Shown piece after piece: positions 1 through 64,000 of a stretch of 64,000 nucleotides of DNA (positions are counted from its first letter, which is position 1; every line of letters starts with the position of its first letter). The stretch spans positions 236-64,235 of the forward strand of contig PDRJ01000032.1 of the NCBI GenBank assembly GCA_002748065.1, given 5' to 3'. The notes beneath the pieces are model-generated. The model saw nothing but the letters and a program-made list of their open reading frames with translations. It had not been told where the DNA came from and ran no database searches. The position numbers were made by a program, and so were the translations under genes. This DNA comes from Bacteroidota bacterium. Lineage in GTDB: Bacteria; Bacteroidota; Bacteroidia; Bacteroidales; BM520.

Positions 1-499
1 CATCAAAAGCATTATCACCTGAACCTTGTTCTCCTATGAAAGATTCTAATGTGTGCCACTCTGTGCCATCATTATAAAGAACATAAAAATGAGTAGAAAA
101 GAAACCTGCTCCTCCGTTACTTACAAACCAATGATAGAATTTTAAACTAGTTGTACCATTAGAAGGAATATTAAACTCACTTGTTTGCAAATAATTAAAA
201 GGATTACCTTCCGATCCTGCAGTATAACCTAATGCAGCAGAAAAATCACCTTCATAAAGATAATCTCCTCCGTTTCCTCCAAAGCTTGCTTCACTACAAA
301 TAAACCAAGTATTGTCTCCGGCATTAAAATCAGTAGGAGTTTGGTCTGATCCCATTAAATCAGAAGCAGAAAAAGTTGACCAGCCATCTGGCCAAGTAGT
401 TCCTGCTGTCTCTTCAAAACCCTGTTCTAGTATTACTATTTGTGCATTTACAAAACCAAACATAATTAAAATCGCAAATAAAATAGAAAATTTTCTCAT
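1..499 (-). CDS. Secreted protein, N-terminal fragment (gene runs off the left window edge)
   Basis: Own reverse-complement translation: ATG at 499..497, then MRKFSILFAILIMFGFVNAQ (signal peptide) IVILEQGFEETAGTTWPDGWSTF..., open with no stop to nt 1. It is absent from the ORF track because it has no stop in the window. ORF 312..518(+) is its antisense shadow. Confidence 0.6.
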   Translation of the reverse strand, partial: MRKFSILFAILIMFGFVNAQIVILEQGFEETAGTTWPDGWSTFSASDLMGSDQTPTDFNAGDNTWFICSEASFGGNGGDYLYEGDFSAALGYTAGSEGNPFNYLQTSEFNIPSNGTTSLKFYHWFVSNGGAGFFSTHFYVLYNDGTEWHTLESFIGEQGSGDNAFD

Positions 500-670
500 A
501 ACTTTAACTTTCTTATAAATTAGACTTCAAGGATATTAATTTTTTTGTTACTAACAAATTAACTCATTTTCGGACACTAGCATCCGAAAGTTGAGATTTT
601 AAAAAGCCCTCAGAATCTCGTGTTTTTGAGTTCGACAAAAAACCTCTTAAATATGGGACTCTTCAGGTGA

Positions 671-1349
671 AACAAAAATAACAAAAAAACAGTTGTCAGA
701 CAAATTTTAGATTTAGTACCGCGTTGGTTATTTAATGCTTGTACCAATACCTACAAAAGTGATAAAGGTTGCAGTAAATATAAGACATACGACCAATTTG
801 TAGCCTTAACTTTCGGACAGCTAAAGGAGGCATTAAATTACATACAGTCTGGGACGACACATTGATGATTCCTGATGTTGTTAATATCAGCCAGGCCAAA
901 GTTCACGACTGTTATGGATTAGCACAGTTAATATTTCCCAAAGGCACTGTAATTGTAGAAGATAGAGGATATGTTGATTTTGAGTTAATGCTAAATAGTG
1001 TCTGTCTATAGAGTCAGCGTTTTGAGAAGAGGCTGTCTAGAAAGTTCGAATTCGAGGCTTGCGAAGGCTGAAATAGGTGAGTTTACCAGGGTAAATGACC
1101 ATTTGGAAGAGAAGCGTAACGAAGAAGTCGGACTTTATAGACGGACTCTATTTACTCTTGGAACTGGTAAAACGTACAATTGCTAAAGGGAATATAGCGT
1201 TTTCAAACTTATCAGAGAAAATAAGGTTTTGCCTGTATCACTACCTTACTTTGGGATACGTGTGTAATGAAGTTAAAGAGGGCGTTAGGAGAATAAAACT
1301 CAAAAAACAAAAAGAAATTGCTTTTGAGAAAGACTTATTTTCCGGTTAA
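671..1349 (+). pseudogene. IS4-family transposase remnant (DUF4372-like N-terminus), broken by a stop, deletions and a repeat-element insertion
   Basis: Frame 671..865 reads NKKTVVRQILDLVPRWLFNACTNTYKSDKGCSKYKTYDQFVALTFGQL... then TGA. Frame 868..994 reads IPDVVNISQAKVHDCYGLAQLIFPKGTVIVEDRGYVDFELMLN (DDE-type DRGY block) and is cut at 996 by the 155-bp element. A short tail continues 1151..1349. There is no ATG and the total is far too short for an intact transposase. Confidence 0.6.
996..1150 (+). mobile_element. MITE-like 155-bp TIR element, copy A (inserted in the IS4 remnant)
   Basis: TAGTGTCTGTCTATAGAGTC...GACTTTATAGACGGACTCTA. Near-identical in length and sequence to copies at 28801, 34651 and 24398(rc). 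Flanked by TA on both sides (aaaTA|G...C|TAttt). Confidence 0.85.
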
Positions 1350-1435
1350 GCCGTACTTTTAGAATGGTTTTATTGGGATACAGAGGTTTTCTTGAATTTT
1401 TCTAAAAACTTTCAGGTGCTAGTGATAAAAAATGA

Positions 1436-1443
1436 TAAATTTG
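1436..1443 (+). promoter_or_regulatory. Bacteroidota -7 promoter box TAAATTTG
   Basis: Matches TAnnTTTG, 14 nt upstream of ATG 1457. It sits in a 19-nt string (aaaaatgataaatttgaat) repeated at 2536..2554. Confidence 0.5.
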
Positions 1444-1456
1444 AATAAAGATAAAT

Positions 1457-2329
1457 ATGATGAATAACGTATTATTGGCGGGAGCAACAGGATATTTAGG
1501 AAGTTTTATAACTCAGGAATTAGTTGCAAGAGATTTTGTGACAAGGATAGTCGTGCGTAATAAAGAGAAGGTAAATATAAACGCTCCCAATTTAGAAGTG
1601 GTAGAAGCACAAGTAACAGATCCTGAATCACTTAAAGGGATATGTGAAGGCTTCAATATTGTGATAAGCACTGTTGGAATTACACGCCAAAAAGATGGAT
1701 TGACCTACATGGATGTTGATTATCAGGCAAATGTGAACTTAATAGATGAAGCCAGGAAAAGTGGTGTCACAAAGTTTATTTATATCTCTCTCCTTAACGG
1801 AGATAAATTAAGGTATATAAAAGGTGGAGAGGCAAAGGAGAAATTAGTTGATTACTTAAAAAATTCTGGTTTGGATTATTGCATTATAAGACCTAATGGC
1901 TTTTTCTCTGATATGGGCGATTTTCTTAAAATGGCAAAAGGTGGGAGGATATATCTTTTTGGCAAAGGAGAACTTAAAATGAATCCAATTCACGGAAAGG
2001 ATTTAGCAGAAGTGGTTGTTGATTCAATAAATCAAAATAAACAAGAAATAAATGTGGGCGGACCTGATATGTTATCTCAGAACGAGATTGCCGCATTGGC
2101 ATTAGAGGCATATAGAAAACCTGTTAAAATAGTTCATCTTCCCGATTGGATACGAAGATTTGTTATTTGGTTTTTTCGTTCTTTTACCAATCAAAAGATT
2201 TATGGACCTATTGAATTTTTTATGACGATAATGGTGATGGATATGCAAGCACCAAAATATGGGAAAGAGAAACTAGAAGATTTCTTTAATCAAGAAGTAA
2301 AAAAACTAGAAAGAACTCTGCATAATTGA
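1457..2329 (+). CDS. NAD(P)H-binding atypical SDR (NmrA-like) oxidoreductase
   Basis: 290-aa ORF with N-terminal Rossmann motif LLAGATGYLGSFI and an NmrA/atypical-SDR-like layout. Confidence 0.75.
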   Translation: MMNNVLLAGATGYLGSFITQELVARDFVTRIVVRNKEKVNINAPNLEVVEAQVTDPESLKGICEGFNIVISTVGITRQKDGLTYMDVDYQANVNLIDEARKSGVTKFIYISLLNGDKLRYIKGGEAKEKLVDYLKNSGLDYCIIRPNGFFSDMGDFLKMAKGGRIYLFGKGELKMNPIHGKDLAEVVVDSINQNKQEINVGGPDMLSQNEIAALALEAYRKPVKIVHLPDWIRRFVIWFFRSFTNQKIYGPIEFFMTIMVMDMQAPKYGKEKLEDFFNQEVKKLERTLHN

Positions 2330-2543
2330 GTAGATGGCTGACAGCCGGCTGACCCTCAATGTGCCTTTTCCTCCCAGGGCGGATAGAGTTATTGCCGTAT
2401 GTATGAGCCTTATATACGGGGCCGTTCGCTAAATCGAAGGGAATAGGGGGTATCTCTAATTCGGTGTAGTGAAGCTTTTTTGAAGAGCTGATTAAATTTT
2501 CAAGATAACCTAGGATTGATTGCGGAAATTAGGCGAAAAATGA

Positions 2544-2551
2544 TAAATTTG
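2544..2551 (+). promoter_or_regulatory. Bacteroidota -7 promoter box TAAATTTG
   Basis: TAnnTTTG match 71 nt upstream of ATG 2622, in the same 19-nt context as at 1427..1446. Confidence 0.45.
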
Positions 2552-2621
2552 AATGCCATATAAGTAACTGAAAATTAAGGACTGATTTTTATATTAGTCG
2601 GAATTTTATAAAGAAATACCT

Positions 2622-3308
2622 ATGAAAAGACTAATAATTTTGATTGCTTCAATATTTATTATATCGAATGCATATTCACAAGAAATGAAGTTTGAGAGAC
2701 CAAACTATAAGAAGATTAGAAGAGAAATAAAAAAGAGAAAATCGAACCTTTATTATAAAAAACTATTTGACCGATATATAAATGGGGATACAACATTCAA
2801 CTTAAATGAGAAAAGACATTTATATTACGGGTTTTCATTTCAAGAAGATTATTCTCCATATGGCATTTCAACATATAGTGATAGTTTGACTATATTTTAT
2901 GAGAAGGACACATTAACTGAGTCTGATTTCAATGAAATTATTAAGTTTTCAAAATTATTACTTGATGAAAACCCATTCGACTTAAGAGCATTGGACAATT
3001 TGAATTACGCTTATTATAGACTTGGAAACAAAGAGCTTGAAAATCTTTACAATTATAAATTATTGTTGATTCTTGATGCAATTATGAGTTCAGGTGATGG
3101 AATAAGTGAGAAAAGTGCATTTTATGTAATATATATATCGCATGAATATGATTTGTTAAATGCTCTAGGATTTGGTTTTGGGGGAGAGCAAAGTTTTACA
3201 ACAAACGGTTATGATTATTTAAAGCTACAGGACAATGAATTTGGAATTGAAGGATTCTATTTTGAAATAAGTAGAAGTTTAGAGCAGCTTAATCTCATGT
3301 TTAAATAA
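2622..3308 (+). CDS. Secreted hypothetical protein
   Basis: 228-aa ORF with signal peptide MKRLIILIASIFIISNAYSQ. It is Lys/Asn/Tyr-rich with AT-rich codon usage. No motif I can name with confidence. Confidence 0.6.
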   Translation: MKRLIILIASIFIISNAYSQEMKFERPNYKKIRREIKKRKSNLYYKKLFDRYINGDTTFNLNEKRHLYYGFSFQEDYSPYGISTYSDSLTIFYEKDTLTESDFNEIIKFSKLLLDENPFDLRALDNLNYAYYRLGNKELENLYNYKLLLILDAIMSSGDGISEKSAFYVIYISHEYDLLNALGFGFGGEQSFTTNGYDYLKLQDNEFGIEGFYFEISRSLEQLNLMFK

Positions 3309-3425
3309 AAAACGTCCTGTAATCGAGTAAGATGGCTGAGGACCGGCTCTTTTTTGGGGTTGGTTTTGAGCAGGATGAGGTTGCTAGAGGGAATTCTATT
3401 GCTGGAAAGGTTTTTATATAAAAAA

Positions 3426-3458
3426 GGCCCTACTCTTTGAAGAGTAGGGCCTTTTTTT
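3426..3458. terminator. Bidirectional rho-independent terminator
   Basis: GGCCCTACTC-tttgaa-GAGTAGGGCC, with an A-run before and a T7 run after. It lies between the convergent genes 2622..3308(+) and hydC(-). Confidence 0.8.
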
Positions 3459-3538
3459 ATCCTCAAAACAAGAGAAGAAGGCCTGTGAGAATAGAATTAC
3501 AGGCTCTTCCTGTGTGTTTAGAGGTGGCGGTCAATGAC

Positions 3539-4027
3539 CTATAAATCACGGTACTCTTTAATGATCTTCTTAACATCATCAGGAGCCACGCGGCCATAGG
3601 TTTTGTCTCCTACTTGTACTACAGGAGCGAGTCCACAGGCCCCCACACAGCGCAGGCATGAGAGTGAGAACTTTCCATCCTCGCTGGTCTTTCCCACTTC
3701 AAGGTTCAACTCTTTCTTGAATTCATTTAGAACCTTCTCTGCACCACGAACGTAACAAGCAGTTCCTGTACAGATGGAGATGGGGAACCTTCCCTTGGGG
3801 GTCATGGTGAAGAATGAGTAGAATGTGACGACACCATAGACCTTTGCAACGGAGATGTTGAGCTCTAGCGCAATCACCTCTTGTACTTCAGGGGGTAGAT
3901 AGCCAAAGACCTCTTGTGTTTTATGAAGGACATTGATAAGTTCTCCCGGGTCATTGTTGAAAGAGGTACAAATCTCTTCTATTTTAGCAATATCCGCTTT
4001 TTTTAATTTTACTTTTATGCTTGACAT
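3539..4027 (-). CDS. hydC: [FeFe]-hydrogenase NuoE-like [2Fe-2S] subunit (HydC/HndA type)
   Basis: 162 aa. Cys pattern CTGTAC...CLRCVGAC is typical of NuoE/HydC thioredoxin-like 2Fe-2S proteins. Last gene of the hydrogenase operon. Confidence 0.85.
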   Translation of the reverse strand: MSSIKVKLKKADIAKIEEICTSFNNDPGELINVLHKTQEVFGYLPPEVQEVIALELNISVAKVYGVVTFYSFFTMTPKGRFPISICTGTACYVRGAEKVLNEFKKELNLEVGKTSEDGKFSLSCLRCVGACGLAPVVQVGDKTYGRVAPDDVKKIIKEYRDL

Positions 4028-4068
4028 AATATTTGTCTCCTTTACTTTATGTGACTTAACAGGGCTTC

Positions 4069-5847
4069 TTAGTCGATTAAGATATCCTTTTTACTCTTAT
4101 CAAAATAGTGGGTATGCAACAGGTGGTGTGCTTTCTCACTGAGAGGCTTCTCAAGGAACTCTTCGTAAATCTTTTTGATGTAGGGGTTCTCATGTGATTT
4201 ACGTATGGTCTTCATTTCATCTTCTCGATAGAGGGCTTCCATTCGTTTTCTAAGAATGTTGCTGTCACCATGGTGTAGGGGTTGACCTCCTCCGGCGATA
4301 CATCCTCCTGGGCAAGCCATAATTTCAATGGCGTGGAAATCATTGTTTCCCTCCCTGATACTTTCGAGAAGTTTACGGGCATTCCCCAATCCGTGGGCAA
4401 TACCGATGTTGATGGGAAGCCCATTAAAGTCAACAGTGGCAGAGCGGATTCCCTCAAAACCTCGAAGCGCTTTAAAGTCTACATTATCAAGGGTTTTCCC
4501 GGTTTGTAATTCGTAAGCTGTACGTGCTGCGGCCTCAATTACCCCTCCAGTAGTTCCAAAGATGACTCCCGCACCGGTTGATTCTCCCAATGGATTATCG
4601 AAATCTTCCTCCGGAAGGTTGTTGAAATCCATGTTGGATTGTTTAATCAAGTGTGCCAGCTCTCTTGTGGATATGGAGTAGTTTACATCGGGATCGTTTT
4701 CCACAAAGAATTCATCCCGTTGACACTCATATTTTTTGGCCAGGCAAGGCATGATAGATACTACGATAAGGTCCTCTCGTTTCACCCCAATTTTATCGGC
4801 AAAGTAAGTTTTGGCAATAGAGCCGAAGATCTGTTGAGGTGAGCGAGCTGTTGAGGGAATATCGCGCATGTCGGGGAAGTTGGACTCGAAGAAGTTCACC
4901 CATGCCGGACAGCAGGAGGTAAGAATGGGGAGAGCCACCTCTTTGTCTCCCGCCAAGAACTTGTTCAGTCGGTTGAGAAGTTCCGTACCCTCCTCCATAA
5001 TGGTGACATCCGCAGCGAAGTCGGTGTCGAAGACGTAGTCAAATCCCAGACGGCGTAGTGCTGCCGCCATTTTTCCGGTAACGAGGGTTCCCGGTTCGTT
5101 TCCGAACTCTTCTCCCAGGGTTGCCCGTACTGCTGGAGCTGTTTGGACGATGACGGTCTTGTTAGGATTCGCAAGGTCACGAATAAGACGGTGAGTATGA
5201 TCCACTTCTGTGAGTGCACCGGTGGGGCAAACTGCCACACACTGGCCGCAGTAAGTACAGGTGGATTTCTCCAGGTCTTGCTCAAAGGCGGTGGCTACTA
5301 CTGAATCGAAGCCTCTGTTGATGGCCGATAGAGCTCCAACTGTTTGTACGGTGTTACACATGGTTTCGCACCGGCGACACATGATACACTTATTTACATC
5401 ACGAATGATGGAGGGAGAGGTATCTTCACGATAGGTTGATTGCTCCCCTTTATAGGCAATTTTGCGAATCCCAAGATCTTGCGCCAAGGTCTGTAGCGTA
5501 CAGTTTCCACTTTTTGCACAGATGAGACAGTCAGCCGGGTGATCGGAGAGGATTAACTCAACTACGGTTGAACGTGCGTTGAGTACGCGGATGGAGTTGG
5601 TGCATACTTCCATCCCCTCCATAACCTTAGTTACACACGCAGGTGCAAGATTTCTTCTTCCTTTGACCTCTACCACACACACACGACAACCTCCCGGTTT
5701 GTTCTCGATGTTCATGTCATCGAGTTTCATGTAACAGAGTGTAGGAATATGGATATTATATTTTTTTGCTGCTTCGAGAATAGTGATTCCTGCGGGAACT
5801 TCTATCTCTTTATGATCGATTGTTAATTTGATATTTGCCATAGTCAA
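4069..5847 (-). CDS. hydA: [FeFe]-hydrogenase catalytic subunit (M3-type HydA/HndD)
   Basis: 592 aa with N-terminal 2Fe-2S and several 4Fe-4S Cys clusters. H-cluster motifs are LTSCCPAW, MPCLAKKYE and EIMACPGGCIAGGGQP. Confidence 0.95.
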   Translation of the reverse strand: MTMANIKLTIDHKEIEVPAGITILEAAKKYNIHIPTLCYMKLDDMNIENKPGGCRVCVVEVKGRRNLAPACVTKVMEGMEVCTNSIRVLNARSTVVELILSDHPADCLICAKSGNCTLQTLAQDLGIRKIAYKGEQSTYREDTSPSIIRDVNKCIMCRRCETMCNTVQTVGALSAINRGFDSVVATAFEQDLEKSTCTYCGQCVAVCPTGALTEVDHTHRLIRDLANPNKTVIVQTAPAVRATLGEEFGNEPGTLVTGKMAAALRRLGFDYVFDTDFAADVTIMEEGTELLNRLNKFLAGDKEVALPILTSCCPAWVNFFESNFPDMRDIPSTARSPQQIFGSIAKTYFADKIGVKREDLIVVSIMPCLAKKYECQRDEFFVENDPDVNYSISTRELAHLIKQSNMDFNNLPEEDFDNPLGESTGAGVIFGTTGGVIEAAARTAYELQTGKTLDNVDFKALRGFEGIRSATVDFNGLPINIGIAHGLGNARKLLESIREGNNDFHAIEIMACPGGCIAGGGQPLHHGDSNILRKRMEALYREDEMKTIRKSHENPYIKKIYEEFLEKPLSEKAHHLLHTHYFDKSKKDILID

Positions 5848-5854
5848 GCTCCCA

Positions 5855-7648
5855 TTAAATTAGTTGAATTGCCTTAAATTTACATTTAGTCATACATGTT
5901 CCACATTTTATGCAGGCTGATTGGTCAATGCGATGGGGCATTTTGCGTTCTCCGACGATACAGTTTACCGGACAAGCCCTGGCACATGCGGTACATCCCA
6001 CACAATTCTCTTCGATGATATCGTACATTAAGAGTTCAGTACAAGCTCCTGCCGGACATTTTTTATCGGTTACGTGTGCCACGTATTCATCCCAGAAGTT
6101 GTCCAGTGTGGAGAGTACGGGGTTAGGAGAAGTCTGTCCCAGTCCACAGAGGGAGGCATCTTTGATCACGTTGGAGAGGTTGCGAAGATTGTGAAGGGTC
6201 TCCATATCTCCTTCTCCTTTGGTGATCTTTTCAAGAAGTTCATAAAGACGCTTGTTTCCAATACGGCAGGGGGAACATTTCCCGCAAGACTCTTCCACCG
6301 TAAAGTCAAGATAGAATTTTGCCACAGAGACCATACAGTCATCTTCATCCATGACGATCATTCCTCCGGATCCCATCATGGATCCTTCTGCAATCAGGTT
6401 GTCAAAATCGATGGGCGTATCGAGGTGTTTCTCGGTAAGACATCCTCCGGAGGGACCTCCGGTTTGAACGGCTTTAAATTTCTTTCCATCTTTGATACCG
6501 CCGCCGATTTCAAAGATCACCTCCCGTAAGGTGGTTCCCATGGGAACTTCAATAAGCCCTACGTTATTGATCTTTCCGGCCAATGCAAAGACTTTGGTTC
6601 CTTTGGATCTTTCCGTTCCAATGCTGCTAAACCATTCTGCTCCTTTAAGAAGGATGACCGGAACGTTGGCAAAGGTCTCCACATTGTTCACGTTGGTGGG
6701 CTTTCCTTTGTATCCAGACTCGGCAGGGAAGGGGGGCTTAAAGGTTGGTTCTCCCCGTTCTCCCTCCATGGAGTGGATGAGTGAGGTCTCTTCTCCACAT
6801 ACAAAGGCTCCCGCTCCATAACGAAGCTCCACGTCAAAGTTAAAACCTGAACCCAGAATATCGTTTCCTAATAAGCCGTATTCACGCGCTTGCTTAATGG
6901 CAATCTTAAGACGGTTGATGGCCAAGGGGTATTCTGCACGGATATAGATGAGTCCTTTGTCGGCACCGATGGAGTATCCACAGAGTGCCATCGCTTCCAG
7001 GATGGTGTGTGGATCCCCTTCAAGGATAGAGCGATCCATAAAGGCCCCGGGGTCTCCTTCGTCTGCATTACAGACTACATATTTCTGGTCAGCCTTGTTT
7101 TTTGAGGCAAATTCCCATTTCAAGCCAGTGGGGAAACCTCCACCACCACGTCCTCGCAGCCCTGACTTCTTAAGCTCATCAATGACCTCTTGTGGCGTCA
7201 TTGATGAAAGCGCTTTCCCTAACGCCATATAGGCATCCCGAGAGATAGCTTCATCAAGATTCTCCGGATCAATAAAACCACAGTTTCGCAGCGCAATTCG
7301 GATTTGCTTCTTATAGAAGCCCATCTTTTTGGAGTCTGTGATATGCTCTTTGCTCCCCGGATCTTCGTATAGTAACCGTTCTACTTTTCTCCCCTTTACG
7401 ATGTGTTCGTCAATGATTATCTCGGCATCTTTGGGGGTAACCTGTGTATAAAAGGTGTTGTCAGGAAGAACTTTTACGATGGGCCCTCTTTCACAGAAGC
7501 CAAAGCAACCCGTCGTTACGACCTTTACATCCTCTTCCAACCCTTTTTCCTGAATGCGATCGTTGAGGTTCTTTACGATGCCAACACTGTCAGATGCTTT
7601 ACATCCCGTACCTCCACAGACCATTAAGTGATATTTGTAGGTAGCCAT
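5855..7648 (-). CDS. hydB: [FeFe]-hydrogenase NuoF-like NAD(P)H/FMN subunit (HydB/HndC type)
   Basis: 597 aa. GRGGGGFPTGLKWE (FMN/NADH site), ESCGKCSPCRIG (N3 cluster) and a C-terminal 2x4Fe-4S (CVGCTACARACP, CIKCGTCMTKC). Confidence 0.95.
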   Translation of the reverse strand: MATYKYHLMVCGGTGCKASDSVGIVKNLNDRIQEKGLEEDVKVVTTGCFGFCERGPIVKVLPDNTFYTQVTPKDAEIIIDEHIVKGRKVERLLYEDPGSKEHITDSKKMGFYKKQIRIALRNCGFIDPENLDEAISRDAYMALGKALSSMTPQEVIDELKKSGLRGRGGGGFPTGLKWEFASKNKADQKYVVCNADEGDPGAFMDRSILEGDPHTILEAMALCGYSIGADKGLIYIRAEYPLAINRLKIAIKQAREYGLLGNDILGSGFNFDVELRYGAGAFVCGEETSLIHSMEGERGEPTFKPPFPAESGYKGKPTNVNNVETFANVPVILLKGAEWFSSIGTERSKGTKVFALAGKINNVGLIEVPMGTTLREVIFEIGGGIKDGKKFKAVQTGGPSGGCLTEKHLDTPIDFDNLIAEGSMMGSGGMIVMDEDDCMVSVAKFYLDFTVEESCGKCSPCRIGNKRLYELLEKITKGEGDMETLHNLRNLSNVIKDASLCGLGQTSPNPVLSTLDNFWDEYVAHVTDKKCPAGACTELLMYDIIEENCVGCTACARACPVNCIVGERKMPHRIDQSACIKCGTCMTKCKFKAIQLI

Positions 7649-7667
7649 AGTTTAATCTCTTTATATG

Positions 7668-8063
7668 TTAGTCCTCAATGGTTTTGTAGTTTGCAGGAAT
7701 AATCCCTTCAATGAGCTCTTCATTGCGGATGTATTTTTCAATGATCTCATCTGCCTTTTGGATTGTTACATAGCCAAAGACGACAGGTTCTTTACCGGGT
7801 AACGTGACCTCAATGGTGGGTTCGGCGTAACTGTATCCCATGTCACCCGTTTGTGTTACAACAGCACTTACGTTGCGTTTTTCCAGCTCTTCAACGAGAT
7901 AGTTAAAAATCTCTTTGGCTCCAGAGGCAATACCACTGGTGGCCATTCCCACTTTGATTTGAGCCATGGATTCCGGACTCTCGGCATTTTCTCGCAGGCG
8001 AATCTTTGCTTGAAGATCATCCTTGATCTTGCGAAGATCGTTCAGTGACGTGATTTTATTCAT
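7668..8063 (-). CDS. HndB-like thioredoxin-fold small subunit, cysteine-free variant
   Basis: 131 aa with the layout of 2Fe-2S thioredoxin-like ferredoxins (VGMATSGIASGA...TQTGDMGYSYAEP), but the translated ORF contains no Cys at all. Confidence 0.7.
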   Translation of the reverse strand: MNKITSLNDLRKIKDDLQAKIRLRENAESPESMAQIKVGMATSGIASGAKEIFNYLVEELEKRNVSAVVTQTGDMGYSYAEPTIEVTLPGKEPVVFGYVTIQKADEIIEKYIRNEELIEGIIPANYKTIED

Positions 8064-8106
8064 CTTATTCTCCTTATATGGTTGATTTTTTTTACAATTT
8101 CAGTGA

Positions 8107-8114
8107 CAAAACTA
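8107..8114 (-). promoter_or_regulatory. -7 promoter box TAGTTTTG (minus strand) for the hydrogenase structural operon
   Basis: The plus strand reads caaaacta. TAnnTTTG match 44 nt upstream of start 8063. Confidence 0.45.
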
Positions 8115-8143
8115 TTTTGTTTTACCCTATCCTCCAAGAGAAT

Positions 8144-8161
8144 CTGTGAATATTTTAACAA
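8144..8161. promoter_or_regulatory. Rex-like palindromic operator candidate
   Basis: CTGTGAA-tatt-TTAACAA against the Rex consensus TTGTGAA-n4-TTCACAA (12 of 14 half-site positions). It lies 30-50 nt upstream of the -7 box. Confidence 0.35.
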
Positions 8162-8195
8162 TGTTAGGCCTCTAACAGTAAATTTAGAAAAAGTC

Positions 8196-8221
8196 TAAAT
8201 AGTAAAGATGGGTTGTTCTTT
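8196..8221 (-). promoter_or_regulatory. Conserved ~26-nt box shared with 12168..12192
   Basis: taaatagt-aaag-atgggttgttcttt here and taaatagt-ctt-atgggttgttcttt at 12168..12192. Both lie upstream of hydrogenase-locus transcription units. Confidence 0.4.
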
Positions 8222-8306
8222 ATTAAGTAGTTGTAAATGAGTTGTATGTGTGAGTATCGGCGGGCTGAAATAGCCCTTTTGAGATTGTCTAAAAAGACCA
8301 GGCTCG

Positions 8307-8344
8307 TGTCTGTTCCTAAAGTCGGACTTTAACGACGGACGCTA
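8307..8344. repeat. Mini hairpin derivative of the MITE (two termini back to back)
   Basis: GTGTCTGTTCCTAAAGTC-GGACTTTAACGACGGACGCTA. Degenerate internal MITE sequence (ggctgaaatag...) lies just upstream at ~8262..8306. The terminal CTA at 8342..8344 is the TAG stop of CDS 8342..8887. Confidence 0.7.
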
Positions 8345-8887
8345 GGCTAATATCTGTAGGGCTGTCAGGTTATTTTTGATAAACTCTTTGAGAATGGGAC
8401 GAACGCCATTGCTATTTAGAGGGACCCCAAGAGCTTCTGTTAGTTCTTTGGAATCCAGTGTGAAAGATCCATTAGGGGTGGAGTGCGTATAGATAAGGTG
8501 AACCTCGGGGTGTCCGGTTAAAAAGAGCAATAGTGTTCCGATAATATCGCCCAGGGGTTGACGATCGATATGGTTAAGCCCGAAGGTTGCTGAGACTCTT
8601 GTGCCTTTGGAGAGGGTGCTGACAATGGAGAAGGTACCGCCGGTTAATTCTGCATGGTACTTTAGCAACGAGGTTCCCATGCCCGTCTTTTTTCCTTTCT
8701 TCGTGGTGAAGAAAGGGTCGGATATTCGGTTTAGGGTCTCCTGATCCATTCCCGTGCCATTATCCGTAATGGTGAGTGTCATGGTGTTGTGTTGTGGTTG
8801 CTCTTCAATGGCAATGACCACATGATCCGCTTCAGCGCGAATGGAGTTGTTGACAATATCCACAATATGTTCACAGATCTCTTTCAT
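8342..8887 (-). CDS. GHKL (HATPase_c) ATP-binding protein, stand-alone
   Basis: 181 aa with an N-box IVDIVNNSIRA, G1 DNGTGM and G2 GMGTS. No DHp/HisKA region is visible. Confidence 0.75.
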   Translation of the reverse strand: MKEICEHIVDIVNNSIRAEADHVVIAIEEQPQHNTMTLTITDNGTGMDQETLNRISDPFFTTKKGKKTGMGTSLLKYHAELTGGTFSIVSTLSKGTRVSATFGLNHIDRQPLGDIIGTLLLFLTGHPEVHLIYTHSTPNGSFTLDSKELTEALGVPLNSNGVRPILKEFIKNNLTALQILA

Positions 8888-8899
8888 GGCGTATGGGCA

Positions 8900-9658
8900 T
8901 TATTTCAAGAAGACTTCTCGCCCCTTTTGATGATTTAAGGCGTATTTGATCTCTTCAAAAGAGCGGTGTTTAAGCTTGAAGTGGGTGCGTACGGTGCCTA
9001 TATCCGGGATGAAATGGGCATCGGAACTTTGGATGAATGATGCGGCTTTAAGGTAGGGGAATTGTTGAATCATTGCTTCTGGTGAAGCGTATTTTGAAAC
9101 TTCAAAGCCGTTAACCTCCAAGTCGGGAGGGACAAATCCCAGCTGGCTGGTAAGAGAGTAGGCAGAGCGGTCAATATGGGCAGGGATAACAATTCCACCA
9201 TATTGTCTTGCTTTATCTGCTAGTTCGTTGATACTTAAAGATGTGGCAGAGATTAGGAGCCAGTCTACCGTGTCGATGATCTCCTCTTCCCGGTTGACGA
9301 TCACCTGGTAGCCGAACTTGTCCGGATCGTTGGGTATTTTTAAGATGCTACTGTCCAAAACTGTCTGAAATTGGTTAAGCGACTCTTGGTTATCGAAGAA
9401 GGTGAGGCAGTGAGCCTCCTCGGAGGTTGTTACCTCCATTCCACACATGACAAAGATCCCAAAATCCTTTGCTATTTCGCTAACAACTTCGCAGTGAGCA
9501 GAGGCGTTATGATCGGTGATTCCAATGATGTCTAGTCCTTTTCGGGCAGCCTCCTTGACGATATTGAGGGGGCTCATGTCCAAGCTCCCGCAAGGACTTA
9601 GCACCGTATGGATGTGTAAGTCGGCTGCAAATTCCCGAAGAGGTGTGGTTGCACTCAT
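8900..9658 (-). CDS. PHP-domain phosphoesterase
   Basis: 252 aa. DLHIHTVLSPCG and ITDHN are His-rich PHP motifs. Confidence 0.8.
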   Translation of the reverse strand: MSATTPLREFAADLHIHTVLSPCGSLDMSPLNIVKEAARKGLDIIGITDHNASAHCEVVSEIAKDFGIFVMCGMEVTTSEEAHCLTFFDNQESLNQFQTVLDSSILKIPNDPDKFGYQVIVNREEEIIDTVDWLLISATSLSINELADKARQYGGIVIPAHIDRSAYSLTSQLGFVPPDLEVNGFEVSKYASPEAMIQQFPYLKAASFIQSSDAHFIPDIGTVRTHFKLKHRSFEEIKYALNHQKGREVFLK

Positions 9659-9659
9659 T

Positions 9660-9995
9660 TTATTTTTTTAAGGCGTTGTAGAGTGTTCCACTGCATTCAA
9701 AGGAGGAGGCAGGAGTGGTGATCACGGGAATCTCCTCCTCTTGTGCCGCCTCCAGTAGCTCTTCTGTGGGTTTATTGCCACTGGTAATAAGAATACAGGC
9801 CAACTCCTTTAGTGAAGCTACCGCCACAAGGTTTTTGTGGGTTTGAATGGTAATCCATGCCATCCCCTCTTCGGCATTGCCCATAACGTCGCTTAGTAAG
9901 TCTGACACATAACCATTGGTGATTTCGTTCTCAAGGCCTGCTTCTCCACAGACTAACGTGGTGTGTTCCCATTGTAAAATATCAGATACTTTCAT
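9660..9995 (-). CDS. DRTGG-domain protein
   Basis: 111 aa. YVSDLLSDVMGNAEEG...ILITSGNKP...IPVITT pattern. A paralogue lies at 11774..12118. It overlaps the upstream gene by 14 nt (translational coupling). Confidence 0.7.
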   Translation of the reverse strand: MKVSDILQWEHTTLVCGEAGLENEITNGYVSDLLSDVMGNAEEGMAWITIQTHKNLVAVASLKELACILITSGNKPTEELLEAAQEEEIPVITTPASSFECSGTLYNALKK

Positions 9996-11352
9996 TTTTT
10001 GCTCCTTTCTTTGAACAATTCTTGTGTAGGGCTTCCTTGCCCCATATTTTGTGAATAATATTTCTTCTTTGTGTCTTGTCTAACAGGCTTTTTCGTTGCA
10101 TAAAGACACAGTGGGAGATGTTAGCTTTTTTTTGGACAACATCTTCCGCCAGTGCCCGACAGGTTGGTGAGCCACATGCTCCACAGTCAAACCCCGGAAG
10201 AAAACACATAAGTTCCCTGATTCGCTCAATCTTTTTTAGCGCTTTTCCAATATCCGTATCCAGTCGAAGGGGGCGTGGTTCTATCTCATTCACCCTTATC
10301 TTTTCCTCTAGAAGAGCCATCGTCTTGGGATTTTGAGGGTGGGTAAGACCAACCTTTTGTGGATTCTTTGCCGAGATCTCAGCTCTTTTGGTCAACCTCT
10401 CTGTGGAGAGAAAGCGGTTGGTGGTACAGAGGATTCCTCCACAACAGGAACCGCTACAAGCGCGGAGTTCAAGGTAGCTTACATCAGTAATTTCTTCATT
10501 TTCAATCTTCTCCAAAAAGTCCGTTACGTTGTTAATCCCATCGATAGCTAGAGAGCGTCCTGTGGTATGTCGAGACTCTCCCGTGGTAAGACTCCAGGTG
10601 ATGGCATCGGTTCCCAGGTGGGAACGCGTTTTTTCAGGGATAACCTCGTCTGCCTGTTTGATGAAGTACATCGCCTTATTGAATAGGTGATCCATATTGA
10701 TTACCCCATTGATCACACTTTTAGCTTCTCCCACAGGACTTTTTACCGCTGCAATTTTTGCGGCACAAGGGGTGATGTAAAAGATACCAATCTCTTCATC
10801 CTTATATCCCTCTTTGATAAATTTATCTTTGATAAGTTCTGCCGTAAGGTCATGTGGGGTCTTTAATCGGATGATATTCTCAATGAGGGAGGGAAATCGG
10901 ACCTGCATAAGGCGTACCACTGCCGGGCAAAATGAGGAGATGTGGGGTTTATCTTCCTCCTCTTCCTTTTGATACTGTAGTGTTTTATGTTTTAGGAAAT
11001 CCACGGATTGTTCCACTTCATGAACGTCAGTGAATCCCAACTCACGAACTGCTTGATAGATTTGGTCTGTTGAAATATCCTCAGGAAATTGACCAATGAA
11101 TACCGCCGGTAGGAGGGCTACTTTTATGGGATATTGCAGAATATCATCCAGATCGTCTTCTTCAACTTTGAAAGCACCTACCGGGCAGACGCTATAACAT
11201 CTTCCGCAGTCGATACAACGCTCTCCCATCACCTGGGCTTTTCCGTGTCGAATACGTATGGCCTGTGTAGGACATGCCTTCATACAGTGTGTACACCCCG
11301 TACAAATTGATTCGTCTACGCCAAATGCATGATGAAAGATGTTGTTACTCAT
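9982..11352 (-). CDS. Hydrogenase-like sensory protein (2x4Fe-4S + H-cluster-type domain + C-terminal RnfB-N-like Fe-S motif)
   Basis: 456 aa. CTGCTHCMKACP and CIDCGRCYSVCP, then H-domain motif equivalents SSFCPAVV, ITPCAAK and ELRACSGSCCGG, and a C-terminal CGACGSPTCRALAEDV. Confidence 0.8.
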   Translation of the reverse strand: MSNNIFHHAFGVDESICTGCTHCMKACPTQAIRIRHGKAQVMGERCIDCGRCYSVCPVGAFKVEEDDLDDILQYPIKVALLPAVFIGQFPEDISTDQIYQAVRELGFTDVHEVEQSVDFLKHKTLQYQKEEEEDKPHISSFCPAVVRLMQVRFPSLIENIIRLKTPHDLTAELIKDKFIKEGYKDEEIGIFYITPCAAKIAAVKSPVGEAKSVINGVINMDHLFNKAMYFIKQADEVIPEKTRSHLGTDAITWSLTTGESRHTTGRSLAIDGINNVTDFLEKIENEEITDVSYLELRACSGSCCGGILCTTNRFLSTERLTKRAEISAKNPQKVGLTHPQNPKTMALLEEKIRVNEIEPRPLRLDTDIGKALKKIERIRELMCFLPGFDCGACGSPTCRALAEDVVQKKANISHCVFMQRKSLLDKTQRRNIIHKIWGKEALHKNCSKKGAKNESI

Positions 11353-11355
11353 GGT

Positions 11356-11766
11356 TTAGATGTAGTTGACAAACGCAACTTCTGTCCCTTCGTTTATAAT
11401 ACTTTTTATATTCATCTCGTCTGTATTCTTTTTCATGTTGGGCAATCCCATACCAGCTCCGAACCCCATCTCTCGTACTTTTTGAGAGGCGGTGGAATAG
11501 CCCTGTTCCATCGCCTGTTCAATATCCGGGATGCCCGGTCCCTTATCTTTTAGTAGGATAGATACCTTTTCCGGATCAATATCGACTGTGATAATGCCTT
11601 CATAGGCGTGTGCCACAATATTTACTTCACCTTCGTATAGCGCTACCACTAGTCGCTTGATGACTTTGGGGGTGATGTTGAGTTGTTTAAGAATTTTCTT
11701 CACCTCGCTACTGGCATACCCGGCTTTGCTAAAATTTCCTCCTTCGATGTTGTATGTTAAGTGCAT
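11356..11766 (-). CDS. RsbW/SpoIIAB-like GHKL Ser kinase (anti-sigma-factor-like ATPase)
   Basis: 136 aa. EGEVNIVAHAYEG, DKGPGIPD and GFGAGMGLPNMKK. Confidence 0.75.
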   Translation of the reverse strand: MHLTYNIEGGNFSKAGYASSEVKKILKQLNITPKVIKRLVVALYEGEVNIVAHAYEGIITVDIDPEKVSILLKDKGPGIPDIEQAMEQGYSTASQKVREMGFGAGMGLPNMKKNTDEMNIKSIINEGTEVAFVNYI

Positions 11767-11773
11767 AATAACG

Positions 11774-12118
11774 TTAAAATAAGGGATTTATACCCAAGTT
11801 GAAAAGTGTACCTGATATTTTGAATACAGACCAGGGTGATTCAATAATTAGCATTTCATTCTCTTCTGCCAGGGTTTTAATATCATTATTCACCTTTTTG
11901 TTTCGTGCAAAGATAATAAACCGTATATCCCCCATCTCCGCGGTACGAATTGTTTGAATATTATTCAGTCCGGTGATCAGAAGAATATCTTCTTTGTCTA
12001 TGGTGAGGACATCACTCATTAGATCCGATGAGTAAGCAAATTCGACTTCGTTTTCTAATAATGCTTCTCCCGTAATGACTTTTCCTTCAATTTCTTGAAT
12101 TAACCTGTTTAGTTTCAT
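11774..12118 (-). CDS. DRTGG-domain protein
   Basis: The track ORF 11774..12148 begins at a TTG. ATG at 12118 (MKLNRLIQEIEGKVITGE...) sits 28 nt downstream of a -7 box, so I prefer the shorter form. SSDLMSDVL...LLITGLNN pattern. Confidence 0.7.
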   Translation of the reverse strand: MKLNRLIQEIEGKVITGEALLENEVEFAYSSDLMSDVLTIDKEDILLITGLNNIQTIRTAEMGDIRFIIFARNKKVNNDIKTLAEENEMLIIESPWSVFKISGTLFNLGINPLF

Positions 12119-12145
12119 CGTCTTTGGTATATTGCATTTCTCTCG

Positions 12146-12153
12146 CAAATATA
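12146..12153 (-). promoter_or_regulatory. -7 promoter box TATATTTG (minus strand) for the sensory-module operon
   Basis: The plus strand reads caaatata, 28 nt upstream of ATG 12118. Confidence 0.45.
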
Positions 12154-12167
12154 AACCCTTTTATGGA

Positions 12168-12192
12168 TAAATAGTCTTATGGGTTGTTCTTT
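12168..12192 (-). promoter_or_regulatory. Conserved ~25-nt box shared with 8196..8221
   Basis: See 8196..8221. Here it lies immediately upstream of the -7 box (roughly the -33 region). Confidence 0.4.
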
Positions 12193-12239
12193 TTTATGCC
12201 GAAGTTTCTCCTTTTACACTGCTGTTTGCTGAGGATGCA

Positions 12240-13052
12240 TTACCCCATCACCCTCCGTACGATGCGGGTGTACAAACGATACCCGAGGAGTCGGCGTATC
12301 CAGAGAATCAGTTTTGCCTTTCCTGCGCAGGGGTAGCGTAGTTTGTGGCTCCCGTCGGTGGCGGCGCGGTAGATGGTCTTTGCCACAACTTCCGACGGGG
12401 AGAGGTTTTTCGTCGCTGCCGAGGAGGTGCGTTGTCTGATCTTCTCCACGTATGGTGCATAGGCCGGTACCGAGGAGGTATTCGCGATAACCTGACCTCG
12501 TGAGGTGAAATCTGTTTTGGTGGCACCCGGTTCAATCAATTTAACCCGGATATTGAAAGGGGAGAGTTCATAGGCCAGGCTCTCGGTAAACCCTTCAATA
12601 GCCCACTTGGTGCTGAAGTAAAGGCTGTACAGGGGAATAGTGACCCTGCCCCCGAGGCTGGAGATATTGATGATGACCCCCTCTTGCTGTGCACGGAAGA
12701 GCGGTAATAGTGCTTTTGTTACACGCATGAGTCCAAAGACATTCACGTTGAATTGCTTCTCGCGTTGTTCCGCAGTAGTGGCCTCGAAGGGACCGGTGAC
12801 AGCATAGCCTGCATTGTTCACCAAGACCTCAATTCGGCCAAACCGCTCCACGGCATCGGATATGGCCCTCTCTATGGAAGTCTGGTCTTCTACGTCCAGC
12901 GGGAGAATGGTGACGTTATTCAGTTGGTTCAGGCTCTTCTCCCTGGAGGGCGTTCGCATGGTGGCAACCACATTCCATCCCTTTTTTTGGAAATAATGTG
13001 CCGTGGCCTTTCCAATACCACTGGATGCGCCGGTGATAAAAACCGTTTTCAT
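12240..13052 (-). CDS. Classical SDR-family oxidoreductase
   Basis: 270 aa. TGASSGIGKATA, NNAG and YFSTK (YxxxK) motifs. Confidence 0.85.
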   Translation of the reverse strand: MKTVFITGASSGIGKATAHYFQKKGWNVVATMRTPSREKSLNQLNNVTILPLDVEDQTSIERAISDAVERFGRIEVLVNNAGYAVTGPFEATTAEQREKQFNVNVFGLMRVTKALLPLFRAQQEGVIINISSLGGRVTIPLYSLYFSTKWAIEGFTESLAYELSPFNIRVKLIEPGATKTDFTSRGQVIANTSSVPAYAPYVEKIRQRTSSAATKNLSPSEVVAKTIYRAATDGSHKLRYPCAGKAKLILWIRRLLGYRLYTRIVRRVMG

Positions 13053-13074
13053 GGGTGTTTCTCAGCCCTAAGGG

Positions 13075-13533
13075 TTAAAGAATCTGTATGCTCTCCTTTT
13101 TGGTGAATTTTTCACAATAGTGGCATTTCAGCGTAAGATCTTGATGGCTTACCACATAAAACTTCCGGGGAACGTTTTGGTGATTGGTTACGCATTTGGG
13201 GTTGATGCATTTGACGTAGCCTTCCACCACATCGGGGATTTCCACTTGCTGCTTGCTTGTGATTTCGAAGTTTCGAATCTCAATAAGGGAGGCAGTGGGC
13301 GCCACGAGGGCGATTTTGTTCACCTCTTCCTTTCGGAAGTAACGATTGCTAACCTTGATGATCCCCTTTTTCCCAAATTTCTTGCTATCCAGGTTGGTGC
13401 CGAAGGTGATGGGGTTCACACAGTCGTCAAGATCCAATATTTTGATTACCGTAAAGAGGGCATCTGCCGGAATATGGTCGATTACTGTACCATTCTCTAA
13501 GGCTGAGACTTTAAGTGTCTTTTTTGTTTCCAT
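13075..13533 (-). CDS. pyrI: Aspartate carbamoyltransferase regulatory subunit
   Basis: 152 aa. LKVSALENGTVIDHIP and a C-terminal Zn Cys pairs CINPKC...CHYCE. Directly downstream of pyrB. Confidence 0.9.
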   Translation of the reverse strand: METKKTLKVSALENGTVIDHIPADALFTVIKILDLDDCVNPITFGTNLDSKKFGKKGIIKVSNRYFRKEEVNKIALVAPTASLIEIRNFEITSKQQVEIPDVVEGYVKCINPKCVTNHQNVPRKFYVVSHQDLTLKCHYCEKFTKKESIQIL

Positions 13534-13550
13534 TTGTATATCGGTTATTT

Positions 13551-13590
13551 AGTATCTGTCCATAAAGTCGGACTTTATAGACAGACGCTA
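13551..13590. repeat. Mini hairpin derivative of the MITE in the pyrB-pyrI spacer
   Basis: AGTATCTGTCCATAAAGTC-GGACTTTATAGACAGACGCTA (about 14-bp stem). The terminal CTA at 13588..13590 is the pyrB TAG stop. TA on both flanks. Confidence 0.8.
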
Positions 13591-14526
13591 TTTAAGGTTA
13601 AGTGTTGATGCAAGGAGCGCTTCGCGAACATAGACGCCATTGAGCGCTTGTTGGAAGTAGTAGGCTTTGGGGTTGGTATCCACATCCTCGCTGATTTCGT
13701 TGACCCGGGGAAGGGGGTGCATCACTTTGAGGTTCTCCTTCGAGTTGGCCAGCATGGCATTCTTTAGAATGTAGCTGTTTTTAACCCGTTCGTACTCCAG
13801 TGGATCGGCAAAGCGTTCCCGTTGGATTCGTGTCATGTAGATAATGTCCACCTCAGGGATGATTTCATTGAGCTCCAGATGTTGGGTGTAGGTTAGGTTG
13901 GCATCCTTGATGTGTTGTTTGACGGCCCTGGGAAGTTTTAATTCTACCGGTGATACCAGTCTGTAAGTACAGTTAAATTGCGTCATGGCCTGTACCAGGG
14001 AGTGTACCGTACGTCCATACTTCAGATCCCCCACAAAGGCAATCTTCAAGTTCTCCAGGGTGCCCTGTGTTTTGAGGATGGAGTAGAGGTCTAACATGCA
14101 CTGTGTGGGGTGCTGGTTGGCGCCATCCCCGGCGTTAATGATGGGCACCTGGCTTATCTCGGAGGCAAAGCGGGCACTGCCATCCAAGGGGTGGCGCATC
14201 ACAATGAGGTCGGCGTAGAGGCTGATGTTCATGATGGTATCCCGAAGTGATTCGCCCTTTTGTACCGAGGAGCTGGAGGAATCAGTGAATCCAATGATTC
14301 GTCCTCCAAGGCGTTGGATTGCCGTTTCAAAACTGAGGCGTGTTCGGGTGGAGGGCTCAAAGAAGAGGCTTGCAATGATCTTGTTTTGTAGCAGCGTGGG
14401 TTCCGGATGACTTTCAAAATGAGCAGCTAACTTAAGGATGCGAAGGATATCCTCTTTGGAGTAATCGGTGATAGAGATGAGGCTTTTATTTTTCATGGGC
14501 ATTTTTTTTCTGAGATCCATATTCAT
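13588..14526 (-). CDS. pyrB: Aspartate carbamoyltransferase catalytic subunit
   Basis: 312 aa. FFEPSTRTR, HPTQ and HPLPR motifs. The start is uncertain (alternative Met residues at codons 3, 9 and 11). Confidence 0.9.
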   Translation of the reverse strand: MNMDLRKKMPMKNKSLISITDYSKEDILRILKLAAHFESHPEPTLLQNKIIASLFFEPSTRTRLSFETAIQRLGGRIIGFTDSSSSSVQKGESLRDTIMNISLYADLIVMRHPLDGSARFASEISQVPIINAGDGANQHPTQCMLDLYSILKTQGTLENLKIAFVGDLKYGRTVHSLVQAMTQFNCTYRLVSPVELKLPRAVKQHIKDANLTYTQHLELNEIIPEVDIIYMTRIQRERFADPLEYERVKNSYILKNAMLANSKENLKVMHPLPRVNEISEDVDTNPKAYYFQQALNGVYVREALLASTLNLK

Positions 14527-14552
14527 GGCAATGAATCTTAAAAAGTAGACAT

Positions 14553-14582
14553 AAAAAAGGGGGTGACGATGCTGTCACCCCC
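14553..14582 (-). terminator. Rho-independent terminator downstream of 14597..15937 (and upstream of pyrB)
   Basis: The minus strand reads GGGGGTGAC-agcatc-GTCACCCCC followed by TTTTTT. Confidence 0.75.
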
Positions 14583-14596
14583 AAAAGTAAGGATTT

Positions 14597-15937
14597 TTAT
14601 TTAAGTTTGTGTGTTTGCACAAAATCTTTCAGAATTCCTTCCAGTGAAGGTTCTCCAATCTCTTGAAGATCATAATAGACACGTGTGGTGGGCTTGTTGA
14701 TCTTCACGATACGGTTCAGGTCGATGGGAGTACCAATAACTACTGTGTCACAATCGGTGTTGTTGATGGTAGTTTCAAGGTCTTTAAGCTGTTGCTCGCT
14801 GTATCCCATTGCCGGAAGGATTGTTCCTATCTTAGGATAGATCTGGAAGGTCTCAGAGAGTTTTCCTACGGTATAGGGACGAGGATCCACCTCCTCAGCA
14901 CAACCGAATTTACGGGCAGCTACGGTTCCGGCACCAATTTTCATCTCACCATGGGTGAGGGTTGGGCCATCTTCCACGATCAAACAACGCTTGCCTTTAA
15001 TCAGTTCGGGGTTATCCACCTTGATGGGGGACGCACCGTCCACAACGATCGCCTTAGGGTTCACTTTGGCAATACTCTCGCGTACCACTTGGATTCCTTC
15101 GGGGCTGGCAGAATCCATTTTGTTGATAACGATGGCATCCGCAAGGCGCATATTTACCTCTCCGGGGTAGTAGCTAAGCTCGTGGCCGGGGCGGTGTGGG
15201 TCTGCTACAGTGATGGTGAGATCCGGCTTATAGAAGGAGAAGTCATTGTTCCCGCCATCCCAAAGAATGACATCACATCCATCGGGGTCTACTTCGGCTT
15301 CACGGAGAATGGCTTCATAGTCTACTCCAGCATAGATTACGTTACCACGCACTACGTGGGGTTCGTACTCTTCCATCTCTTCGATGGTACACTCGTGTTT
15401 CTTCAGGTCTTCCACCGTGGCAAAACGTTGCACCTTTTGCTTCACCAGGTCCCCGTAGGGCATGGGGTGACGGATGGCAACCACTTTCAGTCCTTGATCC
15501 ATCAGATACTCAATAACTTTACGAGAGGTTTGCGATTTACCGCATCCTGTCCGTGTTGCTACCACGGAGATGACCGGCTTGGTTGACTTGACCATGGTCT
15601 CTCCCGGGCCGATGAGCATAAAGTTGGCTCCTGCAGCATTCACGATGGCACTTACATTCATTACCCGGTTGTAGGGTACATCACTGTAAGAGAAGACACA
15701 GTCGTGAATATTTTTTTCTTTGATCAGGTTGGTTAAGTCCTCTTCCGCCACAATAGGAATACCTTGGGGATAGAGCTCCTCTCCCGCTAACTCTGCAGGG
15801 TAGGCACGTCCTTCAATGTCAGGAATTTGAGCAGCTGTAAAGGCAACCACATTATAGTTTTCATTCCCTCTGAAGAATGTGTTGAAGTTGTGGAAATCTC
15901 TTCCCGCAGCTCCAATGATTACTACATTTCTTTTCAT
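14597..15937 (-). CDS. P-loop protein of the cyclic-2,3-diphosphoglycerate-synthetase-like family (often labelled GTPase)
   Basis: Trimmed to ATG 15937 (MKRNVVIIGAAGRDFHNF...). Walker A is ATRTGCGKSQT. The family assignment is from memory of similar ~450-aa proteins and was not verified. Confidence 0.6.
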   Translation of the reverse strand: MKRNVVIIGAAGRDFHNFNTFFRGNENYNVVAFTAAQIPDIEGRAYPAELAGEELYPQGIPIVAEEDLTNLIKEKNIHDCVFSYSDVPYNRVMNVSAIVNAAGANFMLIGPGETMVKSTKPVISVVATRTGCGKSQTSRKVIEYLMDQGLKVVAIRHPMPYGDLVKQKVQRFATVEDLKKHECTIEEMEEYEPHVVRGNVIYAGVDYEAILREAEVDPDGCDVILWDGGNNDFSFYKPDLTITVADPHRPGHELSYYPGEVNMRLADAIVINKMDSASPEGIQVVRESIAKVNPKAIVVDGASPIKVDNPELIKGKRCLIVEDGPTLTHGEMKIGAGTVAARKFGCAEEVDPRPYTVGKLSETFQIYPKIGTILPAMGYSEQQLKDLETTINNTDCDTVVIGTPIDLNRIVKINKPTTRVYYDLQEIGEPSLEGILKDFVQTHKLK

Positions 15938-16081
15938 AATTTTAATGTTGTTGATATGAATTGTTTTTTCGATAAAAATTCTATGCCTGCAAATTAAAAA
16001 GAATTGTGCAATCGACAATCATTTTTCGGATCTTTTTTGTTTTTTTATGAGGGTGGATCGGTGAATGGGCATGGTTCTTTT

Positions 16082-16089
16082 TATCTTTG
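16082..16089 (+). promoter_or_regulatory. -7 promoter box TATCTTTG
   Basis: Lies inside the long track ORF (16065) and 24 nt upstream of ATG 16113, which supports the shorter argS start. Confidence 0.5.
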
Positions 16090-16112
16090 CTCCCTTATTT
16101 ACTCTTAGTGTC

Positions 16113-17906
16113 ATGATACATATTGAAAAACAATTAGCGGAGGAGGCCGTTCAGGCGGTGACGAAACTGTATGGGGTGGAGCCGGATAATGCCTTGATAT
16201 CCGTGCAAAAAACACGTCCTGAAATAGCAGGGGATTATACCATTGTGATGTTTCCCTTGTTGCGAATCAGTAAGAAGAATCCGGTACAGACCGCTGAAGA
16301 TATGGGGGCATGGCTGGTGCAGCATAGTGAGGTGTGTGCTGATTTTAAGGTGATTAAAGGCTTTTTGAACCTCACTCTTAAGGCAGATTACTGGAAACAT
16401 TTTTTTACGGAGGCCATGGCCGCAATACATTATGGGATGGCTCTTCGAAAAGAGGTTCCTCCCGTGGTGGTGGAGTACTCCTCTCCCAATACCAATAAGC
16501 CGTTGCATCTCGGCCATATCCGGAATAACCTGTTAGGCTACTCTGTGGCTAAAATTATGGAGGCAAACGGTTATCCGGTGGTGAAGGTGAACCTTGTGAA
16601 CGATCGTGGTATTCACATCTGCAAGTCCATGTTGGCCTGGCAGAAGTTTGGTGACGGTGAAACACCGGAATCTTCGGGTATGAAGGGGGATCACCTTATC
16701 GGGAAGTACTATGTGTGTTTTGACAAGGCGTATAAGCAGGAGGTGGCCACTCTGATGCAAGAGGGTATGACTGAAGAGGAGGCCAAGGAGAAGGCACCCC
16801 TGATGCAGGAGGCCCGGAGTATGTTGAGAAAATGGGAGGCTCAGGATCCGGAAACCCTCGCCCTATGGAAAAAGATGAATGGGTGGGTCTACGAAGGCTT
16901 CGACATAACTTACCAACGTATGGGCGTGAGCTTTGATAAAATTTATTATGAGTCGGAGACCTACCTGCTGGGGAAGGAGCTCGTGATGAAAGGCCTGGAA
17001 GAGGGGCGCTTGTTGCAAAAAGAGGACTCGTCGGTGTGGGCCGATTTGACCTCCCAGGGACTGGATGAGAAGATCCTGCTTCGTAGCGACGGTACGTCGG
17101 TTTACATGACCCAAGACCTGGGTACGGCCAATCTGCGTTACAACGACTACCATCCCCAGAAGATGGTCTATGTGGTGGGGAATGAGCAGAATTACCACTT
17201 TGAGGTGCTTGCTCGTGTGTTGAAGATGCTGGGGAAGACGTGGTCGGATACAGTATATCACCTCTCTTATGGCATGGTGGAGTTGCCGGATGGCAAGATG
17301 AAATCACGGGAGGGAACCGTGGTAGATGCCGATGATCTGATGGATGGGATGTATGATACGGCAAAGGCGATGGGTGAAGCGTTGGGTAAGGTGAAGGAGG
17401 GTGATGAAGAGGCCGCAGATTTGTACCAGATGGTTAGCCTTGGTGCATTGAAATATTTCATCCTGAAGGTAGACCCCAAGAAGAAGATCCTCTTCAATCC
17501 CGCAGAGTCCATCGATTTTAATGGTAATACCGGCCCCTTTATCCAATATACTTATGCCCGGATCTGTTCCCTCTTGCGTAAGGCCCGGGAGCAACAGAAG
17601 CGTGTTGACCTACACGGGGAGGAGGATTTTTCCCTACTGCAAGAGGGGGAGATGGGGGTTCTTAAGATGTTGCATGAATACCCCATGGTGGTAGAGAGTG
17701 CCGGGGAACATCTGAGTCCGGCAATGATTGCCAATTACGCTTACGATTTGGCGAAGGCCTTTAACGGGTTCTACCAAGAGGTGCCGGTGCTGAAGGAAGA
17801 AGATGAGGATAAGACGGCACTAAGGTTGTCCTTGGCGTTGATGACGGGACGGGTAATTAAGAGTGCCATGGCTCTCTTGGGAATCGAGGTTCCGGAGCGG
17901 ATGTAG
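16113..17906 (+). CDS. argS: Arginine--tRNA ligase
   Basis: SSPNTNKPLHLGHIRN (HIGH-type motif), MKSREG (KMSKS-type motif) and an anticodon-binding C-terminus ending ...ERM. Confidence 0.92.
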   Translation: MIHIEKQLAEEAVQAVTKLYGVEPDNALISVQKTRPEIAGDYTIVMFPLLRISKKNPVQTAEDMGAWLVQHSEVCADFKVIKGFLNLTLKADYWKHFFTEAMAAIHYGMALRKEVPPVVVEYSSPNTNKPLHLGHIRNNLLGYSVAKIMEANGYPVVKVNLVNDRGIHICKSMLAWQKFGDGETPESSGMKGDHLIGKYYVCFDKAYKQEVATLMQEGMTEEEAKEKAPLMQEARSMLRKWEAQDPETLALWKKMNGWVYEGFDITYQRMGVSFDKIYYESETYLLGKELVMKGLEEGRLLQKEDSSVWADLTSQGLDEKILLRSDGTSVYMTQDLGTANLRYNDYHPQKMVYVVGNEQNYHFEVLARVLKMLGKTWSDTVYHLSYGMVELPDGKMKSREGTVVDADDLMDGMYDTAKAMGEALGKVKEGDEEAADLYQMVSLGALKYFILKVDPKKKILFNPAESIDFNGNTGPFIQYTYARICSLLRKAREQQKRVDLHGEEDFSLLQEGEMGVLKMLHEYPMVVESAGEHLSPAMIANYAYDLAKAFNGFYQEVPVLKEEDEDKTALRLSLALMTGRVIKSAMALLGIEVPERM

Positions 17907-17989
17907 TTGGTGATACCCTTGTGTAGTTTATAGTGTTTAATTAACTGAAAATAATGTTTTTGTGTGCGCTTCTGATGGGGTAGCGGAGG

Positions 17990-18089
17990 AATTTGTTGGG
18001 GTAAATGTAATGCGTTGAGCAAAGCCGAAATAACCCTTTGGAAGAGAGGCACCACAAAGAAGTCGGGCTTTATAGACGGACTCTCTCTA
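17990..18089 (+). repeat. Degenerate MITE remnant(s)
   Basis: ggggtaaatg... gcaaagccgaaata..cctttggaagagaggcaccacaaagaagtcgggctttatagacggactctc. Matches internal and right-end MITE sequence, with rearrangement or deletion. Confidence 0.5.
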
Positions 18090-18174
18090 TGCCCGGTCAT
18101 CATTGACCAAAGAAACACCACCCGGAAAATCGTTGTTGAATAACCGGGTTGGCAATGGGTTGTAATTTATACGG

Positions 18175-19437
18175 TTATTTTCTTCTCAGGTGCTCTCTGT
18201 AGGCATCCCAGTCTTCGATAGGGATTTGGGCTACTCCTGTGGCACAGGCTGCTTTGGCTACCGCGAACGATTCAAATTCGTTGAGGCGGGGATCCAGCGG
18301 TTTGGGGATAATATAATCCCTCCCAAAGGTTAGGGAATCCAGGTTATAAGCCTTTAAGACATCTTGTGTGACAGGCTCTTTAGCCAGTGCTGCCAGTGCT
18401 TTTGCCGCAGCCACCTTCATGGCCTCATTGATGGTAGTGGCGCGCACGTCCAATGCTCCCCGAAAGATAAAGGGGAACCCGAGCACATTATTTACCTGAT
18501 TGGGATAGTCGGAACGCCCGGTGGCCATAAGGAGATCATCCCGTACGGCCAGCGCCTCTTCCGGAAGAATTTCCGGGGTGGGATTGGCCAACGCAAAGAC
18601 GATGGGGTTGGGGGCCATTTTCTTTAGGTATTCCGGCTTTAATGCTCCGGCAACGGAGAGTCCTAAGAACATATCCGCTCCCTCAATGGCCTCTTCCAGT
18701 GTGTGGACGTTGCGTTGGGTGATGAATTGTGCTTTGTATTTGTTTAGGTCTGTTCGATCTTTGTGAAGCACCCCCTTGCTGTCGAGCATCACCACATTCT
18801 CCGGTTTCACTCCCAGCGCCATATAGAGTTTGGTACAGGAGAAGGCAGAAGCCCCGGCACCGTTCACCACCACTTTGATGTTGCCCAACTCTTTTCCCAG
18901 AATTTCTGCTGCATTAAGTAGTCCCGCTGCTGTGATAATAGCGGTGCCGTGTTGATCGTCGTGCATCACCGGGATGTCCAGCGTCTTCTTCAACTCCTCC
19001 TCAATGTAGAAGCATTCCGGTGCTTTAATATCTTCCAGGTTGATCCCCCCAAAGGTGGGGGCCATGGCTTTGATAATGGCCACTAACTTCTCCGGGTCTT
19101 TTTCGTCAAGTTCAATATCAAATACATCAATATCGGCGAAGGCCTTGAAGAGAAGGCCTTTCCCTTCCATGACCGGCTTTCCTGCCAGGGTGCCAATATC
19201 GCCCAATCCCAAGACGGCTGTTCCATTGGAAATGACAGCAACCAGGTTGCCCTTTCCCGTATACTGGTAGGCTAACAGGGGATCTCGCTCTATTTCCAGA
19301 CAGGGGATGGCCACGCCGGGCGTGTAAGCCAGCGAAAGGTCTTTTTGGGTTTTGCTGGCTTTGGTAGGGATCACTTCCAATTTCCCCGGCTTGGGGTGAG
19401 CGTGATATCGTAAGGCTTCTTCTTTGAGGTTTTTCAT
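18175..19437 (-). CDS. NAD(P)-dependent malic enzyme (short form, no PTA-like domain)
   Basis: 420 aa. [16 protein letters not shown] and VVNGAGASA motifs. Confidence 0.9.
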
Positions 19438-19460
19438 GGGTGTTGGGTCTTTGGGGGAGG

Positions 19461-20339
19461 CTATATGATTGCGTTTTTTTGTAACAATTCTTTCATCTGT
19501 TTTTGCAGTTCTTGTGCTTTTTCACCGGCTTTGACGGCAAAATCTTCTTGGTTGGAGGCGAAGATGATTCCCCGTGAAGAGTTGACAATAAGTCCACACT
19601 GTGCGTTCATGCCAAACTCAGCCACCTGTTCCAGGTCGCCTCCTTGCGCCCCTACGCCGGGTATCAAGAGGAAGTGTTGGGGGACAATCTGGCGGATACC
19701 CTTGAGCATCTCCGCCTTGGTTGCGCCCACCACGAACATCATGTTCTCTTCAGATCCCCCCCAACGGTAACTTGCCGCTAAGACGTGTTCAAAGAGTTTC
19801 CGGATTTTTTGCTTTCGGGTTCGGATTCCCATTTTCTCCATCATCGAGGAGAACTGGGGTTGCAGGAACTGAAAATCATAGGCGCCATCGTTGGAGGTAA
19901 GGGCCAAAAGGATAACCCATTTCTCCTCGTAGTTTAGGAAGGGGGTTACCGAATCTTCACCCATGTAAGGGGCTACGGTGAGGGCATCCACATCCATCTG
20001 CTGGAAGAAGGCGTTGGCGTACTGTTTGGAGGTATTTCCAATGTCTCCCCGCTTGCCATCGGCAATGATAAATACCTCCTTTTCGTACTGCTTTAGGTAC
20101 TGGATGGTCTTCTCCAGACAGATCCATCCGGCGGAGCCACGACTCTCATAAAAAGCCGTGTTGGGCTTATAAGCGATGGTGTAGGGGAGGGTTGCCTCGA
20201 TAATCTGCTTGTTGAATTCGAAGACCGGGTCTTCCTTTTCCCGGAGGTGTGGAGGAATTTTCCGGATGTCGGAGTCCAATCCGACGCAGAGGAAGGACTC
20301 TTTCCGTTTGATAAGGTCAAAAAGCTCAAGACGTTTCAT
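19461..20339 (-). CDS. pyrF: Orotidine-5'-phosphate decarboxylase (type 2)
   Basis: 292 aa. LCVGLDSD and [11 protein letters not shown] motifs. Confidence 0.88.
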
Positions 20340-20380
20340 GGCAATAAGATTTGGTGGCTATGCGTGTAAAATTAGGTGTT

Positions 20381-21457
20381 CTATTCACTTACAGATTCTT
20401 TCAGACGCTCCGCATTCTCCGCCACAATCAGCTTATCGATAAACTCTTGAATGTCGCCATCCATGACGGTGGAGAGGTTAAATGAGGAGAAGTTGATACG
20501 ATGATCAGTCACCCGTCCCTGAGGATAGTTGTAGGTGCGGATCTTCGCGGAGCGGTCGCCGGTGGAGACCATGGTTTTTCGTTTGGAAGAGATCTCGTCG
20601 AGGTATTTTTGATACTCCATCTCGTAGATGCGGGTACGGAGTACCTTCATGGCCTTGTCCAGGTTTTTGATTTGTGATTTCTGATCCTGGCAGGTCACCA
20701 CGATCCCTGTGGGGACGTGGGTGAGGCGGACGGCGGAGTAGGTGGTGTTTACGGATTGTCCTCCCGGGCCGGAGCTACAGTAGGTGTCCTTTCGGATATC
20801 CGCTTGTTTCAGCTCTACGTCAAACTCTTCCGCTTCGGGGAGTACTGCAACAGTGGCCGCAGAGGTGTGAACCCTGCCCTGGGTCTCCGTTTGTGGCACC
20901 CGTTGAACCCGATGTACGCCCGATTCGTATTTCAGTTGGCCATAGATGCCCTCTCCAACCACATTGAAGACCACCTCCTTGTATCCTCCTACGGTTCCAG
21001 GGGTCTCACTGACCGTCTCGACCTTCCATTTTTTGGATTCACAATACTTCACATACATGCGGAAAAGATCTCCGGCAAAGATACTTGCCTCATCGCCTCC
21101 GGTACCGGCCCGAATCTCAAAGATGGCATTCTTACCATCTTGAGGATCCTTAGGGATGAGCAACACCTTGATATCCTCCTCCATGGCATCGCGTCGCTGT
21201 ATGAATTCATTGAGCTCTTCCTTTGCCATCTCGCGAAACTCTTCATCCTTTTCGGTCTGTAAAATCTCCTTGGTGGCCTCAATGTTGTCTAAAATCTCTT
21301 TGTAGGTGATATAGGCTTTTGAGACAGGCTCCAGCTCCTTATAGTCTTTATTAAGTTTCACAAACTTCTTCATATCTGATGCCACTTCGGGATCTGTAAG
21401 TTGTTTCCCCAACTCCAGAAATTTGTGGTGAACCTCTTCCAATTTTTGCAATAACAT
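20381..21457 (-). CDS. prfA: Peptide chain release factor 1
   Basis: 358 aa. A PxT-type region and the SSGPGGQSVNTT (GGQ) motif. Confidence 0.93.
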   Translation of the reverse strand: MLLQKLEEVHHKFLELGKQLTDPEVASDMKKFVKLNKDYKELEPVSKAYITYKEILDNIEATKEILQTEKDEEFREMAKEELNEFIQRRDAMEEDIKVLLIPKDPQDGKNAIFEIRAGTGGDEASIFAGDLFRMYVKYCESKKWKVETVSETPGTVGGYKEVVFNVVGEGIYGQLKYESGVHRVQRVPQTETQGRVHTSAATVAVLPEAEEFDVELKQADIRKDTYCSSGPGGQSVNTTYSAVRLTHVPTGIVVTCQDQKSQIKNLDKAMKVLRTRIYEMEYQKYLDEISSKRKTMVSTGDRSAKIRTYNYPQGRVTDHRINFSSFNLSTVMDGDIQEFIDKLIVAENAERLKESVSE

Positions 21458-21633
21458 ATCTTGCCTTGTTTTATTAATGGTTGTACGAAAACCCCTCGTT
21501 GCCTTGACTTCTTATAAGAGGTGGCCAAAATGGGAAGTGTGATTGCTATCAATCAGGAATTTCCCATGGGTAAGTGACTTCTCCTGAGGTGCATTTGGCT
21601 TTTTTCCCCTGTTTTCGTATAAAAACCGAACTG

Positions 21634-21641
21634 CAAAGGTA
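21634..21641 (-). promoter_or_regulatory. -7 box TACCTTTG (minus strand), 177 nt upstream of prfA
   Basis: The plus strand reads caaaggta. This implies a long leader if it is used. Confidence 0.3.
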
Positions 21642-21689
21642 CAATATTGTTTAAAGAAGTGCTAACCCTGTTTTGTGTTGTTGGTGGGG

Positions 21690-22658
21690 CTATTTCAGGC
21701 GACGTTTTTTTATCATTCCTCCCTTGGCATCCTTTATACTATGCATGACGATGAAGGCTTCTTTGTCAATTTTGTCGATTTCTGTTTGTAGTTTTGACAC
21801 TTCCAGACGTGTTAACAGTGTGTAGACGATGTCGGTCTCCTTTAAGGCCTCTCCTCTCTTGCCAAACCCTTTTTTTCCGGCGTATATCGTACAACCTCTT
21901 CCTAGTTTCTCAATGATTGCCAAGCGGATCTCTTCATGTTTTTCCGATAGGATGGAGACCCCTACATACTCTTCAACCCCGGTGATCACGTAATCGACGG
22001 TTTTGGAGGCTGCCAGGTAGGTGAGAACGGCGTATAGGGCAATCTCTACGGAGAAGATATAGGCGGCAATGGAGAAGATGATGATATTGAAGATTAAGAT
22101 GATATCACCAATGGTCATGGCAGTTTTTCGGCTGATAAAAACAGCCAGAACTTCCGTGCCGTCAATGACAGCGCCACCCCGCACAGACAAGCCAATTCCC
22201 AGACCGAGAAAAAATCCACCGAAAACAGAGATTAAGAGCCGGTCTGCAGTGATGGTGGGGTAGGGAATGGTGTAGAGTGCTAGCGCCAGAAGAACGATGG
22301 CAAAAATGCTTTTGATGGCAAATTGCTTGCTGATGGTGGAGAAGGCCAAAAGCAGAAAGGGAATGTTCAATAACACCACAAGAATGGATAGGGGAAGTTG
22401 GGTTACTTTTGTGATGATAAGGGATATCCCCATGACACCCCCGTCAAGAAATGCGTTTGGAAGGAGAAAACCCTTTAATCCGAAACTTGCTGATAGTATC
22501 CCCAGTACAATAAGAAAGCTGTCATGCAAGATATGGGAGACCTCCACTTGCATGTAGCGAACCTCTTTTTCAAATTGCCTTCCGGAGGTTCGTTTACTTT
22601 TGGTTCTCAGGCGGCGTTTTGCCGTTTTGACAATGAAGTATTTGAAGAGAGAATTCAT
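21690..22658 (-). CDS. YitT-family (DUF2179) membrane protein
   Basis: Several hydrophobic segments plus a C-terminal DUF2179-like soluble domain. Alternative start ATG 22553 (MQVEVSHIL...). Confidence 0.75.
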   Translation of the reverse strand: MNSLFKYFIVKTAKRRLRTKSKRTSGRQFEKEVRYMQVEVSHILHDSFLIVLGILSASFGLKGFLLPNAFLDGGVMGISLIITKVTQLPLSILVVLLNIPFLLLAFSTISKQFAIKSIFAIVLLALALYTIPYPTITADRLLISVFGGFFLGLGIGLSVRGGAVIDGTEVLAVFISRKTAMTIGDIILIFNIIIFSIAAYIFSVEIALYAVLTYLAASKTVDYVITGVEEYVGVSILSEKHEEIRLAIIEKLGRGCTIYAGKKGFGKRGEALKETDIVYTLLTRLEVSKLQTEIDKIDKEAFIVMHSIKDAKGGMIKKRRLK

Positions 22659-23311
22659 GGTGTTGTACGTTCAATTTACTCTTCAATGGTACAACAATTA
22701 TCCGTTCGTTGTTATGAAATTGTAAAATAAATTTTTTCTTTTTTTTGCTTATTTAAGATGTTTGTTATGAGTGCTTTATATTTTATGAGAGAGAGGAAAG
22801 GGCGCCGGAGGTAGCTCTGTTATCATCTTTCTTAAGGGTGGGCGAGGAGTGTGGGAGAAGAGAAGGTATTTTAATCCATAACTTGTCAGCTAAGTGCTTT
22901 ATGCCTATTTTTGCTTCAGTTGAAGAGTTTCCCCCTTTTACCCTGTTTTTGGTCGAACGCAAAAATACAAGGTCCTGAGGGCTTTTTACAACTACGACTT
23001 TCGGGTGTGGGTGGAACATTTCGTAAAGAGAAAATTGAACGACGGAATACGTTCAGACGGAAGACTACTCTTAGGAAGAAAATAAATTTTTTGAGTGCAA
23101 AATACCTTTTGATGGGGAATGAGATCGTTCAAGGAATCAGGGGATAGATCTTTTCCGGGCAGGAAATGATCTCTGGTGATTGGCGAGAAGGCCTTGCTGT
23201 TTTTATCAGTTAAAAGGTATACCGTGGAGGGAAATTCACCTCTAATGTCGATCTGGAATTTGATAAAGGCGGGGCATCTTCTATCGTATGGAATTCATAA
23301 AAGAAACAGAT

Positions 23312-24382
23312 ATGAAAAATATCATCCTCCTTTTTTTGGGCTTGCTGTCTCTTTCCATGGTTTGGGGGCAATCTTTTGTAGGGAGGGATACTCTGAAAAC
23401 GGAGATTCTCCCGAACAGTGGACGTAGAATTGTTGTTGAAAATGAGCAAGAGCTAGCAGCAGCATTGGCAATTCCCGGAGCCTCGGTGGAGATAAAATCC
23501 AACACCAATATCCTCCTTACCTCAACCATTGAGGTGGCAAAAGGGGTTCACTTAAATGGTAACAACAACACGGTAGCTGCTGTGGGAACCGATTTTGTGA
23601 TGTTTTTATGGCAACCGGGGGTAAATCACTGTCTGTTTGAGAACCTTTATCTTGTGGGGCAGTCGTCAAGTGCTGTGAATAAGGCTTTTGTGAAATCCAA
23701 TGTGGGGATACAGTTAGATCGGGCCTACCAGAATGTGTTTCAGAACCTTCACTTTTCCAATTTTTCTGGGGCCTGCATGACCTTTCAGGGGGCTCTTTCC
23801 GATGATCCCTATTCGCATCGAGCCATGGTGTTGGGCTGCTCTTTTTCCAATAGTTTTGTGGGGATCTCTCATACCGATAGGTACGAATACTCGATGGTTT
23901 CAACCTGCTTTTTCTCCCGTTGCCGGGTGGGTCTTCTTGGTAATTCGGGCAATTGGAATGTGACGGGAAATACCTTCGTTACCTGTGCAACCCCCTTCTT
24001 GTCCATTGCTGAAACAACGCCCTACGGAACCTTGAGTACCGACAACTGGGGGCACGGTATTTTTTCTGCTAACAAGGTAGAACATAGTGCCAGTGGCGGG
24101 GGAATAAGATGGTTTCAAAACCTTGGTTTTCCTGTGGGGGATGGTCTCTTTACCGAAACCGGTGGTGTTCATATTGAGGGTGTTATCCCGCCTACCATGG
24201 CCTCAAACTCTTTCTATTTTTCAAACCTGAAATTTAATGATCCCAACACGGTTGGACATATTCATTATGTCAATGCCAGTACTTTTCAACACAGTACGAT
24301 CTCTTGTAACATCCCTGACCGAATCAAGATCAATGCCTGCAACCTTAGGGAAGAGGTGGTTTTGGAGGATGTGTCACCGTAG
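23312..24382 (+). CDS. Secreted right-handed beta-helix (pectate-lyase-fold-like) protein
   Basis: Start moved to MKNIILLFLGLLSLSMVWGQ (signal peptide). Repetitive N/G/V-rich beta-helix-like segments. Function unknown. Confidence 0.6.
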   Translation: MKNIILLFLGLLSLSMVWGQSFVGRDTLKTEILPNSGRRIVVENEQELAAALAIPGASVEIKSNTNILLTSTIEVAKGVHLNGNNNTVAAVGTDFVMFLWQPGVNHCLFENLYLVGQSSSAVNKAFVKSNVGIQLDRAYQNVFQNLHFSNFSGACMTFQGALSDDPYSHRAMVLGCSFSNSFVGISHTDRYEYSMVSTCFFSRCRVGLLGNSGNWNVTGNTFVTCATPFLSIAETTPYGTLSTDNWGHGIFSANKVEHSASGGGIRWFQNLGFPVGDGLFTETGGVHIEGVIPPTMASNSFYFSNLKFNDPNTVGHIHYVNASTFQHSTISCNIPDRIKINACNLREEVVLEDVSP

Positions 24383-24397
24383 CGGCAAAACACGATT

Positions 24398-24552
24398 CAG
24401 AGCCCGTCTATAAAGTCCGACTTCTTCGTTATGCTTGTCTTCCTAATGGTCATTTACCTTAGTAAACTCCCCTCTTTCAGTCTTCGCAAGCCTCGAACTC
24501 GAACTTTCTATACAGCCTCTTCTCAACCCCTTGATTTTATGGACAGACACTA
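24398..24552 (-). mobile_element. MITE-like 155-bp element, copy E (reverse orientation)
   Basis: cagagcccgtctataaagtccgacttcttcg...ttttatggacagacacTA. Full length, between convergent genes. Confidence 0.85.
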
Positions 24553-24566
24553 TTTATCTCTTCTTC

Positions 24567-25742
24567 CTATCGATCATACTCAAAAGTCCCTTGTTCGCCT
24601 ATGAGGGTGAGTCGCTTCCCCTGGGATGGAACCACACGCCCGACAATTTGCGCGTCGATGTGAAAGGAACGGGAGATGGCAATGAGCTCTTCTGCCACTT
24701 CCGGAGTCACATACAATTCCATACGATGCCCCATGTTAAAGACTTTGTACATCTCTTGCCAGGGGGTTTGCGACTCTTGTTGGATATGATAGAAGAGGGA
24801 GGGGATGGGGAAGAGGTTATCTTTGACCACATGTAGTGTTGGAGGTGTGAAGTGGAGGATTTTGGTTTGGGCGCCACCGCTACAGTGAATCATCCCGTGG
24901 ATCTGTTTGCGATGTGTTTTTAGCATGGCTGCAATCACCGGGGCGTAGGTGCGGGTGGGGGAGAGCACAAGGTGCCCCATGTTCAGTCCCTCAGTGGCGG
25001 GGTCAGTGAGCTTGTAGCTTCCGGAGTAGACCAACTCTTCGTTGATGCCAGGATCATAGCTTTCCGGGTACTTTTCGGCCAGGTACTTGGTAAAGAGGTC
25101 ATGGCGTGCAGAGGTTAATCCATTGCTTCCCATTCCCCCATTGTAGTGTGTTTCGTAGGTGGCCTGTCCAAATGACGCCAACCCCACGATCACATCTCCG
25201 GCGCCGATACGGTGGTTGGAGATGATCTCTTCCCTTCGTGCCCTGGCTGTGACAGTGGAATCCACAATAATGGTGCGTACCAGGTCGCCCACATCAGCTG
25301 TTTCCCCTCCGGTGGACCATATGCCCACGCCCAGATCACGCATCTCTTGCAAAAACTCCTCTGTACCATTGATGATCGCTGCAATCACCTCTCCGGGGAT
25401 AAGCCGCTTATTGCGTCCGATGGTTGAAGAGAGCAGGATCTTGTCGGTGATACCCACACAGAGCAGGTCATCGATATTCATCACAATGGCATCCTGAGCA
25501 ATTCCTTTCCACACACTGAGGTCTCCGGTCTCTCTCCAGTAGAGGTAGGCCAAGGAGGATTTTGTTCCGGCTCCATCCGCATGCATTACGGTGCAGTAGT
25601 CGGGATCCCCGGTAAGGTAGTCTTCCACAACCTTGCAGAAGGCTCCCGGGAAGAGTCCCTTATCCACGTTTTTTATGGCGTTGTGTACCTCCTCCTTGGT
25701 TGCCGATACACCCCTCTTATGATATCTTGATGCTGTAGTCAT
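24567..25742 (-). CDS. purM: Phosphoribosylformylglycinamidine cyclo-ligase (long Bacteroidota form)
   Basis: 391 aa. YHKRGVSATKEEVHNAIKN...HADGAGTKSSLAY is typical of the Bacteroides-type PurM. Confidence 0.85.
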   Translation of the reverse strand: MTTASRYHKRGVSATKEEVHNAIKNVDKGLFPGAFCKVVEDYLTGDPDYCTVMHADGAGTKSSLAYLYWRETGDLSVWKGIAQDAIVMNIDDLLCVGITDKILLSSTIGRNKRLIPGEVIAAIINGTEEFLQEMRDLGVGIWSTGGETADVGDLVRTIIVDSTVTARARREEIISNHRIGAGDVIVGLASFGQATYETHYNGGMGSNGLTSARHDLFTKYLAEKYPESYDPGINEELVYSGSYKLTDPATEGLNMGHLVLSPTRTYAPVIAAMLKTHRKQIHGMIHCSGGAQTKILHFTPPTLHVVKDNLFPIPSLFYHIQQESQTPWQEMYKVFNMGHRMELYVTPEVAEELIAISRSFHIDAQIVGRVVPSQGKRLTLIGEQGTFEYDR

Positions 25743-25743
25743 C

Positions 25744-28236
25744 CTATTTAAAAATGATCATTTGTTGCTCTTCGTCGATCTGGAACTCCCCAAATCTTGA
25801 GAGGGTTGCATTATCCAGAATGAGCGGTTTGGTAAGTCGATAATTGATGGTGGCGGTAACCTCTTCAATGGTGGTGATTCCCAAACGAATGGTCTTGAGG
25901 GTGAATTTTGCCTTGTCAGCAATGAATCCATCACCAATAAGTTCATCGGGATTGCCTTCAAAGTCTGCCTTTGTGATAACTCCGGCTTTTAGCATTTCAA
26001 GGGCTTTCTCTTGGCTGATTTGCACATGCGTCCCCCGCTTATCATACACAAAGGGGATGGTGATGCCGTTGAGGATTGCTTCTGCCTGGATCATGCCCCG
26101 CTCATCTTTTGTAAAGGGGATGTTGTTCTGTTCCGGATTCTCCACGATGGCAATGGTGGTGGTGGCTTCGCCTGTGGGAACCTGGGATTTGGGAACGAAG
26201 TCTTTGCTGATTACCGAGAATTCAGTACGGCGGTTCAATTGGTGAGCGGCTTCTCTTTCCGGGTCTGAGGAGAGCGAGGCGATAAACTCCTCGGTGAGGA
26301 GGGTTCCCTCTGCGAAGGTAAAGCCATCGCGGGTGACCTCTTTTCGTAGGCGAAGGGGCGTGCGCTCTCCATATCCTTTGGCTACCAATCGGTCAGGATC
26401 GATACCCCGCTCAATAAGGTAGTTAACCACTGATTCGGCACGGCGCTGCGACAGGATATCGTTGGACTCTGAGGTTCCCCGGGCATCAGTGTGTGCTGCT
26501 AGCTCCACCACCAGTGTGGGGTTGGCATCCAGGGTTTGGATAAGTCCTTGCAGGCTATCCTGATATTGTGGTTTCAGATCCCACTTGGCCAGATCATAGA
26601 GGATCTCTGGAAGTGCAATGGGCTCCTCAGGAATAGGTTGCAAAATAAAGTCATGCACAAAATCCCGGCTTCTCTCAATGCCTACAGTGGTCTCTTTGGC
26701 CGTGGTATTGAAGTAGTTGGGCTTGGAAACGGTGATATCGTAGGTGGTCTCCGGCTTGAATTGGGAGGAGCTAAAGTTAAAGTATCCTTTGGGATCGGTA
26801 CGTGATTGGATAGCACTTCCATCGGAGCCCACCAATTTTACAATGGCATTCTCAATGAATTGTAGCGTCTGCTCATCCGTGACAACCCCTGAAAGCGAGA
26901 ACTCTACCGGCGGTTCAATGAAGTAGTAGATATCATCGCCTCCACGGCCCCCTTTTCTGTTGGAGGTGAAATAACCTTCTTCCTTGCCGGGGATGAAGAT
27001 AATGCCAAACTCATCGTAGTTGGTATTCATGGGAGAACCGATATTGGTGGGTTCGGTGAATTTCCCGTCGCGTTTGATCGAGACAAAGATGTCGAGGCCT
27101 CCCAGGCCGGGATGTCCATCGGAGGCGAAATAGAGGGTGGAGTCGTTTCGCAGGAAGGGGAAGTACTCATCGCCGGTGGTATTGACAGCCATTCCCAGGT
27201 TGATGGGGCGTCCAAAGTCGCCCGTTCTTGTCTCGCGGGTGGCGTACCAAAGGTCTCTTCCACCTTTTCCTCCTTTGCGGTTACTGGAGAAGTAGATGGT
27301 TAGCTCATCTTCCGAGAGTGCAGGTTGTCCGTTGGCATCGGCGCTGTCTCCGGCGAGGTTTAGATAGCGTGGTTCGCCAAAGCTTTTTCCCGTTCTTTTG
27401 GAAACGTAGATCTGGCATCCCTTGAATCCGTCGCCCTCTTCCAATGCTTCGGCGCAGCGGGTGAAGTAGAGCCGATTGGACTGGGCGTTCATGCTTCCCG
27501 CTCCCTCATTGGCATCGGTGTTGATCACTTCTGTTTCATCGATCAGAACCGGTTGGCTCCACTTCCCTTTGACATCCTTCTTCGTGATGAAAAGGTCACT
27601 GAAGTCCTTTCCTGTCCAGTCGTCGGTATCTTTTCCTGTGGCTCCATCCCTGTTGGAGGTGATGAGAATACTGTTGAATACCTGATTGTCGGCCCAAGCC
27701 GGGGCAAAGTCATCCTCACGGGAGTTGATCTTTTTCTGATTTTCGATCTGGTGGTTGGAGGGATTTTCAAGCCACTTTGTGGCCAATTCGCACGATTTCT
27801 TTCCGTTGATAGCTTTAGGGTCGTTGGGTTTGATTTCGAGGAACGCTTGGTAAAGGGGCAAGGCCTCCTCATACTTTTCATTGAAACGAAGGGCATCCGC
27901 ATAGCGGATCAGTAAGATAGGGTCCTCCTTGTGGTAATTGGATCGATAGCTGCGCTTATATTGTGCCTCTGCGCGTTTCATCTCGTTGGTGAAACGGTAA
28001 CACTCGCCAATTTTATACGAGATATAGGCCTTCTCGGAACGGTTTTTTCGCGCTTTCGAGTAGGCCTTTTTGTACTTGTCAATGGCCACCGTATATTTCC
28101 CGGTATTAAAAAGCGATTCCGCCGCTTCCAGTTGCCGGTTTTGCGCCCGTATCGAAACCGTGGGGATTAGAACGATCAATAGAAGCAAAAGGGGGAGAAT
28201 CCTCGTATTGTTTTTCATCGCGTGATTACCTTTCAT
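25744..28236 (-). CDS. OmpA-family outer-membrane-associated protein (TPR + TolB-like repeats + CarboxypepD_reg-like + OmpA_C + extra C-terminal domain)
   Basis: 830 aa. Signal peptide, OmpA_C motif HTDARGTSESNDILSQRRAESV...NRRTEF, then ~165 further residues. Alternative start 28218. Confidence 0.85.
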   Translation of the reverse strand: MKGNHAMKNNTRILPLLLLLIVLIPTVSIRAQNRQLEAAESLFNTGKYTVAIDKYKKAYSKARKNRSEKAYISYKIGECYRFTNEMKRAEAQYKRSYRSNYHKEDPILLIRYADALRFNEKYEEALPLYQAFLEIKPNDPKAINGKKSCELATKWLENPSNHQIENQKKINSREDDFAPAWADNQVFNSILITSNRDGATGKDTDDWTGKDFSDLFITKKDVKGKWSQPVLIDETEVINTDANEGAGSMNAQSNRLYFTRCAEALEEGDGFKGCQIYVSKRTGKSFGEPRYLNLAGDSADANGQPALSEDELTIYFSSNRKGGKGGRDLWYATRETRTGDFGRPINLGMAVNTTGDEYFPFLRNDSTLYFASDGHPGLGGLDIFVSIKRDGKFTEPTNIGSPMNTNYDEFGIIFIPGKEEGYFTSNRKGGRGGDDIYYFIEPPVEFSLSGVVTDEQTLQFIENAIVKLVGSDGSAIQSRTDPKGYFNFSSSQFKPETTYDITVSKPNYFNTTAKETTVGIERSRDFVHDFILQPIPEEPIALPEILYDLAKWDLKPQYQDSLQGLIQTLDANPTLVVELAAHTDARGTSESNDILSQRRAESVVNYLIERGIDPDRLVAKGYGERTPLRLRKEVTRDGFTFAEGTLLTEEFIASLSSDPEREAAHQLNRRTEFSVISKDFVPKSQVPTGEATTTIAIVENPEQNNIPFTKDERGMIQAEAILNGITIPFVYDKRGTHVQISQEKALEMLKAGVITKADFEGNPDELIGDGFIADKAKFTLKTIRLGITTIEEVTATINYRLTKPLILDNATLSRFGEFQIDEEQQMIIFK

Positions 28237-28256
28237 CTTAATAATAACTGAATAAC

Positions 28257-28526
28257 TTAGTTTTTGGTATTGCCCGTTTGATCTTTTCCGACAGCCTGTT
28301 TGATATCCTTCTCCAGGTTATTGATCTCTTCAGCAATCTGGTCGGTCTCTGCGGTTAACTCTTGGGTGAAATCCTGTGTGGCTTTTTTCATTTTTTGTAG
28401 GATTGAACCGGTCTTTTTCCCGATTTCACGAATCCCGGAGGGGCCAAACAGTAGAAAGATGACCGCCACGATGACCAACAACTCACTTCCGCTGAGGTTA
28501 AAGAACAAATAGACGCTCGGTATCAT
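28257..28526 (-). CDS. tatA: Twin-arginine translocase TatA/E-family protein
   Basis: 89 aa. SELLVIVAVIFLLFGPSGIREIGKKTG...KKA hinge/amphipathic pattern. Confidence 0.75.
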   Translation of the reverse strand: MIPSVYLFFNLSGSELLVIVAVIFLLFGPSGIREIGKKTGSILQKMKKATQDFTQELTAETDQIAEEINNLEKDIKQAVGKDQTGNTKN

Positions 28527-28545
28527 TCAATTCTCTATAAAGATA

Positions 28546-28553
28546 CAAAAATA
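28546..28553 (-). promoter_or_regulatory. -7 box TATTTTTG (minus strand) upstream of tatA
   Basis: The plus strand reads caaaaata, 20 nt upstream of start 28526. Confidence 0.45.
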
Positions 28554-28683
28554 AAAATTAAACGTTAACTTGACGACATCCCCTCCTTGCTTTTGAAAAT
28601 TCTTTCTTTCTGAAAAGAGGGTAGATTCCTTGATGAATGGACGACTTCAAGAGGAGGAAAGGGGAAAGGGAGGGCATGCCGTT

Positions 28684-28798
28684 TGTATAGAATGTTCGAA
28701 TCGAGGCTTGCGAAGGCTGAGAAATGGGAGTTTACTGAGGTAAATGACCATTTTGAAGACAAGCGTAACGAAGAAGTCGGACTCTATAGCGGACGTTA
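28684..28798 (+). mobile_element. MITE-like element, copy F (5'-truncated), in tandem with copy G
   Basis: Starts mid-element (tgtatagaatgttcgaatcgaggcttgcgaagg...) and ends ...gaagtcggactctatagcggacgtta, 2 nt before copy G. Confidence 0.8.
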
Positions 28799-28800
28799 CA

Positions 28801-28955
28801 TAGTGTCTGTCCATAAAGTCAGCGTTTTGAGAAGAGGCTGTATAGAAAGTTCGAATTCGAGGCTTGCGAAGGCTGAGAAATGGGAGTTTACTGAGGTAAA
28901 TGACCATTTTGAAGACAAGCGTAACGAAGAAGTCGGACTTTATATACAGCCTCTA
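28801..28955 (+). mobile_element. MITE-like 155-bp element, copy G
   Basis: TAGTGTCTGTCCATAAAGTC...GACTTTATATACAGCCTCTA, TA-flanked. Confidence 0.85.
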
Positions 28956-28961
28956 TTTATC

Positions 28962-28994
28962 GCAAAAGAGGCTGTCTGATCCAGACAGCCTCTC
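28962..28994 (-). terminator. Terminator hairpin downstream of secDF
   Basis: AGAGGCTGTCTG-atc-CAGACAGCCTCT. On the minus strand it is followed by TTTTG. Its arms resemble the MITE termini. Confidence 0.6.
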
Positions 28995-29025
28995 TATGAA
29001 TTGGTATAAGCGATTAATAAAACTA

Positions 29026-32000
29026 CTATTGATTGTTAAGTTTTATCTTCTCTTTCTTTTTCCGTGCAAGTCCCTCCTGTGCTGCACCCTTATTTTTGGT
29101 GAGGTCATAGGCTACAGGAGTAGAGATAAATACGGAAGAGTACGTACCCACGAGGATACCGACCATCAGGGCAAAGGTCATTCCACGGATCACCTCACCA
29201 CCCAGGATGAAGATACTGAGAAGTACAATGAAGGTGGTCCCTGAAGTGAGGAAAGTACGTCCTAAGGTGCTATTTACCGCACCATTAATATTGTCTTTAA
29301 AGCTATGCTTGGGATGTAATCCCACATACTCACGGATTCGGTCAAAGATAATCACCGTATCGTTAATGGAGTAACCGATGATGGTCAGGATAGCCGCGAT
29401 AAAGGACTGGTCGATCTCCAGGTTAAATGGCAGCACACCATAGAACAATGAGTAAATAGAAACCGTAATCATGGCATCGTGAGCCAGGGTAACCAAACCA
29501 CCCACACCAAACTGCCATCTTCTAAATCGGGCCGCGATGTAGGCAAAGATGACGATTAGAGAGATAAGGATGGCCCATACTGCACGCTGCTTGATGTCAT
29601 CGGCAATGGTAGGTCCAACCATCTGGCTGGATAAAATACCTGCTAGCTTCTCTTCGCTATCTCCGGCAAAGTCCTTGTAGGAGAGAGGTTCTTTGTAGAA
29701 ATTCTTCAATCCATTGTAAAGCTTGGATTCCACAATGGAATCTACGTCAACGCCCATCTCTTCAATCATATAGTTGGTGGTCACCTTTACCTGACGAGAG
29801 GGGCCAAAGGTCTTCACCTCGGGGGCACTACCAAACTCTTTAGCCAGAGAGGAGCGAATATCTTCGGTGGAGATGTCTTTGTCGAAGCGTACCACATAAG
29901 TTCGTCCACCGGCAAAGTCAACCCCTTGGTTCAATCCGCGGGTAGCCAGAGAGATAATACCAACGGCAATAACTGCTGCAGAGATGATGTAGAAGGTTTT
30001 CCGTTTTGCGATGAAGTCTACATTGATATTGGTAAACCAGTTAGCGGTTACCTTGTTGGAGAACTGCAATGTACGGTTCTTGCTCAGCCTTCTGGAGAAG
30101 ATCAAACGAGAGATAAAGATCGCCGAGAAGAGCGAGGAGAGGATACCAATGATGAGCGTAGTAGCAAAACCTTGTACCGGACCGGAACCGAAGACGTAAA
30201 GTACGATGGCGGTCAAAAGGGTTGTGATGTTACCATCAATGATGGCTGAATAGGCGTTTTTGTAACCATCTTCCACAGCAAGGCGAATCCCTTTTCCTAC
30301 GCGAATCTCCTCTTTGATACGTTCGTAGATGATTACGTTGGCATCTACTGCCATACCAATGGTCAGAACGATACCCGCAATACCGGGCAGGGTAAGTACC
30401 GCTCCCAAAGAGGAGAGTACTCCAAAGATAAAGAAAACGTTGGTGAGCAATGCAAGGTCAGCCACATAACCACCCCGATTGTAATAGAGTACCATGTAAA
30501 CCATCACCAAAATAAAGGCAATGATAAAAGAATTGATTCCCGAACGAACCGCTTCGCGTCCCAGGGAGGGACCCACGATCTCTTCCTGAACGATACGGGC
30601 TGGAGCAGGAAGTTTACCTGCTTTCAAAATATTTGCAATGTCTTGTGCCTCTTCCACACTCATGTCACCACCGGAGATAGAGGAACGTCCACCGGCAATC
30701 TCTCCGCGTACATTGGGGAAGGAGTAAACATAGTCATCAAGGACAATGGCAATCTGACGACCCACATTCTCACCGGTAAGGCGTTTCCAAACACGAGCTC
30801 CTTCAGAGTTCATGGCCATGGAGACCTCTACACGTCCGTTTTGGTCATAGTCTTGACGTGCGTCTACGATCACGTCTCCGCCAAGGGGGGCTTTCCCGTC
30901 ACGAGAGGTGACTTTCAGTGCCACAAGCTGTAACCGATCTGGCGCATAGGATTCCGGTTTGTTGGCCCAAACCAGGATCATGTCACGGGGCATCAATTGT
31001 TTAACTTTGCGAAGCATATAGTTTACCTTCGCTGTATCTTTGATGAAGGCAGAACCTACCGAAGCACTCTCTCCCGGAACCACCTGCCCGTTGGCATTTT
31101 GGTAGAAAGAGGGTTGAAGATAACGGAAAAGAGGGTTGTTCTCTTCCCAGTCTTCACGTTGCTTGTCAAGGTCTTCTGAATCAATATCACTGTCTTCAAT
31201 CAACTCTTCAAGGGACTGTTCTTCTCCGCTGGAGGTCTCCGTTGTATTTTTCTTATCGCTGCCTTTGGCCTCTTGTGAAGTTTTGGGTTTTTCCGTAGCC
31301 GTTGTTGCTTCCTCTTTTTCGGCATCTACTGCTCCTTCGCTACCATAGGCTGCCTCCTCTTTCTCAATTTGACGCAGACGGGCGTTTGCATCAGTGAAAT
31401 AGGTGTGTATCTCGTTAAACTTGAATGTTTCCCAAAATTCCAGTTTTGCAGAACCCTGGAGAAGCTTACGTACACGCTCAGGCTCTTTGATACCGGGGAG
31501 CTCGATAAGGATACGGCCCGTTTGTTGTAATTTCTGAATGTTAGGCTGGGCAACACCAAAACGGTCAATACGAGTACGAAGAATCTCGAAAGAGCGGTCG
31601 ATGGCTCCTTTGGTCTCCTTGCGGATAATCTCTAAAACTTCATCGTTGGTGGAAGTGGTAGTGATTCCCCTGTTTTTAAACTCGTAAGCGTATATGGCCG
31701 CCAACTTGGCATTGGGGTCAGTTTCGTAGAAGGCATTGGCAAAGAGGGTAATGAAGTCCTCCTGAGAGTCCTTCATCTTCTCGGATGCTTTGCGGATGGC
31801 TTCGTTAAAGGTGGGATCTTTACTGTATCCGGAAAGTGCACGGACAATGTCCGCAACGGAAACTTCCATGGTAACGTTCATTCCTCCTTTAAGGTCCAGA
31901 CCAAGGTTAATCTCACGCTCTTTACAATCCTGGTAAGTGTATTTCTTTCCAATGTTGTAAACCGTTTCATTCTTCATCGAATCAAGATAGTAACGTCTGC

Positions 32001-32208
32001 GGGCAGATACAAGCGAATCCGAAATAAATACTTGTCTCAATTCATCTCCTTTGGCTAAACGTTTAGCCATTTCAGCAGTCATTTCACTATTCGCATAGCG
32101 CTCTGCCTTCTTCTCTACGTTTCTTGTAACGAACGTAAAAGAGAGTGAAAATAGGCAAACCAACGCAAACGCGATAGCGAAAAATCTAATAGCACCTCTA
32201 CTTTGCAT
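29026..32208 (-). CDS. secDF: Protein translocase SecDF fusion
   Basis: 1060 aa with 12 TM-like segments in two RND-like halves. The periplasmic domain carries an acidic low-complexity insert. Confidence 0.92.
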   Translation of the reverse strand: MQSRGAIRFFAIAFALVCLFSLSFTFVTRNVEKKAERYANSEMTAEMAKRLAKGDELRQVFISDSLVSARRRYYLDSMKNETVYNIGKKYTYQDCKEREINLGLDLKGGMNVTMEVSVADIVRALSGYSKDPTFNEAIRKASEKMKDSQEDFITLFANAFYETDPNAKLAAIYAYEFKNRGITTTSTNDEVLEIIRKETKGAIDRSFEILRTRIDRFGVAQPNIQKLQQTGRILIELPGIKEPERVRKLLQGSAKLEFWETFKFNEIHTYFTDANARLRQIEKEEAAYGSEGAVDAEKEEATTATEKPKTSQEAKGSDKKNTTETSSGEEQSLEELIEDSDIDSEDLDKQREDWEENNPLFRYLQPSFYQNANGQVVPGESASVGSAFIKDTAKVNYMLRKVKQLMPRDMILVWANKPESYAPDRLQLVALKVTSRDGKAPLGGDVIVDARQDYDQNGRVEVSMAMNSEGARVWKRLTGENVGRQIAIVLDDYVYSFPNVRGEIAGGRSSISGGDMSVEEAQDIANILKAGKLPAPARIVQEEIVGPSLGREAVRSGINSFIIAFILVMVYMVLYYNRGGYVADLALLTNVFFIFGVLSSLGAVLTLPGIAGIVLTIGMAVDANVIIYERIKEEIRVGKGIRLAVEDGYKNAYSAIIDGNITTLLTAIVLYVFGSGPVQGFATTLIIGILSSLFSAIFISRLIFSRRLSKNRTLQFSNKVTANWFTNINVDFIAKRKTFYIISAAVIAVGIISLATRGLNQGVDFAGGRTYVVRFDKDISTEDIRSSLAKEFGSAPEVKTFGPSRQVKVTTNYMIEEMGVDVDSIVESKLYNGLKNFYKEPLSYKDFAGDSEEKLAGILSSQMVGPTIADDIKQRAVWAILISLIVIFAYIAARFRRWQFGVGGLVTLAHDAMITVSIYSLFYGVLPFNLEIDQSFIAAILTIIGYSINDTVIIFDRIREYVGLHPKHSFKDNINGAVNSTLGRTFLTSGTTFIVLLSIFILGGEVIRGMTFALMVGILVGTYSSVFISTPVAYDLTKNKGAAQEGLARKKKEKIKLNNQ

Positions 32209-32331
32209 TTGTAAATGAGTTTATTATATTTACTTTCAATATTTTTAAGCGTGCAAATATAGGCCTTCCTTATGAGAATTACAATTATTGACTTTAAAGA
32301 ATTTGGGAATTTCCGGTTTTATGAAATTTAA

Positions 32332-32339
32332 TACCTTTG
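32332..32339 (+). promoter_or_regulatory. -7 box TACCTTTG
   Basis: 27 nt upstream of ATG 32367. Confidence 0.5.
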
Positions 32340-32366
32340 TAAGGGTTATTCTCTTGTTGGTTTCTT

Positions 32367-34577
32367 ATGGGAAAACATAAACATCTTGTACTCTTTCTCT
32401 TTCTGATATCGATCTTGGGAGAATCTGAGGCTCAGCAGCCTTACGGCTTTGAACGCTATGATCAAATAGTGGTTTTTGATGCCCAGGGGAGACCGCTTAA
32501 CTTTCCATGGGTCGGCGGACTGAATGCCCCCCAGTTCAACACCGTTTTATTAAATGGGGATTCGCTGCCGGACCTGGTCTGTTTCGATCGAAGTGGAAAT
32601 CGCCTTCTTACCTTCATTAATGAACAGAATCAATGGCGGTATCGACCTGAATATCAGTCGTTATTTCCTGATATAAACCACTGGATGATCATGAAGGATT
32701 ACAATGGTGATGGAAGGAAGGATCTTTTTACCTATACCACTGGTGGAATACAAGTTTTTTACAATACGGGTAGGGATGAGGAGCGCTTCTTGTTGATGAC
32801 AGACCCCTATCTTACCTCCTTGCAAGGCTCCATGGAGACCAACATCTTGGTGACCTATGCCGATTATCCGGGTATTGTAGATCTGGATTTTGATGGGGAT
32901 TTGGATATCTTGACCTTTTATGGCCTTGGCGCCTTTGTGGAGGTGCATAAAAACTGTTCCATGGAACTGTATGGCTCCCCTGACTCTCTCGTTTATGAAA
33001 AGAGTAACTCTTGTTGGGGCTATTTTGCTGAAAGTGAAGAGTCCAATGTGCTTTATCTCGATACCTGTCTTAATGGGGCAGGAATGCCCGGGAAAGCTGA
33101 AAGGCATACTGGTTCGACCTTTCTCCTTTTTGATAAAGATCAGGACCACGATTATGATCTGTGGCTTGGGGATGTGGATTATCCGTCGTTGCTGCTGCTT
33201 GAAAATGGGGGGGATGCTACAGAGGCGCGAATCACCTCTGTAATCAAGGATTATCCGCCATCTTCTCCAGTCTCCCTCTACTCTTTTCCCGCGGCCTTTC
33301 TGGAAGATGTGGATTTTGATGGATTGGCAGATTTATTGGTCGCCCCCTTTGATCCTTCGCTTCGTAACCTGGAGGTGAATCACAATATTCTGTTCTATAA
33401 AAATAGGGGAGATAATGAGTTTGAGTTTGTGACGCGCGATTTCTTGCAGGATGAGATGATCGAGTGGGGGGCTGGGGTTTATCCCTCTCTTTTTGACTGG
33501 AATGGGGATGGTCTGTTGGACCTGTTGCTGGGAAATGAAGGGGTGAATGACACCTGTTTTATGGACGAGTATGCAACTTTGCACTGTTCTTATAAAAGCT
33601 TTTTGGTGTTGTACGAGAATGTGGGTTCTCTCTCGGAGCCTGCTTTCCATCTTGTGGATGATGATTTTGGTGGCCTCTTTGAGTATGGAATCCATGGTTT
33701 GCATCCTGCTGTGGGGGATGTTGATGGGGATGGGGATGCGGATGTGGTATGCGGAACCGCAGAGGGATCGTTTGTTTGGCTGGAAAATCGTTCGGGCAGC
33801 TATCCGCCTCAATTTCTAGTGCATGAGGAGGCTTTTTCCGGGATTGCGGTAGATCATAATGCGGCCCCTGCTCTTGTCGATCTTGATTTTGATGGAGACT
33901 TGGATCTTGTCTCCGGTTGTAGGGATGGGTTGCTCTATGGCTTTGAAAACACCTCTGCCTCTTCGGGTGACCCCTCTTTTATGCTATCCTACAGTATGCT
34001 GGGGGGGGTGGATGTACGAGATCTTACCGTGAGCTATTATGGCTATAGCACTCCTTTCTTTCGGGAGGATTCGGAAGGAGCTTTGGAACTGTTTGTGGGG
34101 TCCTCCTCCGGCAGAATATACCTGTATGACGTTATGAGGGAGGATTTGTCGGAACCCTTTCCGCTTGTGACCTCTCATCTGCATTACCTGGATTTTGGAG
34201 AGCGTGTGGATTGTTCCCTTGCCGATTTGAATGGGGATGCCTATCCTGAGTTGGTGGTAGGACTGTTTGCCGGGGGAGCGGTGCTTTACAAGGGAACCTC
34301 TCCTTCGGAGATTGTCGAAAAAGAGCAGCGACCCTCCCTGGACTTTTTTCCCAACCCCGCCAACCAACAGGTTACCCTTGGCCATGATGTTTGGAAATAT
34401 CTTCCCCTTGGTGTGGAAATCTATACCTTGTCAGGTAGGATGTGCTCCCAACAGATTACGGCGGATGGTGTTATTGATCTTTCTTCCTTGAATGAAGGAG
34501 TCTATTGCCTGAGAATTTTTAAGCTGGATACCGGGGAGAGCTACGGATGTCAGAGAATTGTGAAGATGACCCGGTGA
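32367..34577 (+). CDS. FG-GAP/VCBS-repeat protein with T9SS C-terminal sorting domain
   Basis: 736 aa. Signal peptide, repeated D.DGDGD.D/DxNGDG motifs, and a C-terminus FFPNPANQQVTL...GVYCLRIF typical of a T9SS CTD. Confidence 0.8.
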   Translation: MGKHKHLVLFLFLISILGESEAQQPYGFERYDQIVVFDAQGRPLNFPWVGGLNAPQFNTVLLNGDSLPDLVCFDRSGNRLLTFINEQNQWRYRPEYQSLFPDINHWMIMKDYNGDGRKDLFTYTTGGIQVFYNTGRDEERFLLMTDPYLTSLQGSMETNILVTYADYPGIVDLDFDGDLDILTFYGLGAFVEVHKNCSMELYGSPDSLVYEKSNSCWGYFAESEESNVLYLDTCLNGAGMPGKAERHTGSTFLLFDKDQDHDYDLWLGDVDYPSLLLLENGGDATEARITSVIKDYPPSSPVSLYSFPAAFLEDVDFDGLADLLVAPFDPSLRNLEVNHNILFYKNRGDNEFEFVTRDFLQDEMIEWGAGVYPSLFDWNGDGLLDLLLGNEGVNDTCFMDEYATLHCSYKSFLVLYENVGSLSEPAFHLVDDDFGGLFEYGIHGLHPAVGDVDGDGDADVVCGTAEGSFVWLENRSGSYPPQFLVHEEAFSGIAVDHNAAPALVDLDFDGDLDLVSGCRDGLLYGFENTSASSGDPSFMLSYSMLGGVDVRDLTVSYYGYSTPFFREDSEGALELFVGSSSGRIYLYDVMREDLSEPFPLVTSHLHYLDFGERVDCSLADLNGDAYPELVVGLFAGGAVLYKGTSPSEIVEKEQRPSLDFFPNPANQQVTLGHDVWKYLPLGVEIYTLSGRMCSQQITADGVIDLSSLNEGVYCLRIFKLDTGESYGCQRIVKMTR

Positions 34578-34650
34578 GCTTCGAAAGAGGAATGAATTTT
34601 CCTATTTTTGCCGTAGAATAGAAGATAGACGTTTAACCATTTTGCCTATA

Positions 34651-34805
34651 TAGTGTCTGTCCATAGAGTCAGCGTTTTGAGCAGCGGCTGTATAGAAAGT
34701 TCGAATTTGAGGCTTGCGAAGGCTGAAATAGGTGAGTTTACTGGGGTAAATGACCATTGGGAAGAGAAGCGTAACGAAGAAGTCGGACTTTATAGACAGA
34801 CTCTA
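34651..34805 (+). mobile_element. MITE-like 155-bp element, copy H
   Basis: TAGTGTCTGTCCATAGAGTC...GACTTTATAGACAGACTCTA, with flanks tataTA|...|TAtata. It ends 16 nt before ATG 34822. Confidence 0.85.
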
Positions 34806-34821
34806 TATAAAGTAGATTGTT

Positions 34822-36495
34822 ATGAGGTTTGTACAGGTTTTGATTTTTTTCGGTGTTTTGTGCCCCCTCTCTTTTGTATTGCATGCTCAGAATGGACGGG
34901 GAGAGTGGAGTGTGTATCCTACCTACGAGGAGTATGTACAGCAGATGGAGGGCTTTGCGTCGGACTATCCTGACCTCTGTACATTGGTGTGTTTTGATAC
35001 CCTGAACTCCGGCCGTCAACTGTTGGCTATTACCTTTAACAAGGGGATAGCCACTGCTTCTGATGTACGTCCCAAAGTGTTGTTTACAAGTACGATGCAT
35101 GGGGATGAAACGGTGGGCTATGTGTTGATGCTTCATTTGATAGATTCCCTGTTGTCAGGGTATGGAACCGATCCCTTTGCCACCTTTTTGGTGGATAGCC
35201 TTAATGTATGGATCAATCCCAATGCCAATCCCGATGGCACTTACCGTGCTGGTAATCATACGGTTTCTGGAGCCAGAAGGTATAATCTTAACGGGGTAGA
35301 TCTCAACAGAAACTATCCTGATCCGCAGGATGGGCCTCATCCCGATGGAAGGGTTTGGCAGGAGGAGACCATCGCGTTTATGGACCTGGCGGAAGAGGTT
35401 GGGTTTGATCTGGGGGTTAATATTCACGGAGGAGCCGAGGTGTGTAACTATCCGTGGGATACGTGGAGTAAAATGCCTGCGGATCTGCTTTGGTGGCAGA
35501 AGGTGTGCAATATGTATGCCGATACTGCCCAATATTATAGCCCTTCCGGTTACCTGGATGACTTTGGAACCGGAGTTGTCAACGGCTATAGCTGGTACTC
35601 CATCAACGGAAGCCGGCAGGACTATATGAATTGGTTTCACCAGTGCCGTGAGTTTACGCTTGAGTTATCGCGAAGAAAGAATCCTCCGCCTCAGACACTG
35701 GAAGATTATTGGAGCTATAATCACCGTTCCTTTTTTAACTATATGAAGCAGGCCTGGTACGGTCTTCATGGCGTAGTGACGGATTCATTAACGGGTGAAC
35801 CTTTGCGGGCAAAGGTTTTTATCCCCGGCTATGATGTAGATAGCTCCTGGGTCTACTCTGATGCCTTGAATGGCGATTACCATCGCTACTTGATTACGGG
35901 GACCTACACGTTAACTTTTACGGCTCCCGGATATCTCCCCAAGACGGTTTCCCTGGCGGTGAATGATACCCTTAAGACGCTGCTCAACGTGCAATTGATG
36001 CCCGAAGAACCGTTGACACAACTACTCTCTTTCCCCGCGGGGTGGAGTGGCTTTTCCACCTACCTGGATCTTCTCAATGACTCGACGCAGGCTCTCTTTG
36101 GCGGATTGGCCGATACGTTGATAATCGTGAAGGATATGTACGATGTTTATTGGCCGCCTCAGATCAATAACCTGCCTGTGCTCTCTCCCGGAAAGGGCTA
36201 TGTGGTTAAGATGAATCATGAGACCTCTGTGGCTTTCTCCGGTTATAGCTCCTCCTTTTCCTCTGTCCCGTTGAACGAAGGGTGGAATCTTGTGGCGGTG
36301 ATGGTGGCAGATAGCATCTCCAGTGATCTGCTCTTCACCCCGGTTTATGAGCAGTTGGTGATGGCTAAGTCCTTTGATGGAGGCCAGGTCTTTTGGCCCG
36401 AAGCGGGGATCAACACCATGCCCTACCTCTACGCTGGCCGTGCTTACTTCGTAAAGGTGAAAGAGGCGTGTTTGTTGAATTTTGTGAGCCCTTAG
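34822..36495 (+). CDS. M14-family zinc carboxypeptidase with CarboxypepD_reg-like domain and duplicated C-terminal module
   Basis: 557 aa. Signal peptide, HGDETVG (HxxE zinc motif), GLHGVVTDSLTGEPL (CarboxypepD_reg-like), then two ~70-aa repeats. Confidence 0.85.
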   Translation: MRFVQVLIFFGVLCPLSFVLHAQNGRGEWSVYPTYEEYVQQMEGFASDYPDLCTLVCFDTLNSGRQLLAITFNKGIATASDVRPKVLFTSTMHGDETVGYVLMLHLIDSLLSGYGTDPFATFLVDSLNVWINPNANPDGTYRAGNHTVSGARRYNLNGVDLNRNYPDPQDGPHPDGRVWQEETIAFMDLAEEVGFDLGVNIHGGAEVCNYPWDTWSKMPADLLWWQKVCNMYADTAQYYSPSGYLDDFGTGVVNGYSWYSINGSRQDYMNWFHQCREFTLELSRRKNPPPQTLEDYWSYNHRSFFNYMKQAWYGLHGVVTDSLTGEPLRAKVFIPGYDVDSSWVYSDALNGDYHRYLITGTYTLTFTAPGYLPKTVSLAVNDTLKTLLNVQLMPEEPLTQLLSFPAGWSGFSTYLDLLNDSTQALFGGLADTLIIVKDMYDVYWPPQINNLPVLSPGKGYVVKMNHETSVAFSGYSSSFSSVPLNEGWNLVAVMVADSISSDLLFTPVYEQLVMAKSFDGGQVFWPEAGINTMPYLYAGRAYFVKVKEACLLNFVSP

Positions 36496-36662
36496 CTGTT
36501 GAGATAGCTGTTTTCTTATAGAAATCCAGGAAATAGATACCTCCCCCTTCAGGTAACATTTGGCTGTTCCTTTTTGGGGGTCGTGTTGCCCTCCTCAAAT
36601 CTTTTTTCAGGGTAAGAGTTACCCTATAATCGGTTGCCGAAAGATAGGGAGAAGGAGGGTTT

Positions 36663-38513
36663 TTATTTCTGAGGTTTTATAATCTTAGCTATATGGATGT
36701 TTTGATTTGTGTTATCAAAAATGTGGACAAAATAAATTCCTGCAGGTAACTGTTTGGTGGAAAGGGTCACGAGAGGATCCTTAGCGGTAATATGTTGATG
36801 TAAAGTTCCATTAATATCATAGATGTTTACGTTGTAATTGTTCGAGTTTGATGCTATGGTGAGTTGGTCCATAACGAGACTTGGGTAGACGTTTATACTA
36901 TTATCTTCTGCTAAAAGATTCTCCGAACCTGATGTTGAATTATAGCTGAAAACGCAGTTTTTTACCCCCAAATATTTGGGTGAGTTCACATCTTCATAGG
37001 TCTCTTTGATGCCCCAGGCACCATATTTGCTGTAGTCTCCATGGGAAGAGAAATGTGCGAACATGCCACCCTGTACTGTGTCATACCAGTAGTCAAAATA
37101 GCTGCAATATAACGCTTCCATTCTCGGGTGCCTATTGGCCTCTAACAGTTTGTTTACAAAAACCTCATTTTCATTGTAAGGATAGTAAGCCACTAAGTGT
37201 TGCCCTCCTTCATAGGCAATGAGGTCTAAGTTATAATTATTGGCCAGTTCCTTGTTGTCAACCATCCAACGGAAGGTTTCCGGCATCGAAAGTTCCATGG
37301 AATCTAAGATTGCCTCAACCGTAATCGTATTGCCCAAACCGGCTTCACCAATGGCATTGGCTACGGACCCGAAATAGGGGGCAATGGCCAGTGCATCGGC
37401 AGAAACTCCGGTCGGATTGTATAGGTCTTCATTGAATCTACTGATGATAAAATTATTGACCCAGGCATTTGCGGCCATGCCCGGAATCACCTTGATTAAC
37501 CGGTCATCGTTGACAAATACGTCTTCGAAAATTTGAAAGACATCAGCCGATCGTTTGGCCGTAAATTTCCATGAAAGCTCCCACGGCTCTCCCGTATATC
37601 CTAACTCTTCCGCTGCGGCAGCGGCATAACTGTTTTGAGGGAAGATCCCGTTCCAAACCTCATTGCTGTATTCCAAATAGATCTTGAGGTTTGGGTCTGC
37701 CTGGTCCCTTAGCATTGCGGCAAATTGCGTAATGAAATTGTCAGATGCTTTGTGTGGAATGTTAACCCATAGATCTTTTTGTGTTAAGTTACAAAGCTCA
37801 ATTAAGTATTCATAAGAGACACCGCTGTACAACGTTTGAGTGTAATAGTTTGGCGTATTTCTGTCAGCCCATTCTTGAACTTCAGACCCATTGGTACTCA
37901 TCCAGTCCATGAACCTGATTACTTGAAAATCGTCAATAAAACTTAAAAGTTCCGGATGAAAAGGATGCTCTTCAAAGGTGTGATGATGACCTGGCATGAG
38001 GATATGAATATCCTTTATGGGGTTCGCTATGTCGCTTTCCAGTATTTCCAATACAAGGAGCTCGTTGTTGTTGTCAACATTAATAACCGTATCGATGGGA
38101 CATTGAAAAATAGCGGATGCGGCTCCCCATAGTTCTATTTCTCCTTCACCCTCCGCCATAAATCGGTACTCGCCCCCGGGAAAAATATGCTCTAACCCTA
38201 CAAACATAACCGTTCTTATTCCTTGTGGAGGATCAATGCCATTGTCATAGGGGATGGTCAAGGGGTAGCCATCCTCATCCAGGGGGATATAGACCCCACT
38301 ATCCCAATCTGCATTGGGGCCAAGTTCATGTGGTATCCATGTTCTGCTTTGTTTCATCACATCCACAAAGACAAATTCAGTGCTCCAATCTGATACCCCC
38401 ACAAGGTTAGTGCCTATGGGACGTTGAACTTGGCCATTGATCCTTCCTGCAGAGAGTATCATGAGGATTAACAGCATTGGGATAAGGTGAAAAATAGTCG
38501 GTCTGCTTTTCAT
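36663..38513 (-). CDS. T9SS-sorted putative glycoside hydrolase (clan GH-A-like TIM barrel)
   Basis: 616 aa. Signal peptide, YLEYSNEVWN (NE acid/base-like motif), and a C-terminal CTD ...VYPSLVMDQLTI...AGIYFVHIF. The GH family is not identified. Confidence 0.6.
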   Translation of the reverse strand: MKSRPTIFHLIPMLLILMILSAGRINGQVQRPIGTNLVGVSDWSTEFVFVDVMKQSRTWIPHELGPNADWDSGVYIPLDEDGYPLTIPYDNGIDPPQGIRTVMFVGLEHIFPGGEYRFMAEGEGEIELWGAASAIFQCPIDTVINVDNNNELLVLEILESDIANPIKDIHILMPGHHHTFEEHPFHPELLSFIDDFQVIRFMDWMSTNGSEVQEWADRNTPNYYTQTLYSGVSYEYLIELCNLTQKDLWVNIPHKASDNFITQFAAMLRDQADPNLKIYLEYSNEVWNGIFPQNSYAAAAAEELGYTGEPWELSWKFTAKRSADVFQIFEDVFVNDDRLIKVIPGMAANAWVNNFIISRFNEDLYNPTGVSADALAIAPYFGSVANAIGEAGLGNTITVEAILDSMELSMPETFRWMVDNKELANNYNLDLIAYEGGQHLVAYYPYNENEVFVNKLLEANRHPRMEALYCSYFDYWYDTVQGGMFAHFSSHGDYSKYGAWGIKETYEDVNSPKYLGVKNCVFSYNSTSGSENLLAEDNSINVYPSLVMDQLTIASNSNNYNVNIYDINGTLHQHITAKDPLVTLSTKQLPAGIYFVHIFDNTNQNIHIAKIIKPQK

Positions 38514-38736
38514 ATGGGTTTGCGTAATTAGTTGTTGATCAATGATTAGAAATTATAAGAGGTCTGTACTCCTCCCTTGTCTGGGGAGGTCCATGACATC
38601 AAAAGGTAGAAGTTTGAGGTAATATGCCTCCTTTTCTCCGTGGTTAATTTGTATGGGATGCCCCACAAACTAAAACTACAGCTAAAGGTAATACAAAAAA
38701 TGGACTTGTTTAAATTTCTTGCGGTATATGTGGCAT

Positions 38737-38769
38737 AAAAAAAGGCCTGCTATCCAGCAGACCTTTTTT
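38737..38769. terminator. Bidirectional rho-independent terminator (downstream of 38790..39587)
   Basis: A7-GGCCTGCT-atcc-AGCAGACC-T6. Confidence 0.75.
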
Positions 38770-38789
38770 ACTATCAAAAGTTTCGTCTG

Positions 38790-39587
38790 TTAAGGACACT
38801 CTATATCCCGTCGTTGTTCATCCCAACAGTGCCATTCCTGATCTCCAAAATGAACTTCGTCTCTGACATGTCCATTCCCGGCAGCATAATTCCACTCGAT
38901 CTCTGTGAGTTTATCTCCATCTTGCAAGTAGATGGTGTAGTAGCGATCCATGTCAACATCTACTCGGTTCCCATGTTCTATGTAGGATTCCTCGGTGATG
39001 ATCTCTTCCGCTTTTGTGTAACGAATGCTCTGCTCACCATTTTCCAAATCGTTGAGGTAATTAACTGTTAGGAAAAGAGCGGGCTCTTCGGGGGATTGGT
39101 AGATAAGCCATTCAGCCTCCTGATAGGTGCTATCCATGACACCCTCATACCAGAGGAAGTCGGTATAGGCCCCCTCTTTACTGAGATACATTTTCCACTC
39201 CACATCCGTACCAACCAGTGTACCATGTAGATTCGCGTGGTATACTTGGTTGATAACGGTAACGTCATAAGACCAAACCCACTCTAAGTTTCCAATATAT
39301 TCCGGTTCATGGTTGAATGATTCGGAAAAGGCGGCAACCGGAATGGCTAAATTGCCCGTTAACACCACATTCCAGAAAAGAACATTGATGGCCGAATATC
39401 CAAAATGAGCATACCCCTTTGCATGGGCTGTGTCAGCCTTAGAGAAGCTGTAGTCCATTATGAAAGAGGCCTTAGGGGGCAATTGGGGGGCATTGGGATG
39501 GTTATCTGCCTCCTTTTTGCTGCATGATGTGTTTAGCAATGAAGCTGTTATAAGCAAAAATATGCCAAGTAATTTGATTGATTTCAT
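38790..39587 (-). CDS. Lipoprotein of unknown function
   Basis: 265 aa with a lipobox-like signal, MKSIKLLGIFLLITASLLNTSC. Confidence 0.65.
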   Translation of the reverse strand: MKSIKLLGIFLLITASLLNTSCSKKEADNHPNAPQLPPKASFIMDYSFSKADTAHAKGYAHFGYSAINVLFWNVVLTGNLAIPVAAFSESFNHEPEYIGNLEWVWSYDVTVINQVYHANLHGTLVGTDVEWKMYLSKEGAYTDFLWYEGVMDSTYQEAEWLIYQSPEEPALFLTVNYLNDLENGEQSIRYTKAEEIITEESYIEHGNRVDVDMDRYYTIYLQDGDKLTEIEWNYAAGNGHVRDEVHFGDQEWHCWDEQRRDIECP

Positions 39588-39614
39588 AGGTTTCTATTTT
39601 TGGTTAAACTCCTA

Positions 39615-39622
39615 CAAAGGTA
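39615..39622 (-). promoter_or_regulatory. -7 box TACCTTTG (minus strand)
   Basis: The plus strand reads caaaggta, 28 nt upstream of start 39587. Confidence 0.5.
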
Positions 39623-39986
39623 AGCATTATTTATAACTGACCTGTCTTAACAACAGGGAAGAGGCTTTCGTTTCCCCTTTTTGGGGCTATTTTTAGCTCC
39701 TTATTTTTTTTGAGAAAAATGTTGTTTTGTTGTATGTAAATATATAGTAACTAGATGTTTATCTGTTCTTTTGTTGGGGCTTTGTTCTCTTATGGAGAGC
39801 ATCAATAATAAAAATAAGTTAATTTTTTATCTCGTCTGTTTTTATGATTGTTGATCCTTCTCTATCACATGTTTTTTTCGGGAGAGAGAAGGTCGCGGGA
39901 AGGAGGTGCCTTGCATGAGATGTCGTTGAAATTTTCCCCCAAGAGGATTCATAAGAGGCTCGTGCCGGAACAAAGGAATGATTTGC

Positions 39987-39994
39987 TACCTTTG
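39987..39994 (+). promoter_or_regulatory. -7 box TACCTTTG
   Basis: Only 5 nt upstream of ATG 39999, so the mRNA would be leaderless or nearly so. It lies inside the longer track ORF. Confidence 0.35.
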
Positions 39995-39998
39995 CCCA

Positions 39999-40820
39999 AT
40001 GAAGGATAAGGTTGTGATTATTACCGGAGCCTCTTCCGGTATAGGACGGGCGTTGGCAGTGCAATTTGTGAAGCAGGGGTCAATGGTGGTTCTTGCGGCA
40101 CGCAGTAAGGAGAAATTGTTGGAGGTGGAAGCCTCCTTGCAGGGTTATCCGGGGAAGGTATTGGTGGTTCCTACAGATGTGAGTGTAGAAAAAGAGTGCC
40201 AGAGACTTGTGGAGAAAACGGTAGCGGTGTTTGGTCGCATTGATATTCTTATTAATAATGCCGGTATATCCATGCGTGCCCTCTTTTGTGATCTGAAGCT
40301 GGAGGTGCTGGAGCGTTTGATGGCTGTCAATTTCTGGGGTACCGTTTACTGTTCCAAGTATGCTGAGCCTTACTTGGTGAAACAGAGGGGATCGTTGGTG
40401 GGGGTGATTTCCATTGCCGGATACCAAGGCCTTCCTGCACGGACCGGTTATTCCGCTTCCAAGTACGCCATTCGTGGTTTCCTGGATACCGTGCGGATAG
40501 AGAATCTGAAAACGGGAATGCATGTGATGATTGCTGCACCGGGGTTTACACAATCCAATATCCGTTTTTCTGCACTTACCGCTGATGCTACGCCTCAGGG
40601 AGCAACACCGCGTAAGGAAAAAAGCATGATGTCGCCGGAATATTGTGCGTATCGGATCTATTGGGCGATTCGTCGCCGAAAGCGCTCGTTGATCCTCACA
40701 ACACAAGGGAAGCTGACCGTTCTTCTGAATAAGCTCTTTCCCCGGTTCGTAGATTATGCCTCTTATCGGCTGATGGAGAAGGAACCCAACTCCCCATTAC
40801 AACGTTATCGGCATAAGTAG
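39999..40820 (+). CDS. Classical SDR-family oxidoreductase
   Basis: Trimmed to MKDKVVIITGASSGIGRALA. NNAG and YSASK motifs. The TAG stop at 40818..40820 is the first three nt of MITE copy I. Confidence 0.85.
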   Translation: MKDKVVIITGASSGIGRALAVQFVKQGSMVVLAARSKEKLLEVEASLQGYPGKVLVVPTDVSVEKECQRLVEKTVAVFGRIDILINNAGISMRALFCDLKLEVLERLMAVNFWGTVYCSKYAEPYLVKQRGSLVGVISIAGYQGLPARTGYSASKYAIRGFLDTVRIENLKTGMHVMIAAPGFTQSNIRFSALTADATPQGATPRKEKSMMSPEYCAYRIYWAIRRRKRSLILTTQGKLTVLLNKLFPRFVDYASYRLMEKEPNSPLQRYRHK

Positions 40821-40950
40821 CCTCTGTCTACCCATTCCGACTTCTTTGTGATGCGTGTCTTCCAAATGGTTATTTACCCCAGTAAATGCTCCTATTTCGA
40901 ACTTTCTAGACAGCCTCTTCTCAAAACGCTGACTTTATGAACAAACACTA
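40818..40950 (-). mobile_element. MITE-like element, copy I (reverse orientation, internal ~22-nt deletion)
   Basis: TAGCCTCTGTCTACCCATTCCGACTTC...gactttatgaacaaacacTA. Lacks the gaggcttgcgaaggctg segment. Confidence 0.8.
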
Positions 40951-40967
40951 AGTAATGTTAGTGCCTT

Positions 40968-41199
40968 ATGAAAAAACTACAACTTCTTTTCTGCTCTCTT
41001 TTTTTGTCGTATTATCTTTTGCACAGCTACCGCAGGGGATTAACCTTTAGATAATTGTGCGTAACCATGCCGGGGCTCTTATTCCAGAAAAACAGGTGGT
41101 TATGCGTTCTACGATATCGGCAACTACGGCCTTTTGTATCGCTACGGTTACTATAAGTCACATGGCTTCTCCGTACGGTGCGTTCGCAATAATGAGTGA
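40968..41199 (+). pseudogene. Remnant of a Fibrobacter-succinogenes-major-paralogous-domain (FISUMP) lipoprotein gene
   Basis: Signal peptide MKKLQLLFCSLF, then a frameshift in a T-run. Next comes AQLPQGINL-stop-IIVRNHAGALIPEKQVVMRSTIS, and in another frame the C-terminal signature ...GYYKSHGFSVRCVRNNE*. Most of the gene is deleted. Confidence 0.55.
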
Positions 41200-41371
41200 T
41201 TGTAAATCAGTTGAAAATTAGATGATTACGTGTTTTTTTCTGGTGCAATAGTATGGTAATAATAATGGAATAATGCGATCGTGAAACGGGCTGTAGAGGT
41301 GTGGCATGTCGCGTCTCTATCGCACTCTCCTCAAAAAATAACCAACTTCTCTCTTCGATCTCATTATCAAA

Positions 41372-41824
41372 TCACCGCCTCTGCTCCCTGTCGATCTCCC
41401 TTCGGGTATCTTTTGCCTTTAGGCTCTCTCGTTTGTCATATAGCTTTTTCCCTTTGGCAATGGCAATCTCTACCTTGGCAAGGCCATTTTCGTTGATATA
41501 GAGGGATAAGGGAACGACAGTAAGTCCCTTCTCGGCAATATTTTTAAAGATGTTCTTCAATTCGCGACGCGTGAGGAGAAGTTTACGGGGCGCCTTGGGA
41601 TCATGGTTGTTGTAGGTGCCATATTGGTATTCACTGATGTGCATCCCATAGACGAAGAGCTCCTCGTTGTGAAACCGACAGTAAGACTCCGCCAGGTTGG
41701 CTTTGCCTGCGCGGATGGACTTTATCTCCGTTCCCGTGAGGACAATCCCTGCGGTAAATCGATCCTGTATAAAGTATTGATAGAGGGCTTTTTTATTCTT
41801 TATGTGGATGGTGGATGCTGCCAT
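41372..41824 (-). CDS. smpB: SsrA-binding protein
   Basis: Trimmed to MAASTIHIKNKKALYQYFI... Contains GTEIKSIR and the C-terminal basic tail KDTRREIDREQRR. Confidence 0.9.
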   Translation of the reverse strand: MAASTIHIKNKKALYQYFIQDRFTAGIVLTGTEIKSIRAGKANLAESYCRFHNEELFVYGMHISEYQYGTYNNHDPKAPRKLLLTRRELKNIFKNIAEKGLTVVPLSLYINENGLAKVEIAIAKGKKLYDKRESLKAKDTRREIDREQRR

Positions 41825-41859
41825 AGTATTACCGTTGAAGGGGCAAAAGTACGCTTTTC

Positions 41860-42888
41860 CTACGAATTTGAAGGGGGTCTCTCGGTGGAGAGTAATCCAC
41901 AAGCGGCATAGATATCTTCGCCCCGGGAGGCGCGGATGGTGGTGGTGAGGCCCCTTTGGGTGAGCTGGTCACGGAACCACTCCATCTTCTCCTTTGTACA
42001 CCCTTGGTAGGGGGCGTCAGGAATAGGGTGGAATTTGATTAGGTTTACCCGGCAACGGAGCCCATGGAGTAGCTTTGCCATCTCTTTGAGGTGCTCCTGT
42101 GTGTCATTGAAACCTTCAAACATAATGTATTCGAAAGAGATGCGCCGTTGTCTGCCAAAGTCAAAGGAGCGAAGGTTCTCCACCACAGCTGAGATGGGAT
42201 AGTGTTTTTGTACCGGCATGAGGGTCGCCCTCTCATGGTCGAAAGGGGTGTGGAGGCTGATGGCCAGGTGGCAGTCGCTCTCTTGTAGAAAGCGGTTCAT
42301 GGCAGGGATGATACCAATGGAGGATACGGTGATGCGTCTGGGACTCATCCCGGAGCCGTATGTGGCGGTGAGGATCTCCAAACTTTTGAGCACATTGTCC
42401 AGGTTGTCGAAAGGTTCTCCCATCCCCATATAGACAAGGTTGGTGAGGGTTTCATACTCCGGAAGGCTAAAGATCTGATTCAAAATGTCCCCCGCCGAAA
42501 GATGTTGCGAGAATCCTTGTCGCCCCGTCATGCAGAAACGACAGGCCCACCGGCACCCTGCCTGTGAGGATACACAGAGGGTTGCCCTTTCACGGTCAGG
42601 GATATAGGCTGCCTCCACAAATCTCTTCTGAGCTGTTGGAAAGAGGTATTTCCTGGTGCCATCCACAGACTCCTGCACCTCGGTGTGTGGTGCCCTTCCC
42701 ACCTCGTATTGCGCCTCCAACTTTTCTTTAGAGGCCTTGGAGAGATTGCGCATTCCGGCAATGGAGGTAACCCGCTTCTTATATAGCCAATCAGCCATCT
42801 GTTTTCCTACAAAGGGTTTCATTCCCAGGGTGCGGGCAACAGTCATCAGCTCTTGCAAGGTCTTTCCAAAAAGAGGCTCTTTTTCCAT
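41860..42888 (-). CDS. rlmN: 23S rRNA/tRNA (adenine-C2)-methyltransferase, radical SAM
   Basis: 342 aa. CVSSQAGCRWACRFCMTG and GMGEP motifs. Confidence 0.9.
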   Translation of the reverse strand: MEKEPLFGKTLQELMTVARTLGMKPFVGKQMADWLYKKRVTSIAGMRNLSKASKEKLEAQYEVGRAPHTEVQESVDGTRKYLFPTAQKRFVEAAYIPDRERATLCVSSQAGCRWACRFCMTGRQGFSQHLSAGDILNQIFSLPEYETLTNLVYMGMGEPFDNLDNVLKSLEILTATYGSGMSPRRITVSSIGIIPAMNRFLQESDCHLAISLHTPFDHERATLMPVQKHYPISAVVENLRSFDFGRQRRISFEYIMFEGFNDTQEHLKEMAKLLHGLRCRVNLIKFHPIPDAPYQGCTKEKMEWFRDQLTQRGLTTTIRASRGEDIYAACGLLSTERPPSNS

Positions 42889-42954
42889 TAACGGGGCATT
42901 TTTTTGTGGGTATTCATATGCTATTTTATTGGTAGAAGCATTGACGGATCGCCT

Positions 42955-43896
42955 TTATAGTCGAAAAAGTATATAAATAATATAAGCCGTCACTAAGATG
43001 CCCCCCTCAATGCGCTGAAGGATGAACTTTTTTCTCTTAAGGACGAGCATAAGAAACAGAAGTACCGTGGTTGCCAATACAATGATAAGGTCTGTTTTGA
43101 GTTCCGGATAGACGGGTAGAGGTCTTATGACGGAACTTACCCCAAGCACCATCAGTATGTTGAAGATATTCGAGCCCACAAGATTTCCGATGGCAATGTC
43201 GGTCTTTTTCTTGAGCGCTGCAACAACGGAGGTGACCAACTCCGGCAGGGAGGTGGCTAAAGCTACAAGGGTGAGCCCGATGACCGATTGGCTAATGCCC
43301 AGTTTCGTGGCAATAGCCGTAGCTCCATTTACAATCCAACGCCCTCCAATGAAGAGTGCCCCCAATCCTAAAAGGGTAATTAGTAAGGAGATGAAGACAG
43401 AATACGTTTTGATACTCTCCTCGTGGTGTTCCCGGACACTGTTTTTCGACATCCTTCGGTTGAAGAGGAGATAGAGCACGAAGAGAACCAGCAGCAGGAT
43501 TCCCTCCATGCGGTTGATGCTTGCCTTTCCTTGATTGAGGAAGAACATCATGATAAAAAGAACGATGGTGATAAAGATAGAGCCGGGGATGACTTTGAAT
43601 ACGGTATTCCTATTGGCGGGGATGGGGATGATAATGGCCGTGATTCCTAAGATAATGAGAATGTTGAGCAAATTGCTTCCCAGAACATTGGCAATGGAGA
43701 GTTCGGTTTCGCCTTGAAAGGCTGCAAAACCACTGATCACCAATTCCGGAAGGCTAGTGCCAAAAGCAACAATGGTCAAGCCGATCACGATGCTGGGGAT
43801 ATGCAGCTTTCTGCCCAAAGAGGCTGCTCCCTCTACCAAAGAGTGGGCACCGCCTATGAGTGCCACAAATCCCAGGAAAAATAAAAGTTCTGTCAT
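42955..43896 (-). CDS. CaCA-family sodium/calcium antiporter (YrbG-like)
   Basis: 313 aa. Two alpha-repeats GTSLPEL and ATSLPEL, about 10 TM segments. Confidence 0.85.
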   Translation of the reverse strand: MTELLFFLGFVALIGGAHSLVEGAASLGRKLHIPSIVIGLTIVAFGTSLPELVISGFAAFQGETELSIANVLGSNLLNILIILGITAIIIPIPANRNTVFKVIPGSIFITIVLFIMMFFLNQGKASINRMEGILLLVLFVLYLLFNRRMSKNSVREHHEESIKTYSVFISLLITLLGLGALFIGGRWIVNGATAIATKLGISQSVIGLTLVALATSLPELVTSVVAALKKKTDIAIGNLVGSNIFNILMVLGVSSVIRPLPVYPELKTDLIIVLATTVLLFLMLVLKRKKFILQRIEGGILVTAYIIYILFRL

Positions 43897-43916
43897 TGAT
43901 CGGTCTCTCTTATGCG

Positions 43917-44588
43917 TTACTGGTAGTGGCGTGCACCAAAAATGAGGCTCCCCACACGAATGAGGGTTGCCCCCTCGTCAATGGCAATGGGATAATCTCC
44001 GGACATTCCCATGGAGATCTCCTTGAATGCGGTATCCTCCCTAAAATAATTGTTTTTGAGGGTGTCGAAGATCCTTTTGAGGGTGCGGAACTCCTTCCTG
44101 ATCTGCGGCTCCTCATCAGTATAGGTTGCCATACCCATCACCCCGGCAATATGAATATGCTGCATGGCCCGGTAGGCCTCTGAGTTGAGTATCGCCTCTG
44201 CCTCCTCTAAATCAAGCCCAAACTTGCTCTCCTCTTGTGCAATATGAAATTGCAACAGAACGTGGATGATCCGCTCATTTCGTGCCGCTTGACGGTCGAT
44301 CTCCTGGAGGACTTTCAAGCTATCCACGCTGTGGATGAGGTGAACCTTTTTGGCAATATACTTTACCTTATTGGTCTGAATATGGCCGATAAAATGCCAT
44401 TGGATATCATCGGGCAGGGTATCTGCTTTCTCCTCCATCTCTCTTGCCTTATTTTCGCCGAAGAGCCGTTGTCCCGCTTCATAGGCCGTTAGAATATCGC
44501 CAGACGGTTTGGTTTTGGATACCGCAATAAGTCTAACTCCTTCCGGAAGATTGTTTTGAAAGTGTATGATCTGATCTTTGATACGCAT
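43917..44588 (-). CDS. yggS: YggS-family pyridoxal-phosphate homeostasis protein
   Basis: 223 aa. LIAVSKTKP (PLP Lys) and an alanine-racemase-N-like fold pattern. Confidence 0.85.
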   Translation of the reverse strand: MRIKDQIIHFQNNLPEGVRLIAVSKTKPSGDILTAYEAGQRLFGENKAREMEEKADTLPDDIQWHFIGHIQTNKVKYIAKKVHLIHSVDSLKVLQEIDRQAARNERIIHVLLQFHIAQEESKFGLDLEEAEAILNSEAYRAMQHIHIAGVMGMATYTDEEPQIRKEFRTLKRIFDTLKNNYFREDTAFKEISMGMSGDYPIAIDEGATLIRVGSLIFGARHYQ

Positions 44589-44607
44589 CCCTCTTCACTT
44601 TAAAGGG

Positions 44608-44615
44608 CAAAGTTA
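44608..44615 (-). promoter_or_regulatory. -7 box TAACTTTG (minus strand)
   Basis: The plus strand reads caaagtta, 20 nt upstream of start 44588. Confidence 0.5.
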
Positions 44616-44762
44616 TTTTTTTTAGGGAATTTCTGAAAATGCAATCCTGTGGGATGACCGTTAATTTTTATAGATCTTTATAACTATCTGTTTGTGATTC
44701 TATTATGGTTTTTATAAGGTTTTCTTTTCCCTTTTTATAGAACCTTTTTCCGACAATACGGC

Positions 44763-46796
44763 CTACGATTTTTTTACGGAACGTTTCGCTAAGAGCGTTT
44801 GTAGGTTAAACATCTCATCCCGGAGGCGCGCTGCTTCCGTGAAGTTTAACGCTTTGGCGGCCTTCTCCATCTCTCGTTTGGTATGGGTAAGCATCTTTTT
44901 CAGCTCTTCTTTCGACATATAGCGTACCACGGGGTCTGCCACGAGGGAGGTCTCTTTTTGCTGTTCATAGTCTGGGGAAGAAGGTTTGCCATGCGTGAGC
45001 GTGTTCATCGCCGAATCAACCGCTTTCACAATGGGTTGGGGGGTGATATGGTGGCGCTCATTGTAGGCCAACTGTTTCGCTCTTCTTCGTTCCGTCTCAT
45101 CAATGGTGCGTTGCATACTCCCCGTAATGGTGTTGGCGTACATAATCACCTTGGCATTGAGGTTTCGGGCAGCACGCCCCGCCGTTTGGGTGAGGGAGCG
45201 TTCCGAACGTAAAAATCCCTCCTTATCCGCATCCAGGATGGCTACCAGAGAGACTTCGGGAAGATCCAGCCCCTCCCTGAGAAGATTGACGCCCACAAGT
45301 ACATCGTATTTTCCTTTCCGCAGGTCCTGCATGATCTCAATGCGATCCAGGGTGTCCACATCCGAGTGAATATATTGGCATTTGATACGGATATTGGTGA
45401 GGTATTTGGTGAGCTCTTCGGCCATGCGTTTGGTTAGCGTGGTCACCAATATTCGCTCGCCCTTTTGGACAACCTGATTGATCTCTTCCAGCAAGTCGTC
45501 AATCTGGTTTTCGGCGGGTCGGACTTCAATGATGGGGTCGGGGAGTCCGGTGGGGCGGATCAGTTGCTCCACAATGATCCCTTCGGCATGGTTGAGCTCA
45601 TATTCTGCCGGGGTTGCACTTACATAGATGGTTTGTGGAATGATACGTTCAAACTCATCAAACTTTAGGGGCCTGTTATCCAGGGCGGAAGGAAGTCGAA
45701 ATCCATACTCCACCAGGTTCTGTTTTCTGGATCGATCCCCGCCGAACATGGCCCGAATTTGGGGAATGGTAACGTGCGATTCATCCACCACCAGCAGGAA
45801 GTCATCGGGAAAGTAGTCGATAAGACAGAAGGGGCGGCTTCCCGGTTTTCGCCGGTCAAAATAGCGCGAATAGTTCTCAATGCCGGAGCAGTATCCCAAC
45901 TCCTTCATCATCTCAAGGTCGTAGGTTACCCTGTCTTCTAACCGTTTTGCCTCCAGATGTTTTCCTATCTCCTTGAAGTAGTCGATTTGTTCTCTAAGGT
46001 CGTCCTGAATCTCTCTTATGGCTCCGTTTAGCGTCTCTTTTGTGGTTACAAAGATGTTTGCCGGGTAGATGGTGATGGTTTCAAGCCCCTCTATTCGTTT
46101 TCCGCTCTCCGGTTCAATGCGCTCCAAAGCCTCTACTTCATCCCCCCAGAAAAGTACACGAAAAGCTACATCCGCGTAAGCGGGAAAGATATCCACGCTG
46201 TCTCCCCGTACACGAAAGGTTCCCCTGGTGAGCTCCAACTCTGTTCGGCTGTACAAGGAGGTGACCAACTTATGAAGGAATAGGTTTCGGCTGATGCGTT
46301 CCCCCTCTTTGAGAGAGATGGTATTATCGCTAAACTCTTCGGGGTTCCCGATGCCATAGATGCAGGAGACGGAACTCACGACGATCACATCTCTTCTTCC
46401 TGAAAGCAGTGTGGAAGAGGTACTGAGCCGTAGCTTCTCAATCTCATCATTGATGCTGAGATCCTTCTCTATGTAAACATCCGTGACCGGCAGGTAGGCC
46501 TCCGGCTGGTAATAGTCGTAGTAAGAGACAAAATATTCAACGGCATTGTGGGGAAAGAACTGTTTAAACTCGCCGTAGAGTTGAGCCGCCAACGTTTTGT
46601 TGTGGGATAATACCAAAACAGGTTTCTTCACTTGAGCAACCATGTTGGCTATGGTGAAGGTCTTTCCCGATCCGGTGACCCCTAGCAATACCTGTGCCTT
46701 ATCGCCACGAAGCACACCCTCACTAAGTTGGGCAATGGCTGTTGGTTGGTCTCCCGTAGGCTTAAAATCCGATATGAGCTCAAAATCCTTGGGCAT
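44763..46796 (-). CDS. uvrB: Excinuclease ABC subunit B
   Basis: 677 aa. GVTGSGKT, DESH, helicase motifs and a C-terminal UVR domain. Confidence 0.95.
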   Translation of the reverse strand: MPKDFELISDFKPTGDQPTAIAQLSEGVLRGDKAQVLLGVTGSGKTFTIANMVAQVKKPVLVLSHNKTLAAQLYGEFKQFFPHNAVEYFVSYYDYYQPEAYLPVTDVYIEKDLSINDEIEKLRLSTSSTLLSGRRDVIVVSSVSCIYGIGNPEEFSDNTISLKEGERISRNLFLHKLVTSLYSRTELELTRGTFRVRGDSVDIFPAYADVAFRVLFWGDEVEALERIEPESGKRIEGLETITIYPANIFVTTKETLNGAIREIQDDLREQIDYFKEIGKHLEAKRLEDRVTYDLEMMKELGYCSGIENYSRYFDRRKPGSRPFCLIDYFPDDFLLVVDESHVTIPQIRAMFGGDRSRKQNLVEYGFRLPSALDNRPLKFDEFERIIPQTIYVSATPAEYELNHAEGIIVEQLIRPTGLPDPIIEVRPAENQIDDLLEEINQVVQKGERILVTTLTKRMAEELTKYLTNIRIKCQYIHSDVDTLDRIEIMQDLRKGKYDVLVGVNLLREGLDLPEVSLVAILDADKEGFLRSERSLTQTAGRAARNLNAKVIMYANTITGSMQRTIDETERRRAKQLAYNERHHITPQPIVKAVDSAMNTLTHGKPSSPDYEQQKETSLVADPVVRYMSKEELKKMLTHTKREMEKAAKALNFTEAARLRDEMFNLQTLLAKRSVKKS

Positions 46797-46799
46797 GGC

Positions 46800-47912
46800 T
46801 TACTTCTCTTTAAGTTCCAATGTGGCAGTAACAGGGTAATGATCCGAAAAATGAACCCCCTTGTGTATGGTGTAGGAGGAGCATTTTATACGGGGATCAT
46901 GAAAGATATAGTCGATGCGGAAGGATAGGATTCCCTTGCCAAAGGTTATGCCTAAACCACGTCCTGCTTGACGAAATGCATCTTTGAGAAATCGCTTTAT
47001 GGAGGCATAGGTGTAGGAGGAGGGCGTGTCGTTTAGGTCGCCGCAAAGGACTACCTTGTAGGGTGAGGCCTCTATAAAGCGAACCAGTGAGTCGGACTGT
47101 ACCGCACGACGTTTGTAAGCATGGGTGAGTTTCGCATAGATGCGCTTCCCCTTTCGTTGGAGGTCTCCCCCGGGAGTCCGGAGATCACCCAATACCGGGT
47201 TGTCTCTTCGATTTAGGTAGATGGATTGAAGATGGCCATTGATGATCCTTAGCGTGTCTGTATGGTGGAGAATGTCGGCATAGATGGCATACCGCCTCTG
47301 GTGTGAGTCGCTCAGCGATCCTTTGTGAATGATCTTGTTTTTACTTAAAAGAATGATGCGTTCACTGTTCTGCTTTCCGGGATAATAACGGGTGAAGATG
47401 TAGTGTTGGGTCCGGGTCTCTTTTTTAAAAAGTTCAATCACCTCTTGGAAGCTCTCCGATCCGTAGTCAAACTCTTGCATACAGATGATATCCGGATTCT
47501 CTGAGCGGATGAAATGGCGAATATCGTCGCTGTAGGTTTGGTCATTTTTTGTCCCCATATAGCGCACATTGTAGGAGAGTACCTTTAAGGTTTGATGGGG
47601 GGTAACCTCTTTTTTGGGGAAAAGTTGCAGGTAGCCTCCCAAGATGGAGAGGGTGGATAGGAGACCGATCAGGGGGATAAGGGCGCTCTTGTTGGAATGT
47701 AATACCCAATAAATCCATAGGAGGATATTCAGCAGGGTAAACCCGGGATACAGGATTCCGAGAATGGCCAGGGGAGCATTGCTTGTGGGAGAACTCTCCA
47801 TAAGAACCAAGGGTGCCATTTGAAGAAGGGTGACAAGGAGCGTAATGATGACGAGGATGGTGCTGAACATGCCCCCTCTCCCTTTTTTTCGTTTGTGACT
47901 GTTTCGGTTCAA
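46800..47912 (-). CDS. Membrane-anchored endonuclease/exonuclease/phosphatase (EEP) family protein
   Basis: 370 aa. N-terminal TM segments, then LKVLSYNV...CMQE...SDHYPV EEP motifs. 4-nt overlap with the upstream rhomboid gene. Confidence 0.8.
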   Translation of the reverse strand: MNRNSHKRKKGRGGMFSTILVIITLLVTLLQMAPLVLMESSPTSNAPLAILGILYPGFTLLNILLWIYWVLHSNKSALIPLIGLLSTLSILGGYLQLFPKKEVTPHQTLKVLSYNVRYMGTKNDQTYSDDIRHFIRSENPDIICMQEFDYGSESFQEVIELFKKETRTQHYIFTRYYPGKQNSERIILLSKNKIIHKGSLSDSHQRRYAIYADILHHTDTLRIINGHLQSIYLNRRDNPVLGDLRTPGGDLQRKGKRIYAKLTHAYKRRAVQSDSLVRFIEASPYKVVLCGDLNDTPSSYTYASIKRFLKDAFRQAGRGLGITFGKGILSFRIDYIFHDPRIKCSSYTIHKGVHFSDHYPVTATLELKEK

Positions 47913-48826
47913 TGGCCCTCCTTTTTGTTACTCTGCTTAAAAAGGGTCTCTTTCTCTTTGCTGGAGAGACTATCGTATCCGGATTGTGAGATCTTATCCA
48001 AGATCTTGTCAATCTCCTGTTGCTGTTTTTTCTTTCTTAGGTTGTAGGCTTCATCAGAGAAGGGGCGTTGTTTTTGGGAAGTGGGTTTTTTCTTCTTTTT
48101 GAGGGGAAACAGGGATCTCAAAAGGGGAATTTTTATGCGTTTCCCATGGTGTTGGCTTCTGTTTCGAAAGACCAGCAGGATGTAGAGCCACCCTGCCATG
48201 GCTCCTCCCAGATGAGCCAAATGCCCTCCGGAGTTGGATCCGGTGATACTGATGAGGTCGAGCAGGATGAATACCAAGGCAAGATACTTCATCTTCACTT
48301 GACCGAAAAATACGATATTAATGGGGAGGTTGGGGCGATAGGTGGCAATGGCAATCACGACTCCAAGTACGGATGCAGAAGCTCCCAACGCAATGGATCC
48401 CTGAATGTGTGTTTCAAATACGGGAAAAAAATTGAACGAAAAAATATAGAGAAATGCTCCTGCCAATCCACCATAGAGGTAGATGTTCAGAAGATGACGT
48501 TTTGTCAGATGTTGCATAAAGAGCGTCCCCCCGAAATAGAGGATGTACATGTTGAAAAAGAGATGCCAAAATTTTTCATGGGTAAACATGTAGCTAAAGA
48601 GCGTCCAGGGACGGCGTAAAAGGGTCGCCTTATCTGCAGGAACAGCCAGGTAGCGAATGATTTCATAGGAGATGCCCTCCGCCTTGAATAACCAGAGTAG
48701 TTGGTTGATCATAAACAGGGTGAACCATACCGCTATGTTGATGAGGATTAGACGTGATAAGAGACTTTTGGATAGAAAGAATTGTCGGATATCCTGTAAC
48801 CATTGCTGAAAGAGTTGTGAATACAT
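47909..48826 (-). CDS. Rhomboid-family intramembrane serine protease
   Basis: 305 aa. GASASV (GxSxx) and AHLGG motifs, and a basic C-terminal tail with ...IDKILDKISQSGYDSLSSKEKETLF. Confidence 0.85.
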   Translation of the reverse strand: MYSQLFQQWLQDIRQFFLSKSLLSRLILINIAVWFTLFMINQLLWLFKAEGISYEIIRYLAVPADKATLLRRPWTLFSYMFTHEKFWHLFFNMYILYFGGTLFMQHLTKRHLLNIYLYGGLAGAFLYIFSFNFFPVFETHIQGSIALGASASVLGVVIAIATYRPNLPINIVFFGQVKMKYLALVFILLDLISITGSNSGGHLAHLGGAMAGWLYILLVFRNRSQHHGKRIKIPLLRSLFPLKKKKKPTSQKQRPFSDEAYNLRKKKQQQEIDKILDKISQSGYDSLSSKEKETLFKQSNKKEGH

Positions 48827-48827
48827 G

Positions 48828-49676
48828 TCAATAGATCTTTTGTGTCCTCCAATAACGGATTAACAGGTATCCAAAAATCATACCGCCCAGGTGGGCGAAG
48901 TGCGCCACGTTGCTGGTGCTATCAGCGAACCCTGCAATGAGTTCAATGGCTCCATAAATCACCACAAACCATTTGGCCTTTAGCGGGAAGAGGAAATAGA
49001 TGAGGATCTCCGAATTGGGAAAGAGCATTCCGAAGGCTAAGAGTAGCCCAAAAACGGCTCCCGAGGCTCCTACCACATTGGGCAGGTTTAAAAAATGGGC
49101 ACGATACTCTTCAATAAACCTTACCGATTCTTGTAACGCTGCGTGGTTTTGAGGATCTATTGTTAATGCATTCGCTTGGTTTTGAAAGAGTAGAAAGTGA
49201 TCCCAGAGGATTCCACTGTTTTCGTTGAGGTGAAATTTGTGGGAACCGATAAACGCAGAGAGGTTCTGCAAGTTGGGCTGTTCCAAAAATGCATCCATAC
49301 TCTGAATCACGGGGTTGATCTCAAAAAAGGCAACAAGATAGTGGGTCAACGCCGCTCCGATACCGCACACCATGTAGTAGATCAGGAACCTTTTACTACC
49401 CCATACATTTTCCAAAATTCGACCAAACATCCATAAGGCAAACATGTTAAAGAAGAGGTGGGAGAGGCTTCCATGCATAAACATGTAGGTGACAAACTGG
49501 AAGGGCCGGAAGGCCGACCCTAAAGGGTAACGTAGCCCTAAAATGTCCGTGAGATCTTTTCCTGTAGTGCTTCCCACCAGGTAGGTTCCCACAAAAAAAA
49601 GGACGTTGATAATCAGAAGGTTCTTTACTACTGGAGGCAGGTTGGCGAATCCTCCTGGTCTATATTGATTGCTCAT
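48828..49676 (-). CDS. Rhomboid-family intramembrane serine protease
   Basis: 282 aa. HGSLSHLFFNM, GASGAVFG and AHLGG motifs. Confidence 0.85.
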   Translation of the reverse strand: MSNQYRPGGFANLPPVVKNLLIINVLFFVGTYLVGSTTGKDLTDILGLRYPLGSAFRPFQFVTYMFMHGSLSHLFFNMFALWMFGRILENVWGSKRFLIYYMVCGIGAALTHYLVAFFEINPVIQSMDAFLEQPNLQNLSAFIGSHKFHLNENSGILWDHFLLFQNQANALTIDPQNHAALQESVRFIEEYRAHFLNLPNVVGASGAVFGLLLAFGMLFPNSEILIYFLFPLKAKWFVVIYGAIELIAGFADSTSNVAHFAHLGGMIFGYLLIRYWRTQKIY

Positions 49677-49690
49677 GTTGTTCGTTCTTT

Positions 49691-51514
49691 TTAAAACAGT
49701 TCTGTCACTTTTTTGACAGGTAAAATGACTAGAGTTTTGCCTCTGTCGAGGTCGTTTTCTGGTGCGGCACAGGCAAAAAGAGCGTTGGTGAGGCTCTGCA
49801 TCTCCTCTTGCGTTAACGCTTTTTTATCACTGATAGACATGCTTTTGGCCATCGCTTTTGCCAAACGGGAGTGCCGGGCAGAGGTGCCGGGGCTTTCGTT
49901 CTTGTACTGCTCTAAGGTATTTTCCAGCATTTGGAGAATGTTATCTTGAGGCGCATCCGCCGGGATTCCATTGATGATGAAGCTGTTTCCTCCGGCCGGA
50001 GTCAGCTCGAACCCCAGTTGTTGAAAATCTTTTTCCAACTCCCTCACAAGGCTTGCATCTTGTGCATTAAGATGCCACGTCTCCGGAAATAGGCTCTTCT
50101 GTATGCCCGGCTCACTTCCCTTTAGGCGCTCTTGAAAGATCTCAAAAAGAACCCGTTGGTGTGCTTTTCGCTGATCGATAATCATCAATCCTGAGGTGAC
50201 TGTGGTGAGGATATAGTGTTGTTGAAGTTGGAGAAAAGGATTGATAAAGGAGGACTCCTCCTCCGGAGGAAAAAACGCTGTTTCAGGTGCGCTTGTTTCC
50301 GGGGAGGGAACTGTTTGCGTGGAACCCTCCGAGGGTGAATCCTGTGTGAACAATTTTTCCCAATGAGCTGTATCTGCTTTTTTTTCTCCCGACCAAGCGT
50401 CATCACTTTTAAAGGGCGAGTAGGAGGGGTCTACCTTTATGCTGGGGGCAGGGATGGGCGTATTGGGGCGTGGTGGAGGAATGTTAAGACTTTGTTCCAT
50501 GTTAAAATCCAGTGTGGGTGCAATGCTGAACTTTCCAAAGGCCTGTTTCACCGCCGATCGAAGGAATGAGTAGATCAACCTGGCATCCAAAAAATTGATC
50601 TCTGTCTTGGTGGGGTGAATGTTCACATCAATATCAGAAGGGTTTACTTCGAAGAAAATAAAGTAAGATGGGAAAGCTCCCTCAGGAATAAGCTCCTCGA
50701 AAGCACTCTGTACCGCATGGTTTAGGTAGTGGTGCTTGATAAACCGATTGTTTACAAAAAAGTATTGTTCGCCTTTGGTCTTTCGGGCAAATTGGGGTTT
50801 TCCAATAAAGCCGCTAATGGTTACACTGTTGGTTTGGGCCTCGATAGGCACAATCTTTTCATCGAAATTGGCTCCGAAGATAGAGACAATCCGCTGTTTT
50901 AGGTTCCCCTTTTTTAGTTGGAAAATGGGTTTGTCGTTATGGTATAGCTCCATGGCAATGCCGGGATGAGCAATGGCGATACGTTGAAAATCCTCAATGC
51001 AGTGACGGAGTTCCACATTGTTGGATTTTAGGAAGTTTCTTCTTGCTGGAACATTAAAGAAGAGGTTCTTTACCGCGATGGAGGTTCCTTGAGGGCATGA
51101 AGTGGGTTCAGTGGTTATAACTTTTGATCCCTCAATGAGAATCTTGGTGCCAATATCCTCATCCCTTTGCCGGGTATTCATCTCCACTTGTGCAATGGCG
51201 GCGATGGAGGCCAGGGCTTCGCCACGAAAGCCAAAACTTGTTAAGGCAAAAAGATCTTTTGCATCGGATATTTTGGAGGTGGCATGCCTTTCAAAACACA
51301 TCCTGGCATCGGAGGCACTCATCCCCCTTCCGTCATCAACGACGCGCAGAAGACCCTTCCCCGCATCTTTTAAAATTACCTGTATGGAGGTGGACGCTGC
51401 ATCAATGGAGTTTTCCAACATCTCTTTCAGCGCAGAAGAGGGGCGTTGTACCACTTCTCCTGCGGCAATCTGATTGGCTACAGCATCCGGAAGTAAATGA
51501 ATAATATTCGACAT
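49691..51514 (-). CDS. mutL: DNA mismatch repair protein MutL
   Basis: Trimmed to MSNIIHLLPDAVANQIAAGEVV. GHKL motifs DDGRGM and GFRGEAL. A 4-nt gap to the upstream small ORF. Confidence 0.92.
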   Translation of the reverse strand: MSNIIHLLPDAVANQIAAGEVVQRPSSALKEMLENSIDAASTSIQVILKDAGKGLLRVVDDGRGMSASDARMCFERHATSKISDAKDLFALTSFGFRGEALASIAAIAQVEMNTRQRDEDIGTKILIEGSKVITTEPTSCPQGTSIAVKNLFFNVPARRNFLKSNNVELRHCIEDFQRIAIAHPGIAMELYHNDKPIFQLKKGNLKQRIVSIFGANFDEKIVPIEAQTNSVTISGFIGKPQFARKTKGEQYFFVNNRFIKHHYLNHAVQSAFEELIPEGAFPSYFIFFEVNPSDIDVNIHPTKTEINFLDARLIYSFLRSAVKQAFGKFSIAPTLDFNMEQSLNIPPPRPNTPIPAPSIKVDPSYSPFKSDDAWSGEKKADTAHWEKLFTQDSPSEGSTQTVPSPETSAPETAFFPPEEESSFINPFLQLQQHYILTTVTSGLMIIDQRKAHQRVLFEIFQERLKGSEPGIQKSLFPETWHLNAQDASLVRELEKDFQQLGFELTPAGGNSFIINGIPADAPQDNILQMLENTLEQYKNESPGTSARHSRLAKAMAKSMSISDKKALTQEEMQSLTNALFACAAPENDLDRGKTLVILPVKKVTELF

Positions 51515-51518
51515 GGAG

Positions 51519-51791
51519 TTAGAAAATTTTTGCAAAGAAGATGAAATAGATTAACAGCGCTGCAATGGCGAGGTAAATAAACATGGTCGTCATGTTTTTT
51601 CGCCCCGACGGCTTCGCATCTTCTTTACGCCAAGAACTTTTCATGCTACCCCTTACCCGATCTTCTGCGGTAAGTTGACCGTTCTCACGCATCCTTTTGC
51701 GCCGCTCCAACTCCTCTTTCCTTGGATCGTAGTAGCGCGTGGGAAAGTTGAAACGTTTGGGTTTGGGAGTCCTTGAGAACACGATTTTCAT
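51519..51791 (-). CDS. Small basic membrane protein, unknown function
   Basis: 90 aa. Arg/Lys-rich N-terminal part and one C-terminal TM (MFIYLAIAALLIYFIFF). Tightly linked to mutL. Confidence 0.55.
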   Translation of the reverse strand: MKIVFSRTPKPKRFNFPTRYYDPRKEELERRKRMRENGQLTAEDRVRGSMKSSWRKEDAKPSGRKNMTTMFIYLAIAALLIYFIFFAKIF

Positions 51792-51831
51792 AATAAAACA
51801 TTTTTACAAAGATAGAAATTTTTGAAAAGAT

Positions 51832-51839
51832 TACCTTTG
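51832..51839 (+). promoter_or_regulatory. -7 box TACCTTTG
   Basis: 33 nt upstream of ATG 51873. Confidence 0.5.
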
Positions 51840-51872
51840 CGCTGTCGATGTCAACCATAACAGTTCTATAAC

Positions 51873-52949
51873 ATGCAATGCAGTAAGATTACGCTCAGCG
51901 TCGTTGCTCTTATGCTTCTCACTCTTTGGGGGTGTGTGCGGAGGGAGAAACCCATTTCCTCCTCTTCGACGCATACACATTATGCCCAACTTTTTGCCTT
52001 GGAAGCGGAGGGGGATGGGGTCATCTTTTTGGACGGCCCGGAACGGGAAACATGGGTACCGCAGGGGGATGGGATCTCCTCCGATAAGGCTTCACCCCGT
52101 TACGTCTGCCTCTCCTCTACGCATATCGCATTTCTCTCCTCGTTGGGAGAGGCGGCTCATATTGTGGGGACACCGGACTCTTCCTACATCTTCAATGAGG
52201 ATGTTAAGAAACGCATTCGTGAAGGGCTCGCCCAAGTAGTGACCTTTGGTGGAGGTGTGAATAGTGAGTTGATCTTTGAACTTAGACCCACTGTGATTTT
52301 TGCGGATCGCATGCGAGCTAACGAGATGGAGATGTTTGAGGATAAGGGGATTAATGTGGTTTATGTCGAGGAATATCGGGAGGCCTCGCCATTGGCGCGA
52401 ACCGAATGGTTGCGGGTCTTTGGACGTATTGCGGGAAAGGCAGCATTCGCCGATAGCCTATTCACCCATATTGAAAAAGCTTATGAAGAGGTGGCCGAAA
52501 AGGTAAAGGCACAAGTGACAACGCATTTCACCATTTTTGGCGGTATGGCATACCAAGGCGTTTGGTATGTGAGTGGAGGGGGGAGCTATATCGCCCGGCT
52601 CTACGAAGATGCCGGGGCAGAATACCTCTTTGCTGACAATACCAGAAGCGCCAGTATCCCCCTCGACTTTGAAGCGGTATATGAAAAGGGGAGTGCTGCG
52701 GACTTTTGGCGCATTGTGTATGGCTCTTCAGACTCTGTCACCTATGAGCAGCTCGCGACATTGAATAGGCATTATAAGGATTTTCCCGCCTTTAAGAGCA
52801 AGAGGGTTCTTCTCTGTAACCCCACGCAAAGTGCCTATTTTGAGCAGGGAGTGGTAGAACCTCAGGTGATTCTTTCCGATCTGGTCTTCGCCCTCTATCC
52901 CCAATTGTTAACAGGATATAAACCCAAATATTATTATCTTTTACCGTAA
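51873..52949 (+). CDS. ABC transporter substrate-binding lipoprotein (BtuF/FhuD-like, iron-complex or corrinoid)
   Basis: 358 aa. Lipobox LTLWGC. First gene of a binding-protein/permease/ATPase operon. Confidence 0.75.
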   Translation: MQCSKITLSVVALMLLTLWGCVRREKPISSSSTHTHYAQLFALEAEGDGVIFLDGPERETWVPQGDGISSDKASPRYVCLSSTHIAFLSSLGEAAHIVGTPDSSYIFNEDVKKRIREGLAQVVTFGGGVNSELIFELRPTVIFADRMRANEMEMFEDKGINVVYVEEYREASPLARTEWLRVFGRIAGKAAFADSLFTHIEKAYEEVAEKVKAQVTTHFTIFGGMAYQGVWYVSGGGSYIARLYEDAGAEYLFADNTRSASIPLDFEAVYEKGSAADFWRIVYGSSDSVTYEQLATLNRHYKDFPAFKSKRVLLCNPTQSAYFEQGVVEPQVILSDLVFALYPQLLTGYKPKYYYLLP

Positions 52950-52950
52950 C

Positions 52951-53982
52951 ATGATTGCAATCAATAAGAAGGTTTTTTTGATTAGTTTACTCCTCTTCTT
53001 CGGCGTTTTATTGCTATTTGTAGGAAATGTCTTATGGGGCTCTGTGCGGATTCCCATAACAGATATTATCGCTATTATAAAAGGTGGAGGGGGACGTGAT
53101 TCCTGGAATACCATCGTGCTGGATTCAAGGCTACCCATGGCATTGACGGCTTTTCTTGTGGGAGCGGCTCTGTCAGTGAGTGGTCTGTTGATGCAGACAC
53201 TCTTTCGTAACCCCCTTGCCGGACCCTCGGTGCTGGGAGTGACCTCCGGAGCCAGCCTGGGAGTGGCTCTGGTGGTGTTGCTGACCGGTGGTCTACTCGC
53301 TCAGTACGACCATCTTTTGATCTCCAACCTGGGGGTCTTTCTTGCTGCCTTGATGGGAGCAGGGGTGGTGCTTTTGGTGCTGATTCTCTTATCGGCAAGT
53401 ATTGGTAATAACTTGGTGTTGTTGATTGTGGGACTGATGATGGGGTATGCGATCTCCTCTTTGGTGAGTATCCTTCAATTTTTTGCCACCGACCATGATT
53501 TGCAGGCCTATGTGATCTGGGGTATGGGGAGTTTCTCCCATGTGGGATGGCAGAAGATGGCTTGGTTTCTTCCTGTGGTTGTGGTGGGTCTGCTGGCTTC
53601 CTTGCTGCTTATGAAGCCCTTAAATGGGATGTTGTTGGGTGAGAGCTATGCGCAGAACCTGGGGCTGAATGTCCGGAGAGTACGGGTGCTGATTATCGCC
53701 GTGGCAGGGGTGTTAGCTGCCGTCGTGACAGCTTTTTGTGGGCCAGTGGCCTTTGTGGGTATCGCTGTCCCCCATATCGTTCGGAATCTCTACCATTCCC
53801 ATGATCATCGTATACTCATTCCGGGAACCATTCTTGCGGGAGGTGCCTTTGCGCTCTCTTGTAACCTTATTGCTCGCCTGCCCGGAATGATGGGAGCACT
53901 GCCCATAAATGCCATAAGTTCCCTGTTGGGAGCTCCCGTGGTCGTATGGGTGATTTTTAGAAATAGATTTAAGGAGGTGTGA
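52951..53982 (+). CDS. FecCD-family ABC transporter permease
   Basis: 343 aa, multi-TM. RLPMALTAFLVGAALSVSGLLMQ and PINAISSLLGAPVVVW are typical of FecCD/BtuC. Confidence 0.88.
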   Translation: MIAINKKVFLISLLLFFGVLLLFVGNVLWGSVRIPITDIIAIIKGGGGRDSWNTIVLDSRLPMALTAFLVGAALSVSGLLMQTLFRNPLAGPSVLGVTSGASLGVALVVLLTGGLLAQYDHLLISNLGVFLAALMGAGVVLLVLILLSASIGNNLVLLIVGLMMGYAISSLVSILQFFATDHDLQAYVIWGMGSFSHVGWQKMAWFLPVVVVGLLASLLLMKPLNGMLLGESYAQNLGLNVRRVRVLIIAVAGVLAAVVTAFCGPVAFVGIAVPHIVRNLYHSHDHRILIPGTILAGGAFALSCNLIARLPGMMGALPINAISSLLGAPVVVWVIFRNRFKEV

Positions 53983-55010
53983 TGAAAAACGGACAAGGTA
54001 AAAAACGACAATTGATTCTGCAAGCGTATCATCTTACCGTTGGATATGGGCAAGGAGAACAGGAGAAGGTAGTGCAGAAAAGCCTTCGCTTGAAAATGTT
54101 TACGGGTGAATTGGTGTGTCTTCTGGGGCCTAATGGAGCCGGTAAATCCACCCTGTTACGAAGCCTTTGTGGCCTTCAGAAGCCTTTGGGTGGGGATATT
54201 AAGTTGGCCAATAAGAGGTTGGAAGACTACACGGCAAGGGAACTCTCCCAGGTGGTCAGTACAGTGCTTACGGATAAGATCTCCGTGAAACACCTTCGTG
54301 TATTTGACTTGGTTGCTACAGGTCGTTATCCCTATACCGGCTATTTTGGCCGCCTCTCGGTCCTGGATCGTGAAGTGATTGAAGAGTCTATGGCGTTGGC
54401 AGGCGTAGAAAATCTTTCTAATCGTTATCTGGATGAATTGAGTGATGGAGAGAAACAGAAAGTGATGATTGCTAAGGCTCTGGCGCAGGAAACCCCTTTT
54501 ATTATCCTGGATGAACCCATGGCATTTCTTGATTTCCCCTCAAAACTGGAGCTGATGCAGATCTTGCAGAAGTTGACCTCCGAGCACCATAAGGCCATTC
54601 TTATGACGACCCATGATTTAAACCTTTCCATCCGGGGCGCAGACTGGATATGGCTCATTGGTTCCCAGCAATCTATAAAAAGGGGCGTTCCTGAGGATCT
54701 TGTATTAAATGGAAGTTTTGCCTCCTTTTTTAAGAAAGAAGATATTCGCTTTGATGTGAGTACCGGTGATTTTTTCTTTGATGATCATCTCCATAAAAAA
54801 ATTAGTTTTAGGGGGAATGGGTTGAATGCTTCTTGGGTGAGGAAAGCTCTTCAACGTAAGGGATATCAGGTGGTTGGTGCCCCCAAAGGGAAGGAGCAGG
54901 TTTCGGTTGCCCCCAAAAAGGAGCTGGAGGTGACTCTCGTTCATGCCGACAAATCCATTGTGGTGAACTCCATAAAGGAGATGCTTATTCAGGTTGACAA
55001 AATGTTTTGA
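53979..55010 (+). CDS. ABC transporter ATP-binding protein with ~90-aa C-terminal extension
   Basis: Walker A GPNGAGKST, signature LSDGEKQ, Walker B IILDEP. ATGA overlap with the permease gene. Confidence 0.88.
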   Translation: MMKNGQGKKRQLILQAYHLTVGYGQGEQEKVVQKSLRLKMFTGELVCLLGPNGAGKSTLLRSLCGLQKPLGGDIKLANKRLEDYTARELSQVVSTVLTDKISVKHLRVFDLVATGRYPYTGYFGRLSVLDREVIEESMALAGVENLSNRYLDELSDGEKQKVMIAKALAQETPFIILDEPMAFLDFPSKLELMQILQKLTSEHHKAILMTTHDLNLSIRGADWIWLIGSQQSIKRGVPEDLVLNGSFASFFKKEDIRFDVSTGDFFFDDHLHKKISFRGNGLNASWVRKALQRKGYQVVGAPKGKEQVSVAPKKELEVTLVHADKSIVVNSIKEMLIQVDKMF

Positions 55011-55375
55011 TCACCGGATTTATCTTCCTTTCCCCTTTTTATGCGGTTAGCCCCCATTTCTATCGCACCCATTTTACTAGCTGCTAGCCGCTCTCCTTTT
55101 TTCTTATTAACTTGGTTCGATCAAAGAAATATTAATTTGTTGCTGTCGGGGTTTTTAGGTTTACCCTGTCCTTGAGCCCTCTCTGTAATTGGAGTTCGTC
55201 TATAAAAGTAAACACTATCGGAAACGATAACGTAGCTATGGGCGCAGAAGCTTTGCAAACTTGCACAGGAAGCAACAAGATGAACGAACCTAACAACAAC
55301 TCCAAGCTCAGCAAAAAGAGATCGAAACACTCAAGGTGATGCTCGAAGAGATGACAAGAAACTGAGATAATTGTT

Positions 55376-56911
55376 TTAATGCGTTCCGACAATATGCATG
55401 GCCGTGCGGATGCCATCGGCCGCAGATGACATAATGCCACCGGCATATCCACTCCCTTCTCCGGCGATAAAAAGATTCTCAAACCCTTCAAAACGGTTGT
55501 GTGCATCCCGGATCGCCTGTATGGGAGAGGAGGTTTTACTCTCTAAGCCTAAAAGGATACCCTGATCGTACCCCTTTAATTTTCGGGCAAACTGCTCTAG
55601 TCCTTCACGCATTCCCGCCACAATGGCCGGAGGGAGCATTTGGTAGAGTGGGGCCGGAGTGAGTCCCAGGGGATAGCTCGTCTCCGGGATGGAACTGCCT
55701 GTTTTTCCCTTTAAAAAGTCATGAATGGTGATGAAAGGAGCCGTATAGTTGCCTGTGAAGCTCTTGAAGGAGGCCTCCAGTTGTTCCAACTGTGCCAGCG
55801 CCTCCAGGGGGGATACGCTTTTCCCGGCTAACTGGTCGGGATGGATGCCCACCACACAGGCGGCATTGGCAAAGGCGCTATTGCGTTGGTAGTAGCTCAT
55901 CCCATTGACGATATTTGTGTGTTCGTAGGGGGTCGCCGGCACAACCATGCCACCCGGACACATGCAGAAGGTATACACCGGCCTATTTGCTTTAGCCTTG
56001 GCCGTAAGTCGGTATTCTGCCGCTTTAAGACCCGGCAGTTCGGGCACTCCCCATTGGGCTTTGTTGATAAGAGGTTGCGGATGCTCCGCCCTGCTGCCTA
56101 TGGCAAAGTTCTTGGTGCGAAAAGGAGCCCCGGCTCCGAGCAGCATCCGGTAGGTCTCGTAGGAGGAGTGTCCCGGTGCTACGATCAGATAGTCCACCTT
56201 GTGAACATCCTTGTCGGTGAGCGCTTCTACCACCTTGCGCCCGGAGAGTCTTAGTCCCGTGAGTGGGGTCTCAAACAGCACCGTTCCTCCTATCTTGATG
56301 AAGGCTTCACGAAGGTTCTTAACGATCTTTCGGAGGTTATCACTCCCCAGGTGGGGATGTGTGAGCCAGGCAATCTCTTCCGGTGCACCTGCTTTGAGGT
56401 AGGCATCGGTGATAAAGGCCTTCTCTTTGGAGATGCGCTTGGTGCGCGAGGTGAGCTTGCCATCCGAAAAGGTTCCCGCCCCTCCCTCGCCAAAACTGTA
56501 GGTCCCCAACGGATCGAATACGCCACTCTTTTCAAAGCTCGCAATGGCCTTGGTGCGCCTCTTTACATCGCTTCCTTGCTCCAGCAGCGTGACGTTAAAA
56601 CCCGACTGTTGCAGCACATAGGCCGCAAAAAAACCGGCAGGGCCCGCCCCGGCGACCAATATGTGTTGATTGCGCTTTCGGTAGGTGAGCCCCAACGGAG
56701 CCTCCGGAAGGGGAGACTCGCCCTTTAGCTCCGCGGCGCTAACGGCAATACGGAATTGCCAGTGGATATGGTCTTTTTTTCTGGCGTCTAAGCTTTTGGT
56801 GAGGATCTGCCAAGTGAACTTATGCACCCTCGCCTTTTTCCTGATGGCGTGTTGCAACTGCTCTTCCGAGTAGTTGACAGGAAGTGTTAACTCAATTATC
56901 TTATATCCCAT
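55376..56911 (-). CDS. FAD-dependent oxidoreductase (COG2509-like uncharacterised dehydrogenase)
   Basis: 511 aa. Dinucleotide-binding motif VAGAGPAGFFAA and a C-terminal GEGSGYAGGIMSSAADG. Confidence 0.75.
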   Translation of the reverse strand: MGYKIIELTLPVNYSEEQLQHAIRKKARVHKFTWQILTKSLDARKKDHIHWQFRIAVSAAELKGESPLPEAPLGLTYRKRNQHILVAGAGPAGFFAAYVLQQSGFNVTLLEQGSDVKRRTKAIASFEKSGVFDPLGTYSFGEGGAGTFSDGKLTSRTKRISKEKAFITDAYLKAGAPEEIAWLTHPHLGSDNLRKIVKNLREAFIKIGGTVLFETPLTGLRLSGRKVVEALTDKDVHKVDYLIVAPGHSSYETYRMLLGAGAPFRTKNFAIGSRAEHPQPLINKAQWGVPELPGLKAAEYRLTAKAKANRPVYTFCMCPGGMVVPATPYEHTNIVNGMSYYQRNSAFANAACVVGIHPDQLAGKSVSPLEALAQLEQLEASFKSFTGNYTAPFITIHDFLKGKTGSSIPETSYPLGLTPAPLYQMLPPAIVAGMREGLEQFARKLKGYDQGILLGLESKTSSPIQAIRDAHNRFEGFENLFIAGEGSGYAGGIMSSAADGIRTAMHIVGTH

Positions 56912-56928
56912 GGCGCTTGCTTAAACCA

Positions 56929-56936
56929 CAAAGATA
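56929..56936 (-). promoter_or_regulatory. -7 box TATCTTTG (minus strand)
   Basis: The plus strand reads caaagata, 18 nt upstream of start 56911. Confidence 0.5.
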
Positions 56937-56955
56937 GCGAAATCCTCTGTTCCGC

Positions 56956-58680
56956 TTAGGAGGAGATGGTGTGCAGTGAGTAGGCTTGGTATCCAAACGC
57001 CTCAAGCGTGATCGGCAGGGTGAACACGTCCGCTTTTTTGGCGTAGGTGGAAGTCTCCTCGGGGAGGGTTGGGAGTTGCTGTTTCCTTTGGAGTTGCGTG
57101 GTCTCCTCCATCCCCAAGGTTTCCAGTACATGAGCGTTGAGGGTCACCATGCTCTTTTGGGGTAGGGCATTGAAAGAGGCGACGATTAAGATCTTCTCCT
57201 CTTCCGTATGGCGTAAGAAGGCATAAATCCGTTCTTCTTGAAGGTGGGGATTTATCCACATAAGGTCATAAAAGGCTCCTGTTGAGATGGCGGGGTGCTG
57301 CCCGGCAAAACGGAGCAGGTCGCCATAGGCGTTACGAAGCTGTTGGACGGAGGGGGAGAGGTTGGCCCCGTCGAAAGCGCCGTGGTGGTTCCAACGCTGT
57401 ACCTCCGGCATGTGCCAATAGTCAAAAATGGTGGTCCGTCCGTCATCGCCACTGAACCCGGCCTGCGCATCTCCCTGTTCGCCCAACTCCTGACCATTGT
57501 AGATCATTACAGGCCCCTGATGCATAAGGGTGGAGACAACCATGGCCGGAAGACCTCTCTCCGCCTTGCCCGCAAAGTGAGTTGATGCAATACGCTGTTC
57601 ATCATGGTTCTCCATAAATCGTAGCATGAAGGGATCCAGCCCTCCTAAGTTTTGCCACACATGAGTTATATCATGAATGCTTCCTCCTCCTGTGGTCAGG
57701 TTGCGAAGGGTATCGTAGAGCCCCACTTTGTCGTAGAGGTAGTCAAACTGTCCCTCATGGAGGTAGGCGTGGTAGCGATCCGGATTGTAGACCTCCGCAA
57801 TAAAGATAAGCTGAGGATAGGTACGCTTTAGGTTTGAGATGGCCCAATGCCAAAAGGCCACAGGTACCATCTCGGCCATGTCGCATCGAAAACCGTCAAT
57901 TCCCATGGCACTCCAGAAAAGGAGGATAGCCTGCATCTTCTGCCACGTGTCGGGAATGGGAGAGAAATGGTTTTGGGAGCTTTGGTAGTCAACGCCATAG
58001 TTGAGCTTTACCGTTTCATACCAGTCGTTGATGGAGGGGCTGGCGGTGAAACAGTCGTTGCCACTGGCTTTGGCCGGATATTCACGGTAGGGCTCAAGGG
58101 TATTGAGGTCAACGTAATTACTGCATTTCTCCCGGGCTTCGTCGGGTAACCTGAAGGGCTCTTCAGGGAGATAGTAGAAGTTATTTTCCGGGGCGAAGGC
58201 GCTTGTTGGATCATCGTTTTCCCCCAACTGTCCGTGCCCCTCCGGGAGGTTGTCTGCGTGGTAGTTGCGCGCCACATGGTTGGGGACAAAATCGATGATG
58301 ACCTTCAAACCCTGGCGATGCGTTCGTTGGATCAATGCCTTGAACTCCTGCATCCGATTTTCCGGTTCCTCCGCCAAATCCGGATGGACATCATAGTAGT
58401 CTTTGATGGCGTAGGGGGATCCTGCTCGTCCCTTGATGACAAGGGGATGGTCCGGCGTAATCCCATAGCGGCTATAATCGGTTGAGGTGGCATGTTCGGG
58501 AACGCCGGTGAACCAGATATGGGTGATGCCCAGCTCCGCAAGGGAGCGTAACGCATTGTCGTTGACGGAGGCAAAGGTACCGCACCCGTTCTCTTGTCGT
58601 GATCCAAAAGGGATGGGGTGAGCCGTTTCGTTGCCAAAGAGTCGTGGAAAGAGTTGGTAAAGGGTGATTTTCTTTTTCAT
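56956..58680 (-). CDS. GH13 alpha-amylase-family glycoside hydrolase
   Basis: Trimmed to MKKKITLYQLFPRLFGN. DFVPNH, GFRCDMAEMV, IAEVY and FMENHDEQR catalytic-region motifs. Confidence 0.88.
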   Translation of the reverse strand: MKKKITLYQLFPRLFGNETAHPIPFGSRQENGCGTFASVNDNALRSLAELGITHIWFTGVPEHATSTDYSRYGITPDHPLVIKGRAGSPYAIKDYYDVHPDLAEEPENRMQEFKALIQRTHRQGLKVIIDFVPNHVARNYHADNLPEGHGQLGENDDPTSAFAPENNFYYLPEEPFRLPDEAREKCSNYVDLNTLEPYREYPAKASGNDCFTASPSINDWYETVKLNYGVDYQSSQNHFSPIPDTWQKMQAILLFWSAMGIDGFRCDMAEMVPVAFWHWAISNLKRTYPQLIFIAEVYNPDRYHAYLHEGQFDYLYDKVGLYDTLRNLTTGGGSIHDITHVWQNLGGLDPFMLRFMENHDEQRIASTHFAGKAERGLPAMVVSTLMHQGPVMIYNGQELGEQGDAQAGFSGDDGRTTIFDYWHMPEVQRWNHHGAFDGANLSPSVQQLRNAYGDLLRFAGQHPAISTGAFYDLMWINPHLQEERIYAFLRHTEEEKILIVASFNALPQKSMVTLNAHVLETLGMEETTQLQRKQQLPTLPEETSTYAKKADVFTLPITLEAFGYQAYSLHTISS

Positions 58681-58732
58681 GGGCAGGGGGTTGAGGGGCC
58701 TTTTTTGAGGAGCTGCCTGTTTGATCCCTCCT

Positions 58733-60772
58733 CTAAGCGTTGTCAATAAGTTCGGTGATTTCCTGGAGGCTCTTTGCTTGAAAGATCTCTTCCGGGTTAA
58801 TGCGGACGTTGAACCGGTTGGAGAGATCCGCTGCCAGCTCGATGGCTGTGATGGAGTCCAATGGATATTGGCTTAGTGCATGGTCGGGATCAAGACGGGA
58901 GGCGGGGATGCGCATCTTCTGCTCAATCCACTGGAAAAGCCACTGCATCGTTTCCCCCATGGGTGAGGCGGTTTCCGGAGCCTCTCCCCAAGCTGTTTCC
59001 GCTTCCCACGCTCCTACGACAGCAAGCTCCCCTCTGAGGTAAGCCTCCTTGCATTGGTGGCGAGAGATTTTTCCACTGGAGGTCTTGGGGATGCTCATGG
59101 TACGGATCAGGATGATGGCAAAGGGGGCAATCTCAAACTCGGTGAGGATGGCTTGACGGATCTTCTCCATGACCGCAGCGGTGTCCAACCTGCGTAGTGC
59201 CGTGCGCCGAACCTCTGCCACCACCACTAACTGCTCTTTCCCTGCAGCATCCACGGAGAACGCAGCGGTGTTGCCGGCATAAATACAAGGATCACTCTGT
59301 TCTGTCGCAAGCTCAATATCCTGTGGATAGTGGTTGGCACCATTGATGATAATCAGGTCTTTTAGTCGTCCTGAGACATATAGCTTCTGCTTCCATATAA
59401 ACCCCATATCCCCGGTACGGAGGTAGGGCTCTTCATGGGTAGCCGCGATGTGAGCCCCAAAGGTTTCCTGGGTTAGTGTGGAATTGTTCCAGTATCCTTG
59501 AGTAACAGAAGAGCCTGATATCCATATCTCTCCCACCTCATCTTTTTTGCAAGGGGACAGGGTCTCGGGGTTGACAATAACGACCTTCATATCGTGGCAA
59601 GGCCTTCCTACGGAGGCTACCACATACCCTTTTGCGGTTTTGGGAACAACGCTTACCTTCCCCTCTTGGTAGGCGGCTCTATCCAAATGGAGGTATTGGG
59701 CTCTCTCTTGCACCTCCTCAGAGCTGATGTGCAGGGTCGTCTCCGCCATACCATAGGCGGGAGTTAAACAGTTCGTGTTGAGCTGAACACTTTTGTACGT
59801 TTCCATGAGCCTCTCATGGGTCTGTTGCCTGGCCGGTTCTGCTCCATTATAAAGCGTGACGATACCACTCAGGTCCAGAGAAGCTTTCTCCTCCTCTGTC
59901 ACCTTGGTTGCCAGAAGGTCATAGGCAAAGTTGGGAGCACCTCCAATGGTGCCGTTATACTGTTGGAAGGCCCTGAACCAACGCAGGGGTTTCTGAATAA
60001 AGCTAATGGGCGGCATTAGTACACTATGATAATCGGTATAGACAGGACTGAAAATACCAAACACCAGCCCCATGTCATGGAAGATGGGAAGCCAGTGGAC
60101 CGAGATGCTCGCCTTGCCTAACCGGAATCCCTCTTTGAGTTGTTGACAATTGGCCAGGATATTCCCGTGGCTCACCATTACCCCTTTGGGGGCACCTGTA
60201 GAGCCACTGGTATATTGTAGAAAGGCAAGATCCGTTCTTTGGGGAAGAAAGGGACGGTACGCCAGCCTGTTCTCCATAATCTGTTCATGGGTCTGATGGG
60301 CCATCTCTCTTAGCTGTTTCTCGGAAGCATGGAAGGAGGTGATTCTCGGTAAAATGGACTCCGTGGTAGCGATAAGTTTGGCGTTTGAGTTATGAATAAT
60401 GTTTTTAAGGCGTAGAAAAGATTGATTGCGCTTGGGGGGGTAGGCCGGTATGGCGATGGCTCCGGCATACAGACAGCCCCAAAGCGCAATGATAAATTGG
60501 TATCCCTGGGGATAGAGGAGCAGAATTCGCTCTCCTTTCAGCCCTTTATCTTGCAGGAAGGCGGCGTATCGTTTGGCCTCCCGGTCGAGCATCTCATAGC
60601 TGATCTCTGTGGCATCATTCTCTCCATCGTTGAGGTAGGTGTATACGATCTTTTGGGGTTGGAGGGTGGCGTGATGCTGTACTCGTTCTACCAAACTGGA
60701 GAACGCGGCATCTATAGGAGGATCCTCTTTGGTGATTGGAGAGCGATCATTTTTCGATGAAAAGATGGCCAT
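58733..60772 (-). CDS. Fatty-acyl-AMP ligase (FAAL-type adenylation domain) fused to a C-terminal carrier (PP-binding) domain
   Basis: 679 aa. LLYPQGYQFIIALWGCLYAGAIAIPAYPP and LQYTSGSTGAPKGV (A3) motifs. The last ~80 aa read ...SQYPLDSITAIELAADL (phosphopantetheine Ser in LDS). Confidence 0.8.
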   Translation of the reverse strand: MAIFSSKNDRSPITKEDPPIDAAFSSLVERVQHHATLQPQKIVYTYLNDGENDATEISYEMLDREAKRYAAFLQDKGLKGERILLLYPQGYQFIIALWGCLYAGAIAIPAYPPKRNQSFLRLKNIIHNSNAKLIATTESILPRITSFHASEKQLREMAHQTHEQIMENRLAYRPFLPQRTDLAFLQYTSGSTGAPKGVMVSHGNILANCQQLKEGFRLGKASISVHWLPIFHDMGLVFGIFSPVYTDYHSVLMPPISFIQKPLRWFRAFQQYNGTIGGAPNFAYDLLATKVTEEEKASLDLSGIVTLYNGAEPARQQTHERLMETYKSVQLNTNCLTPAYGMAETTLHISSEEVQERAQYLHLDRAAYQEGKVSVVPKTAKGYVVASVGRPCHDMKVVIVNPETLSPCKKDEVGEIWISGSSVTQGYWNNSTLTQETFGAHIAATHEEPYLRTGDMGFIWKQKLYVSGRLKDLIIINGANHYPQDIELATEQSDPCIYAGNTAAFSVDAAGKEQLVVVAEVRRTALRRLDTAAVMEKIRQAILTEFEIAPFAIILIRTMSIPKTSSGKISRHQCKEAYLRGELAVVGAWEAETAWGEAPETASPMGETMQWLFQWIEQKMRIPASRLDPDHALSQYPLDSITAIELAADLSNRFNVRINPEEIFQAKSLQEITELIDNA

Positions 60773-60803
60773 AGTTGTTTTTATGATTGTTTTAAGTGGT
60801 TCG

Positions 60804-60811
60804 CAAAGATA
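60804..60811 (-). promoter_or_regulatory. -7 box TATCTTTG (minus strand) for the FAAL-carrier gene
   Basis: The plus strand reads caaagata, 32 nt upstream of start 60772. Confidence 0.5.
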
Positions 60812-60832
60812 GGATTTATATACATTTAGTGA

Positions 60833-60840
60833 TATTTTTG
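60833..60840 (+). promoter_or_regulatory. -7 box TATTTTTG for the MBOAT operon
   Basis: 20 nt upstream of ATG 60860. Divergent from the box at 60804..60811. Confidence 0.5.
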
Positions 60841-60859
60841 CCCCTGTTTAACTGGTGAT

Positions 60860-62311
60860 ATGTTATTTAACTCGCTCGAATTTCTACTGTTTTTTCCGGT
60901 AGTAATGATCCTCTATCAACTGCTGCCTCGCAAGCATCGTTGGCTGTTGTTATTGGCATCAAGTTACCTGTTTTACATGGCTTGGAAGGTGGAGTATGTG
61001 TTTCTGATTCTCTTCTCCACAGGGGTTGATTATTGGGCGGCGCTTCGTATGGTGCGGACGGAGGAGCCGCGGGTGCGTCGACGCTATCTGTTTCTTAGCA
61101 TATTCGCTAACTTAGGGCTGCTGTTTGCCTTTAAGTACATGGGTTTTTTCAATACCTCCCTGAATGAGGCTTTCGCCTGGGCGGGGCTTCCATGGCAGTT
61201 CTTTGTGCCCAATTGGTTGCTTCCGGTGGGAATCTCTTTCTACACTTTTCAGACCATGAGCTACACCATTGATGTTTACAAGGGGAAGGTGAAGCCGGAG
61301 AGGCATTTTGGCTATTTTGCCCTTTATGTGAGCTTCTTCCCTCAACTTGTGGCTGGCCCTATTGAGAGACCGGGGCATCTCCTTCCCCAACTGCATCGCC
61401 TTGCTTCTCCTACGGAGAAGGAGTTCGCCAGTGGAATACGGCTTATGCTGTGGGGATATTTTAAGAAGGTGGTGATTGCCGATCGTATCGTGATGTTTAC
61501 CCAACCGGTCTTTATGGATCCGGAGAATTTTGGTTTTTGGTCGGTGGTGCCGGCACTCTTTTTCTTGTTGATACAGGTTTATGCCGATTTCAGCGGGTAC
61601 ACCGATATTGCCATAGGCTCTGCCCGCTGCATGGGAGTGCATCTGAGTGAGAACTTTAACCGTCCCTTTACGGCTACCTCCATCCGTGACTTTTGGGCGC
61701 GGTGGCATATTACCCTTACCAACTGGTTCCGTGATTACCTCTTCTTCTCCTTCTCTTTTACCCGTAAGGGGAAGGTGCAGCGGTGGCGTATTCATCTGGG
61801 GCTGTTCCTGATGCTTTTACTTATAGGGCTGTGGCATGGGGCAAACTGGACCTTTATCACCTTTGGGGCGATTCATGGTGTCTATCTTATCGTGGGGAAC
61901 CTTATACGTCCTTATGGGGAGAGGATGGCCTTGCGTACGGGACTTTCCCGACGGCCTTTATTACGCGAATACCTTGGCATTGCCAGGACGATGCTGCTGC
62001 TGATGTTCTCAGCCTTCTTCTTCGGAAGACACTCCTTTGCTCAGTCCATGACTATGATGCGGCAGGCTGTGGTGATGGATGGCTTTAAGGGCTCTCTGCT
62101 CTGGTTAAGAGGCAATGATAGCATCCTCAGCGTGCTGTTGGTGATCTTCCTTTTTGTCGCAGAGCGAAAGATGGCACATCAAGGGGGAGGCGCGGAGATT
62201 CTTTCTCGGTTGTCGGTGGGCAAGCGCTGGCTGCTCTACCTGGCATTCTTCTTTTTTATACTTATTTTTGGAATCTTTCATAAGAATGAGTTTATCTATT
62301 TTCAATTTTAA
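60860..62311 (+). CDS. MBOAT-family membrane O-acyltransferase (AlgI/DltB-like)
   Basis: 483 aa, multi-TM. FWARWHITLTNWFRDYLF (invariant MBOAT His) and GLWHGANW. Confidence 0.88.
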   Translation: MLFNSLEFLLFFPVVMILYQLLPRKHRWLLLLASSYLFYMAWKVEYVFLILFSTGVDYWAALRMVRTEEPRVRRRYLFLSIFANLGLLFAFKYMGFFNTSLNEAFAWAGLPWQFFVPNWLLPVGISFYTFQTMSYTIDVYKGKVKPERHFGYFALYVSFFPQLVAGPIERPGHLLPQLHRLASPTEKEFASGIRLMLWGYFKKVVIADRIVMFTQPVFMDPENFGFWSVVPALFFLLIQVYADFSGYTDIAIGSARCMGVHLSENFNRPFTATSIRDFWARWHITLTNWFRDYLFFSFSFTRKGKVQRWRIHLGLFLMLLLIGLWHGANWTFITFGAIHGVYLIVGNLIRPYGERMALRTGLSRRPLLREYLGIARTMLLLMFSAFFFGRHSFAQSMTMMRQAVVMDGFKGSLLWLRGNDSILSVLLVIFLFVAERKMAHQGGGAEILSRLSVGKRWLLYLAFFFFILIFGIFHKNEFIYFQF

Positions 62312-62316
62312 GAGCG

Positions 62317-63294
62317 ATGAAAAATTGGAGAGCCATTCATAAGGTGTTGTTTGCTGCGGTTTTAGTGCTGACGGGAAACTTCCTCCTGCACGCCCTCTAT
62401 CATCGTTTTATGATTATCAACCGGGTGAATTACCATCAGGATGAGCAGTTTGATGCGCTGGATTCATTGACCGGAATGCTCCTTATTGGTAATTCTCACA
62501 ACCCGTTAAATCCCGAGATTTTGGGCAACGCCTTTAACTATGCTTCGCCCCATGAGCTCTTCCCGCACACCTATTACAAGCTGAAATCTTATATTGACAG
62601 GCCGGGGATCCAGCCCTCTTGCATTGTTTTTCCGGTGGATGCCAGTGCCTTCTCTCCGGGAGCCCTCTCGACCATGCGCTTCCATGATTATTGGGTGCGG
62701 CGATTGGATTACCTGGCGCTGGCGCGCGAATGCCGCGACTTTACCTATGTTCGGCACTATCTCGCTGCCCGTTGTTGCTGCTACCTGGGGAATTATACCC
62801 ACGGCTGGTGGAGCATTCAAGCCCTTTTTGCCGATTTCTCCGTTATGAAAAATGGCTACCGTCCTCCCCGGGATTTCAAACGTTGGATGGATATTACCAA
62901 CAAGACCAAAGCCGGATGGGAGCGAGCCAACTCCTTTGTCTCCTCCTATGAGGATAGCCGTCCCGATTCCCTTATGACCCGCTATTTTGAGCGTATCCTG
63001 CAACTTTGTGAAGCACGGAATATAGAAGTGTTTCTCTACCGCTCGCCGTTGACCAAGGAGTATGTGGAGAGTGCTTCCGAGTTTGTGGATTATGAGGCTT
63101 TTGATGCCTCTATAGATAGTATTGTATCATGTTACCCCAATGTCTCAGCCATTTTTAACTACCGGACGCTCTTTTTTCAACATCCGGACTATTTTTTTAA
63201 TGCGGACCATCTTAACCCGCGTGGTGCCGACTCCCTAACGCGGTTGTTTCTTCACGATATTTCGCGCTATAACGCCGCAACCTCTTTTGATTAG
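62317..63294 (+). CDS. Membrane-anchored SGNH/DltD/AlgJ-like protein (candidate extracytoplasmic acyltransferase partner)
   Basis: 325 aa. One N-terminal TM, LLIGNSH near the N-terminus and FFNADHLNPRGAD near the C-terminus (Ser ... Asp-His arrangement). Starts 5 nt after the MBOAT stop. The fold assignment is tentative. Confidence 0.5.
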   Translation: MKNWRAIHKVLFAAVLVLTGNFLLHALYHRFMIINRVNYHQDEQFDALDSLTGMLLIGNSHNPLNPEILGNAFNYASPHELFPHTYYKLKSYIDRPGIQPSCIVFPVDASAFSPGALSTMRFHDYWVRRLDYLALARECRDFTYVRHYLAARCCCYLGNYTHGWWSIQALFADFSVMKNGYRPPRDFKRWMDITNKTKAGWERANSFVSSYEDSRPDSLMTRYFERILQLCEARNIEVFLYRSPLTKEYVESASEFVDYEAFDASIDSIVSCYPNVSAIFNYRTLFFQHPDYFFNADHLNPRGADSLTRLFLHDISRYNAATSFD

Positions 63295-63406
63295 TTGAAA
63301 ATTAAAGGTTTGTTTTTGCTAGTGTGCTATATTCCTTTGAATCTGAAGTTCTTTTTTGTTTTTTGATTCCCCATTGTGAAAAGGTCTCGCCCCTCCGGAG
63401 CTCAGC

Positions 63407-63434
63407 GGCTGTTAGCTTTTGGCTGTTAGCCTTT
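63407..63434. repeat. 14-nt tandem word repeat (ggctgttagcYttt x2)
   Basis: ggctgttagctttt ggctgttagccttt, followed by the partial copy agcttc. Confidence 0.7.
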
Positions 63435-63482
63435 AGCTTCTTGGGTTAATGGTAACGTTCACAAAAAGTTGCTTCCTGTCTC

Positions 63483-63518
63483 CCGACTTCCGTCTTCTGA
63501 CTTCCGACTTCCGTCTTC
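63483..63518. repeat. Direct repeat ccgacttccgtcttc x2 (21-nt period)
   Basis: ccgacttccgtcttc-tgactt-ccgacttccgtcttc. Confidence 0.7.
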
Positions 63519-63694
63519 ATTACCATATCGCCGCATTGTCACATGATCGCATTTAAAACAAAGATAATCGCATTATTTTCAAATAATTGATAATTACTAA
63601 TTAAAAAAATGTTTGAGCTATAGGTAATAAAATCATCGTATTGGTATTAAAGAGAAGAAACCTTTGTAACAGTAGTTCTCCAAGAAGCTATCGA

Positions 63695-63707
63695 ACCCCG
63701 TAGGGGT
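63695..63707. repeat. 13-nt palindrome ACCCCGTAGGGGT (REP/IS200-end-like hairpin 1)
   Basis: Perfect palindrome, followed by gaaacctttgtaa, which also occurs at 63657..63669. Confidence 0.7.
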
Positions 63708-63746
63708 GAAACCTTTGTAAAGAAAGGAGCCTTTACTACTATACAA

Positions 63747-63759
63747 GCCCCGTAGGGGC
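63747..63759. repeat. 13-nt palindrome GCCCCGTAGGGGC (hairpin 2)
   Basis: Second copy 52 nt after the first, and 21 nt upstream of ATG 63780. Confidence 0.7.
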
Positions 63760-63779
63760 GACACTAAACAAAGACGGAT

Positions 63780-63958
63780 ATGGCTAATACCTACACGCAA
63801 CTATACCTGCAAATCGTATTTGTAGTAAAAAGCAGAGAAAACCTCATTCATGAGCGTATCCGTGAAAAAGTAGAGAAGTACATCTGTGGTATTGTGAGCA
63901 AGCATAAATCTAAGCCCCTTGTCATCTACTGCAATCCGGATCACTTACATCTCTTAAC
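63780..63958 (+). pseudogene. IS200/IS605-type Y1 (HUH) transposase / RAYT-like gene, interrupted after the HUH motif by a MITE
   Basis: MANTYTQLYLQIVFVVKSRENLIHERIREKVEKYICGIVSKHKSKPLVIYCNPDHLHLL (HUH = HLH). From 63959 the reading frame continues into MITE sequence (TRGCIESPTSSLCL). Confidence 0.65.
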
Positions 63959-64000
63959 TAGAGGCTGTATAGAAAGTCCGACTTCTTCGTTATGCTTGTC
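63959..64000 (-). mobile_element. MITE-like element, copy J (reverse orientation, cut by window end)
   Basis: TAGAGGCTGTATAGAAAGTCCGACTTCTTCGTTATGCTTGTC matches the reverse complement of the right end of copies G and E. Confidence 0.8.

Follow-up and report, generated by a model that had tools for sequence, protein, structure and literature searches.

The repeated unit of about 151 bp in this DNA raises three questions: what kind of element it is, what moves it, and why it folds. The window (the whole stretch analysed, 64 kb) has 10 loci in total: six are full copies or large parts of one, a seventh runs off the window edge, an eighth is a right-end remnant, and the last two are ~37-bp derivatives that consist of the two ends only. 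These repeats are very probably a family of non-autonomous MITEs with a conserved hairpin core, mobilised in trans by an ISNCY-family transposase.

The terminal 18-mer, with up to three mismatches, occurs 10 times in the window against 0.08 expected, and 0 of 100 shuffles reached 10. The units can be aligned end to end over their full length (alignment A1), and the full window copies show pairwise identities of 87–93%. An nhmmer profile built from four full window copies matched at 996–1149, 24399–24552 (−), 28683–28789, 28801–28954, 34651–34804, 40823–40950 (−), 18028–18084 and 63960–64000 (−). Two ~37-nt end-to-end derivatives, at 13552–13588 and 8306–8340, were missed by the profile and came from the terminal-motif search. 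All window copies are intergenic, lying between ORFs. This one family accounts for ~1.8% of a 64-kb housekeeping region, or about one locus per 6 kb, a density comparable to that of the densest bacterial MITEs.

The original prediction, made from the letters of the window, had described a ~155-bp family of TIR repeats, which the 18-mer counts, the end-to-end alignment and nhmmer confirm. Its focal unit at 34651–34805 is real, with ends that need correction: 2 nt of target duplication had been included on each side, and the element proper spans 34653–34803. The two ~40-nt end-to-end hairpin derivatives that it listed are present as the ~37-nt elements above, and its remnant at about 17990–18089 corresponds to the right-end remnant matched by nhmmer. 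A further remnant proposed at about 8262–8306 gave no nhmmer match; this stretch looks like an ordinary GGGCTGAAATAGCCC-TTTT hairpin and is excluded from the count.

Table 1. Copies of the repeat in the window, with the parts of the focal copy (TSD, target-site duplication).
Feature	Position	Strand	Remarks
Focal full copy, 151 bp	34653..34803	+	outer-left TIR 34653-34670
Focal copy, inner-left repeat	about 34681-34705	+	
Focal copy, core helix P1	34712-34715 with 34767-34770	+	
Focal copy, core helix P2	about 34725-34733 with 34753-34758	+	
Focal copy, core helix P3	34737-34741 with 34746-34750	+	
Focal copy, right subterminal region and TIR	34771-34803	+	
Focal copy, left TSD TATATA	34647..34652	.	
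Focal copy, right TSD TATATA	34804..34809	.	
Full copy	998..1148	+	flanks TAAATA (992-997) and TATTTA (1149-1154), reverse complements and not identical
Full copy	24400..24550	-	between convergent PurM-like gene and inserted gene; flanks TAAATA (24551-24556, - strand reading) and degenerate TGAATC (24394-24399)
5'-truncated copy	28684..28796	+	begins at inner-left repeat; left side without TSD; in tandem with copy 28803..28953, TACATA (28797-28802) common to both
Full copy	28803..28953	+	directly after conserved SecDF terminator hairpin; flanks TACATA and TATTTA (28954-28959)
Internally deleted copy	40820..40948	-	TSD TACTTA on both sides (- strand reading; TAAGTA on +), at 40949-40954 and 40814-40819
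Edge-cut copy, right end	63961..64000	-	flank TAGTTA (- strand reading) at 63955-63960
Right-end remnant	18028..18084	+	between convergent ArgS and malic-enzyme genes
37-bp mini-element, two TIRs only	13552..13588	+	TSD TATTTA at 13546-13551 and 13589-13594
Degenerate mini-element, two TIRs	8306..8340	+	no recognisable TSD

Alignment of the flanks gives the pattern TA-NN-TA / G(W)GTCYGTCYATAAAGT ... ACTTTATRGACRGAC(W)C / TA-NN-TA, and 60+ copies, taken from several genomes and metagenomes, have this conserved TIR of 18–20 nt. For 99 TIR pairs of any size, drawn from all fetched DNA, the two flanking 6-mers were identical in 52 cases, compared with 15.4 when left and right flanks were paired at random. 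The central NN was identical in 63 of the 99, compared with 21.9 by random pairing. The target logo is Y-TAWWTA-R, and the commonest duplications are TAATTA, TAAATA and TATTTA. The target duplication is a 6-bp TANNTA, and the TA that the original prediction had taken for the whole duplication is the inner third of this 6-mer. By sequence alone, a 6-bp TANNTA duplication is formally equivalent to a 2-bp duplication inside TA-NN-TA with the TA counted as part of the element; we adopt the 6-bp description, and a plain TA duplication is excluded under both.

A TA duplication had been the basis for reading these repeats as MITEs of the IS630/Tc1-mariner type. TA does adjoin every end and the flanks are AT-rich, as such elements would have it, but the NN beyond the TA agrees between the two sides far more often than random pairing allows and is followed by a second TA. 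Under a TA duplication, every site would have had to contain a TANN-TA-NNTA tandem before insertion.

Sites without the element bear on the same point. The contigs used for comparison (L051–L054) carry the next relatives of the PurM-like protein, at ~80% identity, and do not represent a sister strain; they are collinear with the window at 13–36 kb, and none has a copy of the element. Five orthologous sites are element-free in the syntenic relative. At the OTCase–PyrI junction, the relative reads CTTAACCTTAAATGATC (in longer form, CTTAACCTTAAATGATCATTTACAATG), where the window reads CTTAACCT[TAAATA]-37 bp-[TAAATA] (in longer form, CTTAACCT[TAAATA]GCGTCTGTCTATAAAGTCCGACTTTATGGACAGATAC[TAAATA]ACCGATATACAAATG). 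A near-single TAAATG/A in the relative is thus set against TSD, element and TSD in the window, and an empty site with a single TAAAT(G/A) also speaks against the IS630/mariner reading. The other four sites are the SecDF–TatA spacer, the region downstream of PurM, and the malic enzyme/ArgS and FG-GAP protein/M14 peptidase intergenic regions. All four have short element-free spacers in the relative, shorter by roughly the size of the insert. The terminator hairpin in the SecDF spacer is conserved in all three genomes, and the insertion in the window lies directly after it.

This SecDF intrinsic terminator (GAGGCTGTC-loop-GACAGCCTC-TTTT) is found at 28960–29000 (−) in the window, at 3140–3190 in L051 and at 7050–7090 in L052; both relatives keep it without the MITE. 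The terminator stem is similar to the TIR variant AGAGGCTGT seen in copies 28803–28953 and 63961–64000 and in the inner-left repeat. The likeness could be a coincidence, or a hint to the origin of the AGAGGCTGT end variant.

The defined target accounts for where many copies lie. TANNTA contains TAA or TAG on both strands, so copies often sit on stop codons, and because TANNTA sites often overlap stop codons, many copies abut the 3' ends of genes. Of the copies that face the 3' end of an ORF, 20 of 59 are ≤3 nt from that end. In the window, the TAG stop (40818–40820) of an SDR gene (39978–40820) spans the junction of TSD and element at copy 40820..40948. Copies on stop codons and beside terminators affect the calling of gene ends and possibly the 3' ends of transcripts.

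Head-to-tail pile-ups, with a single 6-mer shared between neighbours, were seen at L103 400–2519, L039 6577–6885 and window 28684–28953, with elements in the order MITE-TAATTA-IS-TAATTA-MITE-TAAATA-IS. The TANNTA flank of a copy already in place seems to be a preferred site of insertion. Flanks that are reverse complements of each other (TAAATA/TATTTA) occur at 992–997 and 1149–1154 in the window and at 8–13 and 1463–1468 in L150. They could have arisen by chance among AT-rich 6-mers, or be the trace of an inversion by recombination between copies.

TIR-only elements of 37–39 bp are present in several genomes (window 13552–13588; L111 47–84 and 127–165; L157 1292–1330). The 6-bp TSD of the window example is perfect, and the orthologous site in the relative is empty. 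Such elements may transpose as such, or may be products of internal deletion.

The original prediction called for a search for a transposase gene bounded by the same termini, and such genes were found at metagenomic loci (L100, L073, L103, L150 and L175–L180). IS copies with the same ~20-nt ends and the same TSD range from 1.45 to 1.68 kb, most being 1.66–1.68 kb. L100, a metagenome contig of 2,068 bp, contains a 1,667-bp IS with the ends GTGTCTGTCCATAAAGTC ... GACTTTATGGACAGACAC and TACTTA on both sides, which interrupts a response-regulator gene. Its 450-aa ORF matched the NCBIfam model NF033593 ('ISNCY family transposase') with 344.2 bits against a cut-off of 325, and gave weaker matches to the IS5 (NF033578, E=1.6e-29), IS1182 and IS982 models and to Pfam PF01609 (DDE_Tnp_1, E=1.4e-8). 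The IS630 model was absent among the matches of the L100 transposase. As judged from its sequence, the predicted transposase of the partner IS is an ISNCY-family DDE enzyme, distantly IS5/IS1182-like.

Further IS copies agree with L100. L073 and L103 (1.66 kb) and L150 (1.45 kb; 1449 bp) encode transposases that are 58–64% identical, and have the same ends and TANNTA flanks. A 1,680-bp variant at L175–L180 is bounded by TAATTA on both sides at different sites, two of them within one assembly. The transposase of L114 is 39% identical, and its contig includes only one matching end. Homologues of the transposase are numerous in metagenomes, often on IS-sized contigs, and those named ISNCY family transposase by NCBI come from Bacteroidales, Bacteroidota and Ignavibacteriales MAGs. 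Within ISNCY, ISfinder lists an ISDol1 group of elements of 1.6–1.9 kb with 6–7-bp direct repeats. With its length of mostly 1.66–1.68 kb and its 6-bp direct repeat, the partner IS would presumably fit that group.

Support for the transposase comes from these metagenomic IS loci, and none of that family lies within the 64-kb window, as had been predicted. A tblastn search of the window with the partner-IS transposase found no homologue in the 64 kb, and none of ten window ORFs, mostly otherwise unnamed, was a transposase by Pfam. NCBIfam and Pfam searches of window ORFs, again mostly otherwise unnamed, returned only housekeeping or unrelated proteins.

The MITE and the IS share only their ends, over ~20–22 nt. 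Past the TIR, neither the 5' nor the 3' non-coding end of the IS can be aligned with the MITE core. No parent IS containing the MITE core was recovered; split nhmmer matches lay only 160–360 bp apart and represent nested insertions. Short elements with the same ends and unrelated cores also occur, at 37–39, 54, 94–100 and ~165 bp, several with the same TSDs. Beside one MITE-like element with the same ends, at L014 3620–3760, there are about five direct repeats of AAAGTTAGGGACAGACG, a sequence that resembles the TIR core GGACAGAC. We considered this iteron-like array as the end of a complex transposon and rejected it, there being no transposase gene adjacent.

The transposase speaks against the IS630/Tc1-mariner affiliation, since elements with the same ends encode an ISNCY/IS5-like enzyme, and with the flank statistics and the empty site it makes that model very improbable. 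The mention of 'some IS5 subgroups' in the original prediction was closer, given the weak IS5 matches. The mechanism is thereby corrected from TA duplication by an IS630-type enzyme to TANNTA duplication with an ISNCY/IS5-like transposase. An ISNCY-family DDE transposase would act in trans on the outer-left and right TIRs of ~18–20 bp, G(W)GTCYGTCYATAAAGT, and the element would insert into AT-rich Y-TANNTA-R sites with duplication of 6 bp. For the poorly characterised ISNCY group, the tie between this family and an IS with a defined TANNTA target provides a testable end sequence and target.

The same evidence bears on another class of bacterial repeat, the REP/BIME-like palindromic units moved by a RAYT (Y1/HUH) transposase. 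Those too are intergenic, form hairpins and reach high copy numbers. REPs are described as GC-rich palindromes of 20–40 bp, without TSD and associated with RAYT; the units here are far longer at ~150 bp, possess 18–20-bp TIRs and 6-bp duplications, and have their ends in common with IS copies that encode a DDE transposase. We consider an origin of this kind to be next to impossible.

The MITE-like, non-autonomous character originally proposed is supported by the TIRs, the TSDs, the dispersed copies and the sites that are empty in relatives. The unit is 151 bp long and has no transposase gene and no conserved ORF, the stems covarying and indels shifting the frames, and there is an IS with matching ends in metagenomes. 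The peptides that recur among the predicted ORFs of the copies had been dismissed as artefacts, rightly so: they differ from one subfamily to the next through indels and compensatory changes in the stems. A small-peptide reading of the GGAG...ATG motif was likewise rejected, because the codons that follow lie in covarying stems and the reading frame is not the same in every subfamily.

At the left end, the terminal repeat occurs twice in direct orientation. The inner of these copies had been noted as a second subterminal copy of the end motif in the left arm; it is real and matters for the structure. In single-sequence folds, the right end (TIR plus subterminal region) pairs with the inner-left repeat and not with the outer-left TIR. 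This pairing and the three core helices together form one hairpin of ~124 nt. Covariation ties the W of the right end to the inner-left repeat (UA:43, AU:12); against the outer-left TIR, that position is a constant mismatch in the window and Draconibacterium copies. The fold z-scores are −4.8 to −6.5 for the top strand and −2.8 for the bottom strand, and the top-strand fold is the more stable of the two by 17 kcal/mol.

In a second alignment (A2), of 68 genomic and metagenomic copies, the stems vary in compensatory fashion between subfamilies and the loops stay constant. The stem variants include GTCAGAAAA/TTTTCTGAC, GATGGAAAA/TTTTCCATC, GTTTTGAAAA/TTTTCAAAAC, GTCCGAAAAT/ATTTTCGGAC, GCCGCCAAAA/TTTTGGCGGC and GCTT/AAGC vs GCTC/GAGC. 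Between these variable stems, the loops and bulges GCGAAG, GGAG and AUGA are conserved. In the three core helices, 87.8% of cells are paired. By counts that are uncorrected for, and inflated by, shared descent within subfamilies, these helices have 132 cells with double-sided changes (45.8 ± 5.3 in shuffled alignments, 0/500 reaching the observed value; ≤47 with a slid partner), and a 45-pair structure on the same alignment has 237 (85 ± 9 shuffled, 0/500; ≤104 in slid controls). Paired cells make up 85.5% of the 45-pair structure against ≤45.6% when slid, and 27 of its pairs show double-sided changes. In P2, 8 of 9 pairs covary, one column pair reading AU:17, UA:16, CG:14 and GC:12. G·U cells outnumber A·C cells by 314 to 103, a 3:1 excess on one strand in which a few fixed G·U pairs give many cells and kinship is uncorrected.

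Covariation in the repeat core had been named in advance as an outcome that would speak for a structured RNA gene family instead of a mobile repeat. The covariation is there, and it does not displace mobility; both hold at once. A family of structured non-coding RNA genes, in which the 'TIRs' are merely a closing stem and no transposon is involved, would account for the strong compensatory variation of the core, the one-strand G·U excess and the very stable fold. It leaves out the outer-left repeat, which lies outside the fold and yet forms the boundary beside the duplicated 6-mer, as well as the TSDs and the empty sites. Moreover, IS copies that encode a transposase and MITEs whose cores are unrelated have these same ends, and orientation relative to genes is random. 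No promoter-like signal was seen in 28500–29100, and no Rfam family was found: Rfam 15 gave no match at the gathering threshold in the whole window, and at E≤10 the tandem copies gave only chance-level matches. An RNA gene family of this kind is very improbable, and we retain the MITE with a conserved hairpin.

In some Draconibacterium copies the P3 hairpin is replaced by a GC-rich hairpin module, (A)GCCTG(Y)CCCGA-N4-6-TCGGG. It occurs at three different positions inside the MITE copies of the Draconibacterium MAG (L012 6541–6728, L008 554–734, L005 3106–3291, L025 4272–4450, L033 4202–4385 and L002 121–302), and looks like a nested second mini-repeat.

Several roles for the hairpin were considered. 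A terminator or promoter was rejected: a simple scan of 28500–29100, which contains the tandem copies, found neither a sigma-70-type promoter nor an intrinsic terminator, and copies lie in either direction with respect to neighbouring ORFs without preference (28 sense and 31 antisense at 3' ends; 26 sense and 19 antisense at 5' ends). A hammerhead-like CUGA...GAAG motif was set aside since, by eye, CUGA varies from one subfamily to another.

Subfamilies descend from master copies only, so whatever all of them have retained is most simply an aid to spread or tolerance. The fold persists across diverged subfamilies, and we infer, weakly, that it probably bears on how the element itself spreads or is tolerated. 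Two routes can be envisaged. In transcripts that read through the element, the top strand could fold into an RNA hairpin and serve to stabilise or process them, as is proposed for Correia, ERIC and bcr1 elements (PMC3184786; PMC10969869). Alternatively, a foldback of single-strand or cruciform DNA could bring the element ends together.

The stronger claim, that the ~124-nt hairpin is a functional structured RNA or DNA carried by a derivative of a DDE transposon, strikes us as rather unlikely. As RNA, the top strand would act on neighbouring transcripts or on the transposase; as DNA, a single-strand fold would be required for mobilisation. The G·U excess suggests the top-strand RNA. Were the claim true, the family would be a new class of Bacteroidota structured RNA or DNA that spreads by transposition, and a hint that the partner ISNCY group prefers foldback substrates.

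The hairpin could also be without function, a by-product of the inverted duplication of the end and of template-switch correction of quasi-palindromes during replication. The right end recurs in inverted orientation as the inner-left repeat, unrelated MITEs with the same ends are likewise palindromic, orientation is random and the one region scanned has no regulatory signals, all of which suit a passive origin. Block duplication, however, does not predict stems that vary while the loops and bulges GCGAAG, GGAG and AUGA are conserved, and the 3:1 ratio of G·U to A·C and the strand asymmetry of 17 kcal/mol are unexpected from a strand-symmetric correction of DNA. A functionless hairpin is conceivable on this evidence, if doubtful. 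Folding is frequent among bacterial MITEs, and the covarying hairpin supplies a concrete hypothesis for it; it is the single feature here that merits experiment.

Among known systems, the ISNCY IS (NF033593) has the same ~20-nt TIRs and 6-bp TANNTA duplication as the MITE and is the presumed source of transposase. It encodes a 450-aa DDE transposase and is mostly 1.66–1.68 kb long, whereas the MITE is non-coding, with a core that cannot be aligned with the non-coding ends of the IS. IS630/Tc1-mariner MITEs resemble the family in being small TIR elements in AT-rich sites with TA beside each end, and differ by their TA-only TSD, as opposed to the 6-bp TSD and ISNCY/IS5-like associated transposase here. 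MITEs of the IS5-family/PIF/Harbinger type (e.g. Tourist) share G-rich termini, an AT-rich palindromic target and, through the weak IS5-model matches, some likeness of transposase. Duplications in that type are 3–4 bp (TWA, YTAR), in contrast to the 6 bp found here, where the best transposase model is ISNCY and not IS5.

In kind, the family may be compared to bcr1 or Correia elements. The bcr1 repeats of the Bacillus cereus group are ~155 bp long, with short direct repeats, a non-conserved genomic distribution and compensatory changes (Delihas 2011, PMC3184786). They are the nearest functional analogue in size, in short direct repeats and in compensatory changes that keep a folded structure. 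bcr1 differs in its 5-bp direct repeats, its cruciform of two stem-loops, its Firmicutes host and its demonstrated transcription; the present family has a 6-bp TANNTA, one long hairpin and a Bacteroidota host. Correia elements (NEMIS) of Neisseria are MITEs of ~100–155 bp with TIRs, whose transcripts fold into long hairpins (PMC3184786, PMC2229807). Like them, the family consists of small TIR MITEs at very high density, often beside genes. Correia elements have a TA duplication, an IHF site and promoter elements. The TSD here is 6 bp, unlike theirs, and an IHF site or promoter elements were not seen. A literature search of limited coverage, which is weak evidence, returned no account of this family, of ISDol1 ends or of ISNCY-linked MITEs in Bacteroidota.

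To place the family among its hosts, we note that the window encodes PorE (T9SS), SecDF, ArgS, a PurM-like protein, SmpB and other housekeeping proteins, and its host belongs to the Bacteroidota. The exact 21-mer of the right end occurs in 49 contigs from ~10 MAG species, Bacteroidales/Prolixibacteraceae-like, including Draconibacterium sp. D96SM.bin.24, an uncultured Bacteroidales bin, Maribellus and HGW-Bacteroidetes-1, and a degenerate TIR pattern matched at least 120 metagenome contigs. An element copy gave no blastn match among 72,556 plasmids, and the right end had 0 exact matches in viral contigs. The same PurM-like locus is present on a 4.3-kb contig (L050) of the Logan assembly SRR6011893, both ends of which are element copies. 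Many of the exact 21-mer matches in MAG contigs are likewise at or close to contig ends, and on both counts copies of the element break short-read assemblies.

Other features of the window were recorded in passing. A tRNA scan returned no tRNA genes. Between the PurM-like and release-factor genes, which adjoin in the relatives L051 and L052, the window has two additional genes (21690–24382), one encoding a YitT-family membrane protein and the other a protein of 364 aa whose only Pfam match, of the Adeno_E1B_55K type, is weak. An exact look-up of the protein from 23288–24382 gave no record. The MITE copy at 24400–24550 lies at one edge of this inserted segment. An unrelated second intergenic repeat of 78 nt is found at 581–658 and 22930–23007 (reverse complement), the two being 76% identical and reading CCGAAAGT..AAAAAGCCCTCAG..TTTTTG.GTTCGAC; one of them is inside the segment inserted relative to the syntenic relative.

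Follow-up and report, generated by a model that had tools for sequence, protein, structure and literature searches.

The stop codons of three protein-coding genes in the 64 kb stretch of DNA analysed here (the window) are formed in part by the ends of a small repeat. We identify the repeat as a non-autonomous DNA transposon (MITE), whose copies make up a hitherto undescribed Bacteroidales family. We consider it probable, at roughly 0.75, that the arrangement comes from a MITE with the target YTAWWTAR and a terminal G, together with purifying selection, and that no special stop-seeking is involved.

The three genes encode a short-chain dehydrogenase (SDR; Pfam adh_short; 39978..40820, plus strand), the catalytic chain of aspartate carbamoyltransferase (pyrB; OTCace_N/OTCace; 13588..14526, minus strand) and a GHKL (HATPase_c) ATPase of 181 aa (8342..8887, minus strand). 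In each of them the stop TAG is composed of a flanking TA and the first G of a repeat copy: copy H (40820-40948) for the SDR gene, with the stop at 40818-40820; copy C (13552-13588) for pyrB, where the stop is the reverse complement of 13588-13590; and copy B (8306-8342) for the ATPase gene, where it is the reverse complement of 8342-8344. A sequence-only reading of this DNA had placed the three stops at element termini and proposed that the element supplies their third base, and both statements are correct at all three coordinates. It had also remarked that the three genes read into the same end type (..GTCTATAAAGTCCGAC..). This is true inside the window, but among complete copies elsewhere 5 meet the stop with the left end and 6 with the right, without orientation bias in the 50 complete copies, and the same-end rule is therefore an accident of the window. 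Taken alone, the window places 3 of ~10 copies at a stop against a motif-based expectation of 8.5% per insertion (P = 0.047), and TAG is the stop of 17/46 of its genes; the coincidence within the window is thus marginally above chance, while the family-wide excess described below is robust.

About ten copies of the repeat lie within the window, and perfect 6-bp direct repeats flank copies C (TAAATA), G (TATATA) and H (TAAGTA). Copy H is a divergent short variant of 129 bp on the plus strand, whose first base completes the SDR stop; the last TA of its left duplication (40814..40819) provides bases 1-2 of that stop, and the right duplication (40949..40954) is a perfect match to the left one. Copy C is a mini copy of 37 bp on the minus strand, situated in the spacer between pyrB and the next gene, pyrI (13075..13533), and the pyrB stop owes its third base to the G of this copy (the complement of 13588). 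The gene-proximal duplication (13589..13594) reads TAAATA on the gene strand, with its TA serving as bases 1-2 of the stop, and the distal one (13546..13551) matches it perfectly. The other mini copy, B (37 bp, minus strand), is degenerate and completes the ATPase stop with the complement of 8342; its far flank is GA instead of TA, and comparison with the relative L241 yields a clean insertion under neither the 2-bp nor the 6-bp model. Both mini copies consist of the two terminal inverted repeats and nothing else. Four copies are full-length, of 151 bp each: A (998..1148, minus strand), away from any stop codon; E (24400..24550, plus strand), in a spacer between convergent genes, whose stops lie 18 and 17 nt away; F (28803..28953, minus strand), 73 nt downstream of secDF; and G (34653..34803, minus strand), with its perfect TATATA/TATATA duplication. 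Copy D is partial, with the left end only (18028..18087, minus strand), and copy I (63961..64000, plus strand; left flank TAACTA) crosses the window end. A shortened copy (28701..28790, minus strand) abuts F, their contact (28701-28802) indicating a nested or tandem insertion, and the flanks of F are mismatched (TAAATA versus TATGTA). The flanks of copy A (992-997 and 1149-1154), TAAATA and TATTTA, form a reverse-complementary pair instead of a direct repeat and may be the trace of an inversion or a recombination between copies. Positions 1-4000 of the window have 35% G+C, compared with 43-54% in the remaining window, and may be foreign DNA.

The element is 37 to ~165 bp long overall; its window copies have 37, 129 or 151 bp, and lengths of 141-221 bp were seen in other DNA. 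It has no coding capacity and carries stops in two of the three frames at most 14 nt from each end. Its terminal inverted repeats are 18-20 bp long, and in at least 80 complete copies both ends read TA followed by G(A/T/C)GTCYGTCYATAAAGTC; TA immediately followed by G is found at 118/133 unique left junctions. The flanks of complete copies follow the pattern TAnnTA-G...C-TAnnTA. The middle nn is the same on both sides in 63/80 complete copies, compared with a mean of 22.4 and a maximum of 34 in shuffled pairings, and the whole flanking 6-mer is identical in 47/80 and matches at 5/6 positions in 22 more. The commonest duplication cores are TAATTA (33), TAAATA (14) and TATTTA (6). The base before TAnnTA is Y in 76% of cases and the base after it is R in 83%, giving the target consensus YTAWWTAR. 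The idea that TA itself is the true target-site duplication is therefore replaced by a 6-bp flank, TAnnTA with matching nn. Asymmetric cores appear as direct repeats (TAAATA/TAAATA, TAACTA/TAACTA, TACATA/TACATA and TAGATA/TAGATA), hence the duplication is a true one and the target is not a palindrome around a central TA; a palindromic 10-bp target with duplication of its central TA was rejected for the same reason, since these cores would have to repeat in inverted form. An 8-bp duplication (C-TAnnTA-G) was rejected as well, the flanking positions being C/G in only 40-48% of cases and the bases at the element ends 93-97% conserved. Judged from the sequences, the duplication would be either the 6-bp TAnnTA or a 2-bp nn accompanied by TAs borne by the element, with the same empty site either way.

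The family is widespread among uncultured Bacteroidales of the sea and of sediments: it was found in several Bacteroidales and Draconibacterium MAGs and on more than 100 marine and sediment metagenome contigs, which together gave more than 130 distinct junctions. A pattern scan of genome contigs with 14 specified bases returned real copies at 13/116 loci, the others being mostly chance matches. The structural features of a MITE are present: the repeats are small and non-coding, have terminal inverted repeats and a direct duplication, and occur as dispersed copies with empty sites. The duplication of exactly TA that defines IS630/Tc1-mariner-derived MITEs is not seen, since the duplicated part also takes in two variable bases and another TA. 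As no autonomous partner or transposase was found, we infer transposition from the anatomy and the empty sites. Among the metagenome and MAG loci, none of the inverted-repeat pairs lying 0.45-4 kb apart encloses a transposase, and the ORFs beside unpaired element ends are ordinary genes, with no transposase bearing matching inverted repeats. A BLAST search of the element against plasmid and phage records gave no match, no Rfam family matches in the window, and we found no description of the inverted-repeat sequence in the literature. At one locus, L045, an IS110-family transposase gene (~475-1400; Pfam Transposase_20 and DEDD_Tnp_IS110) was found ~80 nt away from a complete copy (256-396) that has a TATATA/TATATA duplication; the gene stands beside this copy and not inside one. 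On a Bacteroidales MAG chromosome (OY781436.1; L087:54-3190) the inverted-repeat head CAGAGTCTGTCTATAAAGTC starts a ~185-bp unit that is tandemly repeated at least 6 times and ends in a mini-type palindrome.

Since the direct repeat is TAnnTA, the empty sites are reconstructed as CTT AAA TAA CCG.. for pyrB and CAT AAG TAA TGT.. for the SDR gene. The proposal that removing the element leaves TAA in both genes thus stands as far as the stop is concerned, but the bases around it differ under the TAnnTA model. We compared these sites with element-free relatives. All 14 pyrB orthologues (76-92% identity) end at the same residue as the ..LNLK of the window protein. The pyrB relatives at 92% and 87% identity read CTT AAA TAA with the pyrI ATG 9 nt on and no element; the element-free TAA was seen in L118, L119 and L120, and the TAA C of the reconstructed window site agrees with the closest relative. 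With copy C in place, the pyrB-pyrI gap is 54 nt instead of 9. For the GHKL ATPase, an 86% identical relative (GCA_002747205.1; L241) has GCG TAA at the same codon without an element. The SDR relatives are 73-76% identical and their C-termini differ by one residue: one of the same length (75%; L122) ends in GGT TAA, and another (76%; L121) stops one codon earlier with TAG. The expectation that element-free orthologues carry TAA at exactly these positions is accordingly borne out for pyrB and the ATPase gene and is plausible for the SDR gene. In the latter relative, AAG TAG is followed by CGACTGTACA (L121:2017-2035), weakly like the element head (TAG CGTCTGTCTA), which may be a vestige or chance. 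The identical pyrB occurs on a single public contig, which ends 23 nt past the stop, inside the repeat (L001:3939-3962), and an exact-protein look-up for the SDR in public contigs gave no match.

To relate insertions to gene ends, we defined d as the distance from the stop of the upstream frame (at least 100 codons) to the TA adjoining the element, with open frames of at least 100 codons serving as crude gene models. The survey covered ~130 independent junctions at loci L123-L240, from metagenomes and MAGs. Among 131 evaluable left ends, d = 0 occurred 17 times, d = 4 eight times and d = -13 five times, with every other positive distance represented 1-3 times; the 54 evaluable right ends included six with d = 0 and three with d = 4, the others being scattered. 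Insertions with d = 4 have the entire stop codon within the duplication, at its first TA. At d = -13 (5/131 left ends) the frame crosses TAnnTA and stops at the internal TAA of the inverted repeat (GTCTA-TAA-AG), and there element sequence may have taken the place of the final residues of the protein; weak versions of this configuration are present at the window copies at 998 and 24400. A stop codon is split by 11/50 (22%) complete evaluable insertions, and 5 more have d = 4. The genes with d = 0 are all different, and full-length Pfam domains were found in 10/10 tested (POR, pyridine-nucleotide disulphide oxidoreductase, polyprenyl synthase, FtsA, CrcB, patatin, Crp, ABC-2, DUF2851 and glutaredoxin), a thioredoxin-reductase-like protein being among those with full-length domains. 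The reconstructed ancestral stops at d = 0 are 7 TAG and 4 TAA. Stop usage in the surveyed loci is 58% TAA versus 27% TAG, and a TAG majority in such TAA-rich loci is a sign that the target prefers a G behind TAnnTA. Counted by eye, copies beginning GCG/GCC (TAG-C) make up ~5/19 of the stop-codon copies versus ~8/115 of the others, which may reflect subfamily structure or post-stop context.

These counts were compared with null sites drawn from the same 850 kb, which were unoccupied and at which an insertion would leave every open frame of 100 codons or more unbroken; the PWM had a training set of only 34 non-stop insertion sites. Over free permissible TAnnTA sites, d = 0 was expected in 4.4-6.0% of insertions and observed in 22% (11/50; P ~2e-5 under a 6-mer-only PWM null). 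For the same observation, 8-12-mer PWMs of the non-stop insertions gave an expectation of 8-9% (P = 0.002-0.004) and an over-fitted 18-mer PWM one of 12-14% (P = 0.04-0.1), under which the excess at stops is weak. Counted per end, with both ends pooled, 23/185 have d = 0 versus 4.3% expected (P = 6e-6). For sites at most 100 nt downstream of a stop, d = 0 was expected in 24% and observed in 37% (17/46; P = 0.03), d = 4 was expected in 6% and observed in 17% (8/46; P = 0.006), and the two combined were expected in 30% and observed in 54% (25/46; P = 5e-4). Once the comparison is limited in this way to at most 100 nt downstream of genes, the spike is mostly predicted by the target motif, and its remainder is a bias toward the 3′ flanks of genes and toward the stop codon as such. 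The simplest reading of the residual excess is purifying selection against insertions that hit promoters, ribosome-binding sites and terminators. Of the suggestion that insertion at stops is tolerated or preferred, the over-representation stood, in ~130 junctions, but the preference is mostly explained by the TAR contained in YTAWWTAR.

The preferred reading, of a MITE with this target and terminal base under purifying selection, can be laid out as follows. The element integrates at the short palindromic YTAWWTAR and duplicates the central TAnnTA. Both target halves are TAR triplets, which makes TAA and TAG stops natural matches. If the break is made behind the TA of a stop, the element's G comes directly after the left duplicate, which gives TAG at the same codon with the protein unchanged; the stop is rebuilt as TAG because the element begins with G. 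In the second group of insertions (distance 4) the whole stop would be kept inside the duplication. Stops would be, in gene-dense genomes, among the few motif sites at which both coding sequence and promoters are spared, and after purifying selection about 1 in 5 insertions would remain exactly at a stop. Transposition would be of a cut-and-paste or copy-in type, carried out by a transposase. A mechanism that seeks stop codons would not be required; the TAR-containing target motif, the terminal G and purifying selection would thus mainly account for the pattern.

Other explanations were weighed against this one. That three repeat ends coincide with three stops in the window by chance alone we regard as highly improbable: the P value for at least 3/10 within the window is marginal and TAG is common there, but at least 20 more genes, unrelated and on independent contigs, show this configuration too, and the pooled P of 6e-6 refutes chance family-wide. 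It is also very unlikely that the element is an IS630/Tc1-mariner-type MITE with a plain TA duplication, which actively prefers the TA of stops and always turns the same end toward the gene. TA does stand at both ends of most copies, the TA+G stops are real, the same end faces all three window genes, and some excess survives correction for the motif. Yet nn is duplicated as a direct and not an inverted repeat (63/80 versus 22 expected), the 50 complete copies have no orientation bias at stops, and the motif alone accounts for the greater part of the spike (24% predicted versus 37% observed).

Two further explanations were considered. In the first, which we consider improbable, copies at stop codons were exapted and kept by positive selection as transcribed 3′ hairpins, acting as mRNA stabilisers, terminators, processing sites or pyrB-pyrI translation uncouplers. 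Copy C is predicted to fold into a hairpin with a 15-bp stem right after the pyrB stop (-20.8 kcal/mol, z = -7.2) and to this extent an RNA hairpin role for this mini copy is possible; it also lengthens the pyrB-pyrI gap from 9 nt to 54 nt, and the excess at d = 0 and d = 4 persists past motif correction (P = 5e-4). However, full-length copies fold like their shuffles (z = -0.08 and +0.07), and we rejected a structured-RNA function of the long copies on these z-scores near zero. The hairpin of copy B is degenerate (z = -0.64), there is no Rfam match, and both orientations are equally frequent at stops, which is unexpected for a strand-specific RNA function. In the second, the terminal G and the TAR target are co-adapted in a 'safe-harbour' strategy, the element or its transposase having evolved to land on stops and regenerate them, with gene ends as the principal niche and the residual excess (54% versus 30%) as a true insertion preference. 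We find this unlikely.

Several known repeat families resemble this one in part. REP/BIME elements are palindromes mobilised by RAYT, with an associated RAYT gene and no target duplication. The 37-bp mini copies are like them in being imperfect palindromes just downstream of genes; they differ in being collapsed forms of the 151-bp element, and copy C keeps its TAAATA/TAAATA duplication. In a partial check of the window no RAYT gene was seen. In Streptococcus pneumoniae, BOX repeats encode the stop codon of 36 annotated genes with no evident protein truncation (Croucher et al. 2011, PMC3049150). They too are small interspersed repeats at gene 3′ ends that supply stops, but they are modular (boxA/B/C), belong to Firmicutes and are unrelated in sequence to the Bacteroidales element, and that paper reports no defined TAnnTA duplication, target consensus or terminal G rule. 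The ends of QMITE1 and QMITE2 of Coxiella burnetii share 1-3 bp with the 3′ ends of functional genes (ubiB by 2 bp, CBU_2020 by 3 bp and kdgK by 1 bp; PMC5896051). An IS110/IS1111-family element lies beside the MITE there (IS1111 by QMITE2), recalling locus L045; QMITEs differ in coming from Gammaproteobacteria and in their unrelated sequence, and their overlaps were listed without a target motif or a null. The Correia/NEMIS repeats of Neisseria and other TA-duplicating (IS630/Tc1-mariner-like) MITEs share with our family a length of ~100-155 bp, inverted repeats, TA at both junctions, a mostly intergenic location and stop codons in several frames (Delihas 2008, PMC2229807). Here, in contrast to Correia/NEMIS and IS630-like MITEs, TAnnTA takes the place of the 2-bp TA, and the inverted repeats bear no relation to theirs. 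In a 2024 review of MITEs in prokaryotes, stop codons are not discussed.

The family described here is no new kind of biological system but tidy, ordinary transposon biology, although it is a new family with an unusual TAnnTA duplication. Its analysis against a quantified null shows how the target motif and the first base of the element together make stops silent landing sites, and it brings the scattered reports of BOX and QMITE overlaps with stops under one simple rule. For annotation, genes of Bacteroidales MAGs that end at the repeat are intact, and short-read contigs often break exactly at such stops, as the contig with the identical pyrB exemplifies. By turning TAA into TAG at fixed positions, these elements contribute to stop-codon usage.

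Follow-up and report, generated by a model that had tools for sequence, protein, structure and literature searches.

A divergent three-gene locus in Bacteroidota

The locus studied here lies in a 64-kb stretch of DNA (64,000 nucleotides; the window) from an uncultured Bacteroidota genome and contains three genes arranged around a divergent spacer (Table 1). A gene encoding a fatty-acyl-AMP ligase (FAAL) fused to an acyl carrier protein (ACP) is read in one direction, and an MBOAT gene, followed after a 5-nt gap (GAGCG) by a gene for an SGNH protein, is read in the other. ORF calling and translation located all three reading frames, the motifs, the 87-bp spacer and the 5-nt gap exactly where an earlier, sequence-only reading had placed them. 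That reading also described back-to-back TAnnTTTG boxes in the spacer. Indeed, both boxes are present and are oriented correctly for their respective genes, and they would be consistent with Bacteroidota promoters. However, the window holds 56 copies of this octamer versus 42 ± 6 expected and, because the octamer is common, the boxes on their own are weak evidence.

Table 1. Features of the FAAL-ACP/MBOAT/SGNH locus (positions counted from the first nucleotide of the window)
Feature	Position	Strand	Basis
FAAL-ACP fusion gene (gene 1), 679 aa	58733..60772	-	ORF call, Pfam, NCBIfam, PDB match
Acyl carrier domain, aa 603-679	58736..58966	-	Pfam PP-binding, ACP HMM match
Predicted phosphopantetheine-attachment Ser640 in YPLDSITAIEL	codon 58853-58855	-	DS motif
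Adenylation core motif PKTSSGKI	59066-59089	-	translation, intact
Adenylation core motif GRLKDLIII (GRxKD)	59345-59371	-	translation, intact
Adenylation core motif LRTGDMGF (TGD)	59399-59422	-	translation, intact
FAAL-specific insertion SSEEVQERAQYLHLDRAAYQEGKVSVVPKTAKGYVV, aa ~350-385	59618..59725	-	structure-chain alignment
Adenylation core motif YGMAETT	59735-59755	-	translation, intact
Adenylation core motif YTSGSTGAPKG, aa 187-197	60182..60214	-	translation
Divergent intergenic region, 87 bp between start codons	60773..60859		TAnnTTTG boxes inside
TAnnTTTG box TATCTTTG	60804-60811	-	consensus match only
TAnnTTTG box TATTTTTG	60833-60840	+	consensus match only
MBOAT gene (gene 2), AlgI/PatA type, 483 aa	60860..62311	+	ORF call, Pfam, DltB 6bug match, AF2 model
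MBOAT catalytic region, RWH(283)ITL + LWH(326)GANW	61700..61849	+	conservation, DltB alignment
C-terminal FIYFQF (FXYXXF acyl-shuttle motif), Tyr480, aa 478-483	62291..62308	+	sequence match
Single-TM SGNH-fold (DltD-like) protein gene (gene 3), 325 aa	62317..63294	+	ORF call, AF2 model, Foldseek
N-terminal membrane anchor, aa 10-28	62344..62400	+	sole hydrophobic segment; model helix aa 2-31
SGNH block I, G58-N59-S60-H61, predicted nucleophile Ser60	62488..62499	+	conservation
SGNH block V, N295-A-D297-H298-L-N-P-R-G, aa 295-303	63199..63225	+	conservation

Gene 1 encodes a FAAL fused to a PKS-type ACP

The gene 1 product matches the Pfam families AMP-binding (1.4e-67), AMP-dom_DIP2-like and PP-binding (1.4e-12), and it matches the NCBIfam FAAL models at 1e-127 to 1e-101. 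By contrast, the DltA model reaches 1.7e-33, its 116 bits falling short of the 476-bit cut-off. Models named for long-chain-fatty-acid--CoA ligases (e.g. PRK06187) score 2e-49 or weaker, with the single exception of PRK07768 (3.5e-95). The best PDB match, covering residues 23–590 at an E value of 1e-153, is 7r7e, the FAAL domain of the Picosynechococcus PCC 7002 olefin-synthase PKS. The FAAL-specific insertion is present: residues 341–427 align over their full length with the chains of FAALs alone (3kxw, 7r7e, FadD32 and FadD23), and alignments of FACL and NRPS A domains to gene 1 start only past it. PQGYQF and AGAIAIPAYPP were read by translation at residues 88–93 and 103–113. The closest PDB entries to the carrier domain, 4hkg and 2n98, are ACPs of the PKS type. 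DltC was matched only at E ~0.8; that the carrier is not DltC-like counts against the acyl relay considered below.

By these sequence criteria gene 1 encodes a true FAAL fused to a PKS-type ACP, in keeping with the sequence-only reading, which had described a FAAL with a carrier domain and an activator other than a D-alanine ligase. FAALs load holo-ACP rather than CoA (PMC11837247). Thus, the product of gene 1 activity would be an acyl-ACP in need of an acyltransferase client. The substrates of known FAALs range from C4 to C18. A fatty acid of medium or long chain is the likeliest substrate here.

Gene 2 encodes an AlgI/PatA-type MBOAT with a fused tyrosine motif

Gene 2 matches Pfam MBOAT (5.8e-20). 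The DltB model TIGR04091 was matched at 4.9e-46, but its 157 bits lie below the cut-off of 375, and DltB itself (6bug) was matched by sequence at an E value of 1.4e-25. Foldseek searches with the AF2 model (pLDDT 86.8) returned DltB, then HHAT, PORCN and LPCAT3, with MBOAT7 also among the structural matches. The motif RWHITLTNWFRDYLF spans residues 281–295. His283 and His326, whose motifs line up with RWHMSL and FWHG of DltB, are invariant in 31 homologues and in the MBOATs of all loci. All MBOATs of the family share the terminal sequence F[FI]Y[FL]QF; in the AF2 model, the FIYFQF tail is flexible (pLDDT <50) and is preceded by two extra helices (residues 419–439 and 453–470) that are absent from DltB. 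The FXYXXF motif and its acyl-tyrosine role were defined for DltX and PatA, where experiments showed the motif to be an acyl-tyrosine shuttle to the SGNH partner (PMC12148441). Gene 2 thus had been placed correctly among the MBOATs, but it is of the AlgI/PatA type with a fused FXYXXF, not DltB plus DltX.

MBOAT–SGNH systems with a fused motif use acyl-CoA (PMC12148441). The gene 2 protein keeps every family-invariant residue with no visible donor-switch signature, and no sequence feature was found that separates CoA from carrier donor types. The protein is 45–50% identical to MBOATs of the full cluster described below and equally so to those of carrier-free loci (L036, L042 and L044–L046). The missing signature and the acyl-CoA dependence of fused-motif systems both speak against a carrier-fed relay.

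Gene 3 encodes an anchored protein with a DltD-like SGNH fold

The AF2 model of the SGNH protein is of high confidence (pLDDT 91.9, pTM 0.89). Its top 11 Foldseek matches in the PDB are all DltD (best E 1.7e-6, TM about 0.44), followed by generic SGNH esterases, and PatB is a weak match (E 0.045). Both the SGNH fold and the single transmembrane segment anticipated from sequence are borne out. Pfam DltD did not match the window protein, which showed a match only to DUF1574 (PF07611; 1.5e-5, 25.0 bits), under the gathering threshold of 29.1; just 6 of 28 close homologues matched this model at E ≤ 0.05. The SGNH protein of a distant relative, L036, matches DltD at 9e-4. The family is large, with 3075 clusters at 50% identity.

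Among 142 diverse relatives, Gly58, Ser60 and His298 are 100% conserved, Gly303 99% and Asp297 89%. In block I, only the FAAL/ACP-linked clade has GNSH; pairs outside it have GDSH. Residue 295, the classical block V aspartate site (H-3), is Asp in 69% of the family and Asn in this clade, where the adjoining Asp297 is conserved in its place. Thus, of the Ser-His-Asp triad for which the sequence-only reading suggested a test, Ser60 and His298 stand as invariant residues but the block V aspartate is Asn295; this asparagine is another point against the relay.

Relation of the trio to a larger Bacteroidales cluster

Comparison with related loci indicates that the trio is no self-contained invention. 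It is what remains of a conserved cluster of 9–12 genes in Bacteroidales, which was out of sight of the sequence-only reading. The full cluster adds a second FAAL, a FabH-like KASIII, a FabG-like SDR, an ArnC-like GT2 (E 6e-49, full length), a PseH-like GNAT, sulfotransferases, a GT-C with TPR repeats (PMT_2+TPR) and DegT. It is predicted to make an N-acylated amino sugar on polyprenyl phosphate, which the GT-C+TPR protein would transfer, with sulfotransferases included in the pathway. In L002 and L003, close relatives of the window locus, the cluster is complete; at least six of its genes are missing from the window.

The MBOAT and SGNH genes adjoin in all loci, and in neighbour-joining trees of each protein, whose main groupings agree, the FAAL/ACP-linked pairs form one clade. 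Of the 49 informative loci in this clade, 48 have a FAAL and/or an ACP within about 10 kb of the pair (30/30 from genomes and 18/19 from metagenomes), as compared to 0/7 pairs outside it, so the proposed co-conservation of FAAL/carrier and MBOAT pair holds. In four reduced loci, which fall in three clades, the ACP, MBOAT and SGNH genes (and the FAAL in three of the four) are retained without KASIII, SDR, GT2 or GNAT: the window, where FAAL-ACP diverges from MBOAT-SGNH; L001, with the same divergent arrangement plus a sulfotransferase; L030, where a standalone ACP diverges from MBOAT-SGNH; and L082, where the genes are co-directional in a different order, MBOAT-SGNH-FAAL-ACP. The pair's closest relatives are found in polysaccharide/amino-sugar clusters with DegT, ArnC-like GT2, GT-C+TPR, a Wzx-like flippase and sulfotransferases, and its distant relatives also sit in polysaccharide clusters.

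In the full cluster, ACP genes adjoin KASIII, SDR and GNAT, and in L039 a carrier gene heads a KASIII-SDR-GT2-GNAT operon; these three enzymes are plausible alternative clients of the carrier. The in-clade loci L004, L006, L035 and L049 have a FAAL and no detectable carrier, and L078 has KASIII, SDR, GNAT and the pair with neither FAAL nor ACP within 7–10 kb. Both the other candidate clients and these loci weigh against the relay. In the 64-kb window itself, the MBOAT and SGNH protein are the only acyltransferases adjoining the FAAL-ACP gene; the window holds no further homologue of the cluster's acyltransferases, none of the cluster's glycan-synthesis genes has a homologue there, and no PKS or NRPS lies downstream of the FAAL-ACP gene. 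A Y1 (IS200-like) transposase lies directly downstream of the trio. The contig ends 700 bp past the SGNH gene, so partner genes could be elsewhere in the genome, a further point against the relay.

A proposed carrier-fed acyl relay and its alternatives

Building on the protein identities, motifs, folds and evolutionary linkage established for the trio, we propose that it forms a carrier-fed acyl relay, a reading to which we assign a probability of about 0.55. The FAAL domain would adenylate an aliphatic carboxylic acid and load it on the phosphopantetheine at Ser640 of its own C-terminal ACP. The acyl-ACP would then dock on the MBOAT from the cytoplasmic side, a hand-off that we infer from gene linkage, and the His283/His326 site would shift the acyl group to Tyr480 of the flexible tail on the periplasmic side. 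From there, the membrane-anchored DltD-like protein would receive it on Ser60, with His298 as base, and esterify an extracytoplasmic acceptor. As the relatives' module sits in an amino-sugar cluster, this acceptor is most likely an envelope glycoconjugate; we infer its nature, as we do that of the acyl group. The FAAL/ACP linkage argues for the carrier as the presumptive MBOAT donor. Delivery of long acyl chains to acceptors in the lumen is within the capacity of the MBOAT fold, and HHAT and PORCN are the best structural matches after DltB.

The MBOAT–SGNH pair could instead be an ordinary acetyl-CoA-dependent O-acetyltransferase of the AlgI/PatA type, with the FAAL-ACP feeding a separate, cytoplasmic acyltransferase of the same glycoconjugate pathway; this is the main rival reading, possible but less likely than the relay. 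In the full cluster the acyl-ACP would enter the KASIII/SDR/GNAT route, whose product would be an N-acyl amino sugar, and co-location would reflect a shared product, not a shared relay; tetronate-perosamine synthesis in Vibrio cholerae O1, with its AMP-ligase and ACP genes, provides an analogue. Such an arrangement fits the fused FXYXXF motif typical of acyl-CoA-using systems, the identity to MBOATs of carrier-free polysaccharide clusters, the siting of ACP genes beside KASIII, SDR and GNAT (the L039 operon included), and L078, where these enzymes and the pair occur with no FAAL or ACP nearby. It is harder to reconcile with the four reduced loci, one of them differently ordered, that lost KASIII, SDR, GT2 and GNAT yet keep an ACP beside MBOAT-SGNH, or with the window, where no alternative client turned up among homologues of the cluster's own enzymes. 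Also opposed to it are the near-complete FAAL/ACP association within the MBOAT–SGNH clade and its absence outside, and the clade's own change from GDSH to GNSH beside the SGNH nucleophile.

An improbable variant has the FAAL-ACP feed the MBOAT with a membrane lipid as acceptor (lysolipid or glycolipid re-acylation) and the SGNH protein acting as a lipid-facing transferase or editing esterase, as modelled on eukaryotic LPLAT MBOATs and the Escherichia coli Aas system. LPCAT3 and MBOAT7 among the structural matches, a fatty acid as donor, and the lack of cluster-like glycan-synthesis genes in the window would suit it; however, the nearest relatives of the pair lie in polysaccharide/amino-sugar clusters, and a tyrosine shuttle with SGNH architecture is so far known for polymer acylation only. 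It is very improbable that the trio is just a leftover of the larger cluster, decaying or orphaned and now without function: the six or more genes missing relative to L002 and L003 and the adjacent transposase could be so read, but all three ORFs are intact with every catalytic motif kept, promoter-like boxes are present, and L001, L030 and L082 show comparable, independent reductions.

More tentatively, and with odds somewhat short of even, the carrier-fed relay may be the first bacterial MBOAT–SGNH relay to draw its fatty acyl group from a carrier and to ester-link it via acyl-tyrosine to an extracytoplasmic glycoconjugate, and may lie at the centre of a broader Bacteroidales pathway, so far undescribed, building a sulfated, N-acylated amino-sugar envelope decoration.

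Comparison with known systems

The Dlt pathway (DltA, DltC, DltB, DltX and DltD) carries out D-alanylation of teichoic acids. The proposed relay shares its logic, whereby a carrier is charged by an adenylating enzyme, an MBOAT passes the acyl group to an FXYXXF tyrosine and an SGNH protein delivers it to an extracytoplasmic acceptor, and DltB and DltD are the closest solved MBOAT and SGNH folds. However, a FAAL replaces DltA, a fused PKS-type ACP replaces DltC, the MBOAT itself bears the tyrosine motif, with no separate DltX, the SGNH protein falls outside the Pfam DltD family, and the host is a diderm Bacteroidota. With an AlgI/PatA-type MBOAT and a carrier so remote from DltC, the earlier picture of a module rebuilt from Dlt parts does not hold.

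PatA/PatB, AlgI/AlgJ/AlgX/AlgF and WssH/WssI O-acetylate peptidoglycan, alginate and cellulose, respectively. They share with the trio a C-terminal FXYXXF on two extra helices and a neighbouring anchored SGNH partner but use acetyl-CoA and have no carrier protein, whereas a FAAL and/or ACP accompanies the pair in all but one of the informative loci of this clade. Known FAAL-ACP loading modules (PCC 7002 olefin synthase, FadD32-Pks13 and lipopeptide starters) likewise place an insertion-bearing FAAL before its cognate ACP, but here no PKS or NRPS follows. A 2025 review of FAAL pathways mentions neither MBOATs nor polysaccharides. The relatives' cluster resembles the Arn polymyxin-resistance system in its ArnC-like polyprenyl-phosphate sugar transferase, DegT aminotransferase, nucleotide-amino-sugar N-acyltransferase and GT-C. 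Arn, however, has no counterpart of the sulfotransferases, KASIII/SDR, FAALs or MBOAT–SGNH pair, the GT-C of the relatives carries TPR repeats, and the window has none of the cluster's Arn-like genes.

No characterised system of this composition was known to the sequence-only reading. A precedent outside Dlt for adenylation enzyme, carrier and MBOAT does exist, as AerO/AerP/AerQ of cyanobacterial varlaxin (aeruginosin-type) synthesis were proposed to combine a stand-alone adenylation enzyme, a carrier and an MBOAT acting on a glycosylated product, although that trio was itself deduced from sequence only (PMC10143770). It differs in its acid, hydroxyphenylacetate, and in belonging to a natural-product cluster, with no SGNH partner mentioned in the review (PMC10143770). 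Each part of the locus is of a known kind, while the combination of FAAL-ACP, MBOAT and SGNH protein itself seems not to have been described previously. Finally, HHAT, PORCN and GOAT are MBOATs that likewise carry fatty acyl groups across from the cytosol to acceptors in the lumen or outside the cell, but they use acyl-CoA and act directly on protein substrates with no tyrosine shuttle or SGNH partner. If the more tentative reading above holds, the relay would be a bacterial counterpart of Hedgehog/Wnt lipidation, whereas the known MBOAT–SGNH systems draw on CoA for acetyl or on DltC for D-alanine.

Gene content and surroundings of the module

The three-gene feature is real. The FAAL-ACP fusion (gene 1), the MBOAT (gene 2) and the SGNH protein (gene 3) lie exactly where the sequence-only reading had placed them, as judged from ORF calls. 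The 87-bp separation of the divergent start codons and the start of gene 3 at 5 nt past the MBOAT stop were verified, and all of the peptide motifs that had been quoted are present in the translations. The back-to-back TAnnTTTG boxes also stand in position and orientation, and are compatible with Bacteroidota promoters, but they carry little weight alone because the window contains 56 copies of the octamer versus 42 ± 6 expected. A sigma-70 promoter and terminator scan, based on a model unsuited to Bacteroidota, performed no better than on a shuffled control.

The window matches a Bacteroidetes MAG (GCA_002747205.1), whose NCBI contig has a length of 5.1 kb. The sequence runs on for 700 bp past gene 3 and breaks off, at the contig end, just within an IS200-like Y1 transposase gene, and the repeats that precede this gene include two CCCCGTAGGGG palindromic units. 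This region may be the breakpoint of a cluster loss or the point where assembly stopped. At the other end of the module, a GH13 gene has a listed TTG start that would make it share 14 nt with the end of the FAAL-ACP gene; its start is more likely the ATG 22 codons further on (MKKKITLY, ~58680). The GH13 gene is not kept beside the cluster in relatives, and a trio of ABC importer-like ORFs appears to have no relation to the three-gene module.

Features of the window and of homologous MBOAT-SGNH loci in other genomes and metagenomes (L handles)
Feature	Position	Strand	Remarks
Gene 1, FAAL-ACP	58733..60772	-	ORF, 679 aa
Gene 2, MBOAT	60860..62311	+	ORF, 483 aa
Gene 3, SGNH protein	62317..63294	+	ORF, 325 aa
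TAnnTTTG octamer	60804-60811	-	upstream of gene 1, pointing to it
TAnnTTTG octamer	60833-60840	+	upstream of gene 2, pointing to it
Residue beside SGNH nucleophile	62488-62499		equivalents in L001-L035, L041, L082
Short tandem and direct repeats	63407-63434, 63476-63517, 63657-63720, 63696-63764		before Y1 transposase
IS200/IS605-type Y1 transposase gene	63782-64000, runs off window end		~490 bp after gene 3; Pfam Y1_Tnp on matching NCBI contig
GH13 alpha-amylase-family gene	56956-58746	-	downstream of FAAL-ACP gene, same strand
ABC importer-like ORF trio	51873-55010	+	lipoprotein-type substrate-binding protein, FecCD-like permease, ATPase; from translations only
Extended-cluster examples	L002 3990-8534, 10965-12944; L024 14-8505; L039 757-14243		
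Second carrier-like ORF	L005 1650-1880; L024 2634-2864; L039 757-984	-; +; +	~77 aa; examples
B12-binding radical SAM enzymes	L030 5608-7263, 10987-12777; L082 14344-16008, 16120-17490; L078 11679-13340		

Properties of the three proteins

Gene 1 contains AMP-binding (1.4e-67) and PP-binding (1.4e-12) domains and matches NCBIfam FAAL models at 1e-127 to 1e-101, far above most acyl-CoA ligase models and DltA. Among solved structures it comes closest to the FAAL domain of the Picosynechococcus PCC 7002 PKS (7r7e, E 1e-153), to which residues 23-590 align, across the insertion region, with short gaps only. The FAAL-specific insertion, proposed earlier as a check on the assignment, is present, since an 87-residue segment spanning it aligns end to end with FAAL structures only; for FACL and NRPS adenylation domains the alignment starts past the insertion. 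The carrier domain (residues 603-679, with Ser640 within LDS) resembles PKS-type ACPs, and its match to DltC is at chance level. The pocket position mutated in 7r7g (A229) was considered as an indicator of chain length; it is Tyr in the window protein, but the long-chain FadD28 also has Tyr, and the position is thus uninformative.

Gene 2 encodes an MBOAT whose nearest solved relative, by both sequence and fold, is DltB; HHAT, PORCN and LPCAT3 come next. The conserved His pair is kept (H283, H326). Past the DltB-equivalent core the protein continues with two additional hydrophobic helices, and its flexible tail terminates in FIYFQF, an instance of the FXYXXF "acyl-shuttle" motif, the tyrosine of which has been shown in DltX and PatA to relay the acyl group from MBOAT to SGNH partner (PMC12148441). 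Every family MBOAT examined ends in F[FI]Y[FL]QF.

The only Pfam match of gene 3 is a sub-threshold one to DUF1574. Its structure model (pLDDT 91.9, pTM 0.89) places an SGNH-type fold behind an N-terminal membrane helix; the best eleven PDB fold matches are all DltD, after which come generic SGNH esterases, with PatB weak. A fold search was needed, as an SGNH profile sequence search against the PDB gave chance-level matches only. The family comprises 3075 clusters at 50% identity. Among 142 diverse relatives, G58, S60, P244 and H298 are 100% conserved, G303 99% and D297 89%. Most family members carry the classical GDSH and DxxH motifs, versus GNSH and N-A-D-H in the clade of the window. Hence, of the Ser-His-Asp triad that the sequence-only reading wanted tested, the Ser-His pair is secure at the level of sequence conservation and the acidic partner is atypical. 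With L039 (GSSH) as an exception, practically every FAAL/ACP-linked protein has Asn (GNSH) beside the nucleophile, where four unlinked readable relatives and 87% of the wider family have Asp (GDSH/GDSR); GNSH may be a clade marker tied to the acyl group handled.

Linkage of FAAL and carrier to the MBOAT-SGNH pair

Among 30 in-clade genome loci, each with at least 6 kb upstream, 28 have a FAAL, 25 a fused-type ACP and all 30 one or both. One or both are likewise present in 18 of 19 in-clade metagenome loci, some of which duplicate genome loci, the sole exception being L078. By contrast, none of seven pairs outside the clade has either component, and two of these sit in classical Wzy/Wza/Wzc polysaccharide clusters. 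The co-conservation in related genomes on which the earlier proposal turned is thereby borne out. Neighbour-joining trees of the MBOAT and SGNH proteins, rooted at the midpoint and drawn with no bootstrap values, agree in their main groupings, and on both the linked pairs form one clade. The longer SGNH or MBOAT homologues P0357, P0348 and P0114 have no carrier or adenylation domain fused to them.

We consider the reduced loci, as far as sequence comparison goes, the most telling of this evidence. The window has FAAL-ACP divergent from MBOAT-SGNH; L001 has this arrangement plus a sulfotransferase; L030 has a standalone ACP divergent from MBOAT-SGNH, with no FAAL, KASIII or GNAT; and L082 has a co-directional MBOAT-SGNH-FAAL-ACP with an unrelated S46 peptidase upstream. 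These four loci are spread over three subclades, each with the full cluster in its remaining members, indicating that the same parts were retained several times over, in one case with the genes rearranged. In reduced or variant loci the MBOAT-SGNH pair is flanked by B12-binding radical SAM enzymes, which could act on the acyl chain or acceptor, for instance as C-methylases.

A larger cluster in relatives

A scan with the gene 3 profile, using one genome per species, gave 38 loci, nearly all from MAGs of Bacteroidales, Lentimicrobium or Prolixibacteraceae. The MBOAT and SGNH genes adjoin in every locus, and in most the pair closes a KASIII-SDR-GT2-GNAT-MBOAT-SGNH operon; on the opposite side of most loci are divergent genes for FAAL-ACP (or FAAL and an 80-aa ACP), a second FAAL, a second small carrier-like ORF and a sulfotransferase. 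The KASIII is FabH-like, the SDR FabG-like, the GNAT PseH-like and the GT2 ArnC-like over its full length (6e-49). One to three sulfotransferases occur, a PMT_2+TPR GT-C protein is kept in 27 loci, and DegT aminotransferases and a Wzx-like flippase are found in several. Given these enzymes, the wider system looks like a pathway in which an N-acylated amino sugar would be built on polyprenyl phosphate, moved outside the cytoplasm, sulfated and O-acylated, which suggests that the envelope is modified with a sulfated, N-acylated amino sugar in a manner so far undescribed. No homologue of these extra cluster genes is found anywhere in the 64-kb window.

The second carrier-like ORF, which contains FEWNSINALILIAMVKTEYDV with NS replacing DS, is kept in ~20 loci, usually between the pair of FAAL genes, and in L039 stands first in the KASIII operon. 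A clean split into two modules, this second carrier (ACP2) with KASIII/SDR/GNAT and the gene-1-type carrier (ACP1) with the MBOAT, was rejected: in L002 and L003 the KASIII set occurs with ACP1 only, and in L005 and L008 ACP2 is present while the KASIII set is missing. In L022, the position usual for the two FAAL genes (1348-4382) is taken by a type III restriction-modification methylase, an HTH protein and a Bro-N protein. A standalone ACP is all that remains beside the operon, a pattern indicating that a mobile or defence element has inserted there.

Proposed acyl relay and alternatives

The best-supported reading, to which we give a probability of roughly 0.55, is that the module is a carrier-fed acyl relay. 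The FAAL, as its enzyme class indicates, would convert fatty acid and ATP to acyl-AMP and then acyl-S-ACP. The acyl group would pass via the His site to Tyr480 of the MBOAT, as gene linkage and the Dlt and PatA precedents suggest, and from there to Ser60 of the SGNH protein, consistent with the conserved motifs, DltD-like fold and gene adjacency. For the central hand-off, which is put forward as a candidate step, comparative genomics provides the whole of the evidence. Finally, an ester would be formed on an extracytoplasmic acceptor, probably a glycoconjugate judging by the context in relatives; that the relay acylates a lipid is improbable. Still less credible is that the trio is a non-functional remnant.

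The main alternative, which is possible if rather doubtful, is that the MBOAT-SGNH pair is an ordinary acetyl-CoA O-acetyltransferase and that FAAL-ACP supplies different enzymes in a shared pathway. Full clusters do hold other plausible carrier clients (KASIII, SDR and GNAT), and L078, together with several loci that have a FAAL and no detectable carrier, misfits a strict carrier requirement. Further, the MBOAT lacks visible specialisation: its sequence identity to carrier-less MBOATs is 45-50%, all of their invariant residues are kept, and a search for donor-specific positions found every conserved basic and His residue to be common to carrier-linked and unlinked MBOATs. The carrier-fed relay draws on the linkage of FAAL and ACP to the pair within the clade.

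If the FAAL/carrier link is functional, the tyrosine shuttle would accept carrier-bound donors more generally and could take acyl groups of lipid size across the bacterial inner membrane, and anaerobic Bacteroidales would have an unsought lipidated envelope glycoconjugate, in relatives probably sulfated. The module is a candidate for carrier-dependent, possibly lipid-sized acyl transfer over this membrane, and it flags an undescribed envelope-modification cluster of Bacteroidales. With three genes only, the system is compact and open to direct in vitro testing.

Comparison with known systems

The description of the module as Dlt-like holds for the way in which it would work and for the DltD-like fold, the only Dlt feature shared; the features of DltA, DltC and DltB with DltX that were tested are lacking, and the module is not a Dlt system. 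According to PMC12148441, Dlt uses a carrier protein, D-alanine and a separate DltX, whereas other MBOAT-SGNH pathways use acyl-CoA, transfer acetyl groups, have the motif fused to the MBOAT and employ no carrier protein. The clade described here cuts across these two kinds, as it joins the fused motif with a dedicated FAAL and carrier. Our literature search found no paper pairing a FAAL, or fatty acyl-AMP ligase, with an MBOAT, and neither MBOAT nor polysaccharide comes up in a FAAL review of 2025. The nearest precedent is varlaxin AerO/AerP/AerQ (A domain, PCP and MBOAT), itself deduced. The module shows the tested features of PatA/AlgI-type MBOAT-SGNH systems on the one hand and of FAALs on the other, and its novelty is the combination of the two.
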